Source: Haliangiales bacterium | Lineage (GTDB): Bacteria > Verrucomicrobiota > Verrucomicrobiia > Limisphaerales > AV2 | DNA length: 45,467 bases | NCBI GenBank assembly: GCA_035637175.1 | Contig: DASPXS010000185.1 | Location: forward strand, 1-45,467 | Reading direction: 5' to 3' | Part shown: positions 1-45,467 of the stretch, in pieces | Position numbering within the stretch: position 1 is the stretch's first letter | How the letters are laid out: the number at the start of each line of letters is the position of its first letter | Made by a program: the position numbers and the translations under genes | Notes under the pieces: model-generated | What the model saw: the letters and a program-made list of their open reading frames with translations, nothing else | What the model was told of the DNA's origin: nothing | Database searches by the model: none

Positions 1-92
1 AGGTGAAAGCGGCAGGGGTCTGCCGCACTCCAAGACGCCGTTGCGCCTGCGGAACCGGCTGTTCCGCGCCTGGACCAGGTATGAGCGACGCG

Positions 93-3000
93 CTAAACAG
101 GTGCTTTGGGCGTCGCAATCCTTGATGCTTCTTCGCTGTCGCCGTGGAGCGCGGGCGCGGAGTTGCACGGACCCCGGTTGTTCGCCATGAAGTAAAGCAC
201 CGGCACGGCCATGCGGCTGATGAACAAGGAAGCGACTTCGCCGGCCATGAGCGAAATGGCAAGACCCTGGAAAATCGGGTCGAACAAGATCACGGCGGCG
301 CCCACCACCACCGCCATCGCGGTAAGCAGCATTGGACGGAACCGCACGGCCCCTGCGTCCACGACGGCCTGGGCCAATGGCAGCCCGTCAGCCAGACGTT
401 GCTCGATGAAGTCCACGAGGATAATAGAATTGCGAACGACGATGCCGGCGCCCGCCATGAAGCCGATCATCGAGGTGGCGGTGAAGAAGGCGTGCAGTGC
501 GCCGTGTGCGGGCAGAATGCCGACGAGCGAGAACGGAATTGCTGCCATCACCACCAGCGGCGTGATGAACGAACGGAACCAGCCGACCATCAGAATGTAA
601 ATCAGCACCAGCACGGCGGCGAAAGCCAGACCGAGATCGCGGAAGACCTCGAGGGTAATGTGCCATTCACCGTCCCATTTCATCGCGGGTTGATCGTCGG
701 TAAACGGCAATTTGGCGTTGTAGATTCTCAGCGCGGCGCCGCTGCCGGCAAACTCACGCGTATCAAGCTGCCTCAAGGCCTTGTTCATTTTGAGGATGGC
801 GTACACCGGGCTTTCGATCACGCCCGCCACGTCGCCGATGACATACGTCACTGGCATCAGGTTCTTGTGGTAAATGGCCTTGTCGGTGAGGGTGCGCTGA
901 ACGGTCACCAGTTCGCGCAGCGGAACCAGCGGCGCAGTGCCTGCCGCGCCCGGCTCCGGCAGCGCGTTGGCATCGCCGGAGCGCACGCGCAAGGCAAGCA
1001 GGTCTTCCGGTGATGAGCGGCTCGCCAGGGGCAGGCGCAGCACGATGTTCACGTCTTCCTTCTCACGAGGGTCATGCAGCAGCGCGATGTTTTCGCCGCC
1101 CACGGCGATCCGCAGCGTCTGCGAAATCGTCTCGGCGCTGATGCCGTGGAGCGCGGCCTTTTCCTTGTCGATCACGAACTCTGCCTTCGGCTGGTCGGCT
1201 TCGACATACCAGTCCACGTCCACCACACCGGGAGTTTGCCTGAAGATGTCCCGGACTTTCTGCGCGAGAGCGAGTCGCGATTCCTCAGTCGGCCCGTAAA
1301 TCTCCGCCACGAGCGTTTGCAATACGGGCGGGCCGGGCGGCACTTCGGCCACGGCGACGCGCGCGCCATACTTCGCCGATATCTCAGCGACACGCGGGCG
1401 GACGCGTCTGGCGATATCGTGACTCTGCGCTTTCCGATTGCGCTTGCCGACGAGGTTGATTTGCAGGTCGGCCACGTTTGCGCCGCGCCGCATGAAGTAA
1501 TGGCGCACGAGCCCGTTGAAGTTGAACGGCGCCGCGGTGCCGACGTATATCTGATAGTCGGTCACTTCAGGTTCGCTGCGCACGGCCGCGGCGATTTCAC
1601 GCGCGGCCTGGGCCGTGCGTTCCAGCGAACTTCCTTCCGGCATGTTGAGAATGATTTGGAATTCACTCTTGTTATCGAACGGCAACATCTTGACCTGCAC
1701 CCAGCCGACTCCCGCCAATGCCATCGCCAGGAGCAGCATTCCCGTGATGACCCCGAGGAAAACAAAGCGCCAGCGAGCGCGGGTAATGAGCGGCCCCATA
1801 ATGCGGCGGTAGAGGCGCGTAAAGAAGTCTTCGCTCCGAGGCTCTGGAGTGTTGCAGTGTTGGGGTGTTGAAGCGCTGTTTCCGTCCGATCCATCGCTCC
1901 GATACTCCATCGCTCCATCACCGCGTTTGAGCAGGCGCACCGCCGCCCACGGCGTCACAATGAACGCGATGGCGAGCGAGAATAACATCGCCGCGCCGGA
2001 ACCAATCGGAATCGGACGCATGTACGGCCCCATCAATCCCCCAACGAACGCCATGGGCAATACCGCTGCGATGACCGCGAACGTGGCGAGGATAGTCGGG
2101 TTGCCGACTTCGCCAACGGCTTCGACGGCGATGGCCGACCCACTCCGGCCTTTGTTGTGTGCCAGGCGGAAATGCCGAACGATGTTTTCGACAACCACGA
2201 TGGCGTCGTCCACGAGGATGCCGATACTGAAGATGAGCGCGAAGAGGGTGATGCGATTCAATGTGAAGCCGTAAAGGAAGAACACCAGCAACGTGAGCGC
2301 AAGCGTGGACGGAATGGCCACGGCCACAATCCCGGATTCGCGCCAGCCGAGGGTCAACAGAATCAGAATGGAAACGCCCACCACCGCGATGCCCATGTGG
2401 AAGAGCAATTCGTTGGATTTCTCAGAGGCGGTTTCGCCGTAGTGCCGGGTGACCGTCACCAGCACATCGGCGGGAATCAGCGAAGCGCGCAGTGTTTCGA
2501 CTTTCCGCATCACTTCCTTCGCAACGGAGATCGCGTTGGCGCCGGGCCGCTTGGCGATTGTCAGGGTGACGGCGGGCTGTTCCTCCTGGGGCAGGGGCCT
2601 TCCCGCCTGCCGGAAAGCCGGGCTTCCCAGCCCGGCGGCGCGACCGGCGGCAGAGATGCCGCCCTCAGCGGCAGGTTGGAAGCCTGCCCCACGGCCGAAG
2701 AAGACATATTGCGCCGGCTCCTCCGCGCCATCGACAATTTCCGCCACCTCACGCAGGTAAACCGGCCGGCTTCCAAACACGCCCACGACCACGTTACCCA
2801 CGTCGGCGGCCTGGGTGAGAAACGCGCCGGTTTCGACAACGACCTCCTTGTTCTCGCTGGTCAGGCCGCCGGCGGCGAACTGGCTGTTGGCTTGTTGCAA
2901 CATCGGCACGAGGCCGGCGGGACTGAGGTTGCGCGACGCCAACCGCACCGGGTCGAGCAGCACGCGCACCTGGCGGCGCGCGCCCCCGATGATGGTCGAT

Positions 3001-3545
3001 TCCGCGACGAGCGGCACCTGCTTCACCGCGTCGTCCACCTGCGTGACGAGGCGGCGCAGCGTCAGGTGGTCATAGCGTTCGCTGTGGAACGTGAGCGCCA
3101 GGATCGGCACGTCGTCAATCGACTTGGGCTTGATGAGCGGAAATGAAACTCCCTGGGGGATGCGGTCAAAATTCGAGCGCAGCTTTTCGGTCAACTTGAC
3201 GAGACTGCGCTCGACATCTTCCCCCACTTTGAAGCGCACAATGACGAGGCTCTCACCGGGACGCGAAGTCGAGTAAATGTATTCCACGCCCGAAATCTCC
3301 CAGAGCAGCTTTTCCATCGGTCGCGTGGCGCGCTCTTCAACTTCCCTCGCGCTGAATCCTGGCATGGACACGAGCACGTCCACCATCGGCACCTTGATTT
3401 GCGGCTCCTCCTCGCGCGGGAGCATCAGCACCGCCGCCAGCCCCAGCAGCACCGAAGTAACGATGACCAGCGGCGTGAGCTTGGAGTCAATAAACGTCCG
3501 CGCGATGCGTCCGGCGATGCCGAGTGAGGGAGCGTTTGAGTGCAC
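93..3545 (-). CDS. RND-family efflux transporter permease (AcrB/CzcA-like inner-membrane subunit)
   Basis: Track ORF 93..3635 (1180 aa). RND hallmarks are present: N-terminal TM ([26 protein letters not shown]), two large periplasmic loops, and duplicated motifs [17 protein letters not shown] and [18 protein letters not shown] place the start at the in-frame GTG at 3545, which has AGGAAA 6-11 nt upstream, rather than the TTG at 3635. The start is uncertain. Confidence 0.9.
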
Positions 3546-3695
3546 GGATTGTTTCCTAAGACAGAAGCTCCAGGCTCCAGGCTCCAGAGAAATACAAAGT
3601 TCCAAGCCCCAAACCACGAAGCCCAAGCCGGGCAACAGGTTTTGCCGGTTCGTGTTGGGAGATTCTTTGGAGTTTGGTGCCTGGGATTTGGAGCT
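3546..3695. repeat. Structured intergenic spacer: 3 x GCTCCAG tandem heptamers plus a long imperfect inverted repeat
   Basis: GCTCCAG occurs three times in tandem at 3567-3587. The outer arms 3566-3582 and 3679-3695 are complementary in the blocks AGCTCCA and CCAGGC. An inner block CACGAA (3615-3620) pairs with TTCGTG (3649-3654). A central imperfect hairpin is CCGGGCAA (3628-3635) / TTGCCGG (3642-3648). Confidence 0.5.
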
Positions 3696-4733
3696 TCATT
3701 TCGCCTCGAGCGGCTGGCCATCCCGCAACCGGCCCGCGCCTTCGACGACGACTTGTTCGCCGGCGCTGACGCCCGACACCAGCTCGATGGCGTCCCCGAT
3801 GCGTTTGCCGGTCTTTACAAGCCGCAACTGCGCCTGCCCGTCCACAACGACGAAGACCAGTTCCATCTGCCCGCGCTGAACCACCGCCGAAGCGGGCACG
3901 TGCAACGCCCTGGTCTCGCCCACTGGAATGGTGACGCGGGCAAACTGCCCGGCACGCAGCCCGGCGTTTGTGGGCAAGTCGAGCTTCAGGTTGAACGTGC
4001 GGCTGACGGGGTCGGACACAGGCGCGATTTCACTGACTGTGCCGGTGATGTTGCCGTCTTCTGAAGCGGCGCGGACACTCAGCGTTGCGCCGAGTTGCAC
4101 GCGGTTGATGAGCGCTTCGGGCACATCGGCATCGAGGCGGAGCGCCTCGGGGTTGTCGAGTTCCAGCAAGGGACGGCCCGGCGTGGCGAGGTCGCCCACA
4201 TCGGCGAGCTTGCGCGTCACGACTCCATCGAAGGGCGCGATTATTTTCGTGTAGCCGAGCATCGTCTCCGTTTCGGTTACGGAGGCGGCAGCGACACGGT
4301 AGCGGGATTCAATCGTCTCGAACTCCTGGCGCGAAACGGCATTTTGAGCGAGCAGGCCGCGCAGTCGCTCGGTGTCGCGCCCATATTGTTCGCGCAAGGC
4401 GAGCGCCTGGTCGAGCCGCGCCTGAATTTCGCGGGCGTCGAGTTGCACGAGCAACTCACCGGCCTTCACGGTCTGGCCGGGTGCGACGAGCATCTTCTCC
4501 AGACGTCCGCTCACCTTGGCTTCGAGGGCGGCGTGAAGTTTGGCTCGCACCGTGCCGACCACATCCTCGGTGGCCACATGGCGCAGGGCTTCGACGGTTT
4601 GCACGCGGACCTGTGCCACCGGCACAACGTCGTGGCCCGCCACCTCGGGTTTCTCGTGACAACCCGTCTGCCAGAGCGCGACTTGCGCCAACAATAAGCC
4701 GGTTCCTGTGATGGTTCTGGCAATGCGCCTCAC
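3696..4733 (-). CDS. Efflux RND periplasmic adaptor subunit (membrane fusion protein, HlyD/AcrA family)
   Basis: 345 aa with a GTG start. Lipoprotein-like N-terminus (GLLLAQVALWQTGC), a coiled-coil hairpin segment (REIQARLDQALALREQYGRDTERLRGL) and C-terminal barrel regions typical of MFPs. It lies immediately upstream of the RND gene. Confidence 0.88.
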   Translation of the reverse strand: MRRIARTITGTGLLLAQVALWQTGCHEKPEVAGHDVVPVAQVRVQTVEALRHVATEDVVGTVRAKLHAALEAKVSGRLEKMLVAPGQTVKAGELLVQLDAREIQARLDQALALREQYGRDTERLRGLLAQNAVSRQEFETIESRYRVAAASVTETETMLGYTKIIAPFDGVVTRKLADVGDLATPGRPLLELDNPEALRLDADVPEALINRVQLGATLSVRAASEDGNITGTVSEIAPVSDPVSRTFNLKLDLPTNAGLRAGQFARVTIPVGETRALHVPASAVVQRGQMELVFVVVDGQAQLRLVKTGKRIGDAIELVSGVSAGEQVVVEGAGRLRDGQPLEAK

Positions 4734-4734
4734 G

Positions 4735-4965
4735 TCAGGACCCGGGGGCCTTGGGTGTGCGCTCCGTGGAGCAACACACCCCGCCGACGCCGAGCCTTTT
4801 CAGAATGATCTCCGCGGGGCAAAACCCGGTAAAGGCCGACTGAATGAGGTTCAGTCCAACAAATGTGGCCAACAGCAGCCACCATTGGGTGACCCAATGC
4901 GCCAGCGCCAGGCTGGTGAGCACGAGCGTCCCGGCGAGAACTCGAATCGCGTTTTCCAGTGTCAT
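4735..4965 (-). CDS. DUF2892 (YgaP-like) small two-TM membrane protein
   Basis: Only the last 76 codons of track ORF 4735..5835 look real: MTLENAIRVLAGTLVLTSLALAHWVTQWWLLLATFVGLNLIQSAFTGFCPAEIILKRLG, with the characteristic GLNL-QSAFTGFCP motif. ATG at 4965. The stop at 4735 sits 1 nt from the adaptor start at 4733. Confidence 0.75.
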   Translation of the reverse strand: MTLENAIRVLAGTLVLTSLALAHWVTQWWLLLATFVGLNLIQSAFTGFCPAEIILKRLGVGGVCCSTERTPKAPGS

Positions 4966-5180
4966 AGTTTTGTGGTTGGATTTGCTATCACGGCGATTCT
5001 CACTTTTCTTCGGACCTTGACGCGCCACTACACATTGCTTGCGAAAAACCAATCGTTTCTTGACCCGGAATAAATGCCTCGAGTGGCCCTCGCCCCGACG
5101 GTGCCCGCTTCTTGCCGGAAGGCGAGCGCTGTCTTCGCGCACCGTCGCCCGGGCGACGAACGTTACGACATCGGATCGGT

Positions 5181-6014
5181 TTACTGCTCCAGCCGCTTGA
5201 CGAATTCCTTCGCCAGTGCGCTGAAGGCTTCGGCGCCGGTGGCCGAGGCGTCGTAAAGGTTGATCGGCTGCGCGGCCATGGGCGCCTCGCCGAGCGTGAT
5301 GTTCTCCGGAATGACGCTGTCGAAGAAGTAAATCCGCTTGAATGCCCGGTCGGATTTGAGCCGTTCCATGGTCTCCTGATGAAAGTTGATGTGGCGACGC
5401 ACCCGACTGAAGACGATGCCGAGACAGCGCAATTTGAACTCGAGGCTTTTCCGCAGATAGGCCAGCCGGTCTTGAAGCAGACTGAGGCCGATGGACGAGA
5501 GGAAGTCCGGTTGCATCGGCACCAGGTACCAGTCGCTTGCAAACACGGCGTTCTGTGTGCCGATCATCAGGTTCGGCGGACAATCGCAAAGGACGATGTC
5601 GTAGTCCGGCAACACCTTTTCCAGTTTCCGGGAAAAAATGCGCTCCCGGCCGGGGCGCGCGGCCAGATCGAGATCGAGGAAGGTGAGCTTGAGATGGCTG
5701 GGAACCAGGTGCAGGCCGGGCAGGGAGGGGTTCACGTCCCTCAGGATGCAGTCCCGGAGTTTCACCGTCCCGGCGCCCTTGCGTTTGTGCTCGATCTCCA
5801 GCACGTCGGCCATTGTGCCGTTGTCCTTCTCCCAATCCTGCCAGCGGTGCTCGGAGATCAGACTCAACGTGGCGTTGGTCTGCGGGTCGAAATCGACGAG
5901 CAACACGCGCTTCTGATGTTCCCGGGCGAGGTAGGAAGCGAGATTCACCGTGCAGGTGGTCTTACCGACGCCGCCTTTCATCTGGATAAGAGAAATGACC
6001 TGAGCCTTGGGCAT
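5181..6014 (-). CDS. ParA/MinD-family P-loop ATPase (orphan, no ParB nearby)
   Basis: 277 aa. Deviant Walker A MKGGVGKTTCTVNLASYLA, then VLLVDFDPQTNAT, and Walker B-like YDIVLCDCPP. Confidence 0.9.
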   Translation of the reverse strand: MPKAQVISLIQMKGGVGKTTCTVNLASYLAREHQKRVLLVDFDPQTNATLSLISEHRWQDWEKDNGTMADVLEIEHKRKGAGTVKLRDCILRDVNPSLPGLHLVPSHLKLTFLDLDLAARPGRERIFSRKLEKVLPDYDIVLCDCPPNLMIGTQNAVFASDWYLVPMQPDFLSSIGLSLLQDRLAYLRKSLEFKLRCLGIVFSRVRRHINFHQETMERLKSDRAFKRIYFFDSVIPENITLGEAPMAAQPINLYDASATGAEAFSALAKEFVKRLEQ

Positions 6015-6105
6015 AAACGGTTAGTTTGAATTTGAACTACAGGGAATACTGCATCCGCCGCGCAAAGCAATAAAACAAATCGCGGACCGATGCGAACGGC
6101 GGCTC

Positions 6106-6123
6106 GAGGATTCGGAGGATTCG
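6106..6123. repeat. Tandem direct repeat 2 x GAGGATTCG in the parA / response-regulator divergent intergenic region
   Basis: GAGGATTCG at 6106-6114 and again at 6115-6123. A second small tandem TTTGAA TTTGAA lies at 6025-6036. Confidence 0.6.
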
Positions 6124-6142
6124 TTTCAGCCGGACTTCGTCG

Positions 6143-6170
6143 TTGACATATAATAAGAAAATTTTATTCT
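6143..6170 (+). promoter_or_regulatory. Candidate sigma-70-type promoter (TTGACA-N16-TATTCT)
   Basis: TTGACA at 6143-6148, a 16-nt AT-rich spacer, then TATTCT at 6165-6170. It lies upstream of the receiver gene. Sequence match only. Confidence 0.35.
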
Positions 6171-6321
6171 GCACGCTGACGTTGGAGCGCCAGGCCGTTT
6201 TCGTCAAACCCCTACGACGCGCTTTATGAGTGCCTTCCTTCCCAGCAGCGATGGCCAGCCCGGGTCACGCAAGGTTCAGGCCCGGTTGACGGCGGGCTGC
6301 GAAGTCGCGGCACAAGCGGCG

Positions 6322-6690
6322 ATGGACCGGGTCCTTTTGGTTGACGACAAATCGGAAATGAGGGATCTGCTGACTCAGTTGTTTCAGCGGTGGTCCTACG
6401 CGACCGTCGCTGCGGCCACCGTGGCGGAGGCCCAACAGGCCATTTTAACCCAAGGCCCTTTCCAGGTAGTGGTCTGCGATTTCGAGCTGCCGGATGGCAA
6501 CGGGTTGCAATTCTGGTCGTGGTTGAGATGGGACCGAAGAGATCATGCGCGGTTTCTGTTGTTGTCCGGCAGCGCGAGTTTCGTCCGCCATCATTCTGCG
6601 GACTTCGCGTTCCTGGCCAAACCATTCCGGCCGGAAGAACTCCAGAAGTGTGTGGTGGAACTTATGGGAACCGACCCGGACAAGGGTTAG
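6322..6690 (+). CDS. Single-domain response regulator (CheY-like receiver)
   Basis: MDRVLLVDDKSEMRDLL...VVVCDFELPDGNG...LLLSG...LAKPF gives the acidic pocket, phospho-acceptor Asp, conserved Ser and Lys. The track ORF starts at 6226. I prefer ATG 6322 because the receiver fold begins there. The start is uncertain. Confidence 0.8.
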   Translation: MDRVLLVDDKSEMRDLLTQLFQRWSYATVAAATVAEAQQAILTQGPFQVVVCDFELPDGNGLQFWSWLRWDRRDHARFLLLSGSASFVRHHSADFAFLAKPFRPEELQKCVVELMGTDPDKG

Positions 6691-6827
6691 CTGATCCGGC
6701 GGGGAACTTTCCAAGTTTTCATCGCCGAATCTGTCGCACACCCTTCAAAAACCAGGCGGACCATCCATACCGCAGGTCACGATTCGTTTCAGTGTGCTGC
6801 CGCCTGCCTGCCGCCCGGCTCGTCAGA

Positions 6828-7796
6828 TCATTCCTCAGGTATGTCGCCGGTCTTGTTTTCTCGCGGTGATTCCGCGCCGTTTTTGCGCGAAGTGACGTCG
6901 CGTGCGATGAGCTGCACCGACGGCCGGTCCTGAAAGGTCAGCGGCGCGGCGGCTATTTCCACCTCCACCACCCGTCCGTCCAGTCCCACCAGTTTTCCAC
7001 GGATGAACGGAACCACGGCGACCCCTCCATCGAGCCGTTGCATCCGGCCCTGGGCTGACTTCCAGAAGAAAGTGGTGCCCTCCTCGCGCAACTGGCGCAG
7101 GCGTCGCTGCATCATTTCCCGATGATCCGAATGAACGATATGCTTCAATGGTTTGCCGATGAGTTGTCGGGCGCTGTCCGCACCGAGCATGCGGCAAGCC
7201 GCTGAGTTGGCGAACGCGATACAGTTTTCGCTCTGGACAAAAAGCGCATCGGGACACAGCTCCACCAATTGCCGGTAGCGTTCCTCGCTTTTTTGCAATG
7301 CCTGCTCTGCCGATTTGCGGCGCGCCCGTTCCTCCACCACGCGCAAGGCGCGTTCCACGGCGGGGACCAGGTTCGACATCTGGTTTTTCAGGACGTAATC
7401 GGTGGCGCCGCTTCTGAACATTTGCGCCGCCAATTCCTCCCCTTTCCACGTGGTGAGGAAGATGAACGGCACCTCCGGACAGGTGTTTCGGGCAATGGCC
7501 AGCGCCGCGAAACCATCGAACGACGGAACACCGTGGTCGGACAGAATCAGGTCCGGCGGGCTCTCCTGAAGTTCGCGAATGAAATCCGCTCGCGTCTCGA
7601 CTCGTTTGGAGCGGAAGGTGAGTCCGCTTTTGCGCAGTTCATGATTGATCATCACCACGTCAGCGGCCACGTCTTCCAGGACCAGAATGCGTAATTCTTG
7701 GTTCACGACCGGCAGAATTGATTTGATTGCACAACCTATCAACTGTTCTGCCCGATCAAAAGTGGGGTAAATACCCCATTTTCTCGCCCGGATCAT
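6828..7796 (-). CDS. Response regulator receiver domain fused to a PAS domain (no recognisable output domain)
   Basis: REC: LRILVLEDVAADV...LILSDHGVPSFDG...FIFLTT...DYVLKN. Next a coiled linker, then a PAS-like segment (SEERYRQLVELCPDALFVQSENCIAFANSAACRMLG...). The start could instead be the internal GTG at about 7706. Confidence 0.8.
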   Translation of the reverse strand: MIRARKWGIYPTFDRAEQLIGCAIKSILPVVNQELRILVLEDVAADVVMINHELRKSGLTFRSKRVETRADFIRELQESPPDLILSDHGVPSFDGFAALAIARNTCPEVPFIFLTTWKGEELAAQMFRSGATDYVLKNQMSNLVPAVERALRVVEERARRKSAEQALQKSEERYRQLVELCPDALFVQSENCIAFANSAACRMLGADSARQLIGKPLKHIVHSDHREMMQRRLRQLREEGTTFFWKSAQGRMQRLDGGVAVVPFIRGKLVGLDGRVVEVEIAAAPLTFQDRPSVQLIARDVTSRKNGAESPRENKTGDIPEE

Positions 7797-7999
7797 GGTA
7801 GCAACAGAAAACCCGGGGTCGGCCTCCGTTGCTCCTGCGTTTCGGGCTACACGAGTAAAGGTCAGGGATGACCGAGGCTGCGTGGTCAGCAGGGGAAGAG
7901 CGGAAATGGCCGACCGAACCGGCGGAACAAACCCGGGGGAGCGAGTGCGCCGTTTTCAGGTGATGGCCTCGATGCGCCGGCGCAAATCAGGTTGGGCGA

Positions 8000-8800
8000 C
8001 TAAATCTTCTTTAGCAAATCGGTCAGTCGCTTCCAGGCCTCCGCGCGCGCCTTCTTGTTCGCCTCGTTGGCGTCGGGCGCTTCTCCGGCGCGCATGAAAC
8101 CGTGTCCGGCACCCTCGTAGATCGCCGGTTCGTATCGCTTCCCGGCTTTCTTCATCAACTCGGTGGATTTCGGGATGGTGGCGTTGACGCGTTCGTCATA
8201 GCCGCCGTAGAAACCATAGACCGGACAGTTGATGCGGGCGATGTCCTCTTCGGCGTCGGGCCCGGTACCGTAAAACGCAAACGCGGCACGGATGTTCTTA
8301 TTGTTGGTGGCGAATCGAAACGTTTGCCCGCCGCCCCAGCAGAAACCTGCGACCGCCACCTTCCCATCGCAGGCCGGCAGCTTCGCGACGTAGTCCGCCA
8401 CAGCGTTCAGGTCGGCGGTGACCTGGTCGCGCGGCAGCGAGGAGACGGCTTTTGTGGCCCCATCGCGCCCCGAGAAGGCGCTCGTTCCCCCGCCGTCGGC
8501 TCCCATGCCGGACAGCAAATCCGGCGCGATGGCGATGTAGCCGGCCTCGGCCAGTTGATCGGCCATTCCACGGACCCAGTCGGAGAGCCCGAAGATTTCG
8601 TGGATCACGATCACGGCCGTGGCCTTGTCCTTCACTTCCGGGTACGCGATGAAGCAACTGACCTCGCGGTTTCCGTGTTTGACTTTGGCCCATTCCAGGT
8701 GGCGCGGGGATTTCTCGAGTCGGGCCTTGGCCCAGTCCTGGGCGGAGAGCGTGGCCATTACGAACAGGGCAGCGACGACAGGGATGATCCGTTTTTTCAT
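8000..8800 (-). CDS. Dienelactone hydrolase family protein (secreted)
   Basis: MKKRIIPVVAALFVMATLSAQ signal peptide. DLH-like core VIVIHEIFGLSDWVRGMADQLAEAGYIAIAPDL, nucleophile region VAGFCWGG, and C-terminal YEGAGHGF. I chose ATG 8800 inside track ORF 8000..8845. Confidence 0.85.
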   Translation of the reverse strand: MKKRIIPVVAALFVMATLSAQDWAKARLEKSPRHLEWAKVKHGNREVSCFIAYPEVKDKATAVIVIHEIFGLSDWVRGMADQLAEAGYIAIAPDLLSGMGADGGGTSAFSGRDGATKAVSSLPRDQVTADLNAVADYVAKLPACDGKVAVAGFCWGGGQTFRFATNNKNIRAAFAFYGTGPDAEEDIARINCPVYGFYGGYDERVNATIPKSTELMKKAGKRYEPAIYEGAGHGFMRAGEAPDANEANKKARAEAWKRLTDLLKKI

Positions 8801-8897
8801 GGGATTTGTATCGTTGGTGTTGGCAGTTCGTCCGGGGAAATGCAATTCGTTCAGGGATTCGGCGCCCGAATTTTTTCCGGTCTATTGTTTGAAAACG

Positions 8898-9557
8898 TCA
8901 CGCTTCCGGCGTTAAACCGGGCACGATGTCAAATCGGGCGGCGAGTTCGCCGAGGCGCGAGGTTTTGATGGGCGCGAAATCGATGGTCACCGCGGCGCGG
9001 GCCTTCGGGTCCTTGATTCCCGCATAGATCCCGTCGCGCTCGTTCTGTGGCTCGCCTTTGACATAACATTGCGTCGTCCACTTGTCGCGACCCTTCAGTT
9101 TGATCGCGAAGTGAATGTGGCGGGTGCGTCCGGGATAGAGCACCGGCTTGATGGTGCGGAAATAGTATTCGCCCGTGGAACCGGTCAGGAACCGGCCGAA
9201 TCCCTGGAAGTTTTTGTCGCGCGCCGCGTGAGTGTCACGGCTGTGCAAATAAACGCCGTTGTTGTCCACCTGCCAGATCTCGACAAGCGCGTTTCGAATG
9301 GGCTGACCTTTGGGGTCCAGAATGCGCCCGCTGAGGTGGGTGATTTCACCGACCGCAGGCGTGAGCGTGTCATTGACGATGAGGAGGTCATTGTCCGTGT
9401 CCAACGGCAGGTGATCAGGGTAGAAAGGCCCCTCGGTTTGTTGGGGCGTGCGGATGAGTTCTTCGGCAAAAGCGCCGGGCACGGTGAAGAGCGCCGCGCC
9501 AACACTCAGGCGGCGAAGGAATCGGCGGCGGGTCAGGTCCGGGTGGATGAGGTTCAT
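8898..9557 (-). CDS. Intradiol ring-cleavage dioxygenase family protein with a TAT signal
   Basis: Twin-arginine leader LTRRRFLRRLSVGAALFTVPGAFA. Dioxygenase core TEGPFYP...GRILDPKGQPIRNALVEIWQVDNNGVYLH...GRTRHIHF. Confidence 0.85.
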   Translation of the reverse strand: MNLIHPDLTRRRFLRRLSVGAALFTVPGAFAEELIRTPQQTEGPFYPDHLPLDTDNDLLIVNDTLTPAVGEITHLSGRILDPKGQPIRNALVEIWQVDNNGVYLHSRDTHAARDKNFQGFGRFLTGSTGEYYFRTIKPVLYPGRTRHIHFAIKLKGRDKWTTQCYVKGEPQNERDGIYAGIKDPKARAAVTIDFAPIKTSRLGELAARFDIVPGLTPEA

Positions 9558-9633
9558 GTCGTTCCTGGGTTAGGGTTGGGCGGACGCGGTTTTCTTCCTG
9601 ATGGACGAATCAGCCGCCCCGCTTTGCGTGCGT

Positions 9634-11043
9634 CTAGATATCGGTCACTCGGCCTGTGGAATCACCGTGGCGTTCCACGCCGGTTACTCCCAGCCGGTCC
9701 GCCAGGCTCAGGAGCAAGTTGCTCATCGGCACGCCGCCGAATTTCACGTAACGCCCCCCCGCCAACGTTCCGCCGCCGCCGCCGGCGAGGATGACGGGCA
9801 GGTTGACGTGCGTGTGGCGGTTGCCGTCGGCGTTGCCGCTGCCGTACACGATCATCGAATTCTGCAACAGCGAGCCGCCATGCACGTCCTCCGTCTGTTC
9901 CAACTTTTCCAGGAACCTGGCGAATTGTTTCATGTACCACAGGTCGATTTCCGCCACCTTCTCGATCATCTCCTGTTTGTTGCGATGATGGGTCAGGAAG
10001 TGATGGCCTTCGGCAATGCCGATCTCGGGGAAGGCGCGGTTGCTGCCCTCATTGGCGAGCAGGAAGGTCGCGATTCGCGTGGAATCGGTCTGGAACGCCA
10101 GGATCATCATATCATACATGATCTGGAGATACTCTTCGAAGCTGGGCGGGATGCCGGCGGGCGTCTCCACCGTGGGATCGGGCGTCGCGCCGAATTGTTC
10201 GGCCTTCTCGATGCGCCGTTCGATTTCGCGCACGCTGCCGAGATACTCGTCGAGCTTCTGCTTGTCACGGGAGACCAGTTGGCGTTGCAGCGAGCGGGCG
10301 TCATCGAGCACAAAATCGAGAATGGACCGCTGCTGCTGCTGGCGGCGCCGGAGGCTGTCCCGGCGCTCACCAGGTCCGCCGGCACCGAAGAGCCTTTCGA
10401 AGAGGAGACGCGGGTTGGGTTCGGGCGCCACGGGCTGGGTGGGCGAGCGCCAGGAGAGATTGTATTGGTAAGCGCAGGAATAGCCGGAATCGCAGTTGCC
10501 GGATTTCCTGACGGCGTCGCAGGTCAGTTCCAGCGACGGGAACCGCGTGAGATGCCCGACCTGGTTGGCCGCGATCTGGTCGATGGAAATGCCGGCATGA
10601 ATGTCCGCGCCGGCGGTCTTCTTGACACGGACGCCGGTGAGGAAGGTCCCACTGGCGCGCGCGTGGTCGCCAGCGCCGTCCGGTCCCGGGGTTGCGTTTA
10701 CGTGGTCCAGGCCCGAAAGGACTTGCAAACGGTGCTTCACATTCTCCAGCGGCCGCATCGAGCGGTTCAACGCGAAATCGTCTTCTTCGCAGTCGGGCCA
10801 CCAGTTTGCTGGAATAGCTCCGTTCGGGAAATAGACGAATGCCATCCGGAGTGGTGACCCGGTCGGTGTCGAAGCCATCTGCGCGGTTTTGCCGGCATCG
10901 GCTGCGAACGCCCGGAATGGTCGGAGGGATTCGAAGGCCGGCAGCGCCAGGCAGGCGCCGAGGCCGCGGAGGAAATGACGCCGGCTGAGGCTGGCGTATC
11001 GTTGAGCGGCGGTTTCCCGGGCGAGCGGAGCGTTCATTTTCAT
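9634..11043 (-). CDS. DUF1552 domain protein (TAT-exported)
   Basis: 469 aa. TAT leader SRRHFLRGLGACLALPAFES. Body typical of DUF1552 (FVYFPNG...,...HHFLTHH...). ATGA overlap with the upstream DUF1592 gene at 11040-11043. Confidence 0.88.
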   Translation of the reverse strand: MKMNAPLARETAAQRYASLSRRHFLRGLGACLALPAFESLRPFRAFAADAGKTAQMASTPTGSPLRMAFVYFPNGAIPANWWPDCEEDDFALNRSMRPLENVKHRLQVLSGLDHVNATPGPDGAGDHARASGTFLTGVRVKKTAGADIHAGISIDQIAANQVGHLTRFPSLELTCDAVRKSGNCDSGYSCAYQYNLSWRSPTQPVAPEPNPRLLFERLFGAGGPGERRDSLRRRQQQQRSILDFVLDDARSLQRQLVSRDKQKLDEYLGSVREIERRIEKAEQFGATPDPTVETPAGIPPSFEEYLQIMYDMMILAFQTDSTRIATFLLANEGSNRAFPEIGIAEGHHFLTHHRNKQEMIEKVAEIDLWYMKQFARFLEKLEQTEDVHGGSLLQNSMIVYGSGNADGNRHTHVNLPVILAGGGGGTLAGGRYVKFGGVPMSNLLLSLADRLGVTGVERHGDSTGRVTDI

Positions 11044-13625
11044 GGCGTTATTCTGGCTTGGGCATCAATAGCTGATGACGGCCCTGGAGCGGTGTCGGTT
11101 ACGGCCGAAAGATTCCGCCGCTTCTGAAACGGCGTCGATTCAATAATTCCCATCAACAGGGCGGAGAACCGTCCGTTTTCCCGGTCGAGTCGAGCGACAA
11201 TCTGGTCCACGGTCTCCACGTCGTAATACTCCAGACCACGTCCCAACGCATAGGTAAGCAGCTTTTCGGTCAGGCAGCGATAAAATTCGAGGCGATGTTC
11301 GCTCCGCAGGATTCGCTTCAACTCGCGGATGTCGTCGAATGATTCACCGGTGATCAATTTCCCGGCGGCGTCAATCGGTTGACCGCGCTCTTTCTCCCGC
11401 CACATCCCCATGGCGTTGAAGTTCTCCAGGGCCAGGCCCAGCGGGTCCATGCGGGAGTGGCAGGAACTGCACAACGGTTTGTGGCGGTGCAGTTCCAGGA
11501 TCTCCCGCAGGGTTGGTTCACGGTCTTTGAACTGTTTTTCAGCCTCCTCCAGCAGCGGGACATCCGGCGGAGGGGGCGCGGTGGGCGCTCCCAGAATGTT
11601 GTCCAGCAGAAAGAGACCTCGTTTCACCGGTGAGGTTCGGGTTGGGTTCGAGGTCACCACTAGGATGCTGCCCTGGGTCAACAGGCCGCCGCGGGGACTG
11701 TCCGCCGGCAACGTGACGCGGCGCATTTCGTTCCCACGCACCTCCGGAATGCCGTAATGCTTTGCCAGTCGCTCGTTCAAAAATGTGTAGTCACCGTCGA
11801 TCATCTCCATCACACTGCGGTCCTCGCGCACGATGTAGCCGAAAAACTGCTCGGTCTCCTGCCGCATGGCGCGGCGCAACGGGCCGTCCAATTCGATCCC
11901 CGGACGGTTGAACCGTCGGCGTTGCTCGATCAACCGGTCGCGTTCGCGCTCCTCTTCCGGAGTGAGGTCCGACTTGGCCTGCAGTTCCTGAAGCCTCCGC
12001 CGAACGTCTTGCGCATCCCGGTCCTCGCCACGGTCCTTCTCCAGCACCACCCGCGCGTTAATGTCGATTCCTTCCACGTCGCGCACTTGAAGCCATTGCC
12101 CCGTGAAATTCTCGATCAATTCGTTGGCGCGCGGGTCGGCCAGCATTCTCTTGACCTGGGCAGCCAGGTTTTGCCTGAGTTCCCGGCGCGCGGCAAGACC
12201 GGACAGTTCGTCGTCGGGCATGGTGGACCAGAGGAAGTAGGACAGCCGCGACGCCAGGGCGTATTCGTCGAGGAGAGGATGCAATTGAGTGAGACGGCCC
12301 GGCGCGATTTCCTCCACACGAAACAAAAAGCGAGGCGAAGCCAGCACGGCGACCATCGCCTGCGCGATGCCTTCTTCGAATTTTTTGCCCGGTTGATGGT
12401 ACGCGTCCTCCGCGATGGCCGTCAAACGGTTCAGGGTCCGGTCGTCAACGGGACGGCGGAAAGCCTTCCTGGCAAAAGCGCCCAGCACTTCGCGCGCGTA
12501 CTGGCGGCGGTCCGGGTCTGACGCGGGAGGTTCCTCCCGGGGAAAGTAGCGTTCGTGGTTTTTTGTTCGGACCCAGTATTTTTTCTCCAGCGGCCCCTGA
12601 ACCTTCACCGTGAGGATTCGCAGATCGAGCGAGTTGATCTTTTGTTCGGGCGGGGTGAGCGGCTGGAGTTCGAAGGACATCCGATGTTCGCCGGCTTGCC
12701 ATTTTTCGTCGAACTCGAAGTGAAATCGTTTCTTGCTCTGCCACCCGTATTCCTGTCTGGTCAGTTCGCGGTCATCCGCTTTGAAGACCACAGTGCAGCG
12801 GCCGGGATCGAAATCAAACTGACCGGCCACCTCCAACTCCACCGCCAGGCGGTAGTCGCCGGCCTGCTCCACCCGGTGGGTGTGTGAGACCTTCGCTTCC
12901 CGGTAGAACGTCAACCGTTCGCCGTTGCCCTCGCCTTCCGGACCGCGGAACGCGCTTCCCGGCATGCTGCGCTCCGGGACGATCTTCGCCACCGTCGGCA
13001 CGGCCGCCGCCACGATCGTCTCGGCGGCTTGCATATACTTCTCCAGCAGCAGCGGTGAAACCGTGAGGACATCGCCGATGTTGTCGAAGCCGTACCCGGT
13101 GTCGTCCGGGGGGAACTCTTCGTCGGCTTTGAAGTCGAACCCCATCAGGTCGCGAATGGTGTTGCGATACTCGGTGCGATTGAGCCGACGGATCGTGACG
13201 CGACCGGGATCGGGGTCCGCGGGATCGATCCCGAAAGAGTCCTGTTTGATCCAATTTTCCAGCCGTTTCCTTTCCTCGGGGCCGGGGCGCGGCTTTCTTT
13301 CCGGCGGCATGATGCCGGCGCGCAGATTCTTCAGCACGGCGAGCCAGAGATCACGTTTGCCCAACAACTCATCGTCCGACTTGAACTCGTCGAAAGCCAC
13401 CTTTCCTTTATTCATCCCCTCGCCGTGGCAATCGTAACAATACTCGACGAGGATGGGCTGGACGTCCTTTCGAAAACGCGTCGCTGCGGGGTTATCGGCG
13501 GCCGAGAGCTGAGGACGCCAAAGCGCAAGCGCGAGCGGCGCGGCCATTCGCAGCCACGCCCGACAGCGGCCGGGTCCGGGCCGCTTCGGCCGATTTGCCC
13601 GCCAGTTCATGGGTTCAATGGCCAC
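11040..13625 (-). CDS. DUF1592/DUF1588/DUF1587/DUF1585-type protein with heme-c motifs (planctomycete-type cytochrome domain protein)
   Basis: 861 aa. N-terminal CYDCHG heme-binding motif in the context FRKDVQPILVEYCYDCHGEG. A second CSSCHSRMDPLG motif lies near the C-terminus. This is the usual partner of DUF1552. Confidence 0.88.
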   Translation of the reverse strand: MAIEPMNWRANRPKRPGPGRCRAWLRMAAPLALALWRPQLSAADNPAATRFRKDVQPILVEYCYDCHGEGMNKGKVAFDEFKSDDELLGKRDLWLAVLKNLRAGIMPPERKPRPGPEERKRLENWIKQDSFGIDPADPDPGRVTIRRLNRTEYRNTIRDLMGFDFKADEEFPPDDTGYGFDNIGDVLTVSPLLLEKYMQAAETIVAAAVPTVAKIVPERSMPGSAFRGPEGEGNGERLTFYREAKVSHTHRVEQAGDYRLAVELEVAGQFDFDPGRCTVVFKADDRELTRQEYGWQSKKRFHFEFDEKWQAGEHRMSFELQPLTPPEQKINSLDLRILTVKVQGPLEKKYWVRTKNHERYFPREEPPASDPDRRQYAREVLGAFARKAFRRPVDDRTLNRLTAIAEDAYHQPGKKFEEGIAQAMVAVLASPRFLFRVEEIAPGRLTQLHPLLDEYALASRLSYFLWSTMPDDELSGLAARRELRQNLAAQVKRMLADPRANELIENFTGQWLQVRDVEGIDINARVVLEKDRGEDRDAQDVRRRLQELQAKSDLTPEEERERDRLIEQRRRFNRPGIELDGPLRRAMRQETEQFFGYIVREDRSVMEMIDGDYTFLNERLAKHYGIPEVRGNEMRRVTLPADSPRGGLLTQGSILVVTSNPTRTSPVKRGLFLLDNILGAPTAPPPPDVPLLEEAEKQFKDREPTLREILELHRHKPLCSSCHSRMDPLGLALENFNAMGMWREKERGQPIDAAGKLITGESFDDIRELKRILRSEHRLEFYRCLTEKLLTYALGRGLEYYDVETVDQIVARLDRENGRFSALLMGIIESTPFQKRRNLSAVTDTAPGPSSAIDAQARITP

Positions 13626-13813
13626 GTGAAACCGCCCAATTCCAGCGGAAGATGCGCAAACAATTCTTCAAACAACTTGCTTTGTCCCTTCAGCCATGCA
13701 GTCCGGGACAATTACGGTAGTTTGCCGGAGAAAATCGTTTTGGCAATTCAAATCTGCCCGCCATCGGCGCCGGGTTTGTCCAGCCTCCGGTATCTTTGTT
13801 CCTGGAGGCCGCT

Positions 13814-15325
13814 CTATTTCTCCGCGAGACAATACAGGTGCTCGTGGCCGCGCAGGAACAGGTCCTTGCCCGCGATGGCCGGCGACGCGTCAAACTTTTC
13901 CTCGAGCCGATTCGTCGCGAGCAGCTCCAGTTTGTCGGACTGTTTGATGACGACAACCGAGCCATTGCGCCCGACCAGATAGACGCGGCCCGCCGCGCCC
14001 ACGGGCGAGGCAAAAACGCCCGGCAGGTCTTCGATCCGTTCGGCATCAATCAAGACGCGCCCCGATTGGGCGTCGAAGCAGGAGAGAATCCCGTTGTTGC
14101 CGGCGTGGAAATAAAGCTTGTCGCCGTAGAGCAGCGGTGAGGGCACATAAGGCGTGCTTTTGTTGTGGCTCCAGGCGATGGCGTCCGAGCCGGTGAGGTC
14201 GCCGCTGCGGCCCAGGCGAATCGCCAGCAGCGCATTTCCCTGGAAGCCACTCGTGCAGTAAACCATTTCATGGCCCGCGACCGGGGAGGGAATGACGTTG
14301 CGGGTCATTCCACCGCATTCCCACGCCAGCTTCCCCGTCGCCAGGTCGTAGGCGCGAATCCTGCCGCTGGCGCTGGTGACGACCTGGGCCACGCCCTTCT
14401 GCTCGACGACCAATGGTGTGCACCAGGACGTGCGTTCGTCGCGCGAAGTTTTCCAGATCGTTTTGCCGGTTTTTTTGTCCAGCGCGATGATGAACGAGTC
14501 ACCCTCGTTGTCCCAATTGACAAGAATGTTGTCCTGGTAAAGCGCGGGCGAACTGCCTTCGCCGAAACCCCTCGCAATGCGCAAGTCGCCGAAGTCCTGA
14601 CTCCATTGAAGCTTGCCCGTCATGTCGTAGCAATAGAGTCCGCGCGAGCCGAAGTAGGCGAAGACATGCTGGCCATCGGTGACCGGCGAAGGGGCGGCAA
14701 AGCTGCCCTCGGGATCTTTGTGTCCTTCGTGCGGCACCTCTTCGCGGGCGATCTGCTGCCACAACGTTTTACCGGTCTGCCGGTCGAGGCATAGCAGCAC
14801 GAATTGGAAATACTCGGTCGGCTTTTCCGAACCCATGCCGCGGCCGCCGCGACGGGGCCCTGAGGGATTATCCGCCGGCGCATCGGCGATCGATGGGGAA
14901 GCGGAATTCCCGGCGGGCGTCTCGGCCTTTTTCTTCGTGGCAATCGCGGTTTGAATGAAAACCTGGTCTTCCCACACGATGGGTGTGGCGGCGCCTTCGC
15001 CGGGGATTTTGACTTTCCATTTTACGTTCTTCGTCTCGCTCCATTCGGTGGGCGGGTCAGCCTGCGGCGCGACGCCGTTCTGGAGCGGTCCACGCCATTG
15101 TGGCCAGTATTGTTCGCCAGCAAACGACGCCGCCGGCCCGGTCCAAACACCAGGCAACAGTGCCAGACCAAATAGAGCAAGCACGGGCAGTCTCGGGGAC
15201 CGGGAGCGACGGAATTCCGGGCCCGTCGAACGCCGCAACAATCGGCGTTGCCCGCGGAGTGATAATCCAACATCAGGGGCGGCCTGAGGGGCCTTCATTC
15301 CAGAGTCGCGTAGTGGAGCACTCAT
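13814..15325 (-). CDS. PQQ-like beta-propeller repeat protein (secreted)
   Basis: WPQWRGPLQNGVAP start of the propeller, then repeated ...G.LY...dg.l.a.D..tGk..W... blades through to the C-terminus. The track ORF extends to 15484. I chose ATG 15325; 15298 is also possible. The start is uncertain. Confidence 0.8.
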   Translation of the reverse strand: MSAPLRDSGMKAPQAAPDVGLSLRGQRRLLRRSTGPEFRRSRSPRLPVLALFGLALLPGVWTGPAASFAGEQYWPQWRGPLQNGVAPQADPPTEWSETKNVKWKVKIPGEGAATPIVWEDQVFIQTAIATKKKAETPAGNSASPSIADAPADNPSGPRRGGRGMGSEKPTEYFQFVLLCLDRQTGKTLWQQIAREEVPHEGHKDPEGSFAAPSPVTDGQHVFAYFGSRGLYCYDMTGKLQWSQDFGDLRIARGFGEGSSPALYQDNILVNWDNEGDSFIIALDKKTGKTIWKTSRDERTSWCTPLVVEQKGVAQVVTSASGRIRAYDLATGKLAWECGGMTRNVIPSPVAGHEMVYCTSGFQGNALLAIRLGRSGDLTGSDAIAWSHNKSTPYVPSPLLYGDKLYFHAGNNGILSCFDAQSGRVLIDAERIEDLPGVFASPVGAAGRVYLVGRNGSVVVIKQSDKLELLATNRLEEKFDASPAIAGKDLFLRGHEHLYCLAEK

Positions 15326-15751
15326 TTTGATTTTTTTTGGGGTTCGTGACGGCAGCAATCCAGGGTCAAATTCCGATTTCCGGGGTGTTTCTGCAGCGCG
15401 CTCGATTAGGCTTTGTTGCCCCGCCAGCGGGAGGCGTCTCTTTTTCGGTGCGCGTCCACACCGGCAGACGTCGTTCCAACTCACGCCTCGTTCCGGATGT
15501 CCATCGTAAAGACCGGTGGGTGGGTGACTGGGTTACGCTCTTTTTTAGGTTCCATTCTTTGGCAATGGCGATACGATAGAGCCGCCGACATTTTGCCGGA
15601 AACGGGCTTTGTTGTTCGGGGATCTCCACGCTATGTTGAAGTATGACGTTAGCCCTGTTCCAACTGCCACGGCGCGCAAGACCTGCGCACAGCGTTGCGG
15701 TGCGCGCGCAAATTCTGCGCGAATCGGAGCCAAATGATGGGGAAAACGCGT

Positions 15752-15766
15752 TGGCACATCATCTGC
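15752..15766 (+). promoter_or_regulatory. Candidate sigma-54 (-24/-12) promoter TGGCAC-N5-CTGC
   Basis: TTGGCACATCATCTGCG has GG at 15753-15754 and GC at 15765-15766, exactly 10 nt apart as in the TGGCAC-N5-TTGC consensus. It sits about 83 nt upstream of the first ATG of the secretion cluster. An NtrC-type activator is encoded at 30230-31600. Confidence 0.5.
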
Positions 15767-15848
15767 GCACAGGAGGCGACGCAACGAACGGGGTCGCAAG
15801 ACCGCGCCTCTGTTATTCAACACAACCATCAGTTAATCGGAGATTATT

Positions 15849-16400
15849 ATGAATAAATTGAACCCTGTGCTGGCCCTTGCCGGCATCGCCGCGCTTCTGG
15901 CTTTAGGAACCGGCAATCTGGCAGCTCAGCAACGCCCGGGTGGAGGCAACTTCGATCCCGCGCAGTTCCGTCAACGCATGTTGGACAACACCCGCGAACG
16001 ACTCGAGGTCAAAAGCGACGACGAATGGAAAATCATTCAGCCGCGGGTCGAGAAAGTCATCGATGCCCGGCGCGACGTCGGGTTTGGCGGAGGGATGGGC
16101 ATGTTCGCCAGAGGCGGGGGCCGGCGCGGCGGTGACGGCGGCAACGCGGCCCAGGGCACGGGCGACAATCAGGGCGGTCGGCGTGGATTACGCGGCGGTG
16201 AAGCCAATCCGGAGGCGGAAGAATTGCAGAAGGCGATTGATTCGAACGCGTCGAGCGATGAAATAAAGGCGAAGCTGGCGAAGCTGCGCGAAGCGCGCAA
16301 AGAAAAAGAGGCCAAGCTGGCCAGCGCGCAGGAAGAACTCAAGAAAGTGTTATCCGTCAAACAAGAAGCGGCTGCGGTCCTGATGGGGCTCTTGCAGTAA
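15849..16400 (+). CDS. Hypothetical secreted protein with a central Gly/Arg-rich region and a C-terminal coiled coil
   Basis: GGAG 8-11 nt upstream of the ATG. Sec signal MNKLNPVLALAGIAALLALGTGNLAAQQ. G/R-rich core (GFGGGMGMFARGGGRRGGDGGNAAQGTGDNQGGRRGLRGGE). Lys/Glu-rich helical tail. No family recognised. Confidence 0.7.
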   Translation: MNKLNPVLALAGIAALLALGTGNLAAQQRPGGGNFDPAQFRQRMLDNTRERLEVKSDDEWKIIQPRVEKVIDARRDVGFGGGMGMFARGGGRRGGDGGNAAQGTGDNQGGRRGLRGGEANPEAEELQKAIDSNASSDEIKAKLAKLREARKEKEAKLASAQEELKKVLSVKQEAAAVLMGLLQ

Positions 16401-16451
16401 CCCACTCCTCCGGCAGGCATTCAAACGAATCCAGCGATTCGAATTCACTTC

Positions 16452-18215
16452 ATGAGCGAGATGGAAAATCAGGAATCGTCTCTGAAACAGTTGCTCGACC
16501 GCATGGTGGAAGCGAAGCAACTGTCTTCCCTGGATGCCGAGACCCTGGTGCGGCAGGGCCGCCAGGGGTCGGAGACGCCCCTGCAATCCGAGGAAGATGT
16601 CCTCCGGTGGGTGGCGAAGGAGTATGACGTCGCCTACACGGCGTTGGAGGAGATCGAACCGGATCGCCAGCTTCTTTCTTTGTTTCCTGCCCGCATTCTG
16701 CTCAAGGAGCAGTTGCTTCCGCTCAGACGAACCAACGGCACCGTCGAAGTCGCGACCAGCCGGCTCTTTGCAACCCAGGGACTGGACGCGCTCAAGACCA
16801 TGACGGGCCTGCGGCTCAAGCCGGTCCTGGCTCCCGCCGAGGCCATCGAGCGCGAGATGAAGAAACGACTCGGCGTCGGCGCGGACACCATCGATACGCT
16901 GGATGAAGAAGCGCCCTTTCAAGTGGTTGATGAAAACAAGGACGACACCAACCTGGACAGCGCCGCCGAAGACGCGTCGATCATCCGGTTCGTCAACCAG
17001 GTCTTGAAAGATGCGATCGAGCTGCGCGCCTCCGACATCCATCTCGAACCGTTCGAGGACGAACTGCGGATTCGTTACCGCATCGACGGTGTGCTGCAGG
17101 AGATTCCGGTGCCGGCGCAAGTGAAGCGGTTCCAACCGGCCATTGTTTCCCGCGTAAAAATATTGAGCCATCTCAACATCGCGGAAAAGCGGCTGCCCCA
17201 GGATGGCCGCATCAAAATCCGACTGGAAAGCAACGAAGTGGACATTCGCGTGTCGGTGATCCCGATGCTCCACGGCGAAGCAGTGGTGATGCGCCTGTTG
17301 CGCCAGAACGCGACCTTGCGCGGGATGAAAGAATTGGGCCTCAACACCCGCGAATTGGAGTGCTTTCGGCGCGTGCTCGAACTGCCTCACGGAATCGTCC
17401 TCGTGACCGGCCCCACCGGCAGCGGCAAGACTTCCACTCTTTACACCGCGCTCAACGAGATCAACGACTCGGTCCGCAAAATCATCACCATCGAAGATCC
17501 GGTCGAATACCAGCTCAGAGGCGTCAATCAGATTCAAATTTCCGAAAAGGCCGGCTTGACCTTCGCGCGCGGGTTGCGTTCGATCCTGCGCCATGACCCC
17601 GACGTGATCCTGATCGGCGAAATTCGCGACCAGGAGACGGCGCAAATTGCGGTGCAGGCATCGCTGACCGGCCATCTGGTTTTTTCCACGCTGCACACGA
17701 ACGATGCGCCCGGCGCCGTCACCCGGCTGATGGACATGGGCGTCGAGGCGTATCTCGTCGCTTCGTCACTTGAAGCCGTGCTCGCGCAACGTCTCGTGCG
17801 CGTGCTCTGCCGGCATTGCAAACAGGAAGACCGTTCACCAACGGCCGAAGCGTTTAAAGCGCAACTGGGCATCCCTGCCAACACGACGTTCTACCGTTCC
17901 GTCGGTTGCCGCGAATGCCGCAATACCGGCTTTTATGGCCGGCAGGCGATTTTCGAGTGGATGGACAGTGACAATGAAATTCGCCAGTTGATTTTGAAGA
18001 ACGCCTCGACGGACCAGATTCGCGACGCGGCCCGCCGCGCGGCGATGTGCACGCTGGCCGAAGACGGCTGGCGCCTCGTGCGGATGGGCATCACCACCGT
18101 CGAGGAAGTGCTCAGCGTGACCACCGCCAAAGAAGTGGCGCGCACCACGCGGAACGAATCACTCGACGGTGTCGCGGCGAACGAAACTCCAGCCGGCGTG
18201 GCGCTCAGCCGCTGA
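16452..18215 (+). CDS. gspE: Type II secretion ATPase GspE (GspE/PilB family)
   Basis: 587 aa. N-terminal T2SSE_N-type domain, Walker A GPTGSGKTST, Asp/His boxes, and a tetracysteine motif CRHC...CRECRNTGFYGR. Confidence 0.93.
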   Translation: MSEMENQESSLKQLLDRMVEAKQLSSLDAETLVRQGRQGSETPLQSEEDVLRWVAKEYDVAYTALEEIEPDRQLLSLFPARILLKEQLLPLRRTNGTVEVATSRLFATQGLDALKTMTGLRLKPVLAPAEAIEREMKKRLGVGADTIDTLDEEAPFQVVDENKDDTNLDSAAEDASIIRFVNQVLKDAIELRASDIHLEPFEDELRIRYRIDGVLQEIPVPAQVKRFQPAIVSRVKILSHLNIAEKRLPQDGRIKIRLESNEVDIRVSVIPMLHGEAVVMRLLRQNATLRGMKELGLNTRELECFRRVLELPHGIVLVTGPTGSGKTSTLYTALNEINDSVRKIITIEDPVEYQLRGVNQIQISEKAGLTFARGLRSILRHDPDVILIGEIRDQETAQIAVQASLTGHLVFSTLHTNDAPGAVTRLMDMGVEAYLVASSLEAVLAQRLVRVLCRHCKQEDRSPTAEAFKAQLGIPANTTFYRSVGCRECRNTGFYGRQAIFEWMDSDNEIRQLILKNASTDQIRDAARRAAMCTLAEDGWRLVRMGITTVEEVLSVTTAKEVARTTRNESLDGVAANETPAGVALSR

Positions 18216-18223
18216 TAATCAGG

Positions 18224-19537
18224 ATGCCCACGTTTCAATACAGAGCGTTGCAAAAAGACGGTACCATCGCCGAAGGGCAACTCGAGGCGGGTGGCCGGCA
18301 GGACGCGTTCCGTCAAATGGAAGGCCGCGGACTGCGCCCCATCAGCCTGGCCGAGCACCGGAACGGCAAACCACAGAAAGCGGAAGCCAACGGCAAAGCG
18401 CAGAAAACCGAGACGCCAAAGGCGGAAAATGTCTCCGGCGAAAAAGTCAATCGCGCGGCGAACTCGACACCGTTCCAGCTTTCCTTTGGCAGCGCGAACA
18501 GGATCTCGGCGCGGACGCTGGAGAATTTCACGCGCCTGCTTTCCAGCCTGCTGGCGGCGGGCGTGCCGCTCAGCCGGGCACTGGTGATTCTGACCAAGGA
18601 AGCGGCCACGCCCGCCGCGCGCGCCAAATGGAAAGAGATTCACGACCTGGTCGTGGACGGCATGTCTCTGGCCGACGCGATGGCGAAGTCTCCCGATACG
18701 TATCCCCGGGTGTATGTGGCGATGGTGGAAGCGGGGGAAACCGGCGGTTTTCTGGACGTGGTATTGGCGCAGATCGCCGATTTTCAGGCGAGCGAGAAGG
18801 AGATGCGGTCCAAGGTCATGGCCGCCATGCTTTATCCCTGCGTTCTGTTGTTCCTGGCGTTGGGCGTTTTGACTTTTCTGCTGGTCTTTTTCATCCCGCG
18901 CTTTCAACTCATTTTTGCCGACTTTCACGCCAACCTTCCGCTCTTGACGCAAGTCATCGTCAAGACCAGCGAAGTGCTCCGTTCGTATGGATTGCTGGCG
19001 GCGTTGGGCCTGGGTATCGCCGCTTTCCTGGTACGCAACTGGTTCGTTTCACCCGCCGGGCGGCGCGCGTGGGAGGGATTGATTCTGCGCGTCCCCGCTG
19101 TCGGGTCTCTGGTGGCGCAGTACGCCATGTCGAGGTTTTGCCGGATGTTGGGCACGTTGCTGGGCGCAGGCGTGCCGCTGATCAACGCCCTCAACGTGGC
19201 GCGCCGCTCGATTGGCAATCAGATTCTCGTGGACGCGGTCTCCAATTCGATTGAACGCGTCAAGGAAGGCAAGGCACTGGGTCCCAGCCTGGCCGATTGC
19301 CGCACACTCTTCTCCGGCTCGGTGTTGGAAATGATTTCGGTCGCGGAGGAGAGCGGGCGTCTGGATCAGGAACTGGTGCGCATCGCCAACGTCACCGAGG
19401 GCGACCTGGATCGCCAGCTCAAAACGGCCGTGGCCCTGGCGGAACCGCTGATGCTTTTCTTCATCGCCGGTTTCATCGGGACCATCTTCATTGGCATGGT
19501 GATGCCCATTTTCACTTTACAACAATACGTCAAATAA
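18224..19537 (+). CDS. gspF: Type II secretion inner-membrane platform protein GspF (GspF/PilC family)
   Basis: MPTFQYRALQKDGTIAEGQLEA... N-terminus and duplicated T2SSF domains (LSSLLAAGVPLSRAL / LGTLLGAGVPLINAL). The ATG at 18224 lies 8 nt after the gspE stop. The track ORF start at 18047 overlaps gspE and is rejected. Confidence 0.9.
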   Translation: MPTFQYRALQKDGTIAEGQLEAGGRQDAFRQMEGRGLRPISLAEHRNGKPQKAEANGKAQKTETPKAENVSGEKVNRAANSTPFQLSFGSANRISARTLENFTRLLSSLLAAGVPLSRALVILTKEAATPAARAKWKEIHDLVVDGMSLADAMAKSPDTYPRVYVAMVEAGETGGFLDVVLAQIADFQASEKEMRSKVMAAMLYPCVLLFLALGVLTFLLVFFIPRFQLIFADFHANLPLLTQVIVKTSEVLRSYGLLAALGLGIAAFLVRNWFVSPAGRRAWEGLILRVPAVGSLVAQYAMSRFCRMLGTLLGAGVPLINALNVARRSIGNQILVDAVSNSIERVKEGKALGPSLADCRTLFSGSVLEMISVAEESGRLDQELVRIANVTEGDLDRQLKTAVALAEPLMLFFIAGFIGTIFIGMVMPIFTLQQYVK

Positions 19538-19558
19538 ATCCGCGATCCGCGATTCAAC

Positions 19559-20023
19559 ATGAAAATCAAAACTTCCATCCGGCTTCCCGTTCAACGGCCG
19601 GGCCAACGGGCGTTCACGCTGGTTGAGCTGCTGCTGGTGCTGGTCATCCTCGGCACCCTGGCGGCTATTGTGCTTCCCAAATTCACCGGTACTACCGAGA
19701 AGGCGCGCCGAACCCAGGCGCAGACCCAGATCGCCGCCTTCAAAACGGCGCTGGAATTGTTTGAGACCGAAAACGGCCATTTCCCCAAAGGCAAAGACGG
19801 CCTGCTGGACCTCATCCAACAGCCGCGCGATGCCCAAAACTGGCATCCCTACCTGCAGGACGAAACGAGTATTCCCAACGATCCCTGGGGTCACCCTTAC
19901 ATTTATCTGTGTCCGGGCAAACACAATCCCAACTCCTACGACATCATCTCGATGGGGCCGGACGGACGCGAAGGAGGCGATGATGACATTACGAGTTGGC
20001 AACAGACAAACCCGAAGCAATGA
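19559..20023 (+). CDS. gspG: Type II secretion major pseudopilin GspG
   Basis: Prepilin N-terminus ...QRAFTLVELLLVLVILGTLAAIVLPKF. GspG hallmark NDPWGHPYIYLCPGKHNPNSYDIISMGPDGREGGDDDI. Confidence 0.9.
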   Translation: MKIKTSIRLPVQRPGQRAFTLVELLLVLVILGTLAAIVLPKFTGTTEKARRTQAQTQIAAFKTALELFETENGHFPKGKDGLLDLIQQPRDAQNWHPYLQDETSIPNDPWGHPYIYLCPGKHNPNSYDIISMGPDGREGGDDDITSWQQTNPKQ

Positions 20024-20558
20024 GTCAGATCGTGTGCGGGCATTCACTCTGATCGAGCTGCTTCTCGTGATGGCGCTGCTGCTGCTCGTGTTCGGAGTGT
20101 CGTTGCCGTCTTTGAAAGGTTTCTTTCGCGGACGGAATCTGGACTCGGAAGCGAGACGTTTTTTGTCGCTGACGCGCTACGGCCAGAGCCGGGCGGTGTC
20201 GGAAGGCGTGCCGATGGTGTTGTGGATTGATACCCGGCGGGGGGCCTACGGTCTGCAGCAGCAAGCCGGTTACACCGACGGCGACAGCAACGCGGTGAGA
20301 TTCACGGTCAGCGAAGAGATGCGGGTTGAGGTTCAAATGCCCGCGGTCACCATGCCGACGAGCCCGTTGAGCCAGACCATGCCGGGCGTGGGCAATGCTA
20401 CGATGATTCGATTTACTCCCGATGGTTTCATCGGGGAAAGCAGCCCTGACCGCATTCTGTTTCGCCAGGGTCAGGACGGTGCCATCGGGATAGTGGAAAG
20501 CACCAATCGGCTGAAATATGAGATGCAAGCCAATGATTCGCTCAATGCCCGCCGTTAA
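19980..20558 (+). CDS. Minor pseudopilin, GspH-like
   Basis: AAGGAGG at 19971-19977, followed by ATGATG at 19980-19985. Prepilin motif VRAFTLIELLLVMALLLLVF, then NLDSEARRFLSLTRYGQSRAV typical of GspH. It overlaps the gspG 3' end. The track ORF start at 19623 is rejected. Confidence 0.75.
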   Translation: MMTLRVGNRQTRSNESDRVRAFTLIELLLVMALLLLVFGVSLPSLKGFFRGRNLDSEARRFLSLTRYGQSRAVSEGVPMVLWIDTRRGAYGLQQQAGYTDGDSNAVRFTVSEEMRVEVQMPAVTMPTSPLSQTMPGVGNATMIRFTPDGFIGESSPDRILFRQGQDGAIGIVESTNRLKYEMQANDSLNARR

Positions 20559-20925
20559 GCGCGCGCCCGCGGCCTTCACGCTGGTCGAGGTGCTGGCGGC
20601 GTTGACGCTCATGGCCATCGTCATTCCGGTGGCGGTGCAAGCCTTGCGCATCGCGAACCTCGCGGGGCAGGTCGGTCAGCGCAAAGCGGTGGCGGCCCGG
20701 GTCGCCGGGCGTGTGCTGAACGAATTGATCGTGACCGGCCAATCGCGGGGCACCACTCAAAACGGCGTCGTCCAGGAAGGGGCGCAACAATATCCGTGGT
20801 CGATGCGTTCGGAGCCGTGGCCTCAGGACGCCATGCGCCTGGTGACTGTTCAAGTCACCTTTCCGGTGCAAGGCCGCGATTACAACGTGCGATTGAGCAC
20901 GCTGATGGACAATTCAACGCAATGA
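20518..20925 (+). CDS. Minor pseudopilin, GspI-like
   Basis: Prepilin motif APAAFTLVEVLAALTLMAIVIPVAV. The size (about 125-135 aa) and position fit GspI. The start could be 20518, 20533 or 20545. Confidence 0.7.
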   Translation: MRCKPMIRSMPAVKRAPAAFTLVEVLAALTLMAIVIPVAVQALRIANLAGQVGQRKAVAARVAGRVLNELIVTGQSRGTTQNGVVQEGAQQYPWSMRSEPWPQDAMRLVTVQVTFPVQGRDYNVRLSTLMDNSTQ

Positions 20926-21647
20926 ACATCGCACGTTCAGCCTGGCGACGCACGCGAGCCTTCACATTGCTGGAGGTGCTCATCGCGGTGATGATTTTTG
21001 CGATTGTGCTCGCGGCGAGCAACACGGTGTTGTATAGCGCGCTCCACCTGCAACGGCGGGCTACTGAATCGGTGGAACAGGCATTGCCCATGCAGCACGC
21101 CTTCGCCGTCATCCGCCGGGACCTCGCCAACCTCGTCGTTCCCGGCGGAACGCTTTCCGGCGTGTTTCAGACCACTTCCATCACCAACCTCGTCGGGGGC
21201 CAATCGAGCCCGGACTTTTACACCAGCGCCGGAATCATTGACGAAACGTCACCGTGGGCGGAAATCCAGAGAGTGTCCTACGTCCTGGCTGACCCCACCA
21301 GCCGCGACGCCACGGGCAAGGACCTCGTCCGGACCGTCACACGCAATTTGCTGCCCGCGACGGTGGAAGATGAACCGGCGCAGCAATGGCTGATGGGCGG
21401 CGTGCAGGGAATGGTGTTCTCTTACTACGACGGCACGCAATGGCGTGATTCATGGGACTCGACAACGGCCGACCCCACGACCGGCCTGACGAACAATCTG
21501 CCGCGGGCGATCAAGGTTCAAATTCAGCTCGCCTCCCAGCAACCCGGCCGCGCCCTGTTCGCGGCCGCGCCGATTGAGCTCGTGGTGCCGATTGTCGTTC
21601 AGGCGCGCACCAATAAAACGCAAGTGGCCAGCGGAGGCGGACGATGA
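20922..21647 (+). CDS. Minor pseudopilin, GspJ-like
   Basis: ATGA overlap with the preceding gene. MNIARSAWRRTRAFTLLEVLIAVMIFAIVLAAS..., then the AVIRRDLANL segment typical of GspJ/PulJ. Confidence 0.75.
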   Translation: MNIARSAWRRTRAFTLLEVLIAVMIFAIVLAASNTVLYSALHLQRRATESVEQALPMQHAFAVIRRDLANLVVPGGTLSGVFQTTSITNLVGGQSSPDFYTSAGIIDETSPWAEIQRVSYVLADPTSRDATGKDLVRTVTRNLLPATVEDEPAQQWLMGGVQGMVFSYYDGTQWRDSWDSTTADPTTGLTNNLPRAIKVQIQLASQQPGRALFAAAPIELVVPIVVQARTNKTQVASGGGR

Positions 21648-22990
21648 ACATCCGAGTGGCGATTGGAAATCGGCGATACAGCAGGTTGGGAACCTGCTCC
21701 ACGGCGCGCCAGGACGGCTCGGTGTTGATTATTGTCATGTGGATCGCGTTCGGCCTGGTGAGCCTGGCGTTGTATTTCGCGCACTCGATGTCGTTGGAGT
21801 TGCGCGCGGCGGACAATCGCGTCGCCGGCATGGAAGCCGAGGAGGCCATCGCGGGCGCGGCGCGTTATGTGAGCAATGTGCTGGCGAATGTCCAGCAGCC
21901 AGGGACGCTCCCGGACACCAACACCTATCGGTTTGCCGCCGTGCCGGTGGGTGATGCCACCTTCTGGCTGATCGGACGTGGCGACGCCCAGGATTCCTCC
22001 GCCACCGCGTATTTCGGCCTGGTCGACGAGGCATCGAAGCTGAACCTCAACACGGCCAGCACCAATATGCTCCTCGGGCTTCCTCGCATGACCGCGGACC
22101 TGGCCGCCAACATCGTTGCCTGGCGCAGCAGCGCTAACAACAATACCGTCGGCGGCGCCAAGTCGGAAACCTACCTGCGACTCAATCCGCCTTACCAATG
22201 CAAGAATGCGCCCTTCGAAACCGTGGATGAATTGCGCCTGGTGTACGGGGCGTATCTGGATGTTCTTTACGGCGAGGACGTGAATCTTAACGGGGTTCTT
22301 GATCCCAACGAGAACGACGGCGATGTGTCGCCGCCCGCGGACGACCAGAATGGCCGGCTGGACCCGGGAATTCTCGAATACGTCACGGTTTACAGCCATG
22401 AGCCCGGCCTGACCACCAACGGCACAGCCCGCGTGGTCGTGACCAATGCGACGCAGTTGGGAAGTTTTCTTCGGAACGCGGGCGTGACGGTGCGTCCGGG
22501 CCGGACGTACACCAGCGTTTTGGATTTCTATTATCAGAGCGGCATCAGCGCGGAGGATTTTGCCAAGGTCGAAGACCAGATCAGAAATCCGAGCCTGGAC
22601 GGTCTGGTGAACGTGAATACCGCCAGCGCCGCGGTATTGGCGTGCCTCTTCGCCGGCGCAGGCGCCGATACCAATAACGCGGTGTCGTTGGTGGCCTACC
22701 GCCAGTCGCAAGCATACCCCTTGACTTCACTGGCCTGGGTCAAGGATGTCCTGGATGCACAAACGGCCAGACGGGTCGGGCCCTATCTCACGGGGAAGAG
22801 CTACCAGTTCACGGCGGACATCGCCGCCGTCGGCCATTTTGGACGGGGCTATCGGCGGGTGAAATACATTTTCGATACCAGCGACAGCGCGCCGAAGGTT
22901 CTTTACCGGCAGGAACTGACCCACATGGGTTGGGCCCTCGGCAAACAAGCGCGGGCCACGTCACTGCTCGCGAAGGCAACAACACCATGA
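21644..22990 (+). CDS. GspK-like minor pseudopilin
   Basis: ATGA overlap. Hydrophobic N-terminus GSVLIIVMWIAFGLVSLALYF without Glu+5. Helix-hairpin-helix-like GLVNVNTASAAVLACL typical of GspK. 448 aa, which is larger than usual. Confidence 0.72.
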   Translation: MNIRVAIGNRRYSRLGTCSTARQDGSVLIIVMWIAFGLVSLALYFAHSMSLELRAADNRVAGMEAEEAIAGAARYVSNVLANVQQPGTLPDTNTYRFAAVPVGDATFWLIGRGDAQDSSATAYFGLVDEASKLNLNTASTNMLLGLPRMTADLAANIVAWRSSANNNTVGGAKSETYLRLNPPYQCKNAPFETVDELRLVYGAYLDVLYGEDVNLNGVLDPNENDGDVSPPADDQNGRLDPGILEYVTVYSHEPGLTTNGTARVVVTNATQLGSFLRNAGVTVRPGRTYTSVLDFYYQSGISAEDFAKVEDQIRNPSLDGLVNVNTASAAVLACLFAGAGADTNNAVSLVAYRQSQAYPLTSLAWVKDVLDAQTARRVGPYLTGKSYQFTADIAAVGHFGRGYRRVKYIFDTSDSAPKVLYRQELTHMGWALGKQARATSLLAKATTP

Positions 22991-24432
22991 TGCCATTGCT
23001 GCAAAGAAAACGGAGGCCTTCCTCGATTGTGGGGCTCGCTCTGGAGGGAGGCCGGCTCGAGGCCGTCGTCCTGCGCCGGACCAACGGCTCGCTCCAGGTC
23101 CTGAAAAACTTTGGCGTATCGCTGGCGCTGAATCCCCTGACCGGCGACCCGGAACTGGTGGGTCGCGAAATTCGGAATCATTTGGATCAGGCGGGCATTC
23201 GCGAACGCGGCTGCGCCGTGTGTGTTCCCTTGAGTTGGGCGTTGACCGCGCAGACGAAAGTGCCCGACATGCCGGAGGCGGACCTCGCGAGTTTTCTGGA
23301 GATTGAAGCCGAACGGGGTTTTCCCTACAGCCCGGACACGCTTTCAGTCTGCCACTCACGCTCCCATTCCGCCAGCGGCGAGCAATATGCCACGCTGGTG
23401 GCCATACCCCGGAACCATCTTTCGCAACTGGAAAGGGCCTTGAAAGCCGCGAAACTTAAGCCGGTGAGTTTCACGCTGGGCGTTGCCGCATTGCAAAGCG
23501 CGGACGACCAACGGCCGCAAGGCGTGCTGGCGCTTGCGATCGGAGACAACAGCGTGGACCTGCAAGTGACTTGCGGAGGCGGCGTCGCCGCGTTGCGCGC
23601 GCTCGAGGGCGCCATCGTAACCGAAGGGGTGCAGAAACGGCTCGACGCCGACCTGCTGGCGCGCGAAGTCCGGGTCACGCTCGGACAGTTGCCGGTCGAG
23701 TTTCGCAGCGCGGTACGGAAGGTAAGGGTGTTTGGGCGCGGTGATTTCGTGCAACGATTCGCCAGTGACATCACGCCCCGCGTGGAAGCGATGGGAATGC
23801 AAGTCGAACTGGTGAAAGGGTACGGCGCCGATGAATTCCACATTCGCCTCCCGTCGGATGCGGTCGTTTCCGCGGCGCTGAGCGCGGCCGCAAGATACCT
23901 GGCCGGAGCGGCTGGTGTTTTTGAATTTATCCCGCCGAAAATCAGCTCCTGGCGGCAACTGAACAACCGGTTTTCCTCAAAGAAGTTGGCCTGGGCGGGG
24001 GCCACAGCGGGTTCCGTGGCCGTGGTGATCGTCACGGCTTTCCTGGTCCAGCAATGGCAGCTTTCGCGGCTTCAATCCAAATGGGCGGCGCTCGGACCGA
24101 AGGTCAAACAACTGGAAGACATGCAGCAACAGATCAGGAAATATCGTCCCTGGTTCGACGAGTCGTTCCGCGGTCTGAGCATCCTGCGCAAACTCACCGA
24201 GGCGTTTCCGGAAGACGGCGTGGTTTCCGCCAAATCCGTGGAGATTCGCGATCTCTCGACGGTCACCTGTTCGGGCACCGCCCGGGACACGCAAGCGTTT
24301 TTGAAGATGCTCGACCAATTGCGCCACACCCGGGAATTCGGCAACGTGCAGGTCGATCAGATTCGCGGCAAAGCCCCCTTGCAGTTCACTTTCAACTTTC
24401 AATGGGGTGAAGGAGGAAGCAATGAAAATTAA
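22987..24432 (+). CDS. GspL-like assembly protein (PilM-like cytoplasmic domain, one TM, PilN-like periplasmic domain)
   Basis: ATGA overlap. N-terminal about 330 aa with an actin/PilM-like pattern (IVGLALEGGRLEAVVL...,...LALAIGDNSVDLQV). Single TM LAWAGATAGSVAVVIVTAFLV (about 23986-24055). Periplasmic alpha/beta domain. Assigned by topology and position, not by strong motif. Confidence 0.65.
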   Translation: MMPLLQRKRRPSSIVGLALEGGRLEAVVLRRTNGSLQVLKNFGVSLALNPLTGDPELVGREIRNHLDQAGIRERGCAVCVPLSWALTAQTKVPDMPEADLASFLEIEAERGFPYSPDTLSVCHSRSHSASGEQYATLVAIPRNHLSQLERALKAAKLKPVSFTLGVAALQSADDQRPQGVLALAIGDNSVDLQVTCGGGVAALRALEGAIVTEGVQKRLDADLLAREVRVTLGQLPVEFRSAVRKVRVFGRGDFVQRFASDITPRVEAMGMQVELVKGYGADEFHIRLPSDAVVSAALSAAARYLAGAAGVFEFIPPKISSWRQLNNRFSSKKLAWAGATAGSVAVVIVTAFLVQQWQLSRLQSKWAALGPKVKQLEDMQQQIRKYRPWFDESFRGLSILRKLTEAFPEDGVVSAKSVEIRDLSTVTCSGTARDTQAFLKMLDQLRHTREFGNVQVDQIRGKAPLQFTFNFQWGEGGSNEN

Positions 24433-24958
24433 AAACCGCCAACAGGGCCTGGCCATTATCGCCATCTCGGTGGTCGCGCTGCTGGCGTCGGACCGATTGA
24501 TCTTTTCCCCGCTCGCCCGCAGTTGGAAGGCGCGCGCCGACCGGATTGTCGAATTGAAGAAATCGATCAGCCGGGGCGCCATGATGCGGGACAGGGAACA
24601 GGCGATTCGGAGTCGCTGGGACAGCATGAGAACCAACACGCTGCCCAACAATGTCTCCGCCGCCGACAACGAAGTGCTCAAAGCGTTCGATCGCTGGTCA
24701 CAGGAAAGCCGGATCAGCGTCAGTTCCATCAGGCCGCAATGGAAACGCAACGGCGAGGACTACATGACGTTGGAGTGCCGCGCCGACGCGTCCGGCAGCA
24801 TGCCGGCGCTCACGCGATTTCTTTACGAACTGGAAAAGGATCCGCTCGCCTTGAAGGTTGAATCGGTGGAAATCAGCTCGCGCGACAACGAGGGCCAGCA
24901 GCTCTCGCTCGCTTTGCTGGTAAGCGGACTGCTGCTCAACCCGCCCTCGCAACCATGA
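24422..24958 (+). CDS. GspM/PilO-like bitopic membrane protein
   Basis: AGGAGG at 24411-24416, then ATG at 24422. N-terminal TM QQGLAIIAISVVALLAS, a coiled segment, and a C-terminal ferredoxin-like region (...MTLECRADASGSMPALTRFLYELEKDP..). Positional assignment. Confidence 0.6.
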   Translation: MKIKNRQQGLAIIAISVVALLASDRLIFSPLARSWKARADRIVELKKSISRGAMMRDREQAIRSRWDSMRTNTLPNNVSAADNEVLKAFDRWSQESRISVSSIRPQWKRNGEDYMTLECRADASGSMPALTRFLYELEKDPLALKVESVEISSRDNEGQQLSLALLVSGLLLNPPSQP

Positions 24959-25710
24959 ACGAACAAGTCCTGCCAGTCGTCGTTTGGCGCGCAGGGGCGC
25001 GCTTCGAAGTCGTCCTTGCAGCGACGCACGGGGCCTCGAGTCGGTCGGGCTCGACCTGCGCGCCGCGGCCGTGTGTGAGTCGCGACCGGGCCAATGCCCG
25101 GTGGCCAACCCTGGGCGCGGGGCGGACGATGTGTTGGAGCGCGGGCGCGTACGTTGTTTCTGCGCGGATGCTGGTCACGCTGATTTTGTTGTTGGCAACC
25201 TCCCTGTTTGCGCGAGCGCAAGGCACGAACGCGCCCGGCCGTCCGGATTATCAGTCGTTCAAAATCCTCACGGAGCGGAACATTTTCGACCCCAACCGCT
25301 CGTCACGTTCCGGCCGGCGGACTGAGACGCGGAGACCGACCAGAGTGGATTCCTTTGCGCTGGTTGGAACCCTCAGCTACGAGAAGGGAACCTTCGCCTT
25401 TTTTGACGGTAGTGATTCGTCCTATAAAAGAGCTCTCAAAACCGGCGACATCATCGCCGGTTGCAGGATCGCGGAGATAACTGCCGACCGCGTGAAGCTG
25501 GAAACCAACGGCGTGCAGATGGAACTGAGCGTGGGCATGCAGATGAAGAAACAGGACGAAGGTGAATGGCAATTGGGCGGCCGCGCCGAGTTCTCCGGCG
25601 CCCCGGTGGCCACCACGGCCGCAAACGAAAAAACCGACGGCACCAACGGCGGCGGGGAAAGCGACGTGTTAAAGAAACTGCTACAAAAACGTGAACAGGA
25701 ATTAAAATGA
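24955..25710 (+). CDS. GspC/PilP-like periplasmic protein (secretin-interacting HR-type domain)
   Basis: The core FALVGTLSYEKGTFAFFDGSDSSYKRALKTGDIIAGCRIAEITADRVKLETNG resembles the GspC HR / PilP beta-sandwich pattern. ATGA overlaps at both ends. The real start may be the later Met at 25168 (MLVTLILLLATSLFARAQG signal/anchor). Confidence 0.55.
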   Translation: MNEQVLPVVVWRAGARFEVVLAATHGASSRSGSTCAPRPCVSRDRANARWPTLGAGRTMCWSAGAYVVSARMLVTLILLLATSLFARAQGTNAPGRPDYQSFKILTERNIFDPNRSSRSGRRTETRRPTRVDSFALVGTLSYEKGTFAFFDGSDSSYKRALKTGDIIAGCRIAEITADRVKLETNGVQMELSVGMQMKKQDEGEWQLGGRAEFSGAPVATTAANEKTDGTNGGGESDVLKKLLQKREQELK

Positions 25711-27383
25711 AAACCGTGAAGAACCTTATTCTTGGGACGACATTGGCCGTCGCCTTGCTGAGCACCGCAGCGGGACAACAAGCGGACTCCACCAAAGCGG
25801 ACAAACAGCCGGCCGCCGCCGAACCGAAAGTCGGCGAACAAACGCCGCCGCCCGCCGACAAGCCGGCAGCGGGAGCCGTCGACAAAGCGGCGGACAACCC
25901 TGCCCCCGCGCCGCCGCCCAAAGAACAGGCGCCGTCTGTTCTCACGCCCGCGTCGGCGAATGCCGGGGCTGCGAGCGGGTTGCGCCTGAACTTCCGCGGC
26001 GTGCCATTGGAGATGGTGTTGAATTATCTGAGCGACGCCGCCGGATTCGTCATCAACATCAAACCGGGAACCGACGTGCGGGGCAAAGTGGATGTCTGGA
26101 GCAATCAGCCGTTGAGCAAGGACGAGGCGGTCGATCTGCTGAACACGGTCTTGAACCAAAACGGCTACGCGGCGGTCCGGAAAGGAAGGACGCTGACGAT
26201 CATGAGCCGCGATGAGGCCAAGAAGGATAAGATTCCGGTCATCCCCAACATCCCCACCAATGGTCCTGCCGGCATGGCCGAGAGCGACGAGATGGCCACC
26301 CAGATCATCCCGATCCGATATGCCAACGCGACTCAAATGACCAAGGACCTTCAGCCGCTCCTTCCCTCCTACGCCAGCCTGACGGCCAACGAAAGCGCCA
26401 ACGCGCTCGTGCTGACGGACACCCAGTCCGATGCCCGACGGATGGTCGAGATTGTCCGGGCGCTCGACACCTCCATTTCCAGCATTGCGACGGTCCGGGT
26501 TTTCCCGCTCAAATTCGCGGACGCGAAAGACCTGGCGAGCGCGGTCAAGGATTTGTTCCAGTCACCGACCCAGCAAAACAATAATAATCCTGCCGCCCGG
26601 TTTTTTGCCCGGTTCGGTCGCGGCGGCTTTGGCGGAGGTCCCGGCGGCGGCGGAGACCAATCGGAAGGGACCGGGAACAGCGAAGCCCGGACCGCGGCCT
26701 CGCGCGTCGTCGCCGTCGCCGATGATCGATCCAATTCCCTGGTGGTCAGCGCACCGGAGGAATTCATACCGACGATCGAACACCTGGTTACTGAATTGGA
26801 TGTCAGCGCGGTGGACATCACCGAACTGCGGGTTTTCCATTTGAAAAACGCCGACCCGGTGGAGATGGCGGAACTTTTTTCGCAGTTGTTCCCGGATGAG
26901 ACCAAGACCAGTAACGACGCGAACCAAAACCAGGGCGGATTTCGCTTCCGGGGGGGATTTGGGGGCGCGTTCAATAACGCGAACCAGAATACCCAATCCA
27001 CGAGCGACCGGATGAAAAAGAAAGGCCGGGTCACGGCAGTGGCGGACCAGCGGACGTCGTCGATCATTGTCAGCGCGGCCAGCGAATTGATGGACCAAAT
27101 CGCGGACATGATCGCGCAACTCGATTCCAGTTCTCCGAAGAAGCAAATGGTGTTTGTCTTTCCCATCGAGAACGCCAATCCGCAGCAGGCTCAGCAGATC
27201 CTGCAAGACCTGTTTCAGCGCAGCAGCACCAGCATGAACCGGAACTCCGCGAACCAGAACAACACCCTGCTCAACCGGAGCCAGTCGAACAATCAAGGGA
27301 CGACCGGCGGCACGGGCTTCGGGAACACCGGTTCCGGCAATAACGGCGGCTTGAATGGCGGCCAGGGACAGACGTTCCGTTAA
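25707..27383 (+). CDS. Secretin N-domain protein (GspD N0-N1-N2-N3 plus half of a further N-domain; no secretin pore domain)
   Basis: Signal peptide MKTVKNLILGTTLAVALLSTAAG and a Pro/Ala linker. N0-like LNFRGVPLEMVLNYLSDAAGFVINI. Three complete Secretin_N-type modules follow (IIPIRYANATQM...ALVLTDTQSDARRMVEIVRALD; VRVFPLKFADAKDL...RVVAVADDRSNSLVVSAPEEF...LVTELD; LRVFHLKNADPVEM...RVTAVADQRTSSIIVSAASELMDQIADMIAQLD). A fourth module is present only as its first half (MVFVFPIENANPQQAQQILQDLFQ) and ends in an N/Q/G-rich tail and TAA. Confidence 0.85.
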   Translation: MKTVKNLILGTTLAVALLSTAAGQQADSTKADKQPAAAEPKVGEQTPPPADKPAAGAVDKAADNPAPAPPPKEQAPSVLTPASANAGAASGLRLNFRGVPLEMVLNYLSDAAGFVINIKPGTDVRGKVDVWSNQPLSKDEAVDLLNTVLNQNGYAAVRKGRTLTIMSRDEAKKDKIPVIPNIPTNGPAGMAESDEMATQIIPIRYANATQMTKDLQPLLPSYASLTANESANALVLTDTQSDARRMVEIVRALDTSISSIATVRVFPLKFADAKDLASAVKDLFQSPTQQNNNNPAARFFARFGRGGFGGGPGGGGDQSEGTGNSEARTAASRVVAVADDRSNSLVVSAPEEFIPTIEHLVTELDVSAVDITELRVFHLKNADPVEMAELFSQLFPDETKTSNDANQNQGGFRFRGGFGGAFNNANQNTQSTSDRMKKKGRVTAVADQRTSSIIVSAASELMDQIADMIAQLDSSSPKKQMVFVFPIENANPQQAQQILQDLFQRSSTSMNRNSANQNNTLLNRSQSNNQGTTGGTGFGNTGSGNNGGLNGGQGQTFR

Positions 27384-27406
27384 GGAGCCCCAGAAGAGAA
27401 CTCAAC

Positions 27407-28603
27407 ATGAACAAAAAAAACTCTAACATGAGATGGCTGGTGATTTGTTTGGTGACCTTGCTGCCTGCCGGCGGCCTGCTCGCCCAACAGCGGACGACTC
27501 AGGGTGCGGGTGCGCGTGGCGGCGGCGGGTCAACCGTTTCGGGGACGAGCCGGCAATACACTCCCAACAGCGAGGTCGGTGAGGCGACGATCACCGTGGA
27601 TCCTGAATCGCGGCGGCTGATCGTCATCACGGACGAAGAAACCAGCAAATATGTCGGCCAGGTGGTCACCAACCTGGATCGTCCCGAACCGCAAGTGCTC
27701 ATCAAAGTCGTTTTCCTGGAGGTTACTCACAATAACAGTTTGGACATCGGAGTTGAGGGTGGGTTCAGCCGCGGTATCGACAACACCACCACCGGAATCG
27801 TAACCCACGCGTTCGGGCTGTCCGCACTCAACAGCTCGCCCGCCTCAAACGCAGTCAATGTGTTCGGGCAGCCCGTACAAAGCTTTGTGCCGGCGCCGCC
27901 GGGCGCGGGACTTTATCAGGTGTTGGGCACGGACTATCAGGTGACGCTGCGGGCCATTGCCCAGGCGGGGAAAACCGAGGTGTTATCGCGACCTTCCATT
28001 CTCGCCCGCAACAACCAGCAGGCAACCATAACCGTCGGCCAATCGGTTCCATTGGTGACCAGCGTGAGCTATAACGGACTCAATGGGACTCCGGTGAGCG
28101 CCATCAGCTACCAGAGCGTCGGGATCATTCTGCGGGTGACGCCCTTTATCAACTCCAACGGCCTGGTGGAGATGATTGTTTCACCCCAAATCTCGCAGCT
28201 CTCGGCCCAGTCGGTTACCGTCTCCGCCGGGGTGAGCGCTCCCGTGATTGATTTGCGCTCGGCCGACACGGTGGTGGTTACGCCGGACGGGCAGACAGTC
28301 ATCATCGGCGGTTTGATGCAAAACCAGAAAACCCAAACCGACAGCAAAATTCCTCTTTTGGGAGACATACCTTTGCTCGGCAACCTCTTTAAACGAAAGG
28401 TCAAATCGAACGTGAAGACCGAACTGCTGATCTTTTTGACCCCGCACATCGTTTATGAGCCTTCCCAACTGGCGGGTCTTTCTGCGACGGAACGAGGCAA
28501 CACGCAATTGGCGCCAAAGGCGTTTACGGAAGAGGAGTTGAATCGTTACCTCGACACGTTGCCGGCGAAAGATGATGCCTCGCCGAAGAAAAAGGGGAAA
28601 TGA
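27407..28603 (+). CDS. Secretin pore-domain protein (second half of an N-domain plus the GspD/PilQ secretin C-domain) with its own signal peptide
   Basis: Signal MNKKNSNMRWLVICLVTLLPAGGLLAQQ and a G-rich stretch. ATITVDPESRRLIVITDEETSKYVGQVVTNLD is the second half of a Secretin_N module. The secretin core follows: VLIKVVFLEV...YQVTLRAIAQAGKTEVLSRPSILARNNQQATITVGQ...IPLLGDIPLLGNLFK...ELLIFLTPHIV. Confidence 0.88.
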   Translation: MNKKNSNMRWLVICLVTLLPAGGLLAQQRTTQGAGARGGGGSTVSGTSRQYTPNSEVGEATITVDPESRRLIVITDEETSKYVGQVVTNLDRPEPQVLIKVVFLEVTHNNSLDIGVEGGFSRGIDNTTTGIVTHAFGLSALNSSPASNAVNVFGQPVQSFVPAPPGAGLYQVLGTDYQVTLRAIAQAGKTEVLSRPSILARNNQQATITVGQSVPLVTSVSYNGLNGTPVSAISYQSVGIILRVTPFINSNGLVEMIVSPQISQLSAQSVTVSAGVSAPVIDLRSADTVVVTPDGQTVIIGGLMQNQKTQTDSKIPLLGDIPLLGNLFKRKVKSNVKTELLIFLTPHIVYEPSQLAGLSATERGNTQLAPKAFTEEELNRYLDTLPAKDDASPKKKGK

Positions 28604-28641
28604 CCCGGCGGGACCCGGTGTGATTTTGCTTTGACGCGAAA

Positions 28642-30225
28642 ATGATCAAACGAACCCGGCTTGTTTTTGGATTTGGATTGTTGCTGACTGTCTGGGTCAT
28701 GGTGGCTGCCTGGCAGGTGGTCGAGCATGTTCGAGTCAAGGAATCCGCCCGGGCGGCATTGATCAATCGCTCCCGGGACATCACCACGACCTTGGGACTC
28801 GTGATTCGGTCCCAGCGACGATTCGGAGGGATGGTTTCGCAGGAGCGACTGGAGCCGGCCCTCGGGGAGCTGGTCAAATCCGGCGAATTGAGTTCTGTGG
28901 CGCTGTTGAATGCCGCCGGCGAAGTCGTCGCCTCGGCGGGCGCTCCAATCGATGTCGAGACCAAGGGGACGATGCGGACCGGAGAACATTGGGATTCCCG
29001 GAGCGTTACCCTCGTTAACCTGGTTGATTTGGGCGCCAGCGTGGCCCAGGAAGGGGAGACCAATCGTCCGACGATTGTTCTCCCAAGACGGGAGCCGGGC
29101 AGCGGACCGCGTGAAGGCGACCGCCCCCGTCCCAGCGGCGAGATGCCCCCTCCTCCCGATGGCGAGTTGCGAACGAACGGTCCGCTGGCGTCGAACGCTC
29201 CGACCAGCCTGTCGAACGCGGTTGCCCGCATGCCCGCTTCAGTCAGCAATGACCCGGGGACAACCAACCGGGCCGACGGCGGCCCGCGCGAGCGCCCTCC
29301 CGGCCGGCCACGCTTTGGCCGTCCCCCCTGGGTGAGCGAGGAAGAATTCAAATCATTGGTGGAAAAGCGGGGACTGCACGGTTTGGTGATCGTCATGTCC
29401 ACGGAGGCGTTCCTGTCGGCCTGTGCCCAGGACCTTTGGTTGCGGTGCATCATCGGGTGTTTTGCCAGCGTTGCGGTCGTTGGTCTCGGATTGGCCTGGC
29501 GAAACCAGGCAAAGTCGGCGGAGTTGCAGATGCGCCTGCTCCGGGCCAGCGAGTTGAATACCCATCTGAAAGAGATGAATCTGGCCGCGGCCGGACTGGC
29601 GCACGAAACGCGCAATCCGCTGAATATCATTCGCGGGCTGGCGCAAATGATCTCCAAACAGAAGGAGGCGCCGACGGAAGTTCGCAGCCGTTCCCGTGAA
29701 ATCATTGACGAGACGGATCGGGTGACCGCCCAATTGAACGAATTCATCAACTACTCGCGCCCGCGCGAAGTCCGCCGCTCGTCCGTATCATTGAGTCTGG
29801 TCGTTGGCGAGGTCGTTCGTGCCCTGGGTTACGATCTGGAGGAAAAGTGCATTCGCCTGCAGGTGCCGGAGTCGCTGCCGGTGATCGAAGGGGACGAGCA
29901 ATTGCTCCGCCAGGCGCTTTTCAATCTCCTGATCAACGCGGTTCAAGCCGTCGAACGGGGCGGGGACATCGAGGTCGCGGCTTGGAAGAATAATTCCCAC
30001 GGGGTCATTCTGGAGATTCGCGACAACGGCCCCGGCGTGCCGCCGGAACATCGCATCGAGATCTTCAAACCGTACTTCACCACGCACCAAAAAGGGACGG
30101 GCCTGGGTCTGGCGGTGGTCCAACAGATTGTTCTGGCGCACGGTTGGGAGATTGAATGCCTGCCGAACGAGCCCAGGGGCGCGGTGTTGCGAATCACGCA
30201 CCTGAAGCTCGCCTCCGGCGGCTGA
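28642..30225 (+). CDS. Sensor histidine kinase (NtrB/PilS-like, two TM segments)
   Basis: TM1 LVFGFGLLLTVWVMVAAW, an extracytoplasmic region and TM2 CIIGCFASVAVVGLGLAW. HisKA H-box AAGLAHETRNPLNII. HATPase N/G boxes LFNLLINAVQA, IRDNGPGV, GTGLGLAVV. Confidence 0.88.
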   Translation: MIKRTRLVFGFGLLLTVWVMVAAWQVVEHVRVKESARAALINRSRDITTTLGLVIRSQRRFGGMVSQERLEPALGELVKSGELSSVALLNAAGEVVASAGAPIDVETKGTMRTGEHWDSRSVTLVNLVDLGASVAQEGETNRPTIVLPRREPGSGPREGDRPRPSGEMPPPPDGELRTNGPLASNAPTSLSNAVARMPASVSNDPGTTNRADGGPRERPPGRPRFGRPPWVSEEEFKSLVEKRGLHGLVIVMSTEAFLSACAQDLWLRCIIGCFASVAVVGLGLAWRNQAKSAELQMRLLRASELNTHLKEMNLAAAGLAHETRNPLNIIRGLAQMISKQKEAPTEVRSRSREIIDETDRVTAQLNEFINYSRPREVRRSSVSLSLVVGEVVRALGYDLEEKCIRLQVPESLPVIEGDEQLLRQALFNLLINAVQAVERGGDIEVAAWKNNSHGVILEIRDNGPGVPPEHRIEIFKPYFTTHQKGTGLGLAVVQQIVLAHGWEIECLPNEPRGAVLRITHLKLASGG

Positions 30226-30229
30226 GCCA

Positions 30230-31600
30230 ATGCGACCGGTCACGGACAACGCGAACGTGAAGAGCCCGCGGATTCTGATAGTGGACGACGATGCTGCGCA
30301 GCGCAGTCTGCTCGATTCATTCTTGAAAAGCCAGGGCTTCGACACCGTCCCTGTGGCTTCCGGCGAAGCGGCGCTGGAGGTTCTTCGCAAGGGCGATATC
30401 GGCATGATGATCTCCGATGTGCGGATGCCGGGCCTCTCCGGTCTGGAAACGCTCCGCCAGGCGCGCCAGGAACACGCTGTGCTGCCGGTCCTGCTCGTGA
30501 CGGCGTATGCCGACATTCGCGAAGCCGTCGGGGCCATGCGGGACGGCGCGCTCAATTATCTGGCCAAGCCGATCGACCTCGACGAGTTGCTGGCTTCCGT
30601 GCAGCAGGCGACCGGCGTCTCCGAGGCCGCGCCGGTCAGGTTCAGCGAAGACAAACAACTACCCGGGCACATCATCGCGCACAGTCCGCTGATGAAGGCG
30701 TTGTTCCGCGACGCTTCGCTCATTGCCTCCTCGGACAGTCGCGTGTTGATCACGGGTGAAAGCGGTGTTGGCAAGGAGGTGCTGGCCGACGTGATTCACC
30801 TGTGGAGTCCCCGTTCCTCCGGTCCCCTGGTCAAAGTCAACTGCGCCGCCATTCCGGAAACACTGTTGGAGAGCGAACTCTTCGGCCACGAAAAAGGGGC
30901 GTTCACCGGCGCCGTGGTGCAACGAATCGGCCGTTTCGAGCAGGCCAACGGCGGAACGATCTTCCTCGATGAGATCGCGGAAATGTCTCCTCAACTTCAG
31001 GCAAAACTGCTGCGGGTCACGCAGGACGGCCGGTTCCAACGCGTCGGCTCAAACACTGAAGTCCAGACCAACACCCGGATTTTGGCCGCCACCAACCGGA
31101 ACCTGGAAGAGGAGGTCAAAAAAGGACATTTCCGCGAAGACCTGTTCTACCGTCTGGATGTGGTCGAACTCAACATCCCTTCCCTGCGCGAGCGGCGGGA
31201 GGACATCCTTCCCCTGGCCAGCCATTTTGTCGCGGAACTGACTCAAGGCCGTGCGCGGTTCTCAGCGCTGGTCACGGATTGTCTGGGGCGATACGCCTGG
31301 CCTGGAAACGTGCGTGAACTGCGCAACGCGATGGAACGGGCGACCTTGCTTTCGCGGGGTGAACTGATTCTGCCCGAGCACCTCCCGGCGCGGGTGCGCG
31401 CCGTGATCCAACAGTCCGCCGCTGAACCGGTTGACGCCCAGCGCCTGGAGGAAATCGAACACCAGGCCATCTCTCAAGCGTTGAGCAAACACAATTTCAA
31501 TCGCACGGAAACAGCCAAAGCTTTGGGCATAAGCCGCCGGGCATTGATCTACAAGCTGCAACGCCTTCGCGAACTTGGTTTCGAAGTGGATCCACAATAG
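30230..31600 (+). CDS. Sigma-54-dependent response regulator (NtrC/PilR family: REC + AAA+ + Fis-type HTH)
   Basis: REC: RILIVDDD...[10 protein letters not shown]...LVTAY...YLAKP. AAA+: GESGVGKE Walker [16 protein letters not shown] (GAFTGA motif), IFLDEI Walker B. C-terminal HTH: [20 protein letters not shown]. Confidence 0.93.
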
Positions 31601-32008
31601 ATTGCCCGTCAGTCTGTTGCAGCAATGGGGAACGTTCGTGTGCGCCGTCCTCTTGGTCCCCCTGGGCCGTTTATCACCAGGCGTACCAAGAACAGTCCCG
31701 CTCGGCCCTGCGGAGGGGTGTTGACGACGCGTCAGCCAGTATCCCGGTATCGTTCCTGGCAAAGTCGATAGCGTCCCCAGTGAAGACTTCAGACCGCGGC
31801 GAAGTGAGTGACAAGAGGGTGAAAGAGAACCAAAACTTCGAACCAGGTTTTGCTCGAACAATCGAATCCCAAGAGACAATAGCAACACTAGCACGACATG
31901 CACCGCGAGAAAAGCCGTCGGGCGCAAATAAACTTTCCAAAATTTGCGGCGGTCCCTTTGACGGCATGAATATTGCCTTATAGATTTTGATGTGAAGAAT
32001 TAGATGCG

Positions 32009-32149
32009 ATGAATGTCCAGCAGGCAATCAGAGCCGTGAGCGTAAATCATCCGGTTGAGGGTCACCTGGAAATGACCCGCCTGGTCGGGACATCGCGCAG
32101 ATATATGCAATTGACTCGCGACGGTCTGCTGACGGTCAAGGTTCTCTAA
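32009..32149 (+). CDS. Possible 46-aa ORF with an HTH-like segment (very tentative)
   Basis: ATG at 32009, TAA at 32147-32149. MNVQQAIRAVSVNHPVEGHLEMTRLVGTSRRYMQLTRDGLLTVKVL. The LEMTRLVGTSRRYMQLTRDGLL segment resembles a short excisionase/AlpA-type helix-turn-helix. No clear RBS. It lies below the track length cut-off. Confidence 0.2.
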   Translation: MNVQQAIRAVSVNHPVEGHLEMTRLVGTSRRYMQLTRDGLLTVKVL

Positions 32150-32176
32150 ATCCACTGGGTGGATTGTAGGTCGGCT

Positions 32177-32200
32177 TTCCGTCGCTGGTCAGCGACGGAA
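32177..32200 (+). promoter_or_regulatory. Perfect 10-bp stem-loop abutting the ATG of the patatin gene
   Basis: TTCCGTCGCT (32177-32186), loop GGTC, then AGCGACGGAA (32191-32200), followed directly by ATG 32201. The stem would sequester any ribosome-binding region. Confidence 0.5.
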
Positions 32201-33901
32201 ATGAATATCAGAGCTGACATAGAATTCTCAGGTCGGACGTGCTCAAACCCCGCCCCCTTCCTCGAGGCGCCACCCCCGGCCAGGGCGGCCACTCCTCCGG
32301 CGCGGATTATAACGCTGACTTCACTTTTACCGACGATTCCCGACCAATTCATCGGCAATGCGCTTGCAGAGCATTTGCATTCGGAGACGCGCGATTCGGT
32401 TCTTCTGGTGGAGATTGAGGCCGCCGGTCCGTTGGTTTCACTGCGGGATTTTGCGGCGATTCAGCCCACGCTGAACGGCGAGTTTTGTTTTGCGGGTCAT
32501 CTGCGAAAGGGTGAAGGCGGATTCCAGCGCCTGAACCTTCGGGTGACGGGGGAGTCTTATGAGCTGAGTTTCGTGAAGCCGTTGCTGGATCATTTCCGGA
32601 GCCATTTCCGCTTCGTCCTTTTGCGGATCGCGGCCGCCGCGGCGCTGGACCAAGTGCTTTTTGAATGCTCGACTCATTCGGATCTGACCTATCTTTTCAT
32701 CCGCCAATCCCAGGAGAACCTCTACGACTTTGACTTGCTCCTTCGCGAGGCCCGCTCGCGGTTCAATGGCGAATGGTCCCGGCTTAAAACGGTGCTTTGC
32801 CTGTCCCGGAACGAACCCGCGCGGATGACGTCCGAGTTGGCGAAGAAAGTGGGCGGACCGCTGCATGCGTTTGTTCACGATTGTCCATCGTCGGTCGCAG
32901 ACACTGCAGGTCAACGCGCCGCATCAAGCAAAACTTTTGACGCGGACCTGCGCCGGTTGGCGCGGGAAATGGGTCGGTGCCGAATCGGTCTGGCGCTGTC
33001 CTCCGGTGGCGCGAAAGGGCTGGCGCACATCGGTGTCATCCAGGTCCTGGAAGAAAACGGGATTGAGGTGGATGCGGTCGCCGGATGCAGCATGGGGGCC
33101 TACGTCGCCGCCGTTTGGGGTTTCGGTTGTGACGGCACGGTCATGGAAAAACTGGCCCGGGAAGTGGAAGGGCGCTGGGGTATCTGGCGGTTGATCGACC
33201 CCGTCTTCCCGCCGCGCGAGGGTTTCGTTCGGGGTCAGGCCGTCAAAAGTCGCCTGCAGAGAACCATCGGGGACGCGCATTTTTCCGAATTGGCCCGGCC
33301 GATTCGTGTGGTGGCCACCAACCTTTACACCCTGGACCGCGCCGTTTTTTCGAGCGGCGACGTGGCTTCCGCCGTGCATGCGAGCATTGCCATCCCGGGC
33401 GTTTGCGCGCCGGTGGTGATCGACGGAGAAAGCTATGTGGATGGCGGGATTGCGGACCCGATGCCGGTGGATGTGCTGGAGGATATGGGCATCGACCGCA
33501 TTATTGCGGTAAACACGATACCCACACCGGCTTACATGCGTTGTTGCCTGGAAATGGAACGGGAACAGAAGGCGTTGTACGGTCGGCGGCATAATTTTCT
33601 CAAGGGGCTCAATCGGCGGATCAATTATTTTGCCCCCGGCAACATACTGGACATCATGATGCGCGCGGTGCATGGTGCGCAAATCCGGGTGGCCGAAGAG
33701 GCCTGCCGCCACGCCGAAGTCGTGCTGCGTCCCCTGGCCATGGACGCGCATTGGTATGAATTCGACAAACCGGCCAAATTCATTGCCATGGGCCGTCGCG
33801 TGGCCGAGGAACATTTGAACGAAATCAAAGCCCTCGCGCGAGCGAGGGAAACGCCGTATGAACACCAGACTGCTCACAACACAATGGCAGCAGTTGCCTG
33901 A
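32201..33901 (+). CDS. Patatin-like phospholipase with an about 260-aa N-terminal extension
   Basis: Patatin motifs: oxyanion GLALSSGGAKGLAHIGV, nucleophile elbow GCSMGA, catalytic Asp in YVDGGIADPMPV. The track ORF starts at GTG 32159. ATG 32201 is preferred but uncertain. Confidence 0.85.
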   Translation: MNIRADIEFSGRTCSNPAPFLEAPPPARAATPPARIITLTSLLPTIPDQFIGNALAEHLHSETRDSVLLVEIEAAGPLVSLRDFAAIQPTLNGEFCFAGHLRKGEGGFQRLNLRVTGESYELSFVKPLLDHFRSHFRFVLLRIAAAAALDQVLFECSTHSDLTYLFIRQSQENLYDFDLLLREARSRFNGEWSRLKTVLCLSRNEPARMTSELAKKVGGPLHAFVHDCPSSVADTAGQRAASSKTFDADLRRLAREMGRCRIGLALSSGGAKGLAHIGVIQVLEENGIEVDAVAGCSMGAYVAAVWGFGCDGTVMEKLAREVEGRWGIWRLIDPVFPPREGFVRGQAVKSRLQRTIGDAHFSELARPIRVVATNLYTLDRAVFSSGDVASAVHASIAIPGVCAPVVIDGESYVDGGIADPMPVDVLEDMGIDRIIAVNTIPTPAYMRCCLEMEREQKALYGRRHNFLKGLNRRINYFAPGNILDIMMRAVHGAQIRVAEEACRHAEVVLRPLAMDAHWYEFDKPAKFIAMGRRVAEEHLNEIKALARARETPYEHQTAHNTMAAVA

Positions 33902-35411
33902 AAAAGCGGTCCGCCGCTTGCAGGCGGAAAAACTGCGGAATTACCTGCGCCGGGTCGTGCTTCCGTTCTCGGCGCATTACCAGCGAATTTTCCGGCAACA
34001 CAATCTCTCGGCCGACTCATTTCAATCGCTTGCCGATTTGTCACGGTTGCCGTTCACGTCCAAGAGCGACCTGCTCAACACGGCGGACCATGCGCAGCGG
34101 AGCCAGGAGTTCATTCTGGTTCCCGAAGAACGGGTGCTGGCGCGCCGTCCCTCGACGATCTGGCGCGCCCTGTGCCGGGGTCGGGCGGCGGTACGGGAAA
34201 GCTTTGAAAGGGAGTTCCGGCCGATTTTCCTGACCAGCACAACGGGGCGCTCGGCGGAGCCGATTCCTTTTCTTTTCACACAACACGATTTGGACAACCT
34301 GACCCTTGCGGGCGAACGGCTGTTCGAAGTGGGTGGCGCACGGCGCGAGATGCGGATGATGAGTCTGTTTCCTTATGCGCCGCACCTGGCGTTCTGGCAG
34401 ACGCACTATGGCGCCGCGGCGTTTGGCGTGTTCACGGCCAGCACCGGAGGCGGCAAAATCATGGGCACCGAGGGAAATCTTCGGCTGATCCGGAAAATCA
34501 AGCCCGACGTGCTGATCGGCATGCCGACGTTCGTTTATCATGTCCTGCACCGGGCGGCGGAGCAGGGGGTGCGCTGCGAAAACCTGCGACGCATCGTGGT
34601 GGGCGGCGAAAAAGTTGCGGAGGGTTTGCGGCGCAAACTGGTCCATCTCGCCGCTGAACTCGGGGCCGACGGGGTGGACGTCATCGCAACCTATGGTTTC
34701 ACCGAGGCTAAAATGGCCTGGGGCGAATGTCCTTGCGCGCTCGAAGAAACGCCCGGCGGCTACCATCTCTATCCCGACCTGGGCATTGTCGAGGTCGTCA
34801 ATCCCAAATCGGGAGAAGCCGTTCCCTCGGGCACGCCGGGCGAACTGGTCTTCACGCCGCTCGACGCCCGCGGCACCGTGGTGCTACGTTATCGCACGGG
34901 CGATTTTATCGACGGCGGCCTGGTTTATGAACCGTGTCCGCACTGCGGGCGCAGAGCGCCCCGTCTGGTCGGCAATATCTCCCGCAGTTCCGAGGTGAAA
35001 GAAATGCGGCTCGATAAAATCAAAGGCACGCTGGTGGACTTCAATCAACTCGAGCATGTGCTCGACGACGCCGAGCATGTCGGCGCCTGGCAGATCGAAC
35101 TGTGCAAGCGCAATGACGATCCACTCGAGGTGGATGAATTGGTTCTTCACGTTCAGAAAACCGGCGACGTTCGCGAGGACAAGCTCAGGCGCGATCTCAA
35201 CAATCAATTCGTCGCGAAAACCGAGATGCATCCCAACCGGATCGTTTTCCACGACGCCGACGAGATGCAGGAACTGCAAGGCGTCGGCGTGCAAATCAAG
35301 GAGCAGAAGATTGTCGATCGTCGCAGCGCAGGACCGGCGCATCAACGGTCTCGAGAAGATGACGGCGCGGGCTCCGGGCCGCTCACGGAATCGTTGGAAA
35401 TGGCCAAATGA
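33858..35411 (+). CDS. Phenylacetate-CoA ligase family (PaaK/F390-synthetase-like) adenylate-forming enzyme
   Basis: LPFTSKSDLLN motif and P-loop-like TSTTGRSAEPIPF. ...GGEKV..., ...TYGFTE..., and YRTGD in VLRYRTGDFIDGG. 44-nt overlap with the patatin gene. Confidence 0.82.
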   Translation: MNTRLLTTQWQQLPEKAVRRLQAEKLRNYLRRVVLPFSAHYQRIFRQHNLSADSFQSLADLSRLPFTSKSDLLNTADHAQRSQEFILVPEERVLARRPSTIWRALCRGRAAVRESFEREFRPIFLTSTTGRSAEPIPFLFTQHDLDNLTLAGERLFEVGGARREMRMMSLFPYAPHLAFWQTHYGAAAFGVFTASTGGGKIMGTEGNLRLIRKIKPDVLIGMPTFVYHVLHRAAEQGVRCENLRRIVVGGEKVAEGLRRKLVHLAAELGADGVDVIATYGFTEAKMAWGECPCALEETPGGYHLYPDLGIVEVVNPKSGEAVPSGTPGELVFTPLDARGTVVLRYRTGDFIDGGLVYEPCPHCGRRAPRLVGNISRSSEVKEMRLDKIKGTLVDFNQLEHVLDDAEHVGAWQIELCKRNDDPLEVDELVLHVQKTGDVREDKLRRDLNNQFVAKTEMHPNRIVFHDADEMQELQGVGVQIKEQKIVDRRSAGPAHQRSREDDGAGSGPLTESLEMAK

Positions 35412-36706
35412 GAACCGAGCGACTGGTGATTGTCGATGGAGTCCGCACGCCGTTTTGCAAATCAGGCGGCGACCTCGCGCGCCTCGGCGCGGACGAACTC
35501 GGGCGCGTTGCCGTCAATGCGTTGCTGACGCGCACCGGACTCGATCCGGGCCGGATCGATGAAGTGATTTTTGGTTGCGTGGGCCAGCCGTTCGACGCCG
35601 CCAACGTCGCACGGGTCATCGCTCTGCGCGCCGGCATCCCGGAGCAGGTCCCGGCCGTGACCGTGCATCGCAACTGCGCCTCCGGCTGCGAGGCGCTCAC
35701 GCAGGCTTATGAAAAGATGGTCGCCGGTCGCGGCTCGGTGTTTGTGGTCGGCGGCGCGGAGAGCATGTCGCAAATTCCGTTGCTGTTCAGGCAATCCGCC
35801 GCGGAAAAGTTCGCCGCGTTGTCCAAATCGCGGACCTTCGTCCAAAAATTCCGCGCGCTTGCTTCGTTCCGTCCGTCCGATTTTCAACCTCGGATCGGTC
35901 TGCTGCTCGGGCTGACGGACCCGGTCTGCGGGCTGAACATGGGCGAGACGGCGGAAGTGCTCGCCCGCGAGTTTGGCGTGACGCGCGAAGAGCAGGACGC
36001 CTTTGCCCTGGAATCCCATCGCCGCGCGGTGGCCGCGCGGGATAAACTTGGCGAAGAAATCTGTCCGGTCTTTCCCGCTGACTCCGCGGCCGGCACTCCG
36101 CCCTCCGCCATCGTCCAGGACAACGGTCCGCGAGCGAACCAGACTCTGCAAGCGCTGGCCAAGCTCAAACCGGTCTTTGATCGCAAAACCGGCACCGTGA
36201 CGGCGGGCAATGCCTCGCAAATCACCGACGGCGCGGTCGCGCTGCTGGCAATGTCTGAGTCGAAAGCGGGCGAACTGGGTTTCACGCCGCTGGGTTATCT
36301 CGCCGGTTACAGCTACGCCGGTTGCGACCCGGCGCGGATGGGGTTGGGACCGGTCTTTGCCATTCACCGGGCCGAAGCGCTGACCGGGCTGACGCTCGCC
36401 GACGCTGACCTCATCGAAATCAACGAAGCGTTCGCGGCACAGGCGCTGGCGGTGCTCAAAGGGATGGAGTCGGAAAAATTTGTCCGCAAGGTTCTGCGCC
36501 GCGACACGCCGCTGGGAAGCGTCCCGCGGGAAAAGCTGAATGTGAATGGCGGCGCGATTGCACTCGGCCATCCGGTGGGCGCCACCGGGGCAAGACTGGT
36601 TTTGACGAGCTTGAAGGAATTGAAACGTCGGAAGGCAAAACGCGCGCTGGTTTCGCTCTGTGTGGGCGGCGGACAAGGAGCGGCCCTTTGGCTGGAGGCG
36701 CTATGA
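35408..36706 (+). CDS. Acetyl-CoA C-acyltransferase (thiolase, FadA-like)
   Basis: ATGA overlap. Active-site Cys context VTVHRNCASGCEAL, NGGAIALGHPVGATGARL, and C-terminal LCVGGGQGAA. Confidence 0.93.
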   Translation: MRTERLVIVDGVRTPFCKSGGDLARLGADELGRVAVNALLTRTGLDPGRIDEVIFGCVGQPFDAANVARVIALRAGIPEQVPAVTVHRNCASGCEALTQAYEKMVAGRGSVFVVGGAESMSQIPLLFRQSAAEKFAALSKSRTFVQKFRALASFRPSDFQPRIGLLLGLTDPVCGLNMGETAEVLAREFGVTREEQDAFALESHRRAVAARDKLGEEICPVFPADSAAGTPPSAIVQDNGPRANQTLQALAKLKPVFDRKTGTVTAGNASQITDGAVALLAMSESKAGELGFTPLGYLAGYSYAGCDPARMGLGPVFAIHRAEALTGLTLADADLIEINEAFAAQALAVLKGMESEKFVRKVLRRDTPLGSVPREKLNVNGGAIALGHPVGATGARLVLTSLKELKRRKAKRALVSLCVGGGQGAALWLEAL

Positions 36707-38931
36707 GAAACAACCCTGCAGCCACCGAGGAACGACGGGCGCCAACCGGAGTCAATCCCCCGGCCGGTGACCTTCCGCGGGCCTCCGCGCCGCTCGAAAA
36801 GGCTTTCACTTTGGTTCATCGGCATGTCAGGGAGGATCAACTGTGCGTGCTGACGTTCGATCGTCCGGATTCCTCCGCCAATGTGTTTGATCGCGCGACG
36901 CTCGAGGAACTCGGCGGGCATCTCGATTTCCTCGCCCAATCGCCCGCCGTGAAAGGCGTGGTTCTGACCAGCGCAAAGAATTCCATCTTCATCGCGGGCG
37001 CCGATCTGCATGCGATGGCCAGCGCGTCGGCGAATGACCTGGCCGGTCTGATTGAACTGGGCCAGATGGTTTTCCATCGGCTTGCGTCGTTGAACGTTCC
37101 CACGGTGGCGGCGATTCACGGCGCGTGCGTTGGCGGTGGCTTCGAACTGTGCTTGGCCTGCGATTATCGCGTCGCCTCCTCGGACCGCGCGACGAAGATT
37201 GGCCTGCCGGAAACGCAACTCGGCATTTTGCCGGCCTGGGGCGGCAGCACCCGTTTGCCGCGGCTGATCGGCTTGCCGCGCGCGCTGGACCTGATTCTCA
37301 GCGGCAAAACGTGCGCCGCGAAACAGGCGTTGAAATACGGCATGGTGGACGACCTCGTGCCGCGCGAGCGATTGTTGGAATTTGCCTGCCGGAAAATTTT
37401 GCAGGCCGGTGCGGGATTGAAACGCCGGCGGAGCCGTCTTGCGCTTCTGGCCACGAACAACCGGCTGTTTGCCACCGCGGTTTCGCTGCGCCTGGAGTCG
37501 CAACTGCTGAAGAAAACACGGGGGCATTACCCGGCTGTCTTCAAAGCGCTCGAGGTCGTGAGCAAAGGGGTCTGGCGTCCCCTGGGTGCGTCCCTGGCGT
37601 TGGAGCGCGAAGCCGTCCTGGAACTGGCCCGGACCAGCGAATGCCATAATCTCATCCGAATTTTCTTCCTGCAGGAGCGCGCCAAAAAACAGAGCTACTT
37701 GCCCGGGAATGCCGCGGCCGCCGTGAAACCGGTTCAGCGCACGGCGGTCATCGGCGCGGGCGTGATGGGCGCGGGCATCGCGCAATGGCTCACCTCGCGC
37801 GGTTCGTCCGTGACCCTGCGCGACATCAACGCGGAGCAGGTCGCCAAAGGAATGGCCGGCGTGGCGCAGCTCTACCGCGAAGGCGTGAAACGGCGCCTGT
37901 TCAGCAGAATCGAGGCGCGCGCCGGCCTGGACCGCGTCTTCCCGGCGGACAGGGAGGTGCCGTTGCACGGGATGGATTTGGTTATCGAAGCCGCCGTGGA
38001 GAAAATGGATTTGAAGAAAAGGATTTTCCAGCGCCTGGGAGAACTCGCCGGACCGGAGACGATGCTGGCGACCAATACCTCGGCGTTGTCCGTTTCCGAG
38101 ATCGCCTCCGGCACGAAGTCGCCGGAGCGCGTCGTCGGCGTCCATTTCTTCAATCCGGTGCACCGGATGCAACTGGTCGAAGTCGTCGTCGCGCGGCAGA
38201 CCAGTCCGGAGATCGTGCAACGCGCGCTGCGGTATGTGCAGCAGATCGGCAAGTTGCCGGTCGTGGTGAAGGACAGTCCGGGCTTTCTGGTGAACCGCGT
38301 TCTGATGCCGTATTTGATCGAGGCCGGCGTTTTGTTCGAAGCCGGCGCGAGCATCGAGAACATTGACGAGGCGATGCTGGATTTCGGAATGCCGATGGGG
38401 CCGTTGCGATTGATTGATGAAGTGGGCGTGGATGTGGCGCAGCACGTTGCCGAGGAGCTGGAGGTCAAATTCAGCGACCGGCTCCGCGCGCCGCGGGTCC
38501 TGTCGGAGATGCTCAAGGCCGGCCTGCTGGGGCGCAAGAGCGAGCGCGGTTTTTATCTCTACAACGCGAAAAAACCCGCGGTGAATTCGGGCTTGAGCCT
38601 GTTTCAGGACAAGGAGTGGGCCAAGAGTCTGGGACGCGAAGCGCTGCAACAACGAATGGCCCTGTTGATGGTCAATGAAGCGGCGCGCTGTCTGGAGGAG
38701 GAAATCGCGACGGAACCGGCGGACGTCGATTTCGCAATGATCATGGGCACCGGCTTTGCGCCGTTTCGCGGCGGCCCGCTTCAATACGCCGACAGCCTCG
38801 GCGGTCAGAAAATTGTCGGCGACATGAAACGGCTGGCGGATTCGGGCGCGGGGTATTTCGAACCCTGCTCCCTGCTGCAGACGCAGGCGGCGGAAGGAAG
38901 ACGATTTTATTCGGAGAAAGAAGAGCGATGA
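36703..38931 (+). CDS. Bifunctional enoyl-CoA hydratase / 3-hydroxyacyl-CoA dehydrogenase (FadB/FadJ-like)
   Basis: GGAGG at 36695-36699. ATG 36703 overlaps the thiolase stop (ATGA). Crotonase part FIAGADL...GGGFELCLACDYR. Rossmann motif AVIGAGVMGAGIAQW and the 3HCDH C-terminal domains. Confidence 0.92.
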   Translation: MRNNPAATEERRAPTGVNPPAGDLPRASAPLEKAFTLVHRHVREDQLCVLTFDRPDSSANVFDRATLEELGGHLDFLAQSPAVKGVVLTSAKNSIFIAGADLHAMASASANDLAGLIELGQMVFHRLASLNVPTVAAIHGACVGGGFELCLACDYRVASSDRATKIGLPETQLGILPAWGGSTRLPRLIGLPRALDLILSGKTCAAKQALKYGMVDDLVPRERLLEFACRKILQAGAGLKRRRSRLALLATNNRLFATAVSLRLESQLLKKTRGHYPAVFKALEVVSKGVWRPLGASLALEREAVLELARTSECHNLIRIFFLQERAKKQSYLPGNAAAAVKPVQRTAVIGAGVMGAGIAQWLTSRGSSVTLRDINAEQVAKGMAGVAQLYREGVKRRLFSRIEARAGLDRVFPADREVPLHGMDLVIEAAVEKMDLKKRIFQRLGELAGPETMLATNTSALSVSEIASGTKSPERVVGVHFFNPVHRMQLVEVVVARQTSPEIVQRALRYVQQIGKLPVVVKDSPGFLVNRVLMPYLIEAGVLFEAGASIENIDEAMLDFGMPMGPLRLIDEVGVDVAQHVAEELEVKFSDRLRAPRVLSEMLKAGLLGRKSERGFYLYNAKKPAVNSGLSLFQDKEWAKSLGREALQQRMALLMVNEAARCLEEEIATEPADVDFAMIMGTGFAPFRGGPLQYADSLGGQKIVGDMKRLADSGAGYFEPCSLLQTQAAEGRRFYSEKEER

Positions 38932-40868
38932 ATACTACAAACACGGCACCCAAAGACCCAAAGCGCAAACCGCCCGGCGAAGAAGAGGGCTCGGCGATTG
39001 ACACTTCAAAGATGTCGGCAGGTCAGCGGGCGGCGCTGGAGTTGACCGAGGCCGCGCGCGACACCGGCGGACGCGGCAGTTTCGCCAGCAGGTTGTTCCT
39101 GGGACAGCTTGATGCGGACGCGGTTCATCCTTTTCCGGAACAGAAACCCGAGGATTGCGACCAGGGTGACGCCTTTTTGCAGCGGCTTGAACAATTTCTT
39201 CGCGAGCGGGTTGACCCGGATGAAATCGACCGGAGCGGCGAAATCCCCTCCGAGGTGATCCGGCAACTGGCGGATATGGGCGCGTTCGGCATCAAAATTG
39301 CCCCGCGCTACGGCGGGCTCGGATTGTCGCAAATCAACTACTGTCGCGCGGCCATGTTGCTGGGCAGTTATTGCGGCAACCTGGCGGCGCTGATTTCCGC
39401 GCATCAATCCATCGGCGTGCCGCAACCGCTGATCCTCTTCGGCGATGAAGAACAGAAACGAAAATTCCTGCCCCGAATGGCGAAGGGCGAGATCTCGGCT
39501 TTTGCGCTGACCGAATCGGGCGTCGGCTCCGACCCGGCGAAAATGCAAACGCATGCCGAGCCGACGCCGGACGGTAAACACTTTGTCCTCAACGGCGAGA
39601 AGCTGTGGTGCACGAACGGCACGAAGGCCGGCGTCATCGTCGTGATGGCGCGGACGCCGCCGAAGACGATCAACGGCAGACCGAAAGACCAGGTCACGGC
39701 GTTTATCGTCGAGATGGACATGCCCGGCGTGGAAGTCGTGCAGCGCTGCCGGTTCATGGGGCTGCGGGCGCTCTACAACGCCGTGGTTCGCTTCACCGAT
39801 GTCCGCGTGCCGCGCGAGAACATTTTGCTGGCCGAAGGCAAAGGACTGCGGGTCGCCCTTTCGACCTTGAACACGGGACGACTGACACTGCCGGCTGCCT
39901 GCGTGGGGCTGTCCAAGCGCTGTCTGGAAACGGTTCGGAAGTGGGCAAAAGATCGGGAGCAATGGGGCGCGCCCATCGGCAGGCATGCCGCCATCGCCGA
40001 CAAGATCGCGCGCATGGCGGCGAACACGTTCGCGATGGAAGCGATGACACTTTACACCGCCAGCCTGGTGGATCGGGACAAGAAGGCGGACATTCGGCTG
40101 GAGGCCGCGATGTGCAAGCTGTGGGGGAGCGAAGTGGGGTGGGAAATCGTCAACGACACGATGCAAATCCGCGGCGGACGCGGCTACGAGACGGCCGAGT
40201 CATTGAAGGCCCGCGGCGAAGAGGCGGTGCCGGTGGAGCGTCTCTTTCGCGACAGCCGCATCAACACCATTTTTGAAGGTTCCAGCGAGATCATGCGATT
40301 GTTCATCGCGCGCGAAGCGCTCGACCCGCATTTGAAAGTCGCCGCCCCGGTCCTGAATTCGCAACTTCCCGCCTCTCGGCGCCTGAAAGCAGCGTTGAAG
40401 GCGGGATTGTTTTACGCCTTGTGGTATCCGCGGCAATTCCTGCCGCCGATTCACGTTGGCCGTTCAAAGTTCAACCTTCATCCGGTCCTGCGACGGCATT
40501 TGCGCTACGCCGCGCGCACCGGCCGGAAGCTGGCGCGAAAACTTTTCCACGCGATGCTCGTTCAAGGCCCGAAGCTCGAACGGCAGCAGGTGCTGCTGGG
40601 GCGATTCGTGGACATCGGCACGGAGTTGTTTGCCATCGCGGTGACCTGCTCGCGCGCGCAGGCGTTGCTGGCCGCGCGCACCGGCGGAGAAAGGCAAGAG
40701 TTGATTGAACTCGCCGATTACTTCTGTCGCTCGGCGCGGCTGCGCATTGAGAGAAACTTCCAAGGACTTCGTCGCAATGCCGACCGTCGCGGTTACAGGC
40801 TGGCGCAGGAGGTGTTGGCCAGCAAACACGAGTGGCTGGAGAAAGGGATCGTTGGTCGCAAGGATTAA
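38928..40868 (+). CDS. Long acyl-CoA dehydrogenase (about 646 aa, with a C-terminal extension)
   Basis: ATGA overlap. ACAD N/M/C domains (FALTESGVGSDPAKMQT..., catalytic region IRGGRGYETAE...FEGSSEIM), followed by about 180 extra residues. Confidence 0.9.
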   Translation: MNTTNTAPKDPKRKPPGEEEGSAIDTSKMSAGQRAALELTEAARDTGGRGSFASRLFLGQLDADAVHPFPEQKPEDCDQGDAFLQRLEQFLRERVDPDEIDRSGEIPSEVIRQLADMGAFGIKIAPRYGGLGLSQINYCRAAMLLGSYCGNLAALISAHQSIGVPQPLILFGDEEQKRKFLPRMAKGEISAFALTESGVGSDPAKMQTHAEPTPDGKHFVLNGEKLWCTNGTKAGVIVVMARTPPKTINGRPKDQVTAFIVEMDMPGVEVVQRCRFMGLRALYNAVVRFTDVRVPRENILLAEGKGLRVALSTLNTGRLTLPAACVGLSKRCLETVRKWAKDREQWGAPIGRHAAIADKIARMAANTFAMEAMTLYTASLVDRDKKADIRLEAAMCKLWGSEVGWEIVNDTMQIRGGRGYETAESLKARGEEAVPVERLFRDSRINTIFEGSSEIMRLFIAREALDPHLKVAAPVLNSQLPASRRLKAALKAGLFYALWYPRQFLPPIHVGRSKFNLHPVLRRHLRYAARTGRKLARKLFHAMLVQGPKLERQQVLLGRFVDIGTELFAIAVTCSRAQALLAARTGGERQELIELADYFCRSARLRIERNFQGLRRNADRRGYRLAQEVLASKHEWLEKGIVGRKD

Positions 40869-40920
40869 GCGCAACGATTCAAATAGACGCGCAGCAATTG
40901 ATTTCATCGACGATTCTCCC

Positions 40921-40941
40921 GGCGCCTCTGGAGGAGGCGCC
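40921..40941 (+). terminator. GC-rich stem-loop downstream of the beta-oxidation operon (possible terminator, no U-tract)
   Basis: GGCGCCTC (40921-40928), loop TGGAG, GAGGCGCC (40934-40941). It starts 53 nt after the stop at 40868. Confidence 0.3.
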
Positions 40942-41137
40942 CCCGAGGGCTGCGAGCGAATGCCTGCCTGACATCAGCAACATCGGCATACGTTGTCCTT
41001 TCCATTGAGCGGTCCAATTCCGTCGGTTGCCCAGAGTCTCACTGTTCAAGAAGCGCTCACTTTGACCGGCGCCCGGTTGTCCGAACCACAACGAACGAAA
41101 TCAGATGACAACGCATTTCCAACACTTAAAAAGCCGC

Positions 41138-41155
41138 TCCCAAGGTTCCCAAGGT
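41138..41155. repeat. Tandem direct repeat 2 x TCCCAAGGT upstream of korA
   Basis: TCCCAAGGT at 41138-41146 and again at 41147-41155, in the 447-nt intergenic region. Confidence 0.55.
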
Positions 41156-41315
41156 GGTAAAGGCAATTTTTCGATAGCACCGAAAAAGCGGTTGTGATAT
41201 TTTTTTGTTGGCTGGTTCCCGGTTTAATGGTTTTGTGTGTGACTGCGCGCTTCGGGTAAGTCCGAAGTCAATCGACTTGCGGGTTGCCAGGATGCGCGCG
41301 CGTCTGATTTTTCCT

Positions 41316-43121
41316 ATGGCTACAGTTGATTTCGCGGTCGGCATCGGCGGTGAGAATGGTCAGGGCATTGCATCCACCGGTGACATCCTCGCGCGTATTT
41401 TCGCGCGCCGCGGTTTGAACCTCAATGCCTATAACGCCTACCAGTCCATTATCCGCGGCGGCCACACGTTTTTGACCATCCGCGCCAGCGACGGGCCGGT
41501 CCGTAGTATGGGCGACAAAGTGGACGTGCTGATTCCGCTCAACCAGGATTCCATGGATCGGCATCTCCGTTTGATGAAGGCCGGATCGCGCGTGGTTTAC
41601 GACGTCGAAAAACTCAAACCGGGCGCGCCCGCGGCCGGCGTGCAACTTTGCCCGATGCCGATGAAGGAACTCACCCGGGGCAACAAACTCGCCGCCAACA
41701 CCGCCGCGCTTGGCGCCACGCTGCAGATGCTCGGCATCGAGTCCGAACCGCTCGAAGCCGTCATCGCCCGGCAATTCAAGAAGAAAGGTGACGCCGTCGT
41801 CGCGGAAAACGTCGGCATCGCCCGCGGCGGCTACGATTACGCCGCGCAGAATTTCAAGCCGTTTCCGTTCAAAGCGCCGAAGCTTTCCAGGCCGCAGGCC
41901 ATCGTCACCGGCAACCAGGCCACGGCGATGGGCGGTGTCGCGGCGGGCGTGAAATTTTACGCGGCCTATCCGATGAGCCCGTCCACCGGCGTGTTGATGT
42001 GGATGGCGGCGCACGCGCGACAGTTGAGCATCATGGTGCGCCAGGTGGAAGACGAAATCGGCGTCATGAACATGGTCATAGGAGCGGGACACACCGGGTG
42101 CCGCGCGATGTGCGCGACTTCCGGCGGCGGGTTTGCCTTGATGACCGAAGCGATCGGCATGGCCGGCATGATCGAAACGCCGGTCGTCTGCGTGGATGTT
42201 CAGCGCGCCGGTCCGGCCACGGGCGTGCCTACCAAGACCGAGCAAGGGGACCTCTGGCAGGTGCTCGGCGCAGGGCAGGGGGATTTTCCTCGCGTCATCG
42301 TTGCGCCCTCCAGTCAGCTCGATCTGTTTCGAACCATCCCCGAACTGTTCAATCTCTGCGACAAATACCAATGCCCGGGGCTGGTCCTGGCCGACCTGTT
42401 GATATCCGAAGGAACCGCCAGTGTTGATCCGGCGGACCTCAATTTCGACGTGAAGATTGACCGCGGCGAGCTCATCCTGCCGAATGGCAACGGGGAAACC
42501 GAAACCCCTTTCAGCGGCTACAATGACAACTCCTACCTGCGCTACAAGAATACCGCGAGCGGCATCTCACCACGCGCCGTGCCGGGCGTGCCGGGCCACA
42601 TTCACGTCGCCGCCACCGACGAGCATGACGAAGACGGCACGCTCATCAGCGACGAGTTCACCAACCCGACCAAACGCCGGATGATGGTGGAGAAGCGCGC
42701 GCGCAAGATGCAAAACGCGGCTGCGGATGTTGCGGCGCCGAAACTCGTCGGACCGGAGAACGCGCAGGTAACCCTGGTCGGCTGGGGTTCAACCGAAGGC
42801 GTGATCCGTGAAGCCGTGGAAAAGCTGGCGGGCGAGGAAGGCGTTGTCGCCAACCAGCTTCACGTAAAATGGATCGTGCCGTTTCACGCCGGGGAAGTGA
42901 CGCGCATCCTTTCGCGCAGCAAAAAAGTCATCATCGTTGAGAACAATTACAGCGGACAATTTGCGCGCTATCTCCGCTCCGAAACCGGTTTCGCCGCGCA
43001 CGGTCACATCCGCAAGTACGACGGCGAACCGTTCATGCCGCACCACATCGTCAGCGCCGTGAAGGAACAGCTCGCCGGCAAACAGGAAATTTCCGTCCCC
43101 ACCCACGAAGTGATTGTTTAG
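41316..43121 (+). CDS. korA: 2-oxoacid:ferredoxin oxidoreductase alpha subunit (KorA type, fused gamma+alpha domains)
   Basis: MATVDFAVGIGGENGQGIASTGDILARIFARRGLNLNAYNAYQSIIRGGHTF (POR gamma-like), then the alpha domain (AAYPMSPST...). I chose ATG 41316 inside track ORF 41205..43121. Confidence 0.9.
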   Translation: MATVDFAVGIGGENGQGIASTGDILARIFARRGLNLNAYNAYQSIIRGGHTFLTIRASDGPVRSMGDKVDVLIPLNQDSMDRHLRLMKAGSRVVYDVEKLKPGAPAAGVQLCPMPMKELTRGNKLAANTAALGATLQMLGIESEPLEAVIARQFKKKGDAVVAENVGIARGGYDYAAQNFKPFPFKAPKLSRPQAIVTGNQATAMGGVAAGVKFYAAYPMSPSTGVLMWMAAHARQLSIMVRQVEDEIGVMNMVIGAGHTGCRAMCATSGGGFALMTEAIGMAGMIETPVVCVDVQRAGPATGVPTKTEQGDLWQVLGAGQGDFPRVIVAPSSQLDLFRTIPELFNLCDKYQCPGLVLADLLISEGTASVDPADLNFDVKIDRGELILPNGNGETETPFSGYNDNSYLRYKNTASGISPRAVPGVPGHIHVAATDEHDEDGTLISDEFTNPTKRRMMVEKRARKMQNAAADVAAPKLVGPENAQVTLVGWGSTEGVIREAVEKLAGEEGVVANQLHVKWIVPFHAGEVTRILSRSKKVIIVENNYSGQFARYLRSETGFAAHGHIRKYDGEPFMPHHIVSAVKEQLAGKQEISVPTHEVIV

Positions 43122-43128
43122 GAGAACT

Positions 43129-44058
43129 ATGAGCACCGCAGTCGAAACCGCACCCCCGCTCGCCACGCCGACCGTCCCCCCCGGTCAATTGACCAGGGAC
43201 ACCTACAAAGGAAAGATTCATCCCGATTGGTGCCCGGGGTGCGGCGATTTTTCCGTTCTGTCCGCGTTGCAAACGGCGCTCTTCGAGTTGGGACTCAAGC
43301 CGCACCAGGTTTTGGTGGTCAGCGGCATTGGTTGTTCCTCGAACCTGCCGGGCTTTATCAATGCTTACGGGATGCACACCCTTCATGGCCGCTCGCTGGC
43401 CGTGGCGACAGGCGCCAAACTGGGCAACCACGAACTGAAAGTGATCTGCACGGGCGGTGACGGAGACGGTTACGGAATCGGCGGCAATCACTTTGTCCAC
43501 ACGATGCGCCGCAACGTGGACCTGACTTACATTGTGATGGACAACCAGATTTACGGCCTCACCACGGGACAGGTCTCGCCCACCAGCGTGAAGGGAATGA
43601 AAACCAAGTCAACGCCCCACGGCAGCGTGGAGAACCCCATCAATCCCATTCCCATGGCCATCGTGGGCGGTGCGACCTACGTGGCGCGCGCCTTCAGCGG
43701 CAAACAAAAGCACATGGTGGATATCCTCAAAGGCGCCATCCAGCACAAGGGCTTTGCGCTCGTGGACGTCTTCAGCCCCTGCGTGACCTACAACAAGGAC
43801 AACACCTATCAATGGTTCAATCCGCGCGTGAAAATCCTCGAAGACCAGGGCCACGACCCGAACGATTTCAACAAAGCGATGGAGCGTGGTTACCAGTGGG
43901 GCGAGGAAATTCCCATCGGCCTGTTCTGGAAGCGCCCTGACCTGCCGAGCCTGGAAGACCTGGAACCGGTGCTGCACGACGGCGGCGGTCCGCTGGCCCA
44001 CCGCAAGCTCGGTATTGCGGAGGAACAGGCCCAGGCGCTGATTAAGGAATTGCTTTAG
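43129..44058 (+). CDS. korB: 2-oxoacid:ferredoxin oxidoreductase beta subunit (TPP-binding, KorB type)
   Basis: AGGAG at 43120-43124, ATG at 43129. WCPGCGDFSVL motif and TPP motif GGDGDGYGIGGNHFVH...MDNQIYGLTTGQ. Confidence 0.92.
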   Translation: MSTAVETAPPLATPTVPPGQLTRDTYKGKIHPDWCPGCGDFSVLSALQTALFELGLKPHQVLVVSGIGCSSNLPGFINAYGMHTLHGRSLAVATGAKLGNHELKVICTGGDGDGYGIGGNHFVHTMRRNVDLTYIVMDNQIYGLTTGQVSPTSVKGMKTKSTPHGSVENPINPIPMAIVGGATYVARAFSGKQKHMVDILKGAIQHKGFALVDVFSPCVTYNKDNTYQWFNPRVKILEDQGHDPNDFNKAMERGYQWGEEIPIGLFWKRPDLPSLEDLEPVLHDGGGPLAHRKLGIAEEQAQALIKELL

Positions 44059-44793
44059 AATCGTTTCTAAACCGGGGCCGATCAGGTCCCGCTGACCGAA
44101 GCGAAGCACCAGGAACTCCTTCAGGCGGAATCGGCCGCGCTGAACCCGGCCATCCCCCTGAACCGGGCTAAGCGGAAATTGTCGCGACTTGAACAAAAAT
44201 GGTAATGGAAGTGTTTTGACGAAGGAGGCGCAGCGCGGAGGTTGAGGGGTGATGGGAATTGCTCGTACGCGGATTCGCGATTCTCGTATGAAAATGAGAA
44301 TGCTTCCTCTCACCTGCTGCCCATCTGCAACGCTCTGCACCCCTGCCAAGCTCAGTCACCCAGCGACAGTGGCTCAGTCGCGCAGTCTTGCGAAAAATTA
44401 TCGGCCAGCGAAGAGGAAGACCTTTCTAAGAACTGCCGAACCATTGCCAAAATCCGCAGACGATCTCCACCGGGCGATTAAGAGATTCACAAATAACAAC
44501 AGGGCACTGTTCGGACACGGCGCAGAAGTTTTGACCAACGTGACACGGGAGTTTGTCGCGGCCCACAAAGGCATGCGCACCGTCGTCTGGCCTGCGAAGC
44601 ATCGCGGTAAATTTGTGACCACACTGTTTCAAATTGTTGGTTGCTTCATTCCCCGCGCCTATCCTATTGCAAGCTGCGAAAGGAAGCCTGTGTGAAAAGG
44701 TCACTACCTCTGCTTTTTGGTCGGTTTAAACGTGTACGTGAGTGGTAGCAGGTCAGATCAAGAATAACTCCAAAACAGGAAAGGAACACTACC

Positions 44794-45039
44794 ATGAAAT
44801 TGCGAAGAGTGACGGAACCGCGAGCCTTTACTCAGCGCGAGCTTGAGGTGATGGGTCTGATGGCGAAGGGCAAGTCCAACAAGGAGATCGCCGCTGAGCT
44901 GGGCGTCGGTTTCTCGGCGGTGCACCACCATCAATACAACATTTTCCGAAAGCTTGACGTGGGCAACCGGACGGAAGCAACTCTCAAGTGGATATTCACG
45001 AGAAATGAAGCAGCCGTTCAAGGATTTCGCGGCCTATGA
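44794..45039 (+). CDS. LuxR/GerE-family HTH-only transcriptional regulator (81 aa)
   Basis: AGGAA upstream. FTQRELEVMGLMAKGKSNKEIAAELGVGFSAVHHHQYNIFRKLDVGNRTEA is a complete GerE-type HTH with no sensor or receiver domain. Confidence 0.85.
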   Translation: MKLRRVTEPRAFTQRELEVMGLMAKGKSNKEIAAELGVGFSAVHHHQYNIFRKLDVGNRTEATLKWIFTRNEAAVQGFRGL

Positions 45040-45467
45040 GCGGGAAATTCAATCTCCACGGGCCGGGACTCACGTTGGTCCTGGCCTTCGCTTTTGGCCT
45101 CGTGGCGGGAGGCCAGAGAGTGATTTCCCCGAGCACCTTCGCGCCTCGGACCCCTGAACCGGAGCGCGGCATTCATGCCGCTTCACCGGCCTGGTTCCTG
45201 CCGACATCGAAGCGGCATGAACGCCGCGCTCCAACGAGCGTTCACGAAAACGGGCGCGAGCCGAGCGTACAAACTCCCGGATGGTCGATCCCGTACGGCA
45301 AAGAATTCTGGCGGCAAGCCATCAAACCGGCTGAGCCGAATCCCAAAGGCCCGCAGGGTTCCTCGTCCGCAACGATCCCGGCCAATATCGATCTCGGAGA
45401 CATCATTGATCGCGTCTCCCATGCCATCACCAGGGATGACTGCTCCGGGGCCGCGCGAGTCCAGGCC
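45036..45467 (+). CDS. Hypothetical membrane-anchored/secreted protein, truncated by the window end
   Basis: ATG 45036 overlaps the LuxR stop (ATGA). My own translation runs 144 codons to the window end with no stop: MSGKFNLHGPGLTLVLAFAFGLVAGGQ (signal/anchor)...IPANIDLGDIIDRVSHAITRDD... It is absent from the track, presumably because it has no stop. Confidence 0.55.
   Translation, partial: MSGKFNLHGPGLTLVLAFAFGLVAGGQRVISPSTFAPRTPEPERGIHAASPAWFLPTSKRHERRAPTSVHENGREPSVQTPGWSIPYGKEFWRQAIKPAEPNPKGPQGSSSATIPANIDLGDIIDRVSHAITRDDCSGAARVQA

Follow-up and report, generated by a model that had tools for sequence, protein, structure and literature searches.

A densely packed cluster of 15 genes from a soil verrucomicrobium probably represents the Xps-type T2SS of the Limisphaerales/Pedosphaerales (Verrucomicrobiota), encoded as one sigma-54-dependent operon. 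Judged from its sequence, it is most likely a previously unstudied variant of this type, and the sigma-54 operon would be autoregulated. What distinguishes the variant in sequence comparisons is a predicted split secretin throughout the order, a leading exported protein (sec183) and a conserved putative sigma-54 promoter with its enhancer. To our knowledge, the biology of T2SS is known almost entirely from Proteobacteria. Limisphaerales and Pedosphaerales are abundant polymer-degrading bacteria of soil and freshwater in which secreted hydrolases presumably play a central part.

Gene content and organisation of the cluster

The genes were delineated by open reading frame and profile analysis between positions 15849 and 31600 of the window (the whole stretch of 45,467 nucleotides that was analysed). 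All are on the + strand, in the order sec183-gspE-F-G-H-I-J-K-L-M-C-Dn-Dc-HK-RR. The first-pass annotation had described a complete T2SS-type cluster of fourteen linked, co-directional genes. Pfam and NCBIfam profiles confirmed the completeness, and every gene was found at the position, on the strand and in the order that had been given; the tight co-directional packing also stands, with a corrected count of 15 open reading frames (the annotation's own list also held 15 items). The junctions I/J, J/K, K/L, M/C and C/Dn are ATGA overlaps, the overlaps G/H, H/I and L/M measure 44, 41 and 11 nt, and the remaining junctions are gaps of 4 to 51 nt. The two-component pair follows the secretin after 38 nt, as noted previously, and this gap between Dc and HK leaves no room for a promoter.

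The architecture is conserved in about 100 loci of the Limisphaerales/Pedosphaerales. The gene order, for which a survey of PVC genomes had been suggested at the annotation stage, was recovered across the order: sec183-E..M-C-Dn-Dc was present in all of 20 loci, from about 20 families, and in 80 named loci. The synteny comparison of relatives showed no neighbour gene conserved with the cluster beyond the genus. Thus no linked substrate is evident, in agreement with the earlier remark that there was no obvious substrate gene. T2SS substrates encoded away from the machine are the rule.

The ATPase gene gspE (16452..18215) encodes a T2SSE domain (PF00437, 1.5e-136) with an MshEN-type N-domain, a Walker A motif and a tetracysteine motif, and the inner-membrane platform gene gspF (18224..19537) encodes two T2SSF domains (PF00482 x2). 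Both were recognised by Pfam, their NCBIfam scores lying under the equivalog cut-offs: the best match of gspE was TIGR02533 with 601.7 for a cut-off of 630, and that of gspF was TIGR02120 with 331 for a cut-off of 424. The NCBIfam E models fail to separate the six E paralogs of the genome. The major pseudopilin gene gspG (19559..20023, leader junction QRA/FTLVE) scored 128.8 bits against TIGR01710, for a cut-off of 88.85, and matched PF08334 at 1.2e-30. The minor pseudopilin set comprises gspH (19980..20558, with a match to the XpsH model), gspI (20518..20925, a weak XpsI/GspI match), gspJ (20922..21647) and gspK (21644..22990, large and with a helix-hairpin-helix insert), H, J and K being assigned by profile search. 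In this set PF12019, PF11612, PF21687 and PF03934 were above their cut-offs and PF02501 was slightly under (24.1 for 25). Class III leaders were found in all four of GspH, I, J and G.

The gspL-type platform protein (22987..24432) has an actin-like PilM-type cytoplasmic domain, a TM segment and a periplasmic domain. Its only profile match, to a PilM-like N-domain, was below cut-off; its position and size fit GspL, and ortholog searches found its strong orthologs confined to its own order. gspM (24422..24958) belongs to the XpsM / T2SSM_b subtype (PF10741, 24.6 for a cut-off of 21.7; XpsM model, 1.5e-10), and its position and size agree with this. The gspC-like protein (24955..25710), whose start at 24955 is kept within the genus, consists of a TM segment and an HR/PilP-like domain without PDZ; its matches to GspC_delta, T2SSC and PilP were all weak, and its position and size fit GspC.

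The first reading had found no gspO/pilD in the window, and a profile search of the window likewise detected no A24 peptidase. The prepilin peptidase expected in the genome of a T2SS was located elsewhere: the single A24_N_bact + Peptidase_A24 gene of the assembly lies on contig C76 (3192-4286), between aroE and aroC, and is presumably used by all six of the genome's filament/secretion systems. It is common for prepilin peptidases to be shared and unlinked (PMC6668835). Ala at position -1, previously taken as a mark of this cluster, proved to be general, prepilin-like N-termini having 26 Ala versus 19 Gly at -1 genome-wide and the two residues interchanging among orthologs.

The Xps system of Xanthomonas has the order E-F-G-H-I-J-K-L-M-C-D, with GspO outside and without pilotin or GspA/B/N (PMC11981180). 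Compared by gene order with that description, the cluster shows an Xps-type architecture: the order is identical, the peptidase is off-cluster, and pilotin, GspA/B and GspN are missing in both. Its M, I and H match the XpsM, XpsI and XpsH models, and its C is without PDZ. The terminal position of C and D and the absent peptidase, first considered atypical, thus correspond to the described Xps organisation (PMC11981180) and are no longer to be read as marks of an unusual system. Some features nevertheless set the cluster apart. Xps has a single-gene secretin where two exported proteins are predicted here, and three predicted operons with no dedicated two-component system in the cluster, whereas here an HK/NtrC pair and a putative sigma-54 promoter with enhancer are built in and an extra exported protein heads the operon. 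The proteins share little sequence identity with the Xps models, and all scores are below the equivalog cut-offs. Classical Gsp/Pul/Eps systems (Klebsiella, Vibrio, E. coli gspC-O) share the same core E, F, G, H, I, J, K, L, M, C and D, and GspG passes the TIGR01710 cut-off, but they have C and D first and O last, with neither sigma-54 control nor a split secretin, while here C and D are last and O is elsewhere. The proposal of a distinct T2SS variant is therefore retained in part: the cluster differs from textbook Gsp and the kinase/regulator pair is truly linked to it, whereas the gene order, the unlinked peptidase and Ala(-1) are ordinary.

The two secretin genes and sec183

The secretin is encoded as two polypeptides, each predicted to be exported separately. 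Dn (25707..27383) has a signal peptide, N0, three Secretin_N modules and a Gly/Asn-rich tail; Dc (27407..28603) has its own signal peptide, a Gly-rich linker and the Secretin pore domain. TIGR02517 was matched in two halves, 1-294 on Dn and 274-599 on Dc. Every domain of GspD (N0-N3 and pore) is present, across two genes rather than in a single polypeptide. The split was found in 83/83 loci of the Limisphaerales/Pedosphaerales (17/17 and 66/66), each Dc opening with a start codon of its own and carrying a separate signal peptide, and the secretin is a single frame in all 8 distant clusters examined outside the order in the same phylum. A conserved two-gene secretin challenges the assumption of single-chain secretin subunits and could help to show how the N-domain rings and the pore dock.

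The first cistron, sec183 (15849..16400), encodes an all-helical protein that has a Sec signal peptide, contains a linker rich in Gly and Arg, and carries the motif L-[TS]-x-x-Q-E-A in its C-terminal part. It occurs in every related locus covering the site and is always first. A Pfam search assigned no family to the window's protein. The variant is common in environmental metagenomes: among public metagenome proteins clustered at 90% identity, sec183 alone matches >5,000 clusters, nearly all named 'hypothetical'. It is also kept at two loci (L009 and L017) whose genomes lack HK/RR orthologs and the promoter. Because sec183 is retained without the kinase/activator pair, we infer that it may belong to the machine as an accessory component in the periplasm and not act solely as a regulator.

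The kinase/activator pair and the promoter region

The sensor histidine kinase HK (28642..30225) comprises two TM segments, a periplasmic region of ~230 aa, HisKA and HATPase_c. The NtrC-family response regulator RR (30230..31600), a sigma-54 activator by its domains, comprises REC, an AAA+ Sigma54_activat domain with GAFTGA and a Fis-type HTH (HTH_8). With rpoN, present in one copy outside the cluster, the regulator, kinase and sigma factor of NtrC-family sigma-54 control were all found in the genome. The linkage of the pair to the cluster, on which the first reading depended, is upheld in relatives: HK directly follows Dc in 54/55 relatives with room, and RR directly follows HK in 32 of 52 loci. 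RR orthologs follow directly or within 3.5 kb and are 63-84% identical, versus ~40-46% for paralogs.

A sigma-54 (-24/-12) promoter, TGGCACATCATCTGC, is predicted at 15752..15766 on the + strand, 83 nt before the sec183 ATG; its -12 element is CTGC, not TTGC. Two enhancer palindromes on the same strand are candidate RR sites, the distal one, GCGCAAGACCTGCGC (15674..15688), centred 72 nt upstream of the -24 GG and the proximal one, GCGCAAATTCTGCGC (15706..15720), 40 nt upstream of GG, which gives a spacing of 32 nt (~3 helical turns). The family consensus is tGCGCAA-N4-TGCGCa. At least 2 palindrome copies were found in 53/55 related promoters, centred ~52 and ~83 nt upstream of GG. Of 59 related upstream windows, 55 have a sigma-54 site with at least 8/10 positions, against an expectation of 0.076 per window, and 39 have one with at least 9/10 positions (0.01 expected), counts that overstate the statistical support because the related loci are phylogenetically non-independent. 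No other arrangement of a palindrome pair adjoining a sigma-54 site was found in the assembly. Conservation and positional enrichment thus point to a -24/-12 promoter with upstream candidate activator sites at the operon. No RR ortholog was found in two genomes, G038 and G013 (best matches of 43-45% identity), and their loci L009 and L017 are without the palindrome pair and the promoter. In G036 the DNA elements are present and a 63%-identical RR lies on another contig; L018 has the HK/RR pair and the palindromes with a degenerate -12 element. A conserved sigma-54 enhancer of fixed geometry before a whole T2SS operon would offer a directly testable regulatory model.

In Pseudomonas and Myxococcus, the sensor kinase PilS and the NtrC-type activator PilR act on the -24/-12 promoter of the pilin gene. 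The cluster resembles this system as a filament-superfamily locus with its own sensor kinase and NtrC-type activator for a -24/-12 promoter. It differs in that the predicted promoter precedes the entire T2SS operon, of which the regulators are the last cistrons, and in that the kinase has a large periplasmic domain, PilS being a multi-TM sensor. NCBIfam holds a curated kinase subfamily whose name ties it to T2SS (NF038348, 'T2SS_HK'), so a T2SS-linked kinase is not unprecedented; the window's HK scored 65 bits against the 450-bit cut-off of that family, over the catalytic core only.

Proposed operation and alternative explanations

The kinase would sense a periplasmic or envelope signal and phosphorylate the activator, which would bind the two GCGCAA-N4-TGCGC sites and open the sigma-54 promoter. 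Through the opened promoter the two regulators would be expressed along with sec183 and the secretion machine, which amounts to positive autoregulation. The unlinked peptidase would mature the Ala/Gly(-1) pseudopilins, Dn and Dc would together form a single channel in the outer membrane, and folded proteins encoded elsewhere would be exported by the machine. Only tentatively do we propose a re-engineered Limisphaerales T2SS, in which the channel would be made from two independently exported polypeptides helped by the lineage-specific periplasmic sec183, and the machine made only on demand via a self-contained sensor/sigma-54 enhancer circuit. If true, the secretin would be the first in nature to be built in two pieces, and the system would be a tractable one in which to study T2SS biogenesis induced by a signal.

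The GspG score over its equivalog cut-off, the complete GspH-I-J-K set and the presence of an XpsM-type M and a GspC/PilP-HR-like C make it improbable that the product is a type IV-like pilus on the cell surface, serving adhesion, motility or uptake, or that a polymer other than protein is exported. Moreover, profile searches found no PilT, PilN, PilO and PilP set in the cluster and no PilT-type retraction ATPase on this contig, and separate pilus-type loci with PilT-like ATPases lie elsewhere in the genome. The pilus or polymer reading draws on gspE, which scores nearly equally against the PilB and GspE models and has Geobacter PilB as its best solved relative, on the PilM-like cytoplasmic domain of L, on the unlinked substrate and on the part in slime export that has been ascribed to T2SS-type secretins of cyanobacteria and myxobacteria (PMC12475490). 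It is scarcely credible that the secretin was split by decay or mis-assembly (a frameshift artefact) and that the cluster as a whole is therefore such a locus. Although the MAG that contains the window is fragmented (475 contigs), the break adjoins low-complexity Gly/Asn-rich sequence and a few relatives (L007, L008 and L020) have additional breaks within Dn, the break position is identical in all 83 independent assemblies, multi-megabase contigs included, the downstream half always restarts with its own export signal, and the remaining genes are all intact.

As for the regulatory genes, sec183, HK and RR could form an envelope-stress loop like that of CpxP or ZraP-ZraS-ZraR, sec183 being a periplasmic chaperone/inhibitor with a damping effect on the kinase; expression of the machine would then be tuned by the load of secretion. 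We consider this rather unlikely. The E. coli zraP-zraSR unit, in which ZraP is annotated as 'signaling pathway modulator', likewise joins a helical protein of the periplasm, small in size, to an HK and a sigma-54 activator; its kinase sensor domain is unrelated, and the target here would be a secretion machine. The helical, Sec-exported sec183 and its L-[TS]-x-x-Q-E-A motif fit such a role, as do matches of its orthologs to PF13801 Metal_resist (weak, in 10/44, best 1.7e-4) and to LTXXQ (3/44), the occurrence of Spy, CnrX and CpxP among its sub-threshold sequence and fold matches, and two JGI records that call family members 'Spy/CpxP family'. The top two NCBIfam matches of HK are AtoS and ZraS, and the top three of RR are AtoC, NtrC and ZraR. 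However, an hhalign profile comparison of sec183 with E. coli ZraP detected nothing beyond the signal peptide (probability 1.2%), Foldseek gave no sec183 match with E<1, and RR is only 44% identical to ZraR, as any NtrC-family paralog would be. The retention of sec183 at L009 and L017 also points to a role in the machine itself. Very unlikely, in turn, is a pair that is a mere neighbour controlling other genes, e.g. the downstream lipase/beta-oxidation operon. Two-component pairs are numerous, with 5-10 NtrC-family paralogs per genome among these genomes, and in about one third of the loci HK and RR are separated by unrelated genes, but HK keeps its place after Dc while the downstream genes vary, behind a gap too short for a promoter. 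Finally, the assembly has just one enhancer and sigma-54 promoter of this type, directed towards the cluster, and the two genomes without the RR ortholog have lost the DNA elements as well.

Gene content, conservation and affiliation of the cluster

ORF listing, translation, and Pfam and NCBIfam scans identified 15 co-directional genes at 15849-31600 on the forward strand; the first-pass annotation had counted fourteen, although its own list held fifteen items. The first cistron, sec183, encodes a 183-aa protein with a Sec signal peptide and no family match. It is followed by GspE (T2SSE at 1.5e-136, with an N-domain of MshEN type), GspF (two T2SSF domains), GspG (TIGR01710 at 128.8 bits, exceeding the cut-off of 88.85), GspH, I, J and K, an L-type protein of 481 aa with a PilM-like cytoplasmic domain, a GspM of the XpsM/T2SSM_b subtype and a weakly recognisable GspC/PilP-HR protein. 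The secretin is encoded by two genes, Dn (N0 and three Secretin_N modules) and Dc (its own signal peptide and the Secretin domain). Last come a HisKA/HATPase histidine kinase (HK) with a large periplasmic region and an NtrC-family regulator (RR) comprising REC, AAA+ with GAFTGA and a Fis-type HTH. The gene junctions consist of five ATGA overlaps, three longer overlaps and, for the remainder, gaps of 4-51 nt.

The named related loci were gathered by a profile search of genome contigs with a 9-sequence alignment of the L protein. They belong to the Limisphaerales/Pedosphaerales of the Verrucomicrobiota, the nearest being soil MAGs of AV2, AV5 and AV7. Strong orthologs of L were found in 26 of the 36 genera sampled from this order, and only weak PilM-domain matches beyond it. 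The order sec183-E-F-G-H-I-J-K-L-M-C-Dn-Dc was observed in every locus long enough to be compared (20 loci of about 20 families; 80 named loci). HK directly follows Dc in 54/55 loci and RR lies immediately behind HK in 32 of 52, at least 8 more having RR 1-3.5 kb downstream, past variable unrelated insertions. The dedicated kinase and sigma-54 activator proposed in the first-pass annotation are thus real, and the pair stays linked to the cluster in relatives.

Several of the public MAGs with a Limisphaerales-type cluster (L043, L054, L067, L078, L080, L086 and L093) are labelled Akkermansia muciniphila, Bifidobacterium, Candidatus Acidoferrum or Sulfopaludibacter, probably because the taxon is wrong or the bin contaminated. 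The junction between HK and RR is an insertion hotspot, with 1-3.5 kb of unrelated genes in L057, L058, L061, L073 and L078: for instance, L061 carries an IS630-like transposase pair, L058 a glutamate-synthase-like pair and L057 an NHL-repeat protein. Being mutually unrelated and not conserved, these inserts were ruled out as secretion substrates. Divergently oriented upstream of the cluster are a PSD/PSCyt heme-c protein with domains DUF1592/1588/1587/1585/1595 (11040-13625, reverse strand) and a PQQ-like beta-propeller protein (13814-15484, reverse strand). The latter adjoins the cluster within the genus only (L016, L023, L025); it was discarded as a linked partner, as was the downstream patatin/beta-oxidation operon, no linkage being seen past the genus.

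The absence of a substrate gene, which had been counted as atypical, is usual for T2SS. Two-component control through sigma-54 is already known for the genes of type IV pilins. In Xanthomonas euvesicatoria the Xps system has been reported to comprise 'XpsE, F, G, H, I, J, K, L, M, C and D', with a GspO homolog outside the cluster and with no pilotin and no GspA/B (PMC11981180). Two more of the four points held to be atypical, the gene order and the missing peptidase, thus correspond to an architecture already described. An NCBI-curated 'T2SS_HK' kinase family exists, of which the HK of the cluster is not a member (65 vs 450 bits). Our literature search turned up no paper on a T2SS of a verrucomicrobium, on a secretin divided between two genes or on a gsp operon under sigma-54 control. 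We conclude that the cluster is intact and represents a genuine, order-wide T2SS variant of Xps type. It is set apart by a secretin naturally encoded in two genes, by a periplasmic protein particular to the lineage (sec183) in first place and by a predicted self-contained sigma-54 enhancer circuit.

The two-gene secretin and sec183

The secretin is divided into the two frames Dn and Dc in both sets of loci (17/17 and 66/66), and every Dc begins with a signal peptide of its own, to which a Gly-rich linker is joined. In other classes of the phylum, eight distant T2SS-like clusters share the E..M-D order and have a single secretin frame of 733-1041 aa. The split is therefore derived and fixed in the order rather than an assembly artefact. 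In three relatives (L007, with Dn at 11437-12360 / 12361-13158 of the oriented locus, L008 and L020) the N-part is broken again, by an in-frame stop or frame change in a Gly-rich loop between N-modules. This second break could reflect either misassembly of low-complexity sequence or one more division of the gene.

sec183 is present in every locus covering its site, including the most distant locus and those without HK/RR. Its family comprises more than 5,000 protein clusters at 90% identity, nearly all named 'hypothetical'. The AlphaFold model is helical: two blocks of helix are modelled with confidence (pLDDT above 90), and a disordered Gly/Arg linker separates them. The protein might act in feedback in the manner of CpxP/ZraP. 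Of 44 orthologs, 10 match PF13801 (CpxP/Spy/ZraP clan) weakly and 3 match LTXXQ. The fold search gave no significant match, Spy, CnrX and CpxP turning up only among non-significant sequence and fold matches, and homology to ZraP was rejected when direct profile comparison with the E. coli protein failed. The feedback reading is further weakened because sec183 persists without the kinase, and we regard sec183 as an accessory protein of the periplasm, as yet uncharacterised.

A predicted sigma-54 promoter with paired palindromes

A -24/-12 site, TGGCACATCATCTGC, lies at 15752-15766, 83 nt ahead of the sec183 ATG. The same element, often a perfect TGGCACG-N4-TTGC, is found about 90-113 nt ahead of the ATG in related loci. 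Among the 80 named loci, 55/59 upstream windows contain a site matching at least 8 of 10 positions (0.076 expected per window), and 39 of 59 one matching at least 9 of 10 (0.01 expected). Further upstream, at 15674-15688 and 15706-15720, are two palindromes of family consensus tGCGCAA-N4-TGCGCa. Of 55 promoters, 53 carry two or more copies, centred about 52 and about 83 nt from the GG of the -24 element, with a spacing of 31-32 nt. In the genus of the window these distances are 40 and 72 nt, one helical turn closer to the GG than in most of the relatives compared (L023-L102), with unchanged phasing.

The pair in the window is the only one adjoining a sigma-54 site in the whole assembly. A second pair, on contig C123, was put down to chance, since it falls within the coding sequence of a LysR-type gene and no sigma-54 site accompanies it. 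Two genomes of the order have no RR ortholog (best matches 43-45% identity), and the palindromes and promoter are absent from them too; a third keeps both DNA elements and encodes an RR, 63% identical, on another contig. HK starts 38 nt behind Dc and RR 4 nt behind HK. Judging from the sequence, the two regulatory genes would most simply be the last cistrons of the very operon that they are predicted to activate.

Prepilin peptidase and Ala(-1) in the rest of the genome

The assembly to which the window belongs as contig C185 (475 contigs, 92.8% complete) has one rpoN copy and one A24 prepilin peptidase (A24_N_bact and Peptidase_A24), which was located on contig C76. The latter's neighbourhood (C76:2243-5775), with an aroE-like gene (shikimate dehydrogenase) on one side and an aroC-like gene (chorismate synthase) on the other, is a housekeeping context and not a pilus or secretion locus. 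With six long GspE/PilB-like ATPases, several PilT-like ATPases and six or seven secretins on contigs other than that of the window, a single shared peptidase is expected, as noted for such systems by Denise et al. 2019 (PMC6668835); presumably the C76 enzyme is common to all these GspE/PilB-type systems. Contigs C84, C401, C250, C328, C448 and C62 carry the other five long ATPases and, in frames of 554-1184 aa, several secretins encoded by a single gene; C84 alone encodes three long ATPases, one PilT-like ATPase and one secretin. The NCBIfam GspE vs PilB score was discarded as a system classifier, all six long ATPases matching both with similar scores.

Ala at -1 of the prepilin cleavage site had been thought to set the variant apart. 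Across the genome, 26 prepilin-like N-termini have Ala at this position and 19 have Gly, and the two residues interchange freely among orthologs of the cluster's pseudopilins in relatives. Ala(-1) is thus a habit of the lineage and not a property of the cluster.

Follow-up and report, generated by a model that had tools for sequence, protein, structure and literature searches.

The window analysed here, the complete stretch of 45,467 nucleotides, contains at the end of a type II secretion operon a pair of genes that probably encode a functional GspD, the outer-membrane channel of about 15 subunits that serves secretion, in the form of two polypeptides that arose by gene fission in an ancestor within Verrucomicrobiota and are proposed to rejoin through the N3 domain. 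The first gene, ORF1 (gspD-N, 25707..27383, on the forward strand as are all features below; 558 aa), codes for a predicted exported periplasmic N-module of a secretin without the pore domain, and the second one, ORF2 (gspD-C, 27407..28603; 398 aa), for a pore-forming C-module predicted to be exported separately. The spacer between them consists of 23 nt (27384..27406) and contains no promoter or terminator match; ORF2 is in a different frame, with an offset that corresponds to the -1 frame. The coordinates, gap and frame change given in the original prediction are all borne out by these positions. As judged from sequence, it is well supported that the gene truly split in the alpha1-beta2 loop of the N-domain next to the pore and that the downstream half carries a signal peptide.

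Directly upstream of the pair, the operon includes gspE, gspF, gspG, gspH, gspJ, gspK, an L-like gene and an M-like gene (16452..24958), as well as a gene (24955..25710) with a weak match to PilP (2y4x, E-value 0.28) that is tentatively considered a possible GspC/PilP-like partner of the N0 domain and whose true start is probably M72. Downstream of ORF2, there are genes for a histidine kinase and a sigma54-type response regulator (28642..31600). The same two genes are found in this position in all six loci with an identical ORF2; of three divergent split loci, one has both genes there and the other two have only the kinase.

The ORF1 protein starts with a signal peptide read from the sequence (MKTVKNLILGTTLAVALLSTAAG|QQ, 25707..25775; the signal peptides of both ORFs were called by rule, without SignalP). 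A Pfam search with the whole protein identifies an N0 domain and four Secretin_N stretches but no pore domain. The N0 domain spans residues 94-160 (25986..26186; PF21305, E-value 4.7e-11) and is followed by three complete Secretin_N domains (residues 198-255, 263-366 and 375-475, approximately; 26298..27131), each of which, when searched as a fragment, matches the full profile (45.7, 60.3 and 48.2 bits, respectively); the second and third of these contain G/F/N-rich loops of about 40 aa between alpha1 and beta2. The fourth stretch, residues 480-505 (MVFVFPIENANPQQAQQILQDLFQ, 27144..27221), comprises no more of the split N3 domain than its beta1-alpha1 half, which is conserved across all ORF1 homologues and is modelled by AlphaFold2 as a strand (481-486) and a helix (492-504) with pLDDT of 92-96. 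The remaining 53 aa (27222..27380), rich in N, G, S, T and Q and with pLDDT of about 45-53, are a remnant of the N3 loop; the median length of this tail among ORF1 homologues is 54 aa. The tail includes a conserved L-x-x-R motif (L521-R524, 27267..27278) in which, across 68 pairs, R524 never varies and the conservation of L521 is 90% or more. The best 120 ORF1 homologues are all 400-600 aa long and contain only N0 and Secretin_N, without a pore domain.

The N-terminus of ORF2 (residues 1-26, 27407..27484; MNKKNSNMRWLVICLVTLLPAGGLLA|QQ) has the makeup of a Sec signal peptide: it begins with positive charge, continues into a hydrophobic core and has a small residue at position -1, with a predicted cut at LLA|QQ. 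Among 80 non-identical ORF2 homologues, the residue at -1 of the predicted cleavage site is alanine in 73 and glycine in 7, the residue at +1 is glutamine in every case, and an uncharged run of 10-21 residues is always preceded by at least one K or R; by this sequence measure, the predicted signal-peptide features far exceed chance, in agreement with the separate Sec signal claimed for ORF2 at the outset. A Gly-rich linker (residues 27-58, 27485..27580) that ends in a conserved RQY-x-P-N-x-x-V-G motif leads into the beta2-beta3-alpha2 half of N3 (residues 59-92, 27581..27682), for which AlphaFold2 yields strands at 61-65 and 70-75 and a helix at 77-90 (pLDDT 92-94); in the Pfam search with the whole protein, this region appears as a weak Secretin_N match (residues 54-96) that covers profile positions 27-69 only. 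The Secretin pore domain (PF00263, residues 183-349, 27953..28453) is detected with an E-value of 1.5e-49. Searches against structures retrieve GspD, XcpQ and PulD (E-values of 1e-29 to 1e-35 for GspD structures), with PDB entry 6ve2 also among the matches, and the alignment of residues 46-362 covers the second half of the XcpQ N3 domain and the pore. The MshL, RcpA and phage pIV families are matched as well, GspD being the best family match. Nearly all of the best 120 ORF2 homologues are about 400 aa long.

The fission is placed inside the alpha1-beta2 loop because the two half-domains are exactly complementary on the Pfam profile. Residues 475-558 of ORF1 alone match Secretin_N positions 1-26 of 69 with 18.1 bits, and residues 27-112 of ORF2 alone match positions 26-69 with 19.9 bits, both below the gathering score of 28.2 bits, whereas the in-silico join of the two fragments covers positions 1-69 with 40.7 bits. 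Thus, the domain map originally proposed, with N0, three complete Secretin_N modules and half a module in each ORF, holds, and the modules on both sides of the break are partial rather than complete. The GspD equivalog model TIGR02517 (NCBIfam) is divided in the same order: ORF1 scores 208.3 bits, with the best stretch at model positions 1-294, and ORF2 scores 246.2 bits at positions 274-599, colinear with the ORF1 part; neither reaches the cutoff of 351.35 bits, which applies to one polypeptide. The GspD domain set (N0, Secretin_N and pore) is present but shared out over ORF1 and ORF2.

The nearest unsplit relatives are the GspD proteins of Phycisphaerae (Planctomycetota; Tepidisphaeraceae and Phycisphaerales), which are colinear with ORF1 plus ORF2 and show 40-51% identity in the C-module. 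At the site that corresponds to the cut, these proteins contain beta1-alpha1, a low-complexity loop of 90-130 aa and beta2, and in one genome (locus L091) an unsplit gspD of 845 aa occupies the operon position of the ORF1-ORF2 pair. Canonical GspD proteins (XcpQ, 5wln; those of E. coli and Vibrio, 5wq7/5wq8; PulD, 6hcg) have the same order of N0, N-domains, N3 and pore, whereas here the protomer consists of two polypeptides cut within N3, the second of which has its own signal peptide. The fission in the N-domain loop first proposed from this single locus is thus upheld by the profile complementarity, by the colinear unsplit homologues and by the survey of related loci described next.

The survey covered 80 related species-level loci with upstream sequence, all from metagenome assemblies and with identity down to 49%. 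In all 80, the ORF1 frame stops ahead of ORF2, and none encodes a fused form; both half-domains are conserved in every locus. The two genes are adjacent in 79 loci, and in the remaining one (L026) they are 809 nt apart. One candidate fused form (P0021, 603 aa) was rejected, given that its C-terminal fusion is to the downstream kinase and not to ORF1. An ORF2 identical to the one described here is present on 14 contigs from independent ENA, NCBI, JGI and Logan assemblies and follows an ORF1 gene in 6 of 6 places among the matches listed; the same split is found in three divergent loci (60-63% identity) and in one locus with 47% identity. Relatives of ORF2 are encoded in 582 or more species genomes, almost all of which carry the label Verrucomicrobiota.

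These data bear on two explanations that would do away with a two-chain secretin. A single window would be insufficient to dismiss a frameshift from assembly or sequencing or a decaying gspD pseudogene, and the contig belongs to a metagenome-assembled genome whose taxonomic label is doubtful. However, such an artefact or decay, whose probability appears negligible, is refuted by the conservation of the split across species and, further, is at odds with its recovery in independent assemblies, the intact ORFs and strongly conserved motifs in both families, and the intact state of the rest of the type II secretion operon in the window. On both counts, the original prediction fares well: the split is not an error, and the stop followed by a second signal peptide is retained in the relatives. 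Recoding, that is, a programmed frameshift or stop-codon readthrough that yields a single full-length GspD, could draw on the -1 offset in the window and on the 31 loci in which the two ORFs share a frame, but is ruled out, with only a very slight residual probability, by the variation of the frame offset (0, 2 and 1 in 31, 28 and 21 of the 80 loci, respectively). Gap lengths vary as well, so that no conserved recoding geometry is apparent; in a fused product, a hydrophobic signal sequence would lie midway through a periplasmic protein, and a canonical signal peptide follows the start codon of every ORF2. The conserved -1 offset suggested by the first four loci (all with gaps of 2 mod 3) was rejected on the same counts.

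The third alternative is that ORF2 is a self-sufficient short secretin and N3 is not rebuilt, ORF1 being an independent periplasmic ring or adaptor protein, or a transient partner. Under this scenario, the beta-beta-alpha remnant of ORF2 would have another role or partner, and a transiently bound ORF1 would make contact, for example, via the conserved tail motif. Short secretins with few N-domains do exist, ORF2 also matches MshL, RcpA and phage pIV, and the invariant or nearly invariant R524 and L521 in the tail and Y51 in the linker are not explained by the N-domain fold. We nevertheless consider this scenario rather unlikely: the half-domains are exactly complementary and are both kept in every locus, the genes are next to each other in all loci but one, AlphaFold2 packs both halves with high confidence, and a lone beta-beta-alpha unit would, to go by the known N-domain fold, expose a hydrophobic core.

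The AlphaFold2 model in question is that of a fused one-domain construct, which adopts the beta-alpha...beta-beta-alpha arrangement with pLDDT of 92-96 in both halves; because the construct is an artificial single chain and the alignment included unsplit homologues, this model tests consistency and proves nothing. The usable input was alignment A8, built for the one-domain construct from unpaired fragments and unsplit homologues; the alignments with full-length rows (A4, A6 and A7) were discarded, MAFFT having set the repeated N-domains out of register. From a single sequence, AlphaFold2 recovers the correct secondary structure at pLDDT 46 and is uninformative about packing. Foldseek alignments to the XcpQ and ExeD N-domains span both halves (146-151 columns, TMq 0.35-0.37), compared with TMq of 0.19-0.20 where only the second half is matched; no Foldseek E-value is significant (best 0.057), the domain being small and its loop long. 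The models are compatible with periplasmic reconstitution of N3 from two chains, which appears plausible.

Under the preferred two-chain reading, the ancestral gene was broken within the alpha1-beta2 loop of N3, which is very long and disordered. ORF1 would be exported by Sec and form a soluble N-module in the periplasm (N0, three N-domains, beta1-alpha1 of N3 and the tail), and ORF2, exported on its own signal peptide with the linker, beta2-beta3-alpha2 of N3 and the beta-barrel pore, would insert into the outer membrane. The two chains would then rejoin non-covalently by fold complementation of N3 into a full-length secretin protomer that would connect the pore via N0 to the inner-membrane platform. 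For this pathway, we infer signal-peptide cleavage and export, 1:1 reassembly through N3 and co-transcription of the pair. It is also conceivable, although at a low probability, that the split is adaptive, with the pore inserting alone and the N-module docking reversibly via N3. The cell could then build, swap or control the coupling of the pore to the inner-membrane platform as needed, and the tail motif L521-x-x-R524 would pair with the linker motif RQY..NG.VG in a clasp that helps such docking.

A literature search for a GspD or PilQ encoded in two parts, or for type II secretins of Verrucomicrobiota, returned nothing relevant. No description of this arrangement for GspD or PilQ was found, in line with the original prediction, which named none; among secretins at large, a precedent is the secretin gene of rhizobial-type (Rhc) type III systems, which is split into rhcC1 (nolW) and rhcC2, with hrcIIC1/hrcIIC2 in P. 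syringae (PMC3574062, PMC3973906, PMC4311626). That split is kept within a lineage, and its significance has been reported as unknown (PMC3574062, PMC3973906). As in ORF1 and ORF2, separate genes encode the N-terminal part and the C-terminal pore part. In contrast to the type II context and 23-nt spacing described here, however, the Rhc pair belongs to type III systems and is non-adjacent (PMC4311626, PMC3973906). According to PMC4311626, which cites Abby and Rocha 2012, RhcC2 derives from the Tad-type RcpA secretin via partial gene replacement; on that description, the Rhc pair would be a chimera and not an in-place fission, whereas ORF2 is GspD-like and colinear with unsplit GspD. In BfpB-BfpG (17:17) and PilQ-TsaP, the secretin complex is completed by another polypeptide that binds close to the N3 ring (PMC12531336); such partners are accessory proteins on an intact secretin, whereas ORF1 consists of the secretin's own N0-N2 and half of N3.

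Secretins are described as single-chain, two-module channels that consist of an N-module and a C-module. The gene pair analysed here looks like a natural experiment in which each of these modules is a protein of its own and the cut falls within a folded domain, and the split extends over at least 80 verrucomicrobial species, probably several hundred. Annotation pipelines label ORF1 as "secretin N-terminal domain-containing protein" and ORF2 as "hypothetical" or "GspD"; since both fall short of the GspD equivalog cutoff, type II systems in this phylum may be under-called. The pair also provides a clear case of gene fission within a disordered loop that was already there, and the downstream gene has an export signal of its own. 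Should the two chains indeed reassemble, then the N3 ring can accommodate a junction that is not covalent, and the pore module would carry all the outer-membrane targeting information; if, in addition, the adaptive reading is true, the secretion machine would contain a split-domain switch of natural origin.

The forward strand of the window encodes, at the originally predicted positions and in different reading frames, ORF1 (25707–27383, 558 aa) and ORF2 (27407–28603, 398 aa), which are separated by 23 nt. A Pfam scan of ORF1 identifies an N0 domain (residues 94–160) and four Secretin_N stretches, with no pore domain; in ORF2, it identifies the Secretin pore domain (residues 183–349) and a weak Secretin_N match covering profile positions 27–69 only. 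Each of the three upstream ORF1 modules matches the full Secretin_N profile. When scanned separately, the C-terminal fragment of ORF1 matches positions 1–26 of 69 (18.1 bits) and the N-terminal fragment of mature ORF2 matches positions 26–69 of 69 (19.9 bits), both below the gathering score of 28.2 bits; joined in silico, they match positions 1–69 of 69 with 40.7 bits, above this threshold. Thus, the two halves are exactly complementary, and the break was correctly placed inside a Secretin_N domain by the original prediction. In a comparison with solved structures, residues 46–362 of ORF2 align with residues 276–583 of XcpQ, i.e., the second half of N3 (the last, pore-proximal Secretin_N domain) followed directly by the pore, and the alignment of ORF1 to the same secretin structures covers N0-N1-N2. 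Against the NCBIfam GspD equivalog, ORF1 scores 208 bits, with its best stretch at model positions 1–294, and ORF2 scores 246 bits over positions 274–599; neither protein alone reaches the 351-bit cutoff. Within the split family, a C-terminal segment of ORF2 (residues 373–386, window 28523–28564) is conserved as F-[TS]-[ED]-x-E-L-[ND]-x-[FY]-[LI]-[DE]-x-[LV]-P; this segment is possibly S-domain-like or involved in pilotin binding.

Independent ENA, NCBI and JGI assemblies contain 14 contigs that encode a protein identical to ORF2, and in all six places shown, the gene 5' of this ORF2 encodes a protein of 558 or 565 aa with N0 and Secretin_N domains. Three divergent loci (L007–L009), in which ORF2 is only 60–63% identical, possess this gene pair with an unchanged order of the type II secretion genes. 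In a survey restricted to one genome per species, at least 582 genomes encode a relative of ORF2, and Verrucomicrobiota is the label of nearly all of the best 80, among them Limisphaerales and one Pedosphaera genome. In all 80 loci with upstream sequence (three further loci, where this sequence is missing, were left out), the ORF1-like frame stops before ORF2, and none of the 80 contains a fused gene, as expected if the split is conserved among related genomes. An assembly artefact is rejected given that the same layout recurs both in the independent ENA, NCBI and JGI assemblies and throughout these loci, and the persistence of the split in every one of them also excludes a pseudogene. Recoding, by frameshift or readthrough, would call for a conserved geometry, and none is seen among the 80 loci: the frame of ORF2 relative to ORF1 is offset by 0 in 31, by 2 in 28 and by 1 in 21 of them. 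Recoding is therefore rejected as well, and the recurrence of the split upholds the earlier view that the break is not a simple frameshift error. It appears almost certain that ORF1 and ORF2 represent a genuine, conserved two-gene secretin.

Of the best 120 database homologues of ORF2, almost all measure about 400 aa and nearly all possess the pore domain alone, and the best 120 homologues of ORF1 (400–600 aa) contain N0 and Secretin_N domains only. A more distant short form, P0259 (47% identity), is also preceded by an ORF1-like gene, which ends with ...KVFVYKLKNADAEEVAAIVQGLFPEG followed by a Ser/Asn-rich tail. Because the cut site is identical in such divergent lineages, sequence comparison argues for a single old fission event. 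Among the surveyed loci, only L026 (2768–3578) departs from tight adjacency, with an 809-nt gap between the two genes. The number of N-rings varies among the ORF1 homologues, with one of the three complete N-domains missing in L009 (6658–7962) and L015 (434 vs 558 aa), and the terminal half-domain is always retained.

The edge of the family was set by an exhaustive profile search with ORF2. Complete representatives in the top third of this search are about 400–500 aa long; unsplit secretins start at 251 bits, and forms of 660–1350 aa (40–51% identity) become frequent below this score. The unsplit secretins are colinear with the ORF1–ORF2 pair. For example, residues 43–549 of ORF1 align with residues 54–609 of the homologue P0291 and residues 33–372 of ORF2 with its residues 482–812, the overlap of the two alignments being a low-complexity loop. 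Named members of this group belong to Tepidisphaeraceae and Phycisphaerales (Planctomycetota), and in one locus (L091), an 845-aa unsplit gspD fills the position of the gene pair, downstream of J-, K- and M-type genes. The last N-domain of the unsplit proteins starts with beta1-alpha1 (e.g., QTFFIYPLKNGQAMDMQATLNSLFG), continues through 90–130 Gly/Ser/Thr/Asn-rich residues and ends with beta2-beta3-alpha2 (LLGQVYVVADADTNSLLVST...LDRAVPQVLIKV). In the split family, the ORF1 tail and the ORF2 linker (medians of 54 and 32 aa, respectively) together roughly match the length of this loop. Given the long loop that unsplit relatives carry between beta1-alpha1 and beta2, the fission is best placed within a pre-existing giant disordered loop, in agreement with the original proposal of a break in a variable loop of the pore-adjacent N-domain.

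Long Gly/Phe/Asn/Gln-rich low-complexity inserts (GGFGG, RFxxRF) are present at 26550–26700, 26890–27020 and 27222–27580 of the window. Such inserts occupy all alpha1-beta2 loops of the N-domains in the split family and account for 90–130 aa in the unsplit Phycisphaerae GspD; a lining or filling of the periplasmic vestibule is a possible role. The ORF1 tail contains the motif N-x-[A/P]-L-x-x-R (window 27267–27278), in which R524 is present in all of 68 aligned pairs and L521 is conserved in at least 90% of them, and the ORF2 linker (window 27557–27586) contains the near-invariant Y51, G58 and A60. By inspection, no such conservation is seen in the loops of unsplit relatives. AlphaFold2 confidence is low over these motifs, which may represent a clasp, a contact with a neighbouring subunit or a site for binding another component.

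ORF1 carries its own signal peptide, read from the sequence as MKTVKNLILGTTLAVALLSTAAG with QQ after the cut. The ORF2 signal was scored by classical features in 80 non-identical homologues aligned on the conserved Ala-Gln site. Of the 80 sequences, 73 have Ala and 7 have Gly at position −1, all have Gln at +1, and 79 carry Ala, Leu, Val, Ile, Ser, Thr or Gly at −3, where the remaining one has Pro. An uncharged core of 10–21 residues (median 15) is preceded by at least one Lys or Arg in all 80 homologues (median 3), and none has a lipobox cysteine. By these feature rules, the N-terminus of ORF2 is consistent with a Sec signal that is cleaved by signal peptidase I. The residue that follows the predicted cut in the window is Q27 (27485–27487), and given that Gln occupies this position in all 80 homologues, the mature N-terminus could be pyroglutamate. 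Both signal peptides end in A-x-[AG] followed by QQ, which is too little for a claim of homology. The ORF2 signal may be a de novo product of loop sequence or, alternatively, the ancestral signal retained after tandem duplication and reciprocal loss.

Reassembly of N3 was modelled with AlphaFold2 on an artificial single chain (ORF1 471–558 joined to ORF2 27–108). In the absence of an alignment, the expected beta-alpha...beta-beta-alpha secondary structure is obtained with a pLDDT of 46. With a checked alignment of unsplit homologues and unpaired ORF1-only and ORF2-only fragments, the pLDDT reaches 92–96 in both N3 halves (ORF1 strand 481–486 and helix 492–504; ORF2 strands 61–65 and 70–75 and helix 77–90), although this result may stem from the unsplit homologues that the alignment includes; the tail and linker are at 45–53. 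When this model is compared with the PDB by Foldseek, secretin N-domains make up most of the top matches, with E-values that are not significant (best 0.057). The matches to XcpQ and ExeD span 146–151 columns with TMq of 0.35–0.37, about the maximum possible for some 58 ordered residues out of 170, compared with 0.19–0.20 for matches to the second N3 half alone. On the strength of this difference, the model packs beta1-alpha1 of ORF1 onto beta2-beta3-alpha2 of ORF2 in the canonical fold, and we infer that the two chains quite probably join through N3 complementation.

ORF1 and ORF2 close an operon of gspE, gspF, gspG, gspH, gspJ, gspK and L- and M-like genes. Given this position and the lack of any plus-strand promoter or terminator match between them, they are likely to be co-transcribed. 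The small gene just 5' of ORF1 (24955–25710) shows a weak PilP/GspC-like match (2y4x, E 0.28), and its product may be an N0-binding partner. The real start of this gene is probably M72 (MLVTLILLL...); JGI called this start for the corresponding gene in L004. In the proposed mechanism, Sec would export both proteins; ORF2 would multimerise and enter the outer membrane as the C-module, and ORF1 would build the periplasmic N-rings, with its N0 touching the GspC-like protein of the inner-membrane platform and each ORF1 locked to one ORF2 by completion of N3. Directly 3' of ORF2 (28642–31600) are genes for a HisKA histidine kinase and a sigma54-activating response regulator, which are also found in the six loci with identical ORF2 (L001–L006) and in L007, with the kinase only in L008 and L009; the pair may control the type II secretion operon.

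The Haliangiales label of the window's ORF2 does not fit, and the same applies to the labels of other contigs with the split locus (L018, L020, L021, L030, L032, L034, L038, L042, L044, L061, L070, L075, L077 and L088). Other labels seen are Binatia, Limnocylindrales, Acidoferrum, Saccharimonadales, Bifidobacterium, Cyanophyceae, Kapaibacterium and Akkermansia muciniphila. Mis-binning is the likely cause of the ill-fitting labels. Another protein encoded in the window, at 11040–13625 on the minus strand, is a PSD/PSCyt "planctomycete cytochrome" protein.

In rhizobial-type type III systems, a secretin gene in two parts is a well-known hallmark, e.g., rhcC1 (nolW) and rhcC2, or hrcIIC1/hrcIIC2 of P. 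syringae (PMC3574062, PMC3973906), so the original prediction, aware of no such arrangement for GspD/PilQ, has to be read against this precedent. The rhcC1 and rhcC2 genes are non-adjacent, whereas ORF1 and ORF2 are close neighbours; moreover, RhcC2 reportedly descends, through partial gene replacement, from an RcpA secretin of the Tad type (PMC4311626), which makes the Rhc pair a chimera, in contrast to the in-place fission proposed here. Accessory partners of the BfpG type bind an intact secretin near N3 (PMC12531336). No split GspD or PilQ, and no mention of this verrucomicrobial arrangement, turned up in the literature searched, with most subscription journals outside its scope, so that a prior mention may exist in those journals. 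Split secretin genes are thus already known, and what appears to be new is a conserved intradomain break, with predicted dual export, in a type II secretion secretin. Of moderate to high interest for specialists in secretion systems and protein evolution, this split type II secretin is widespread in a major environmental phylum.
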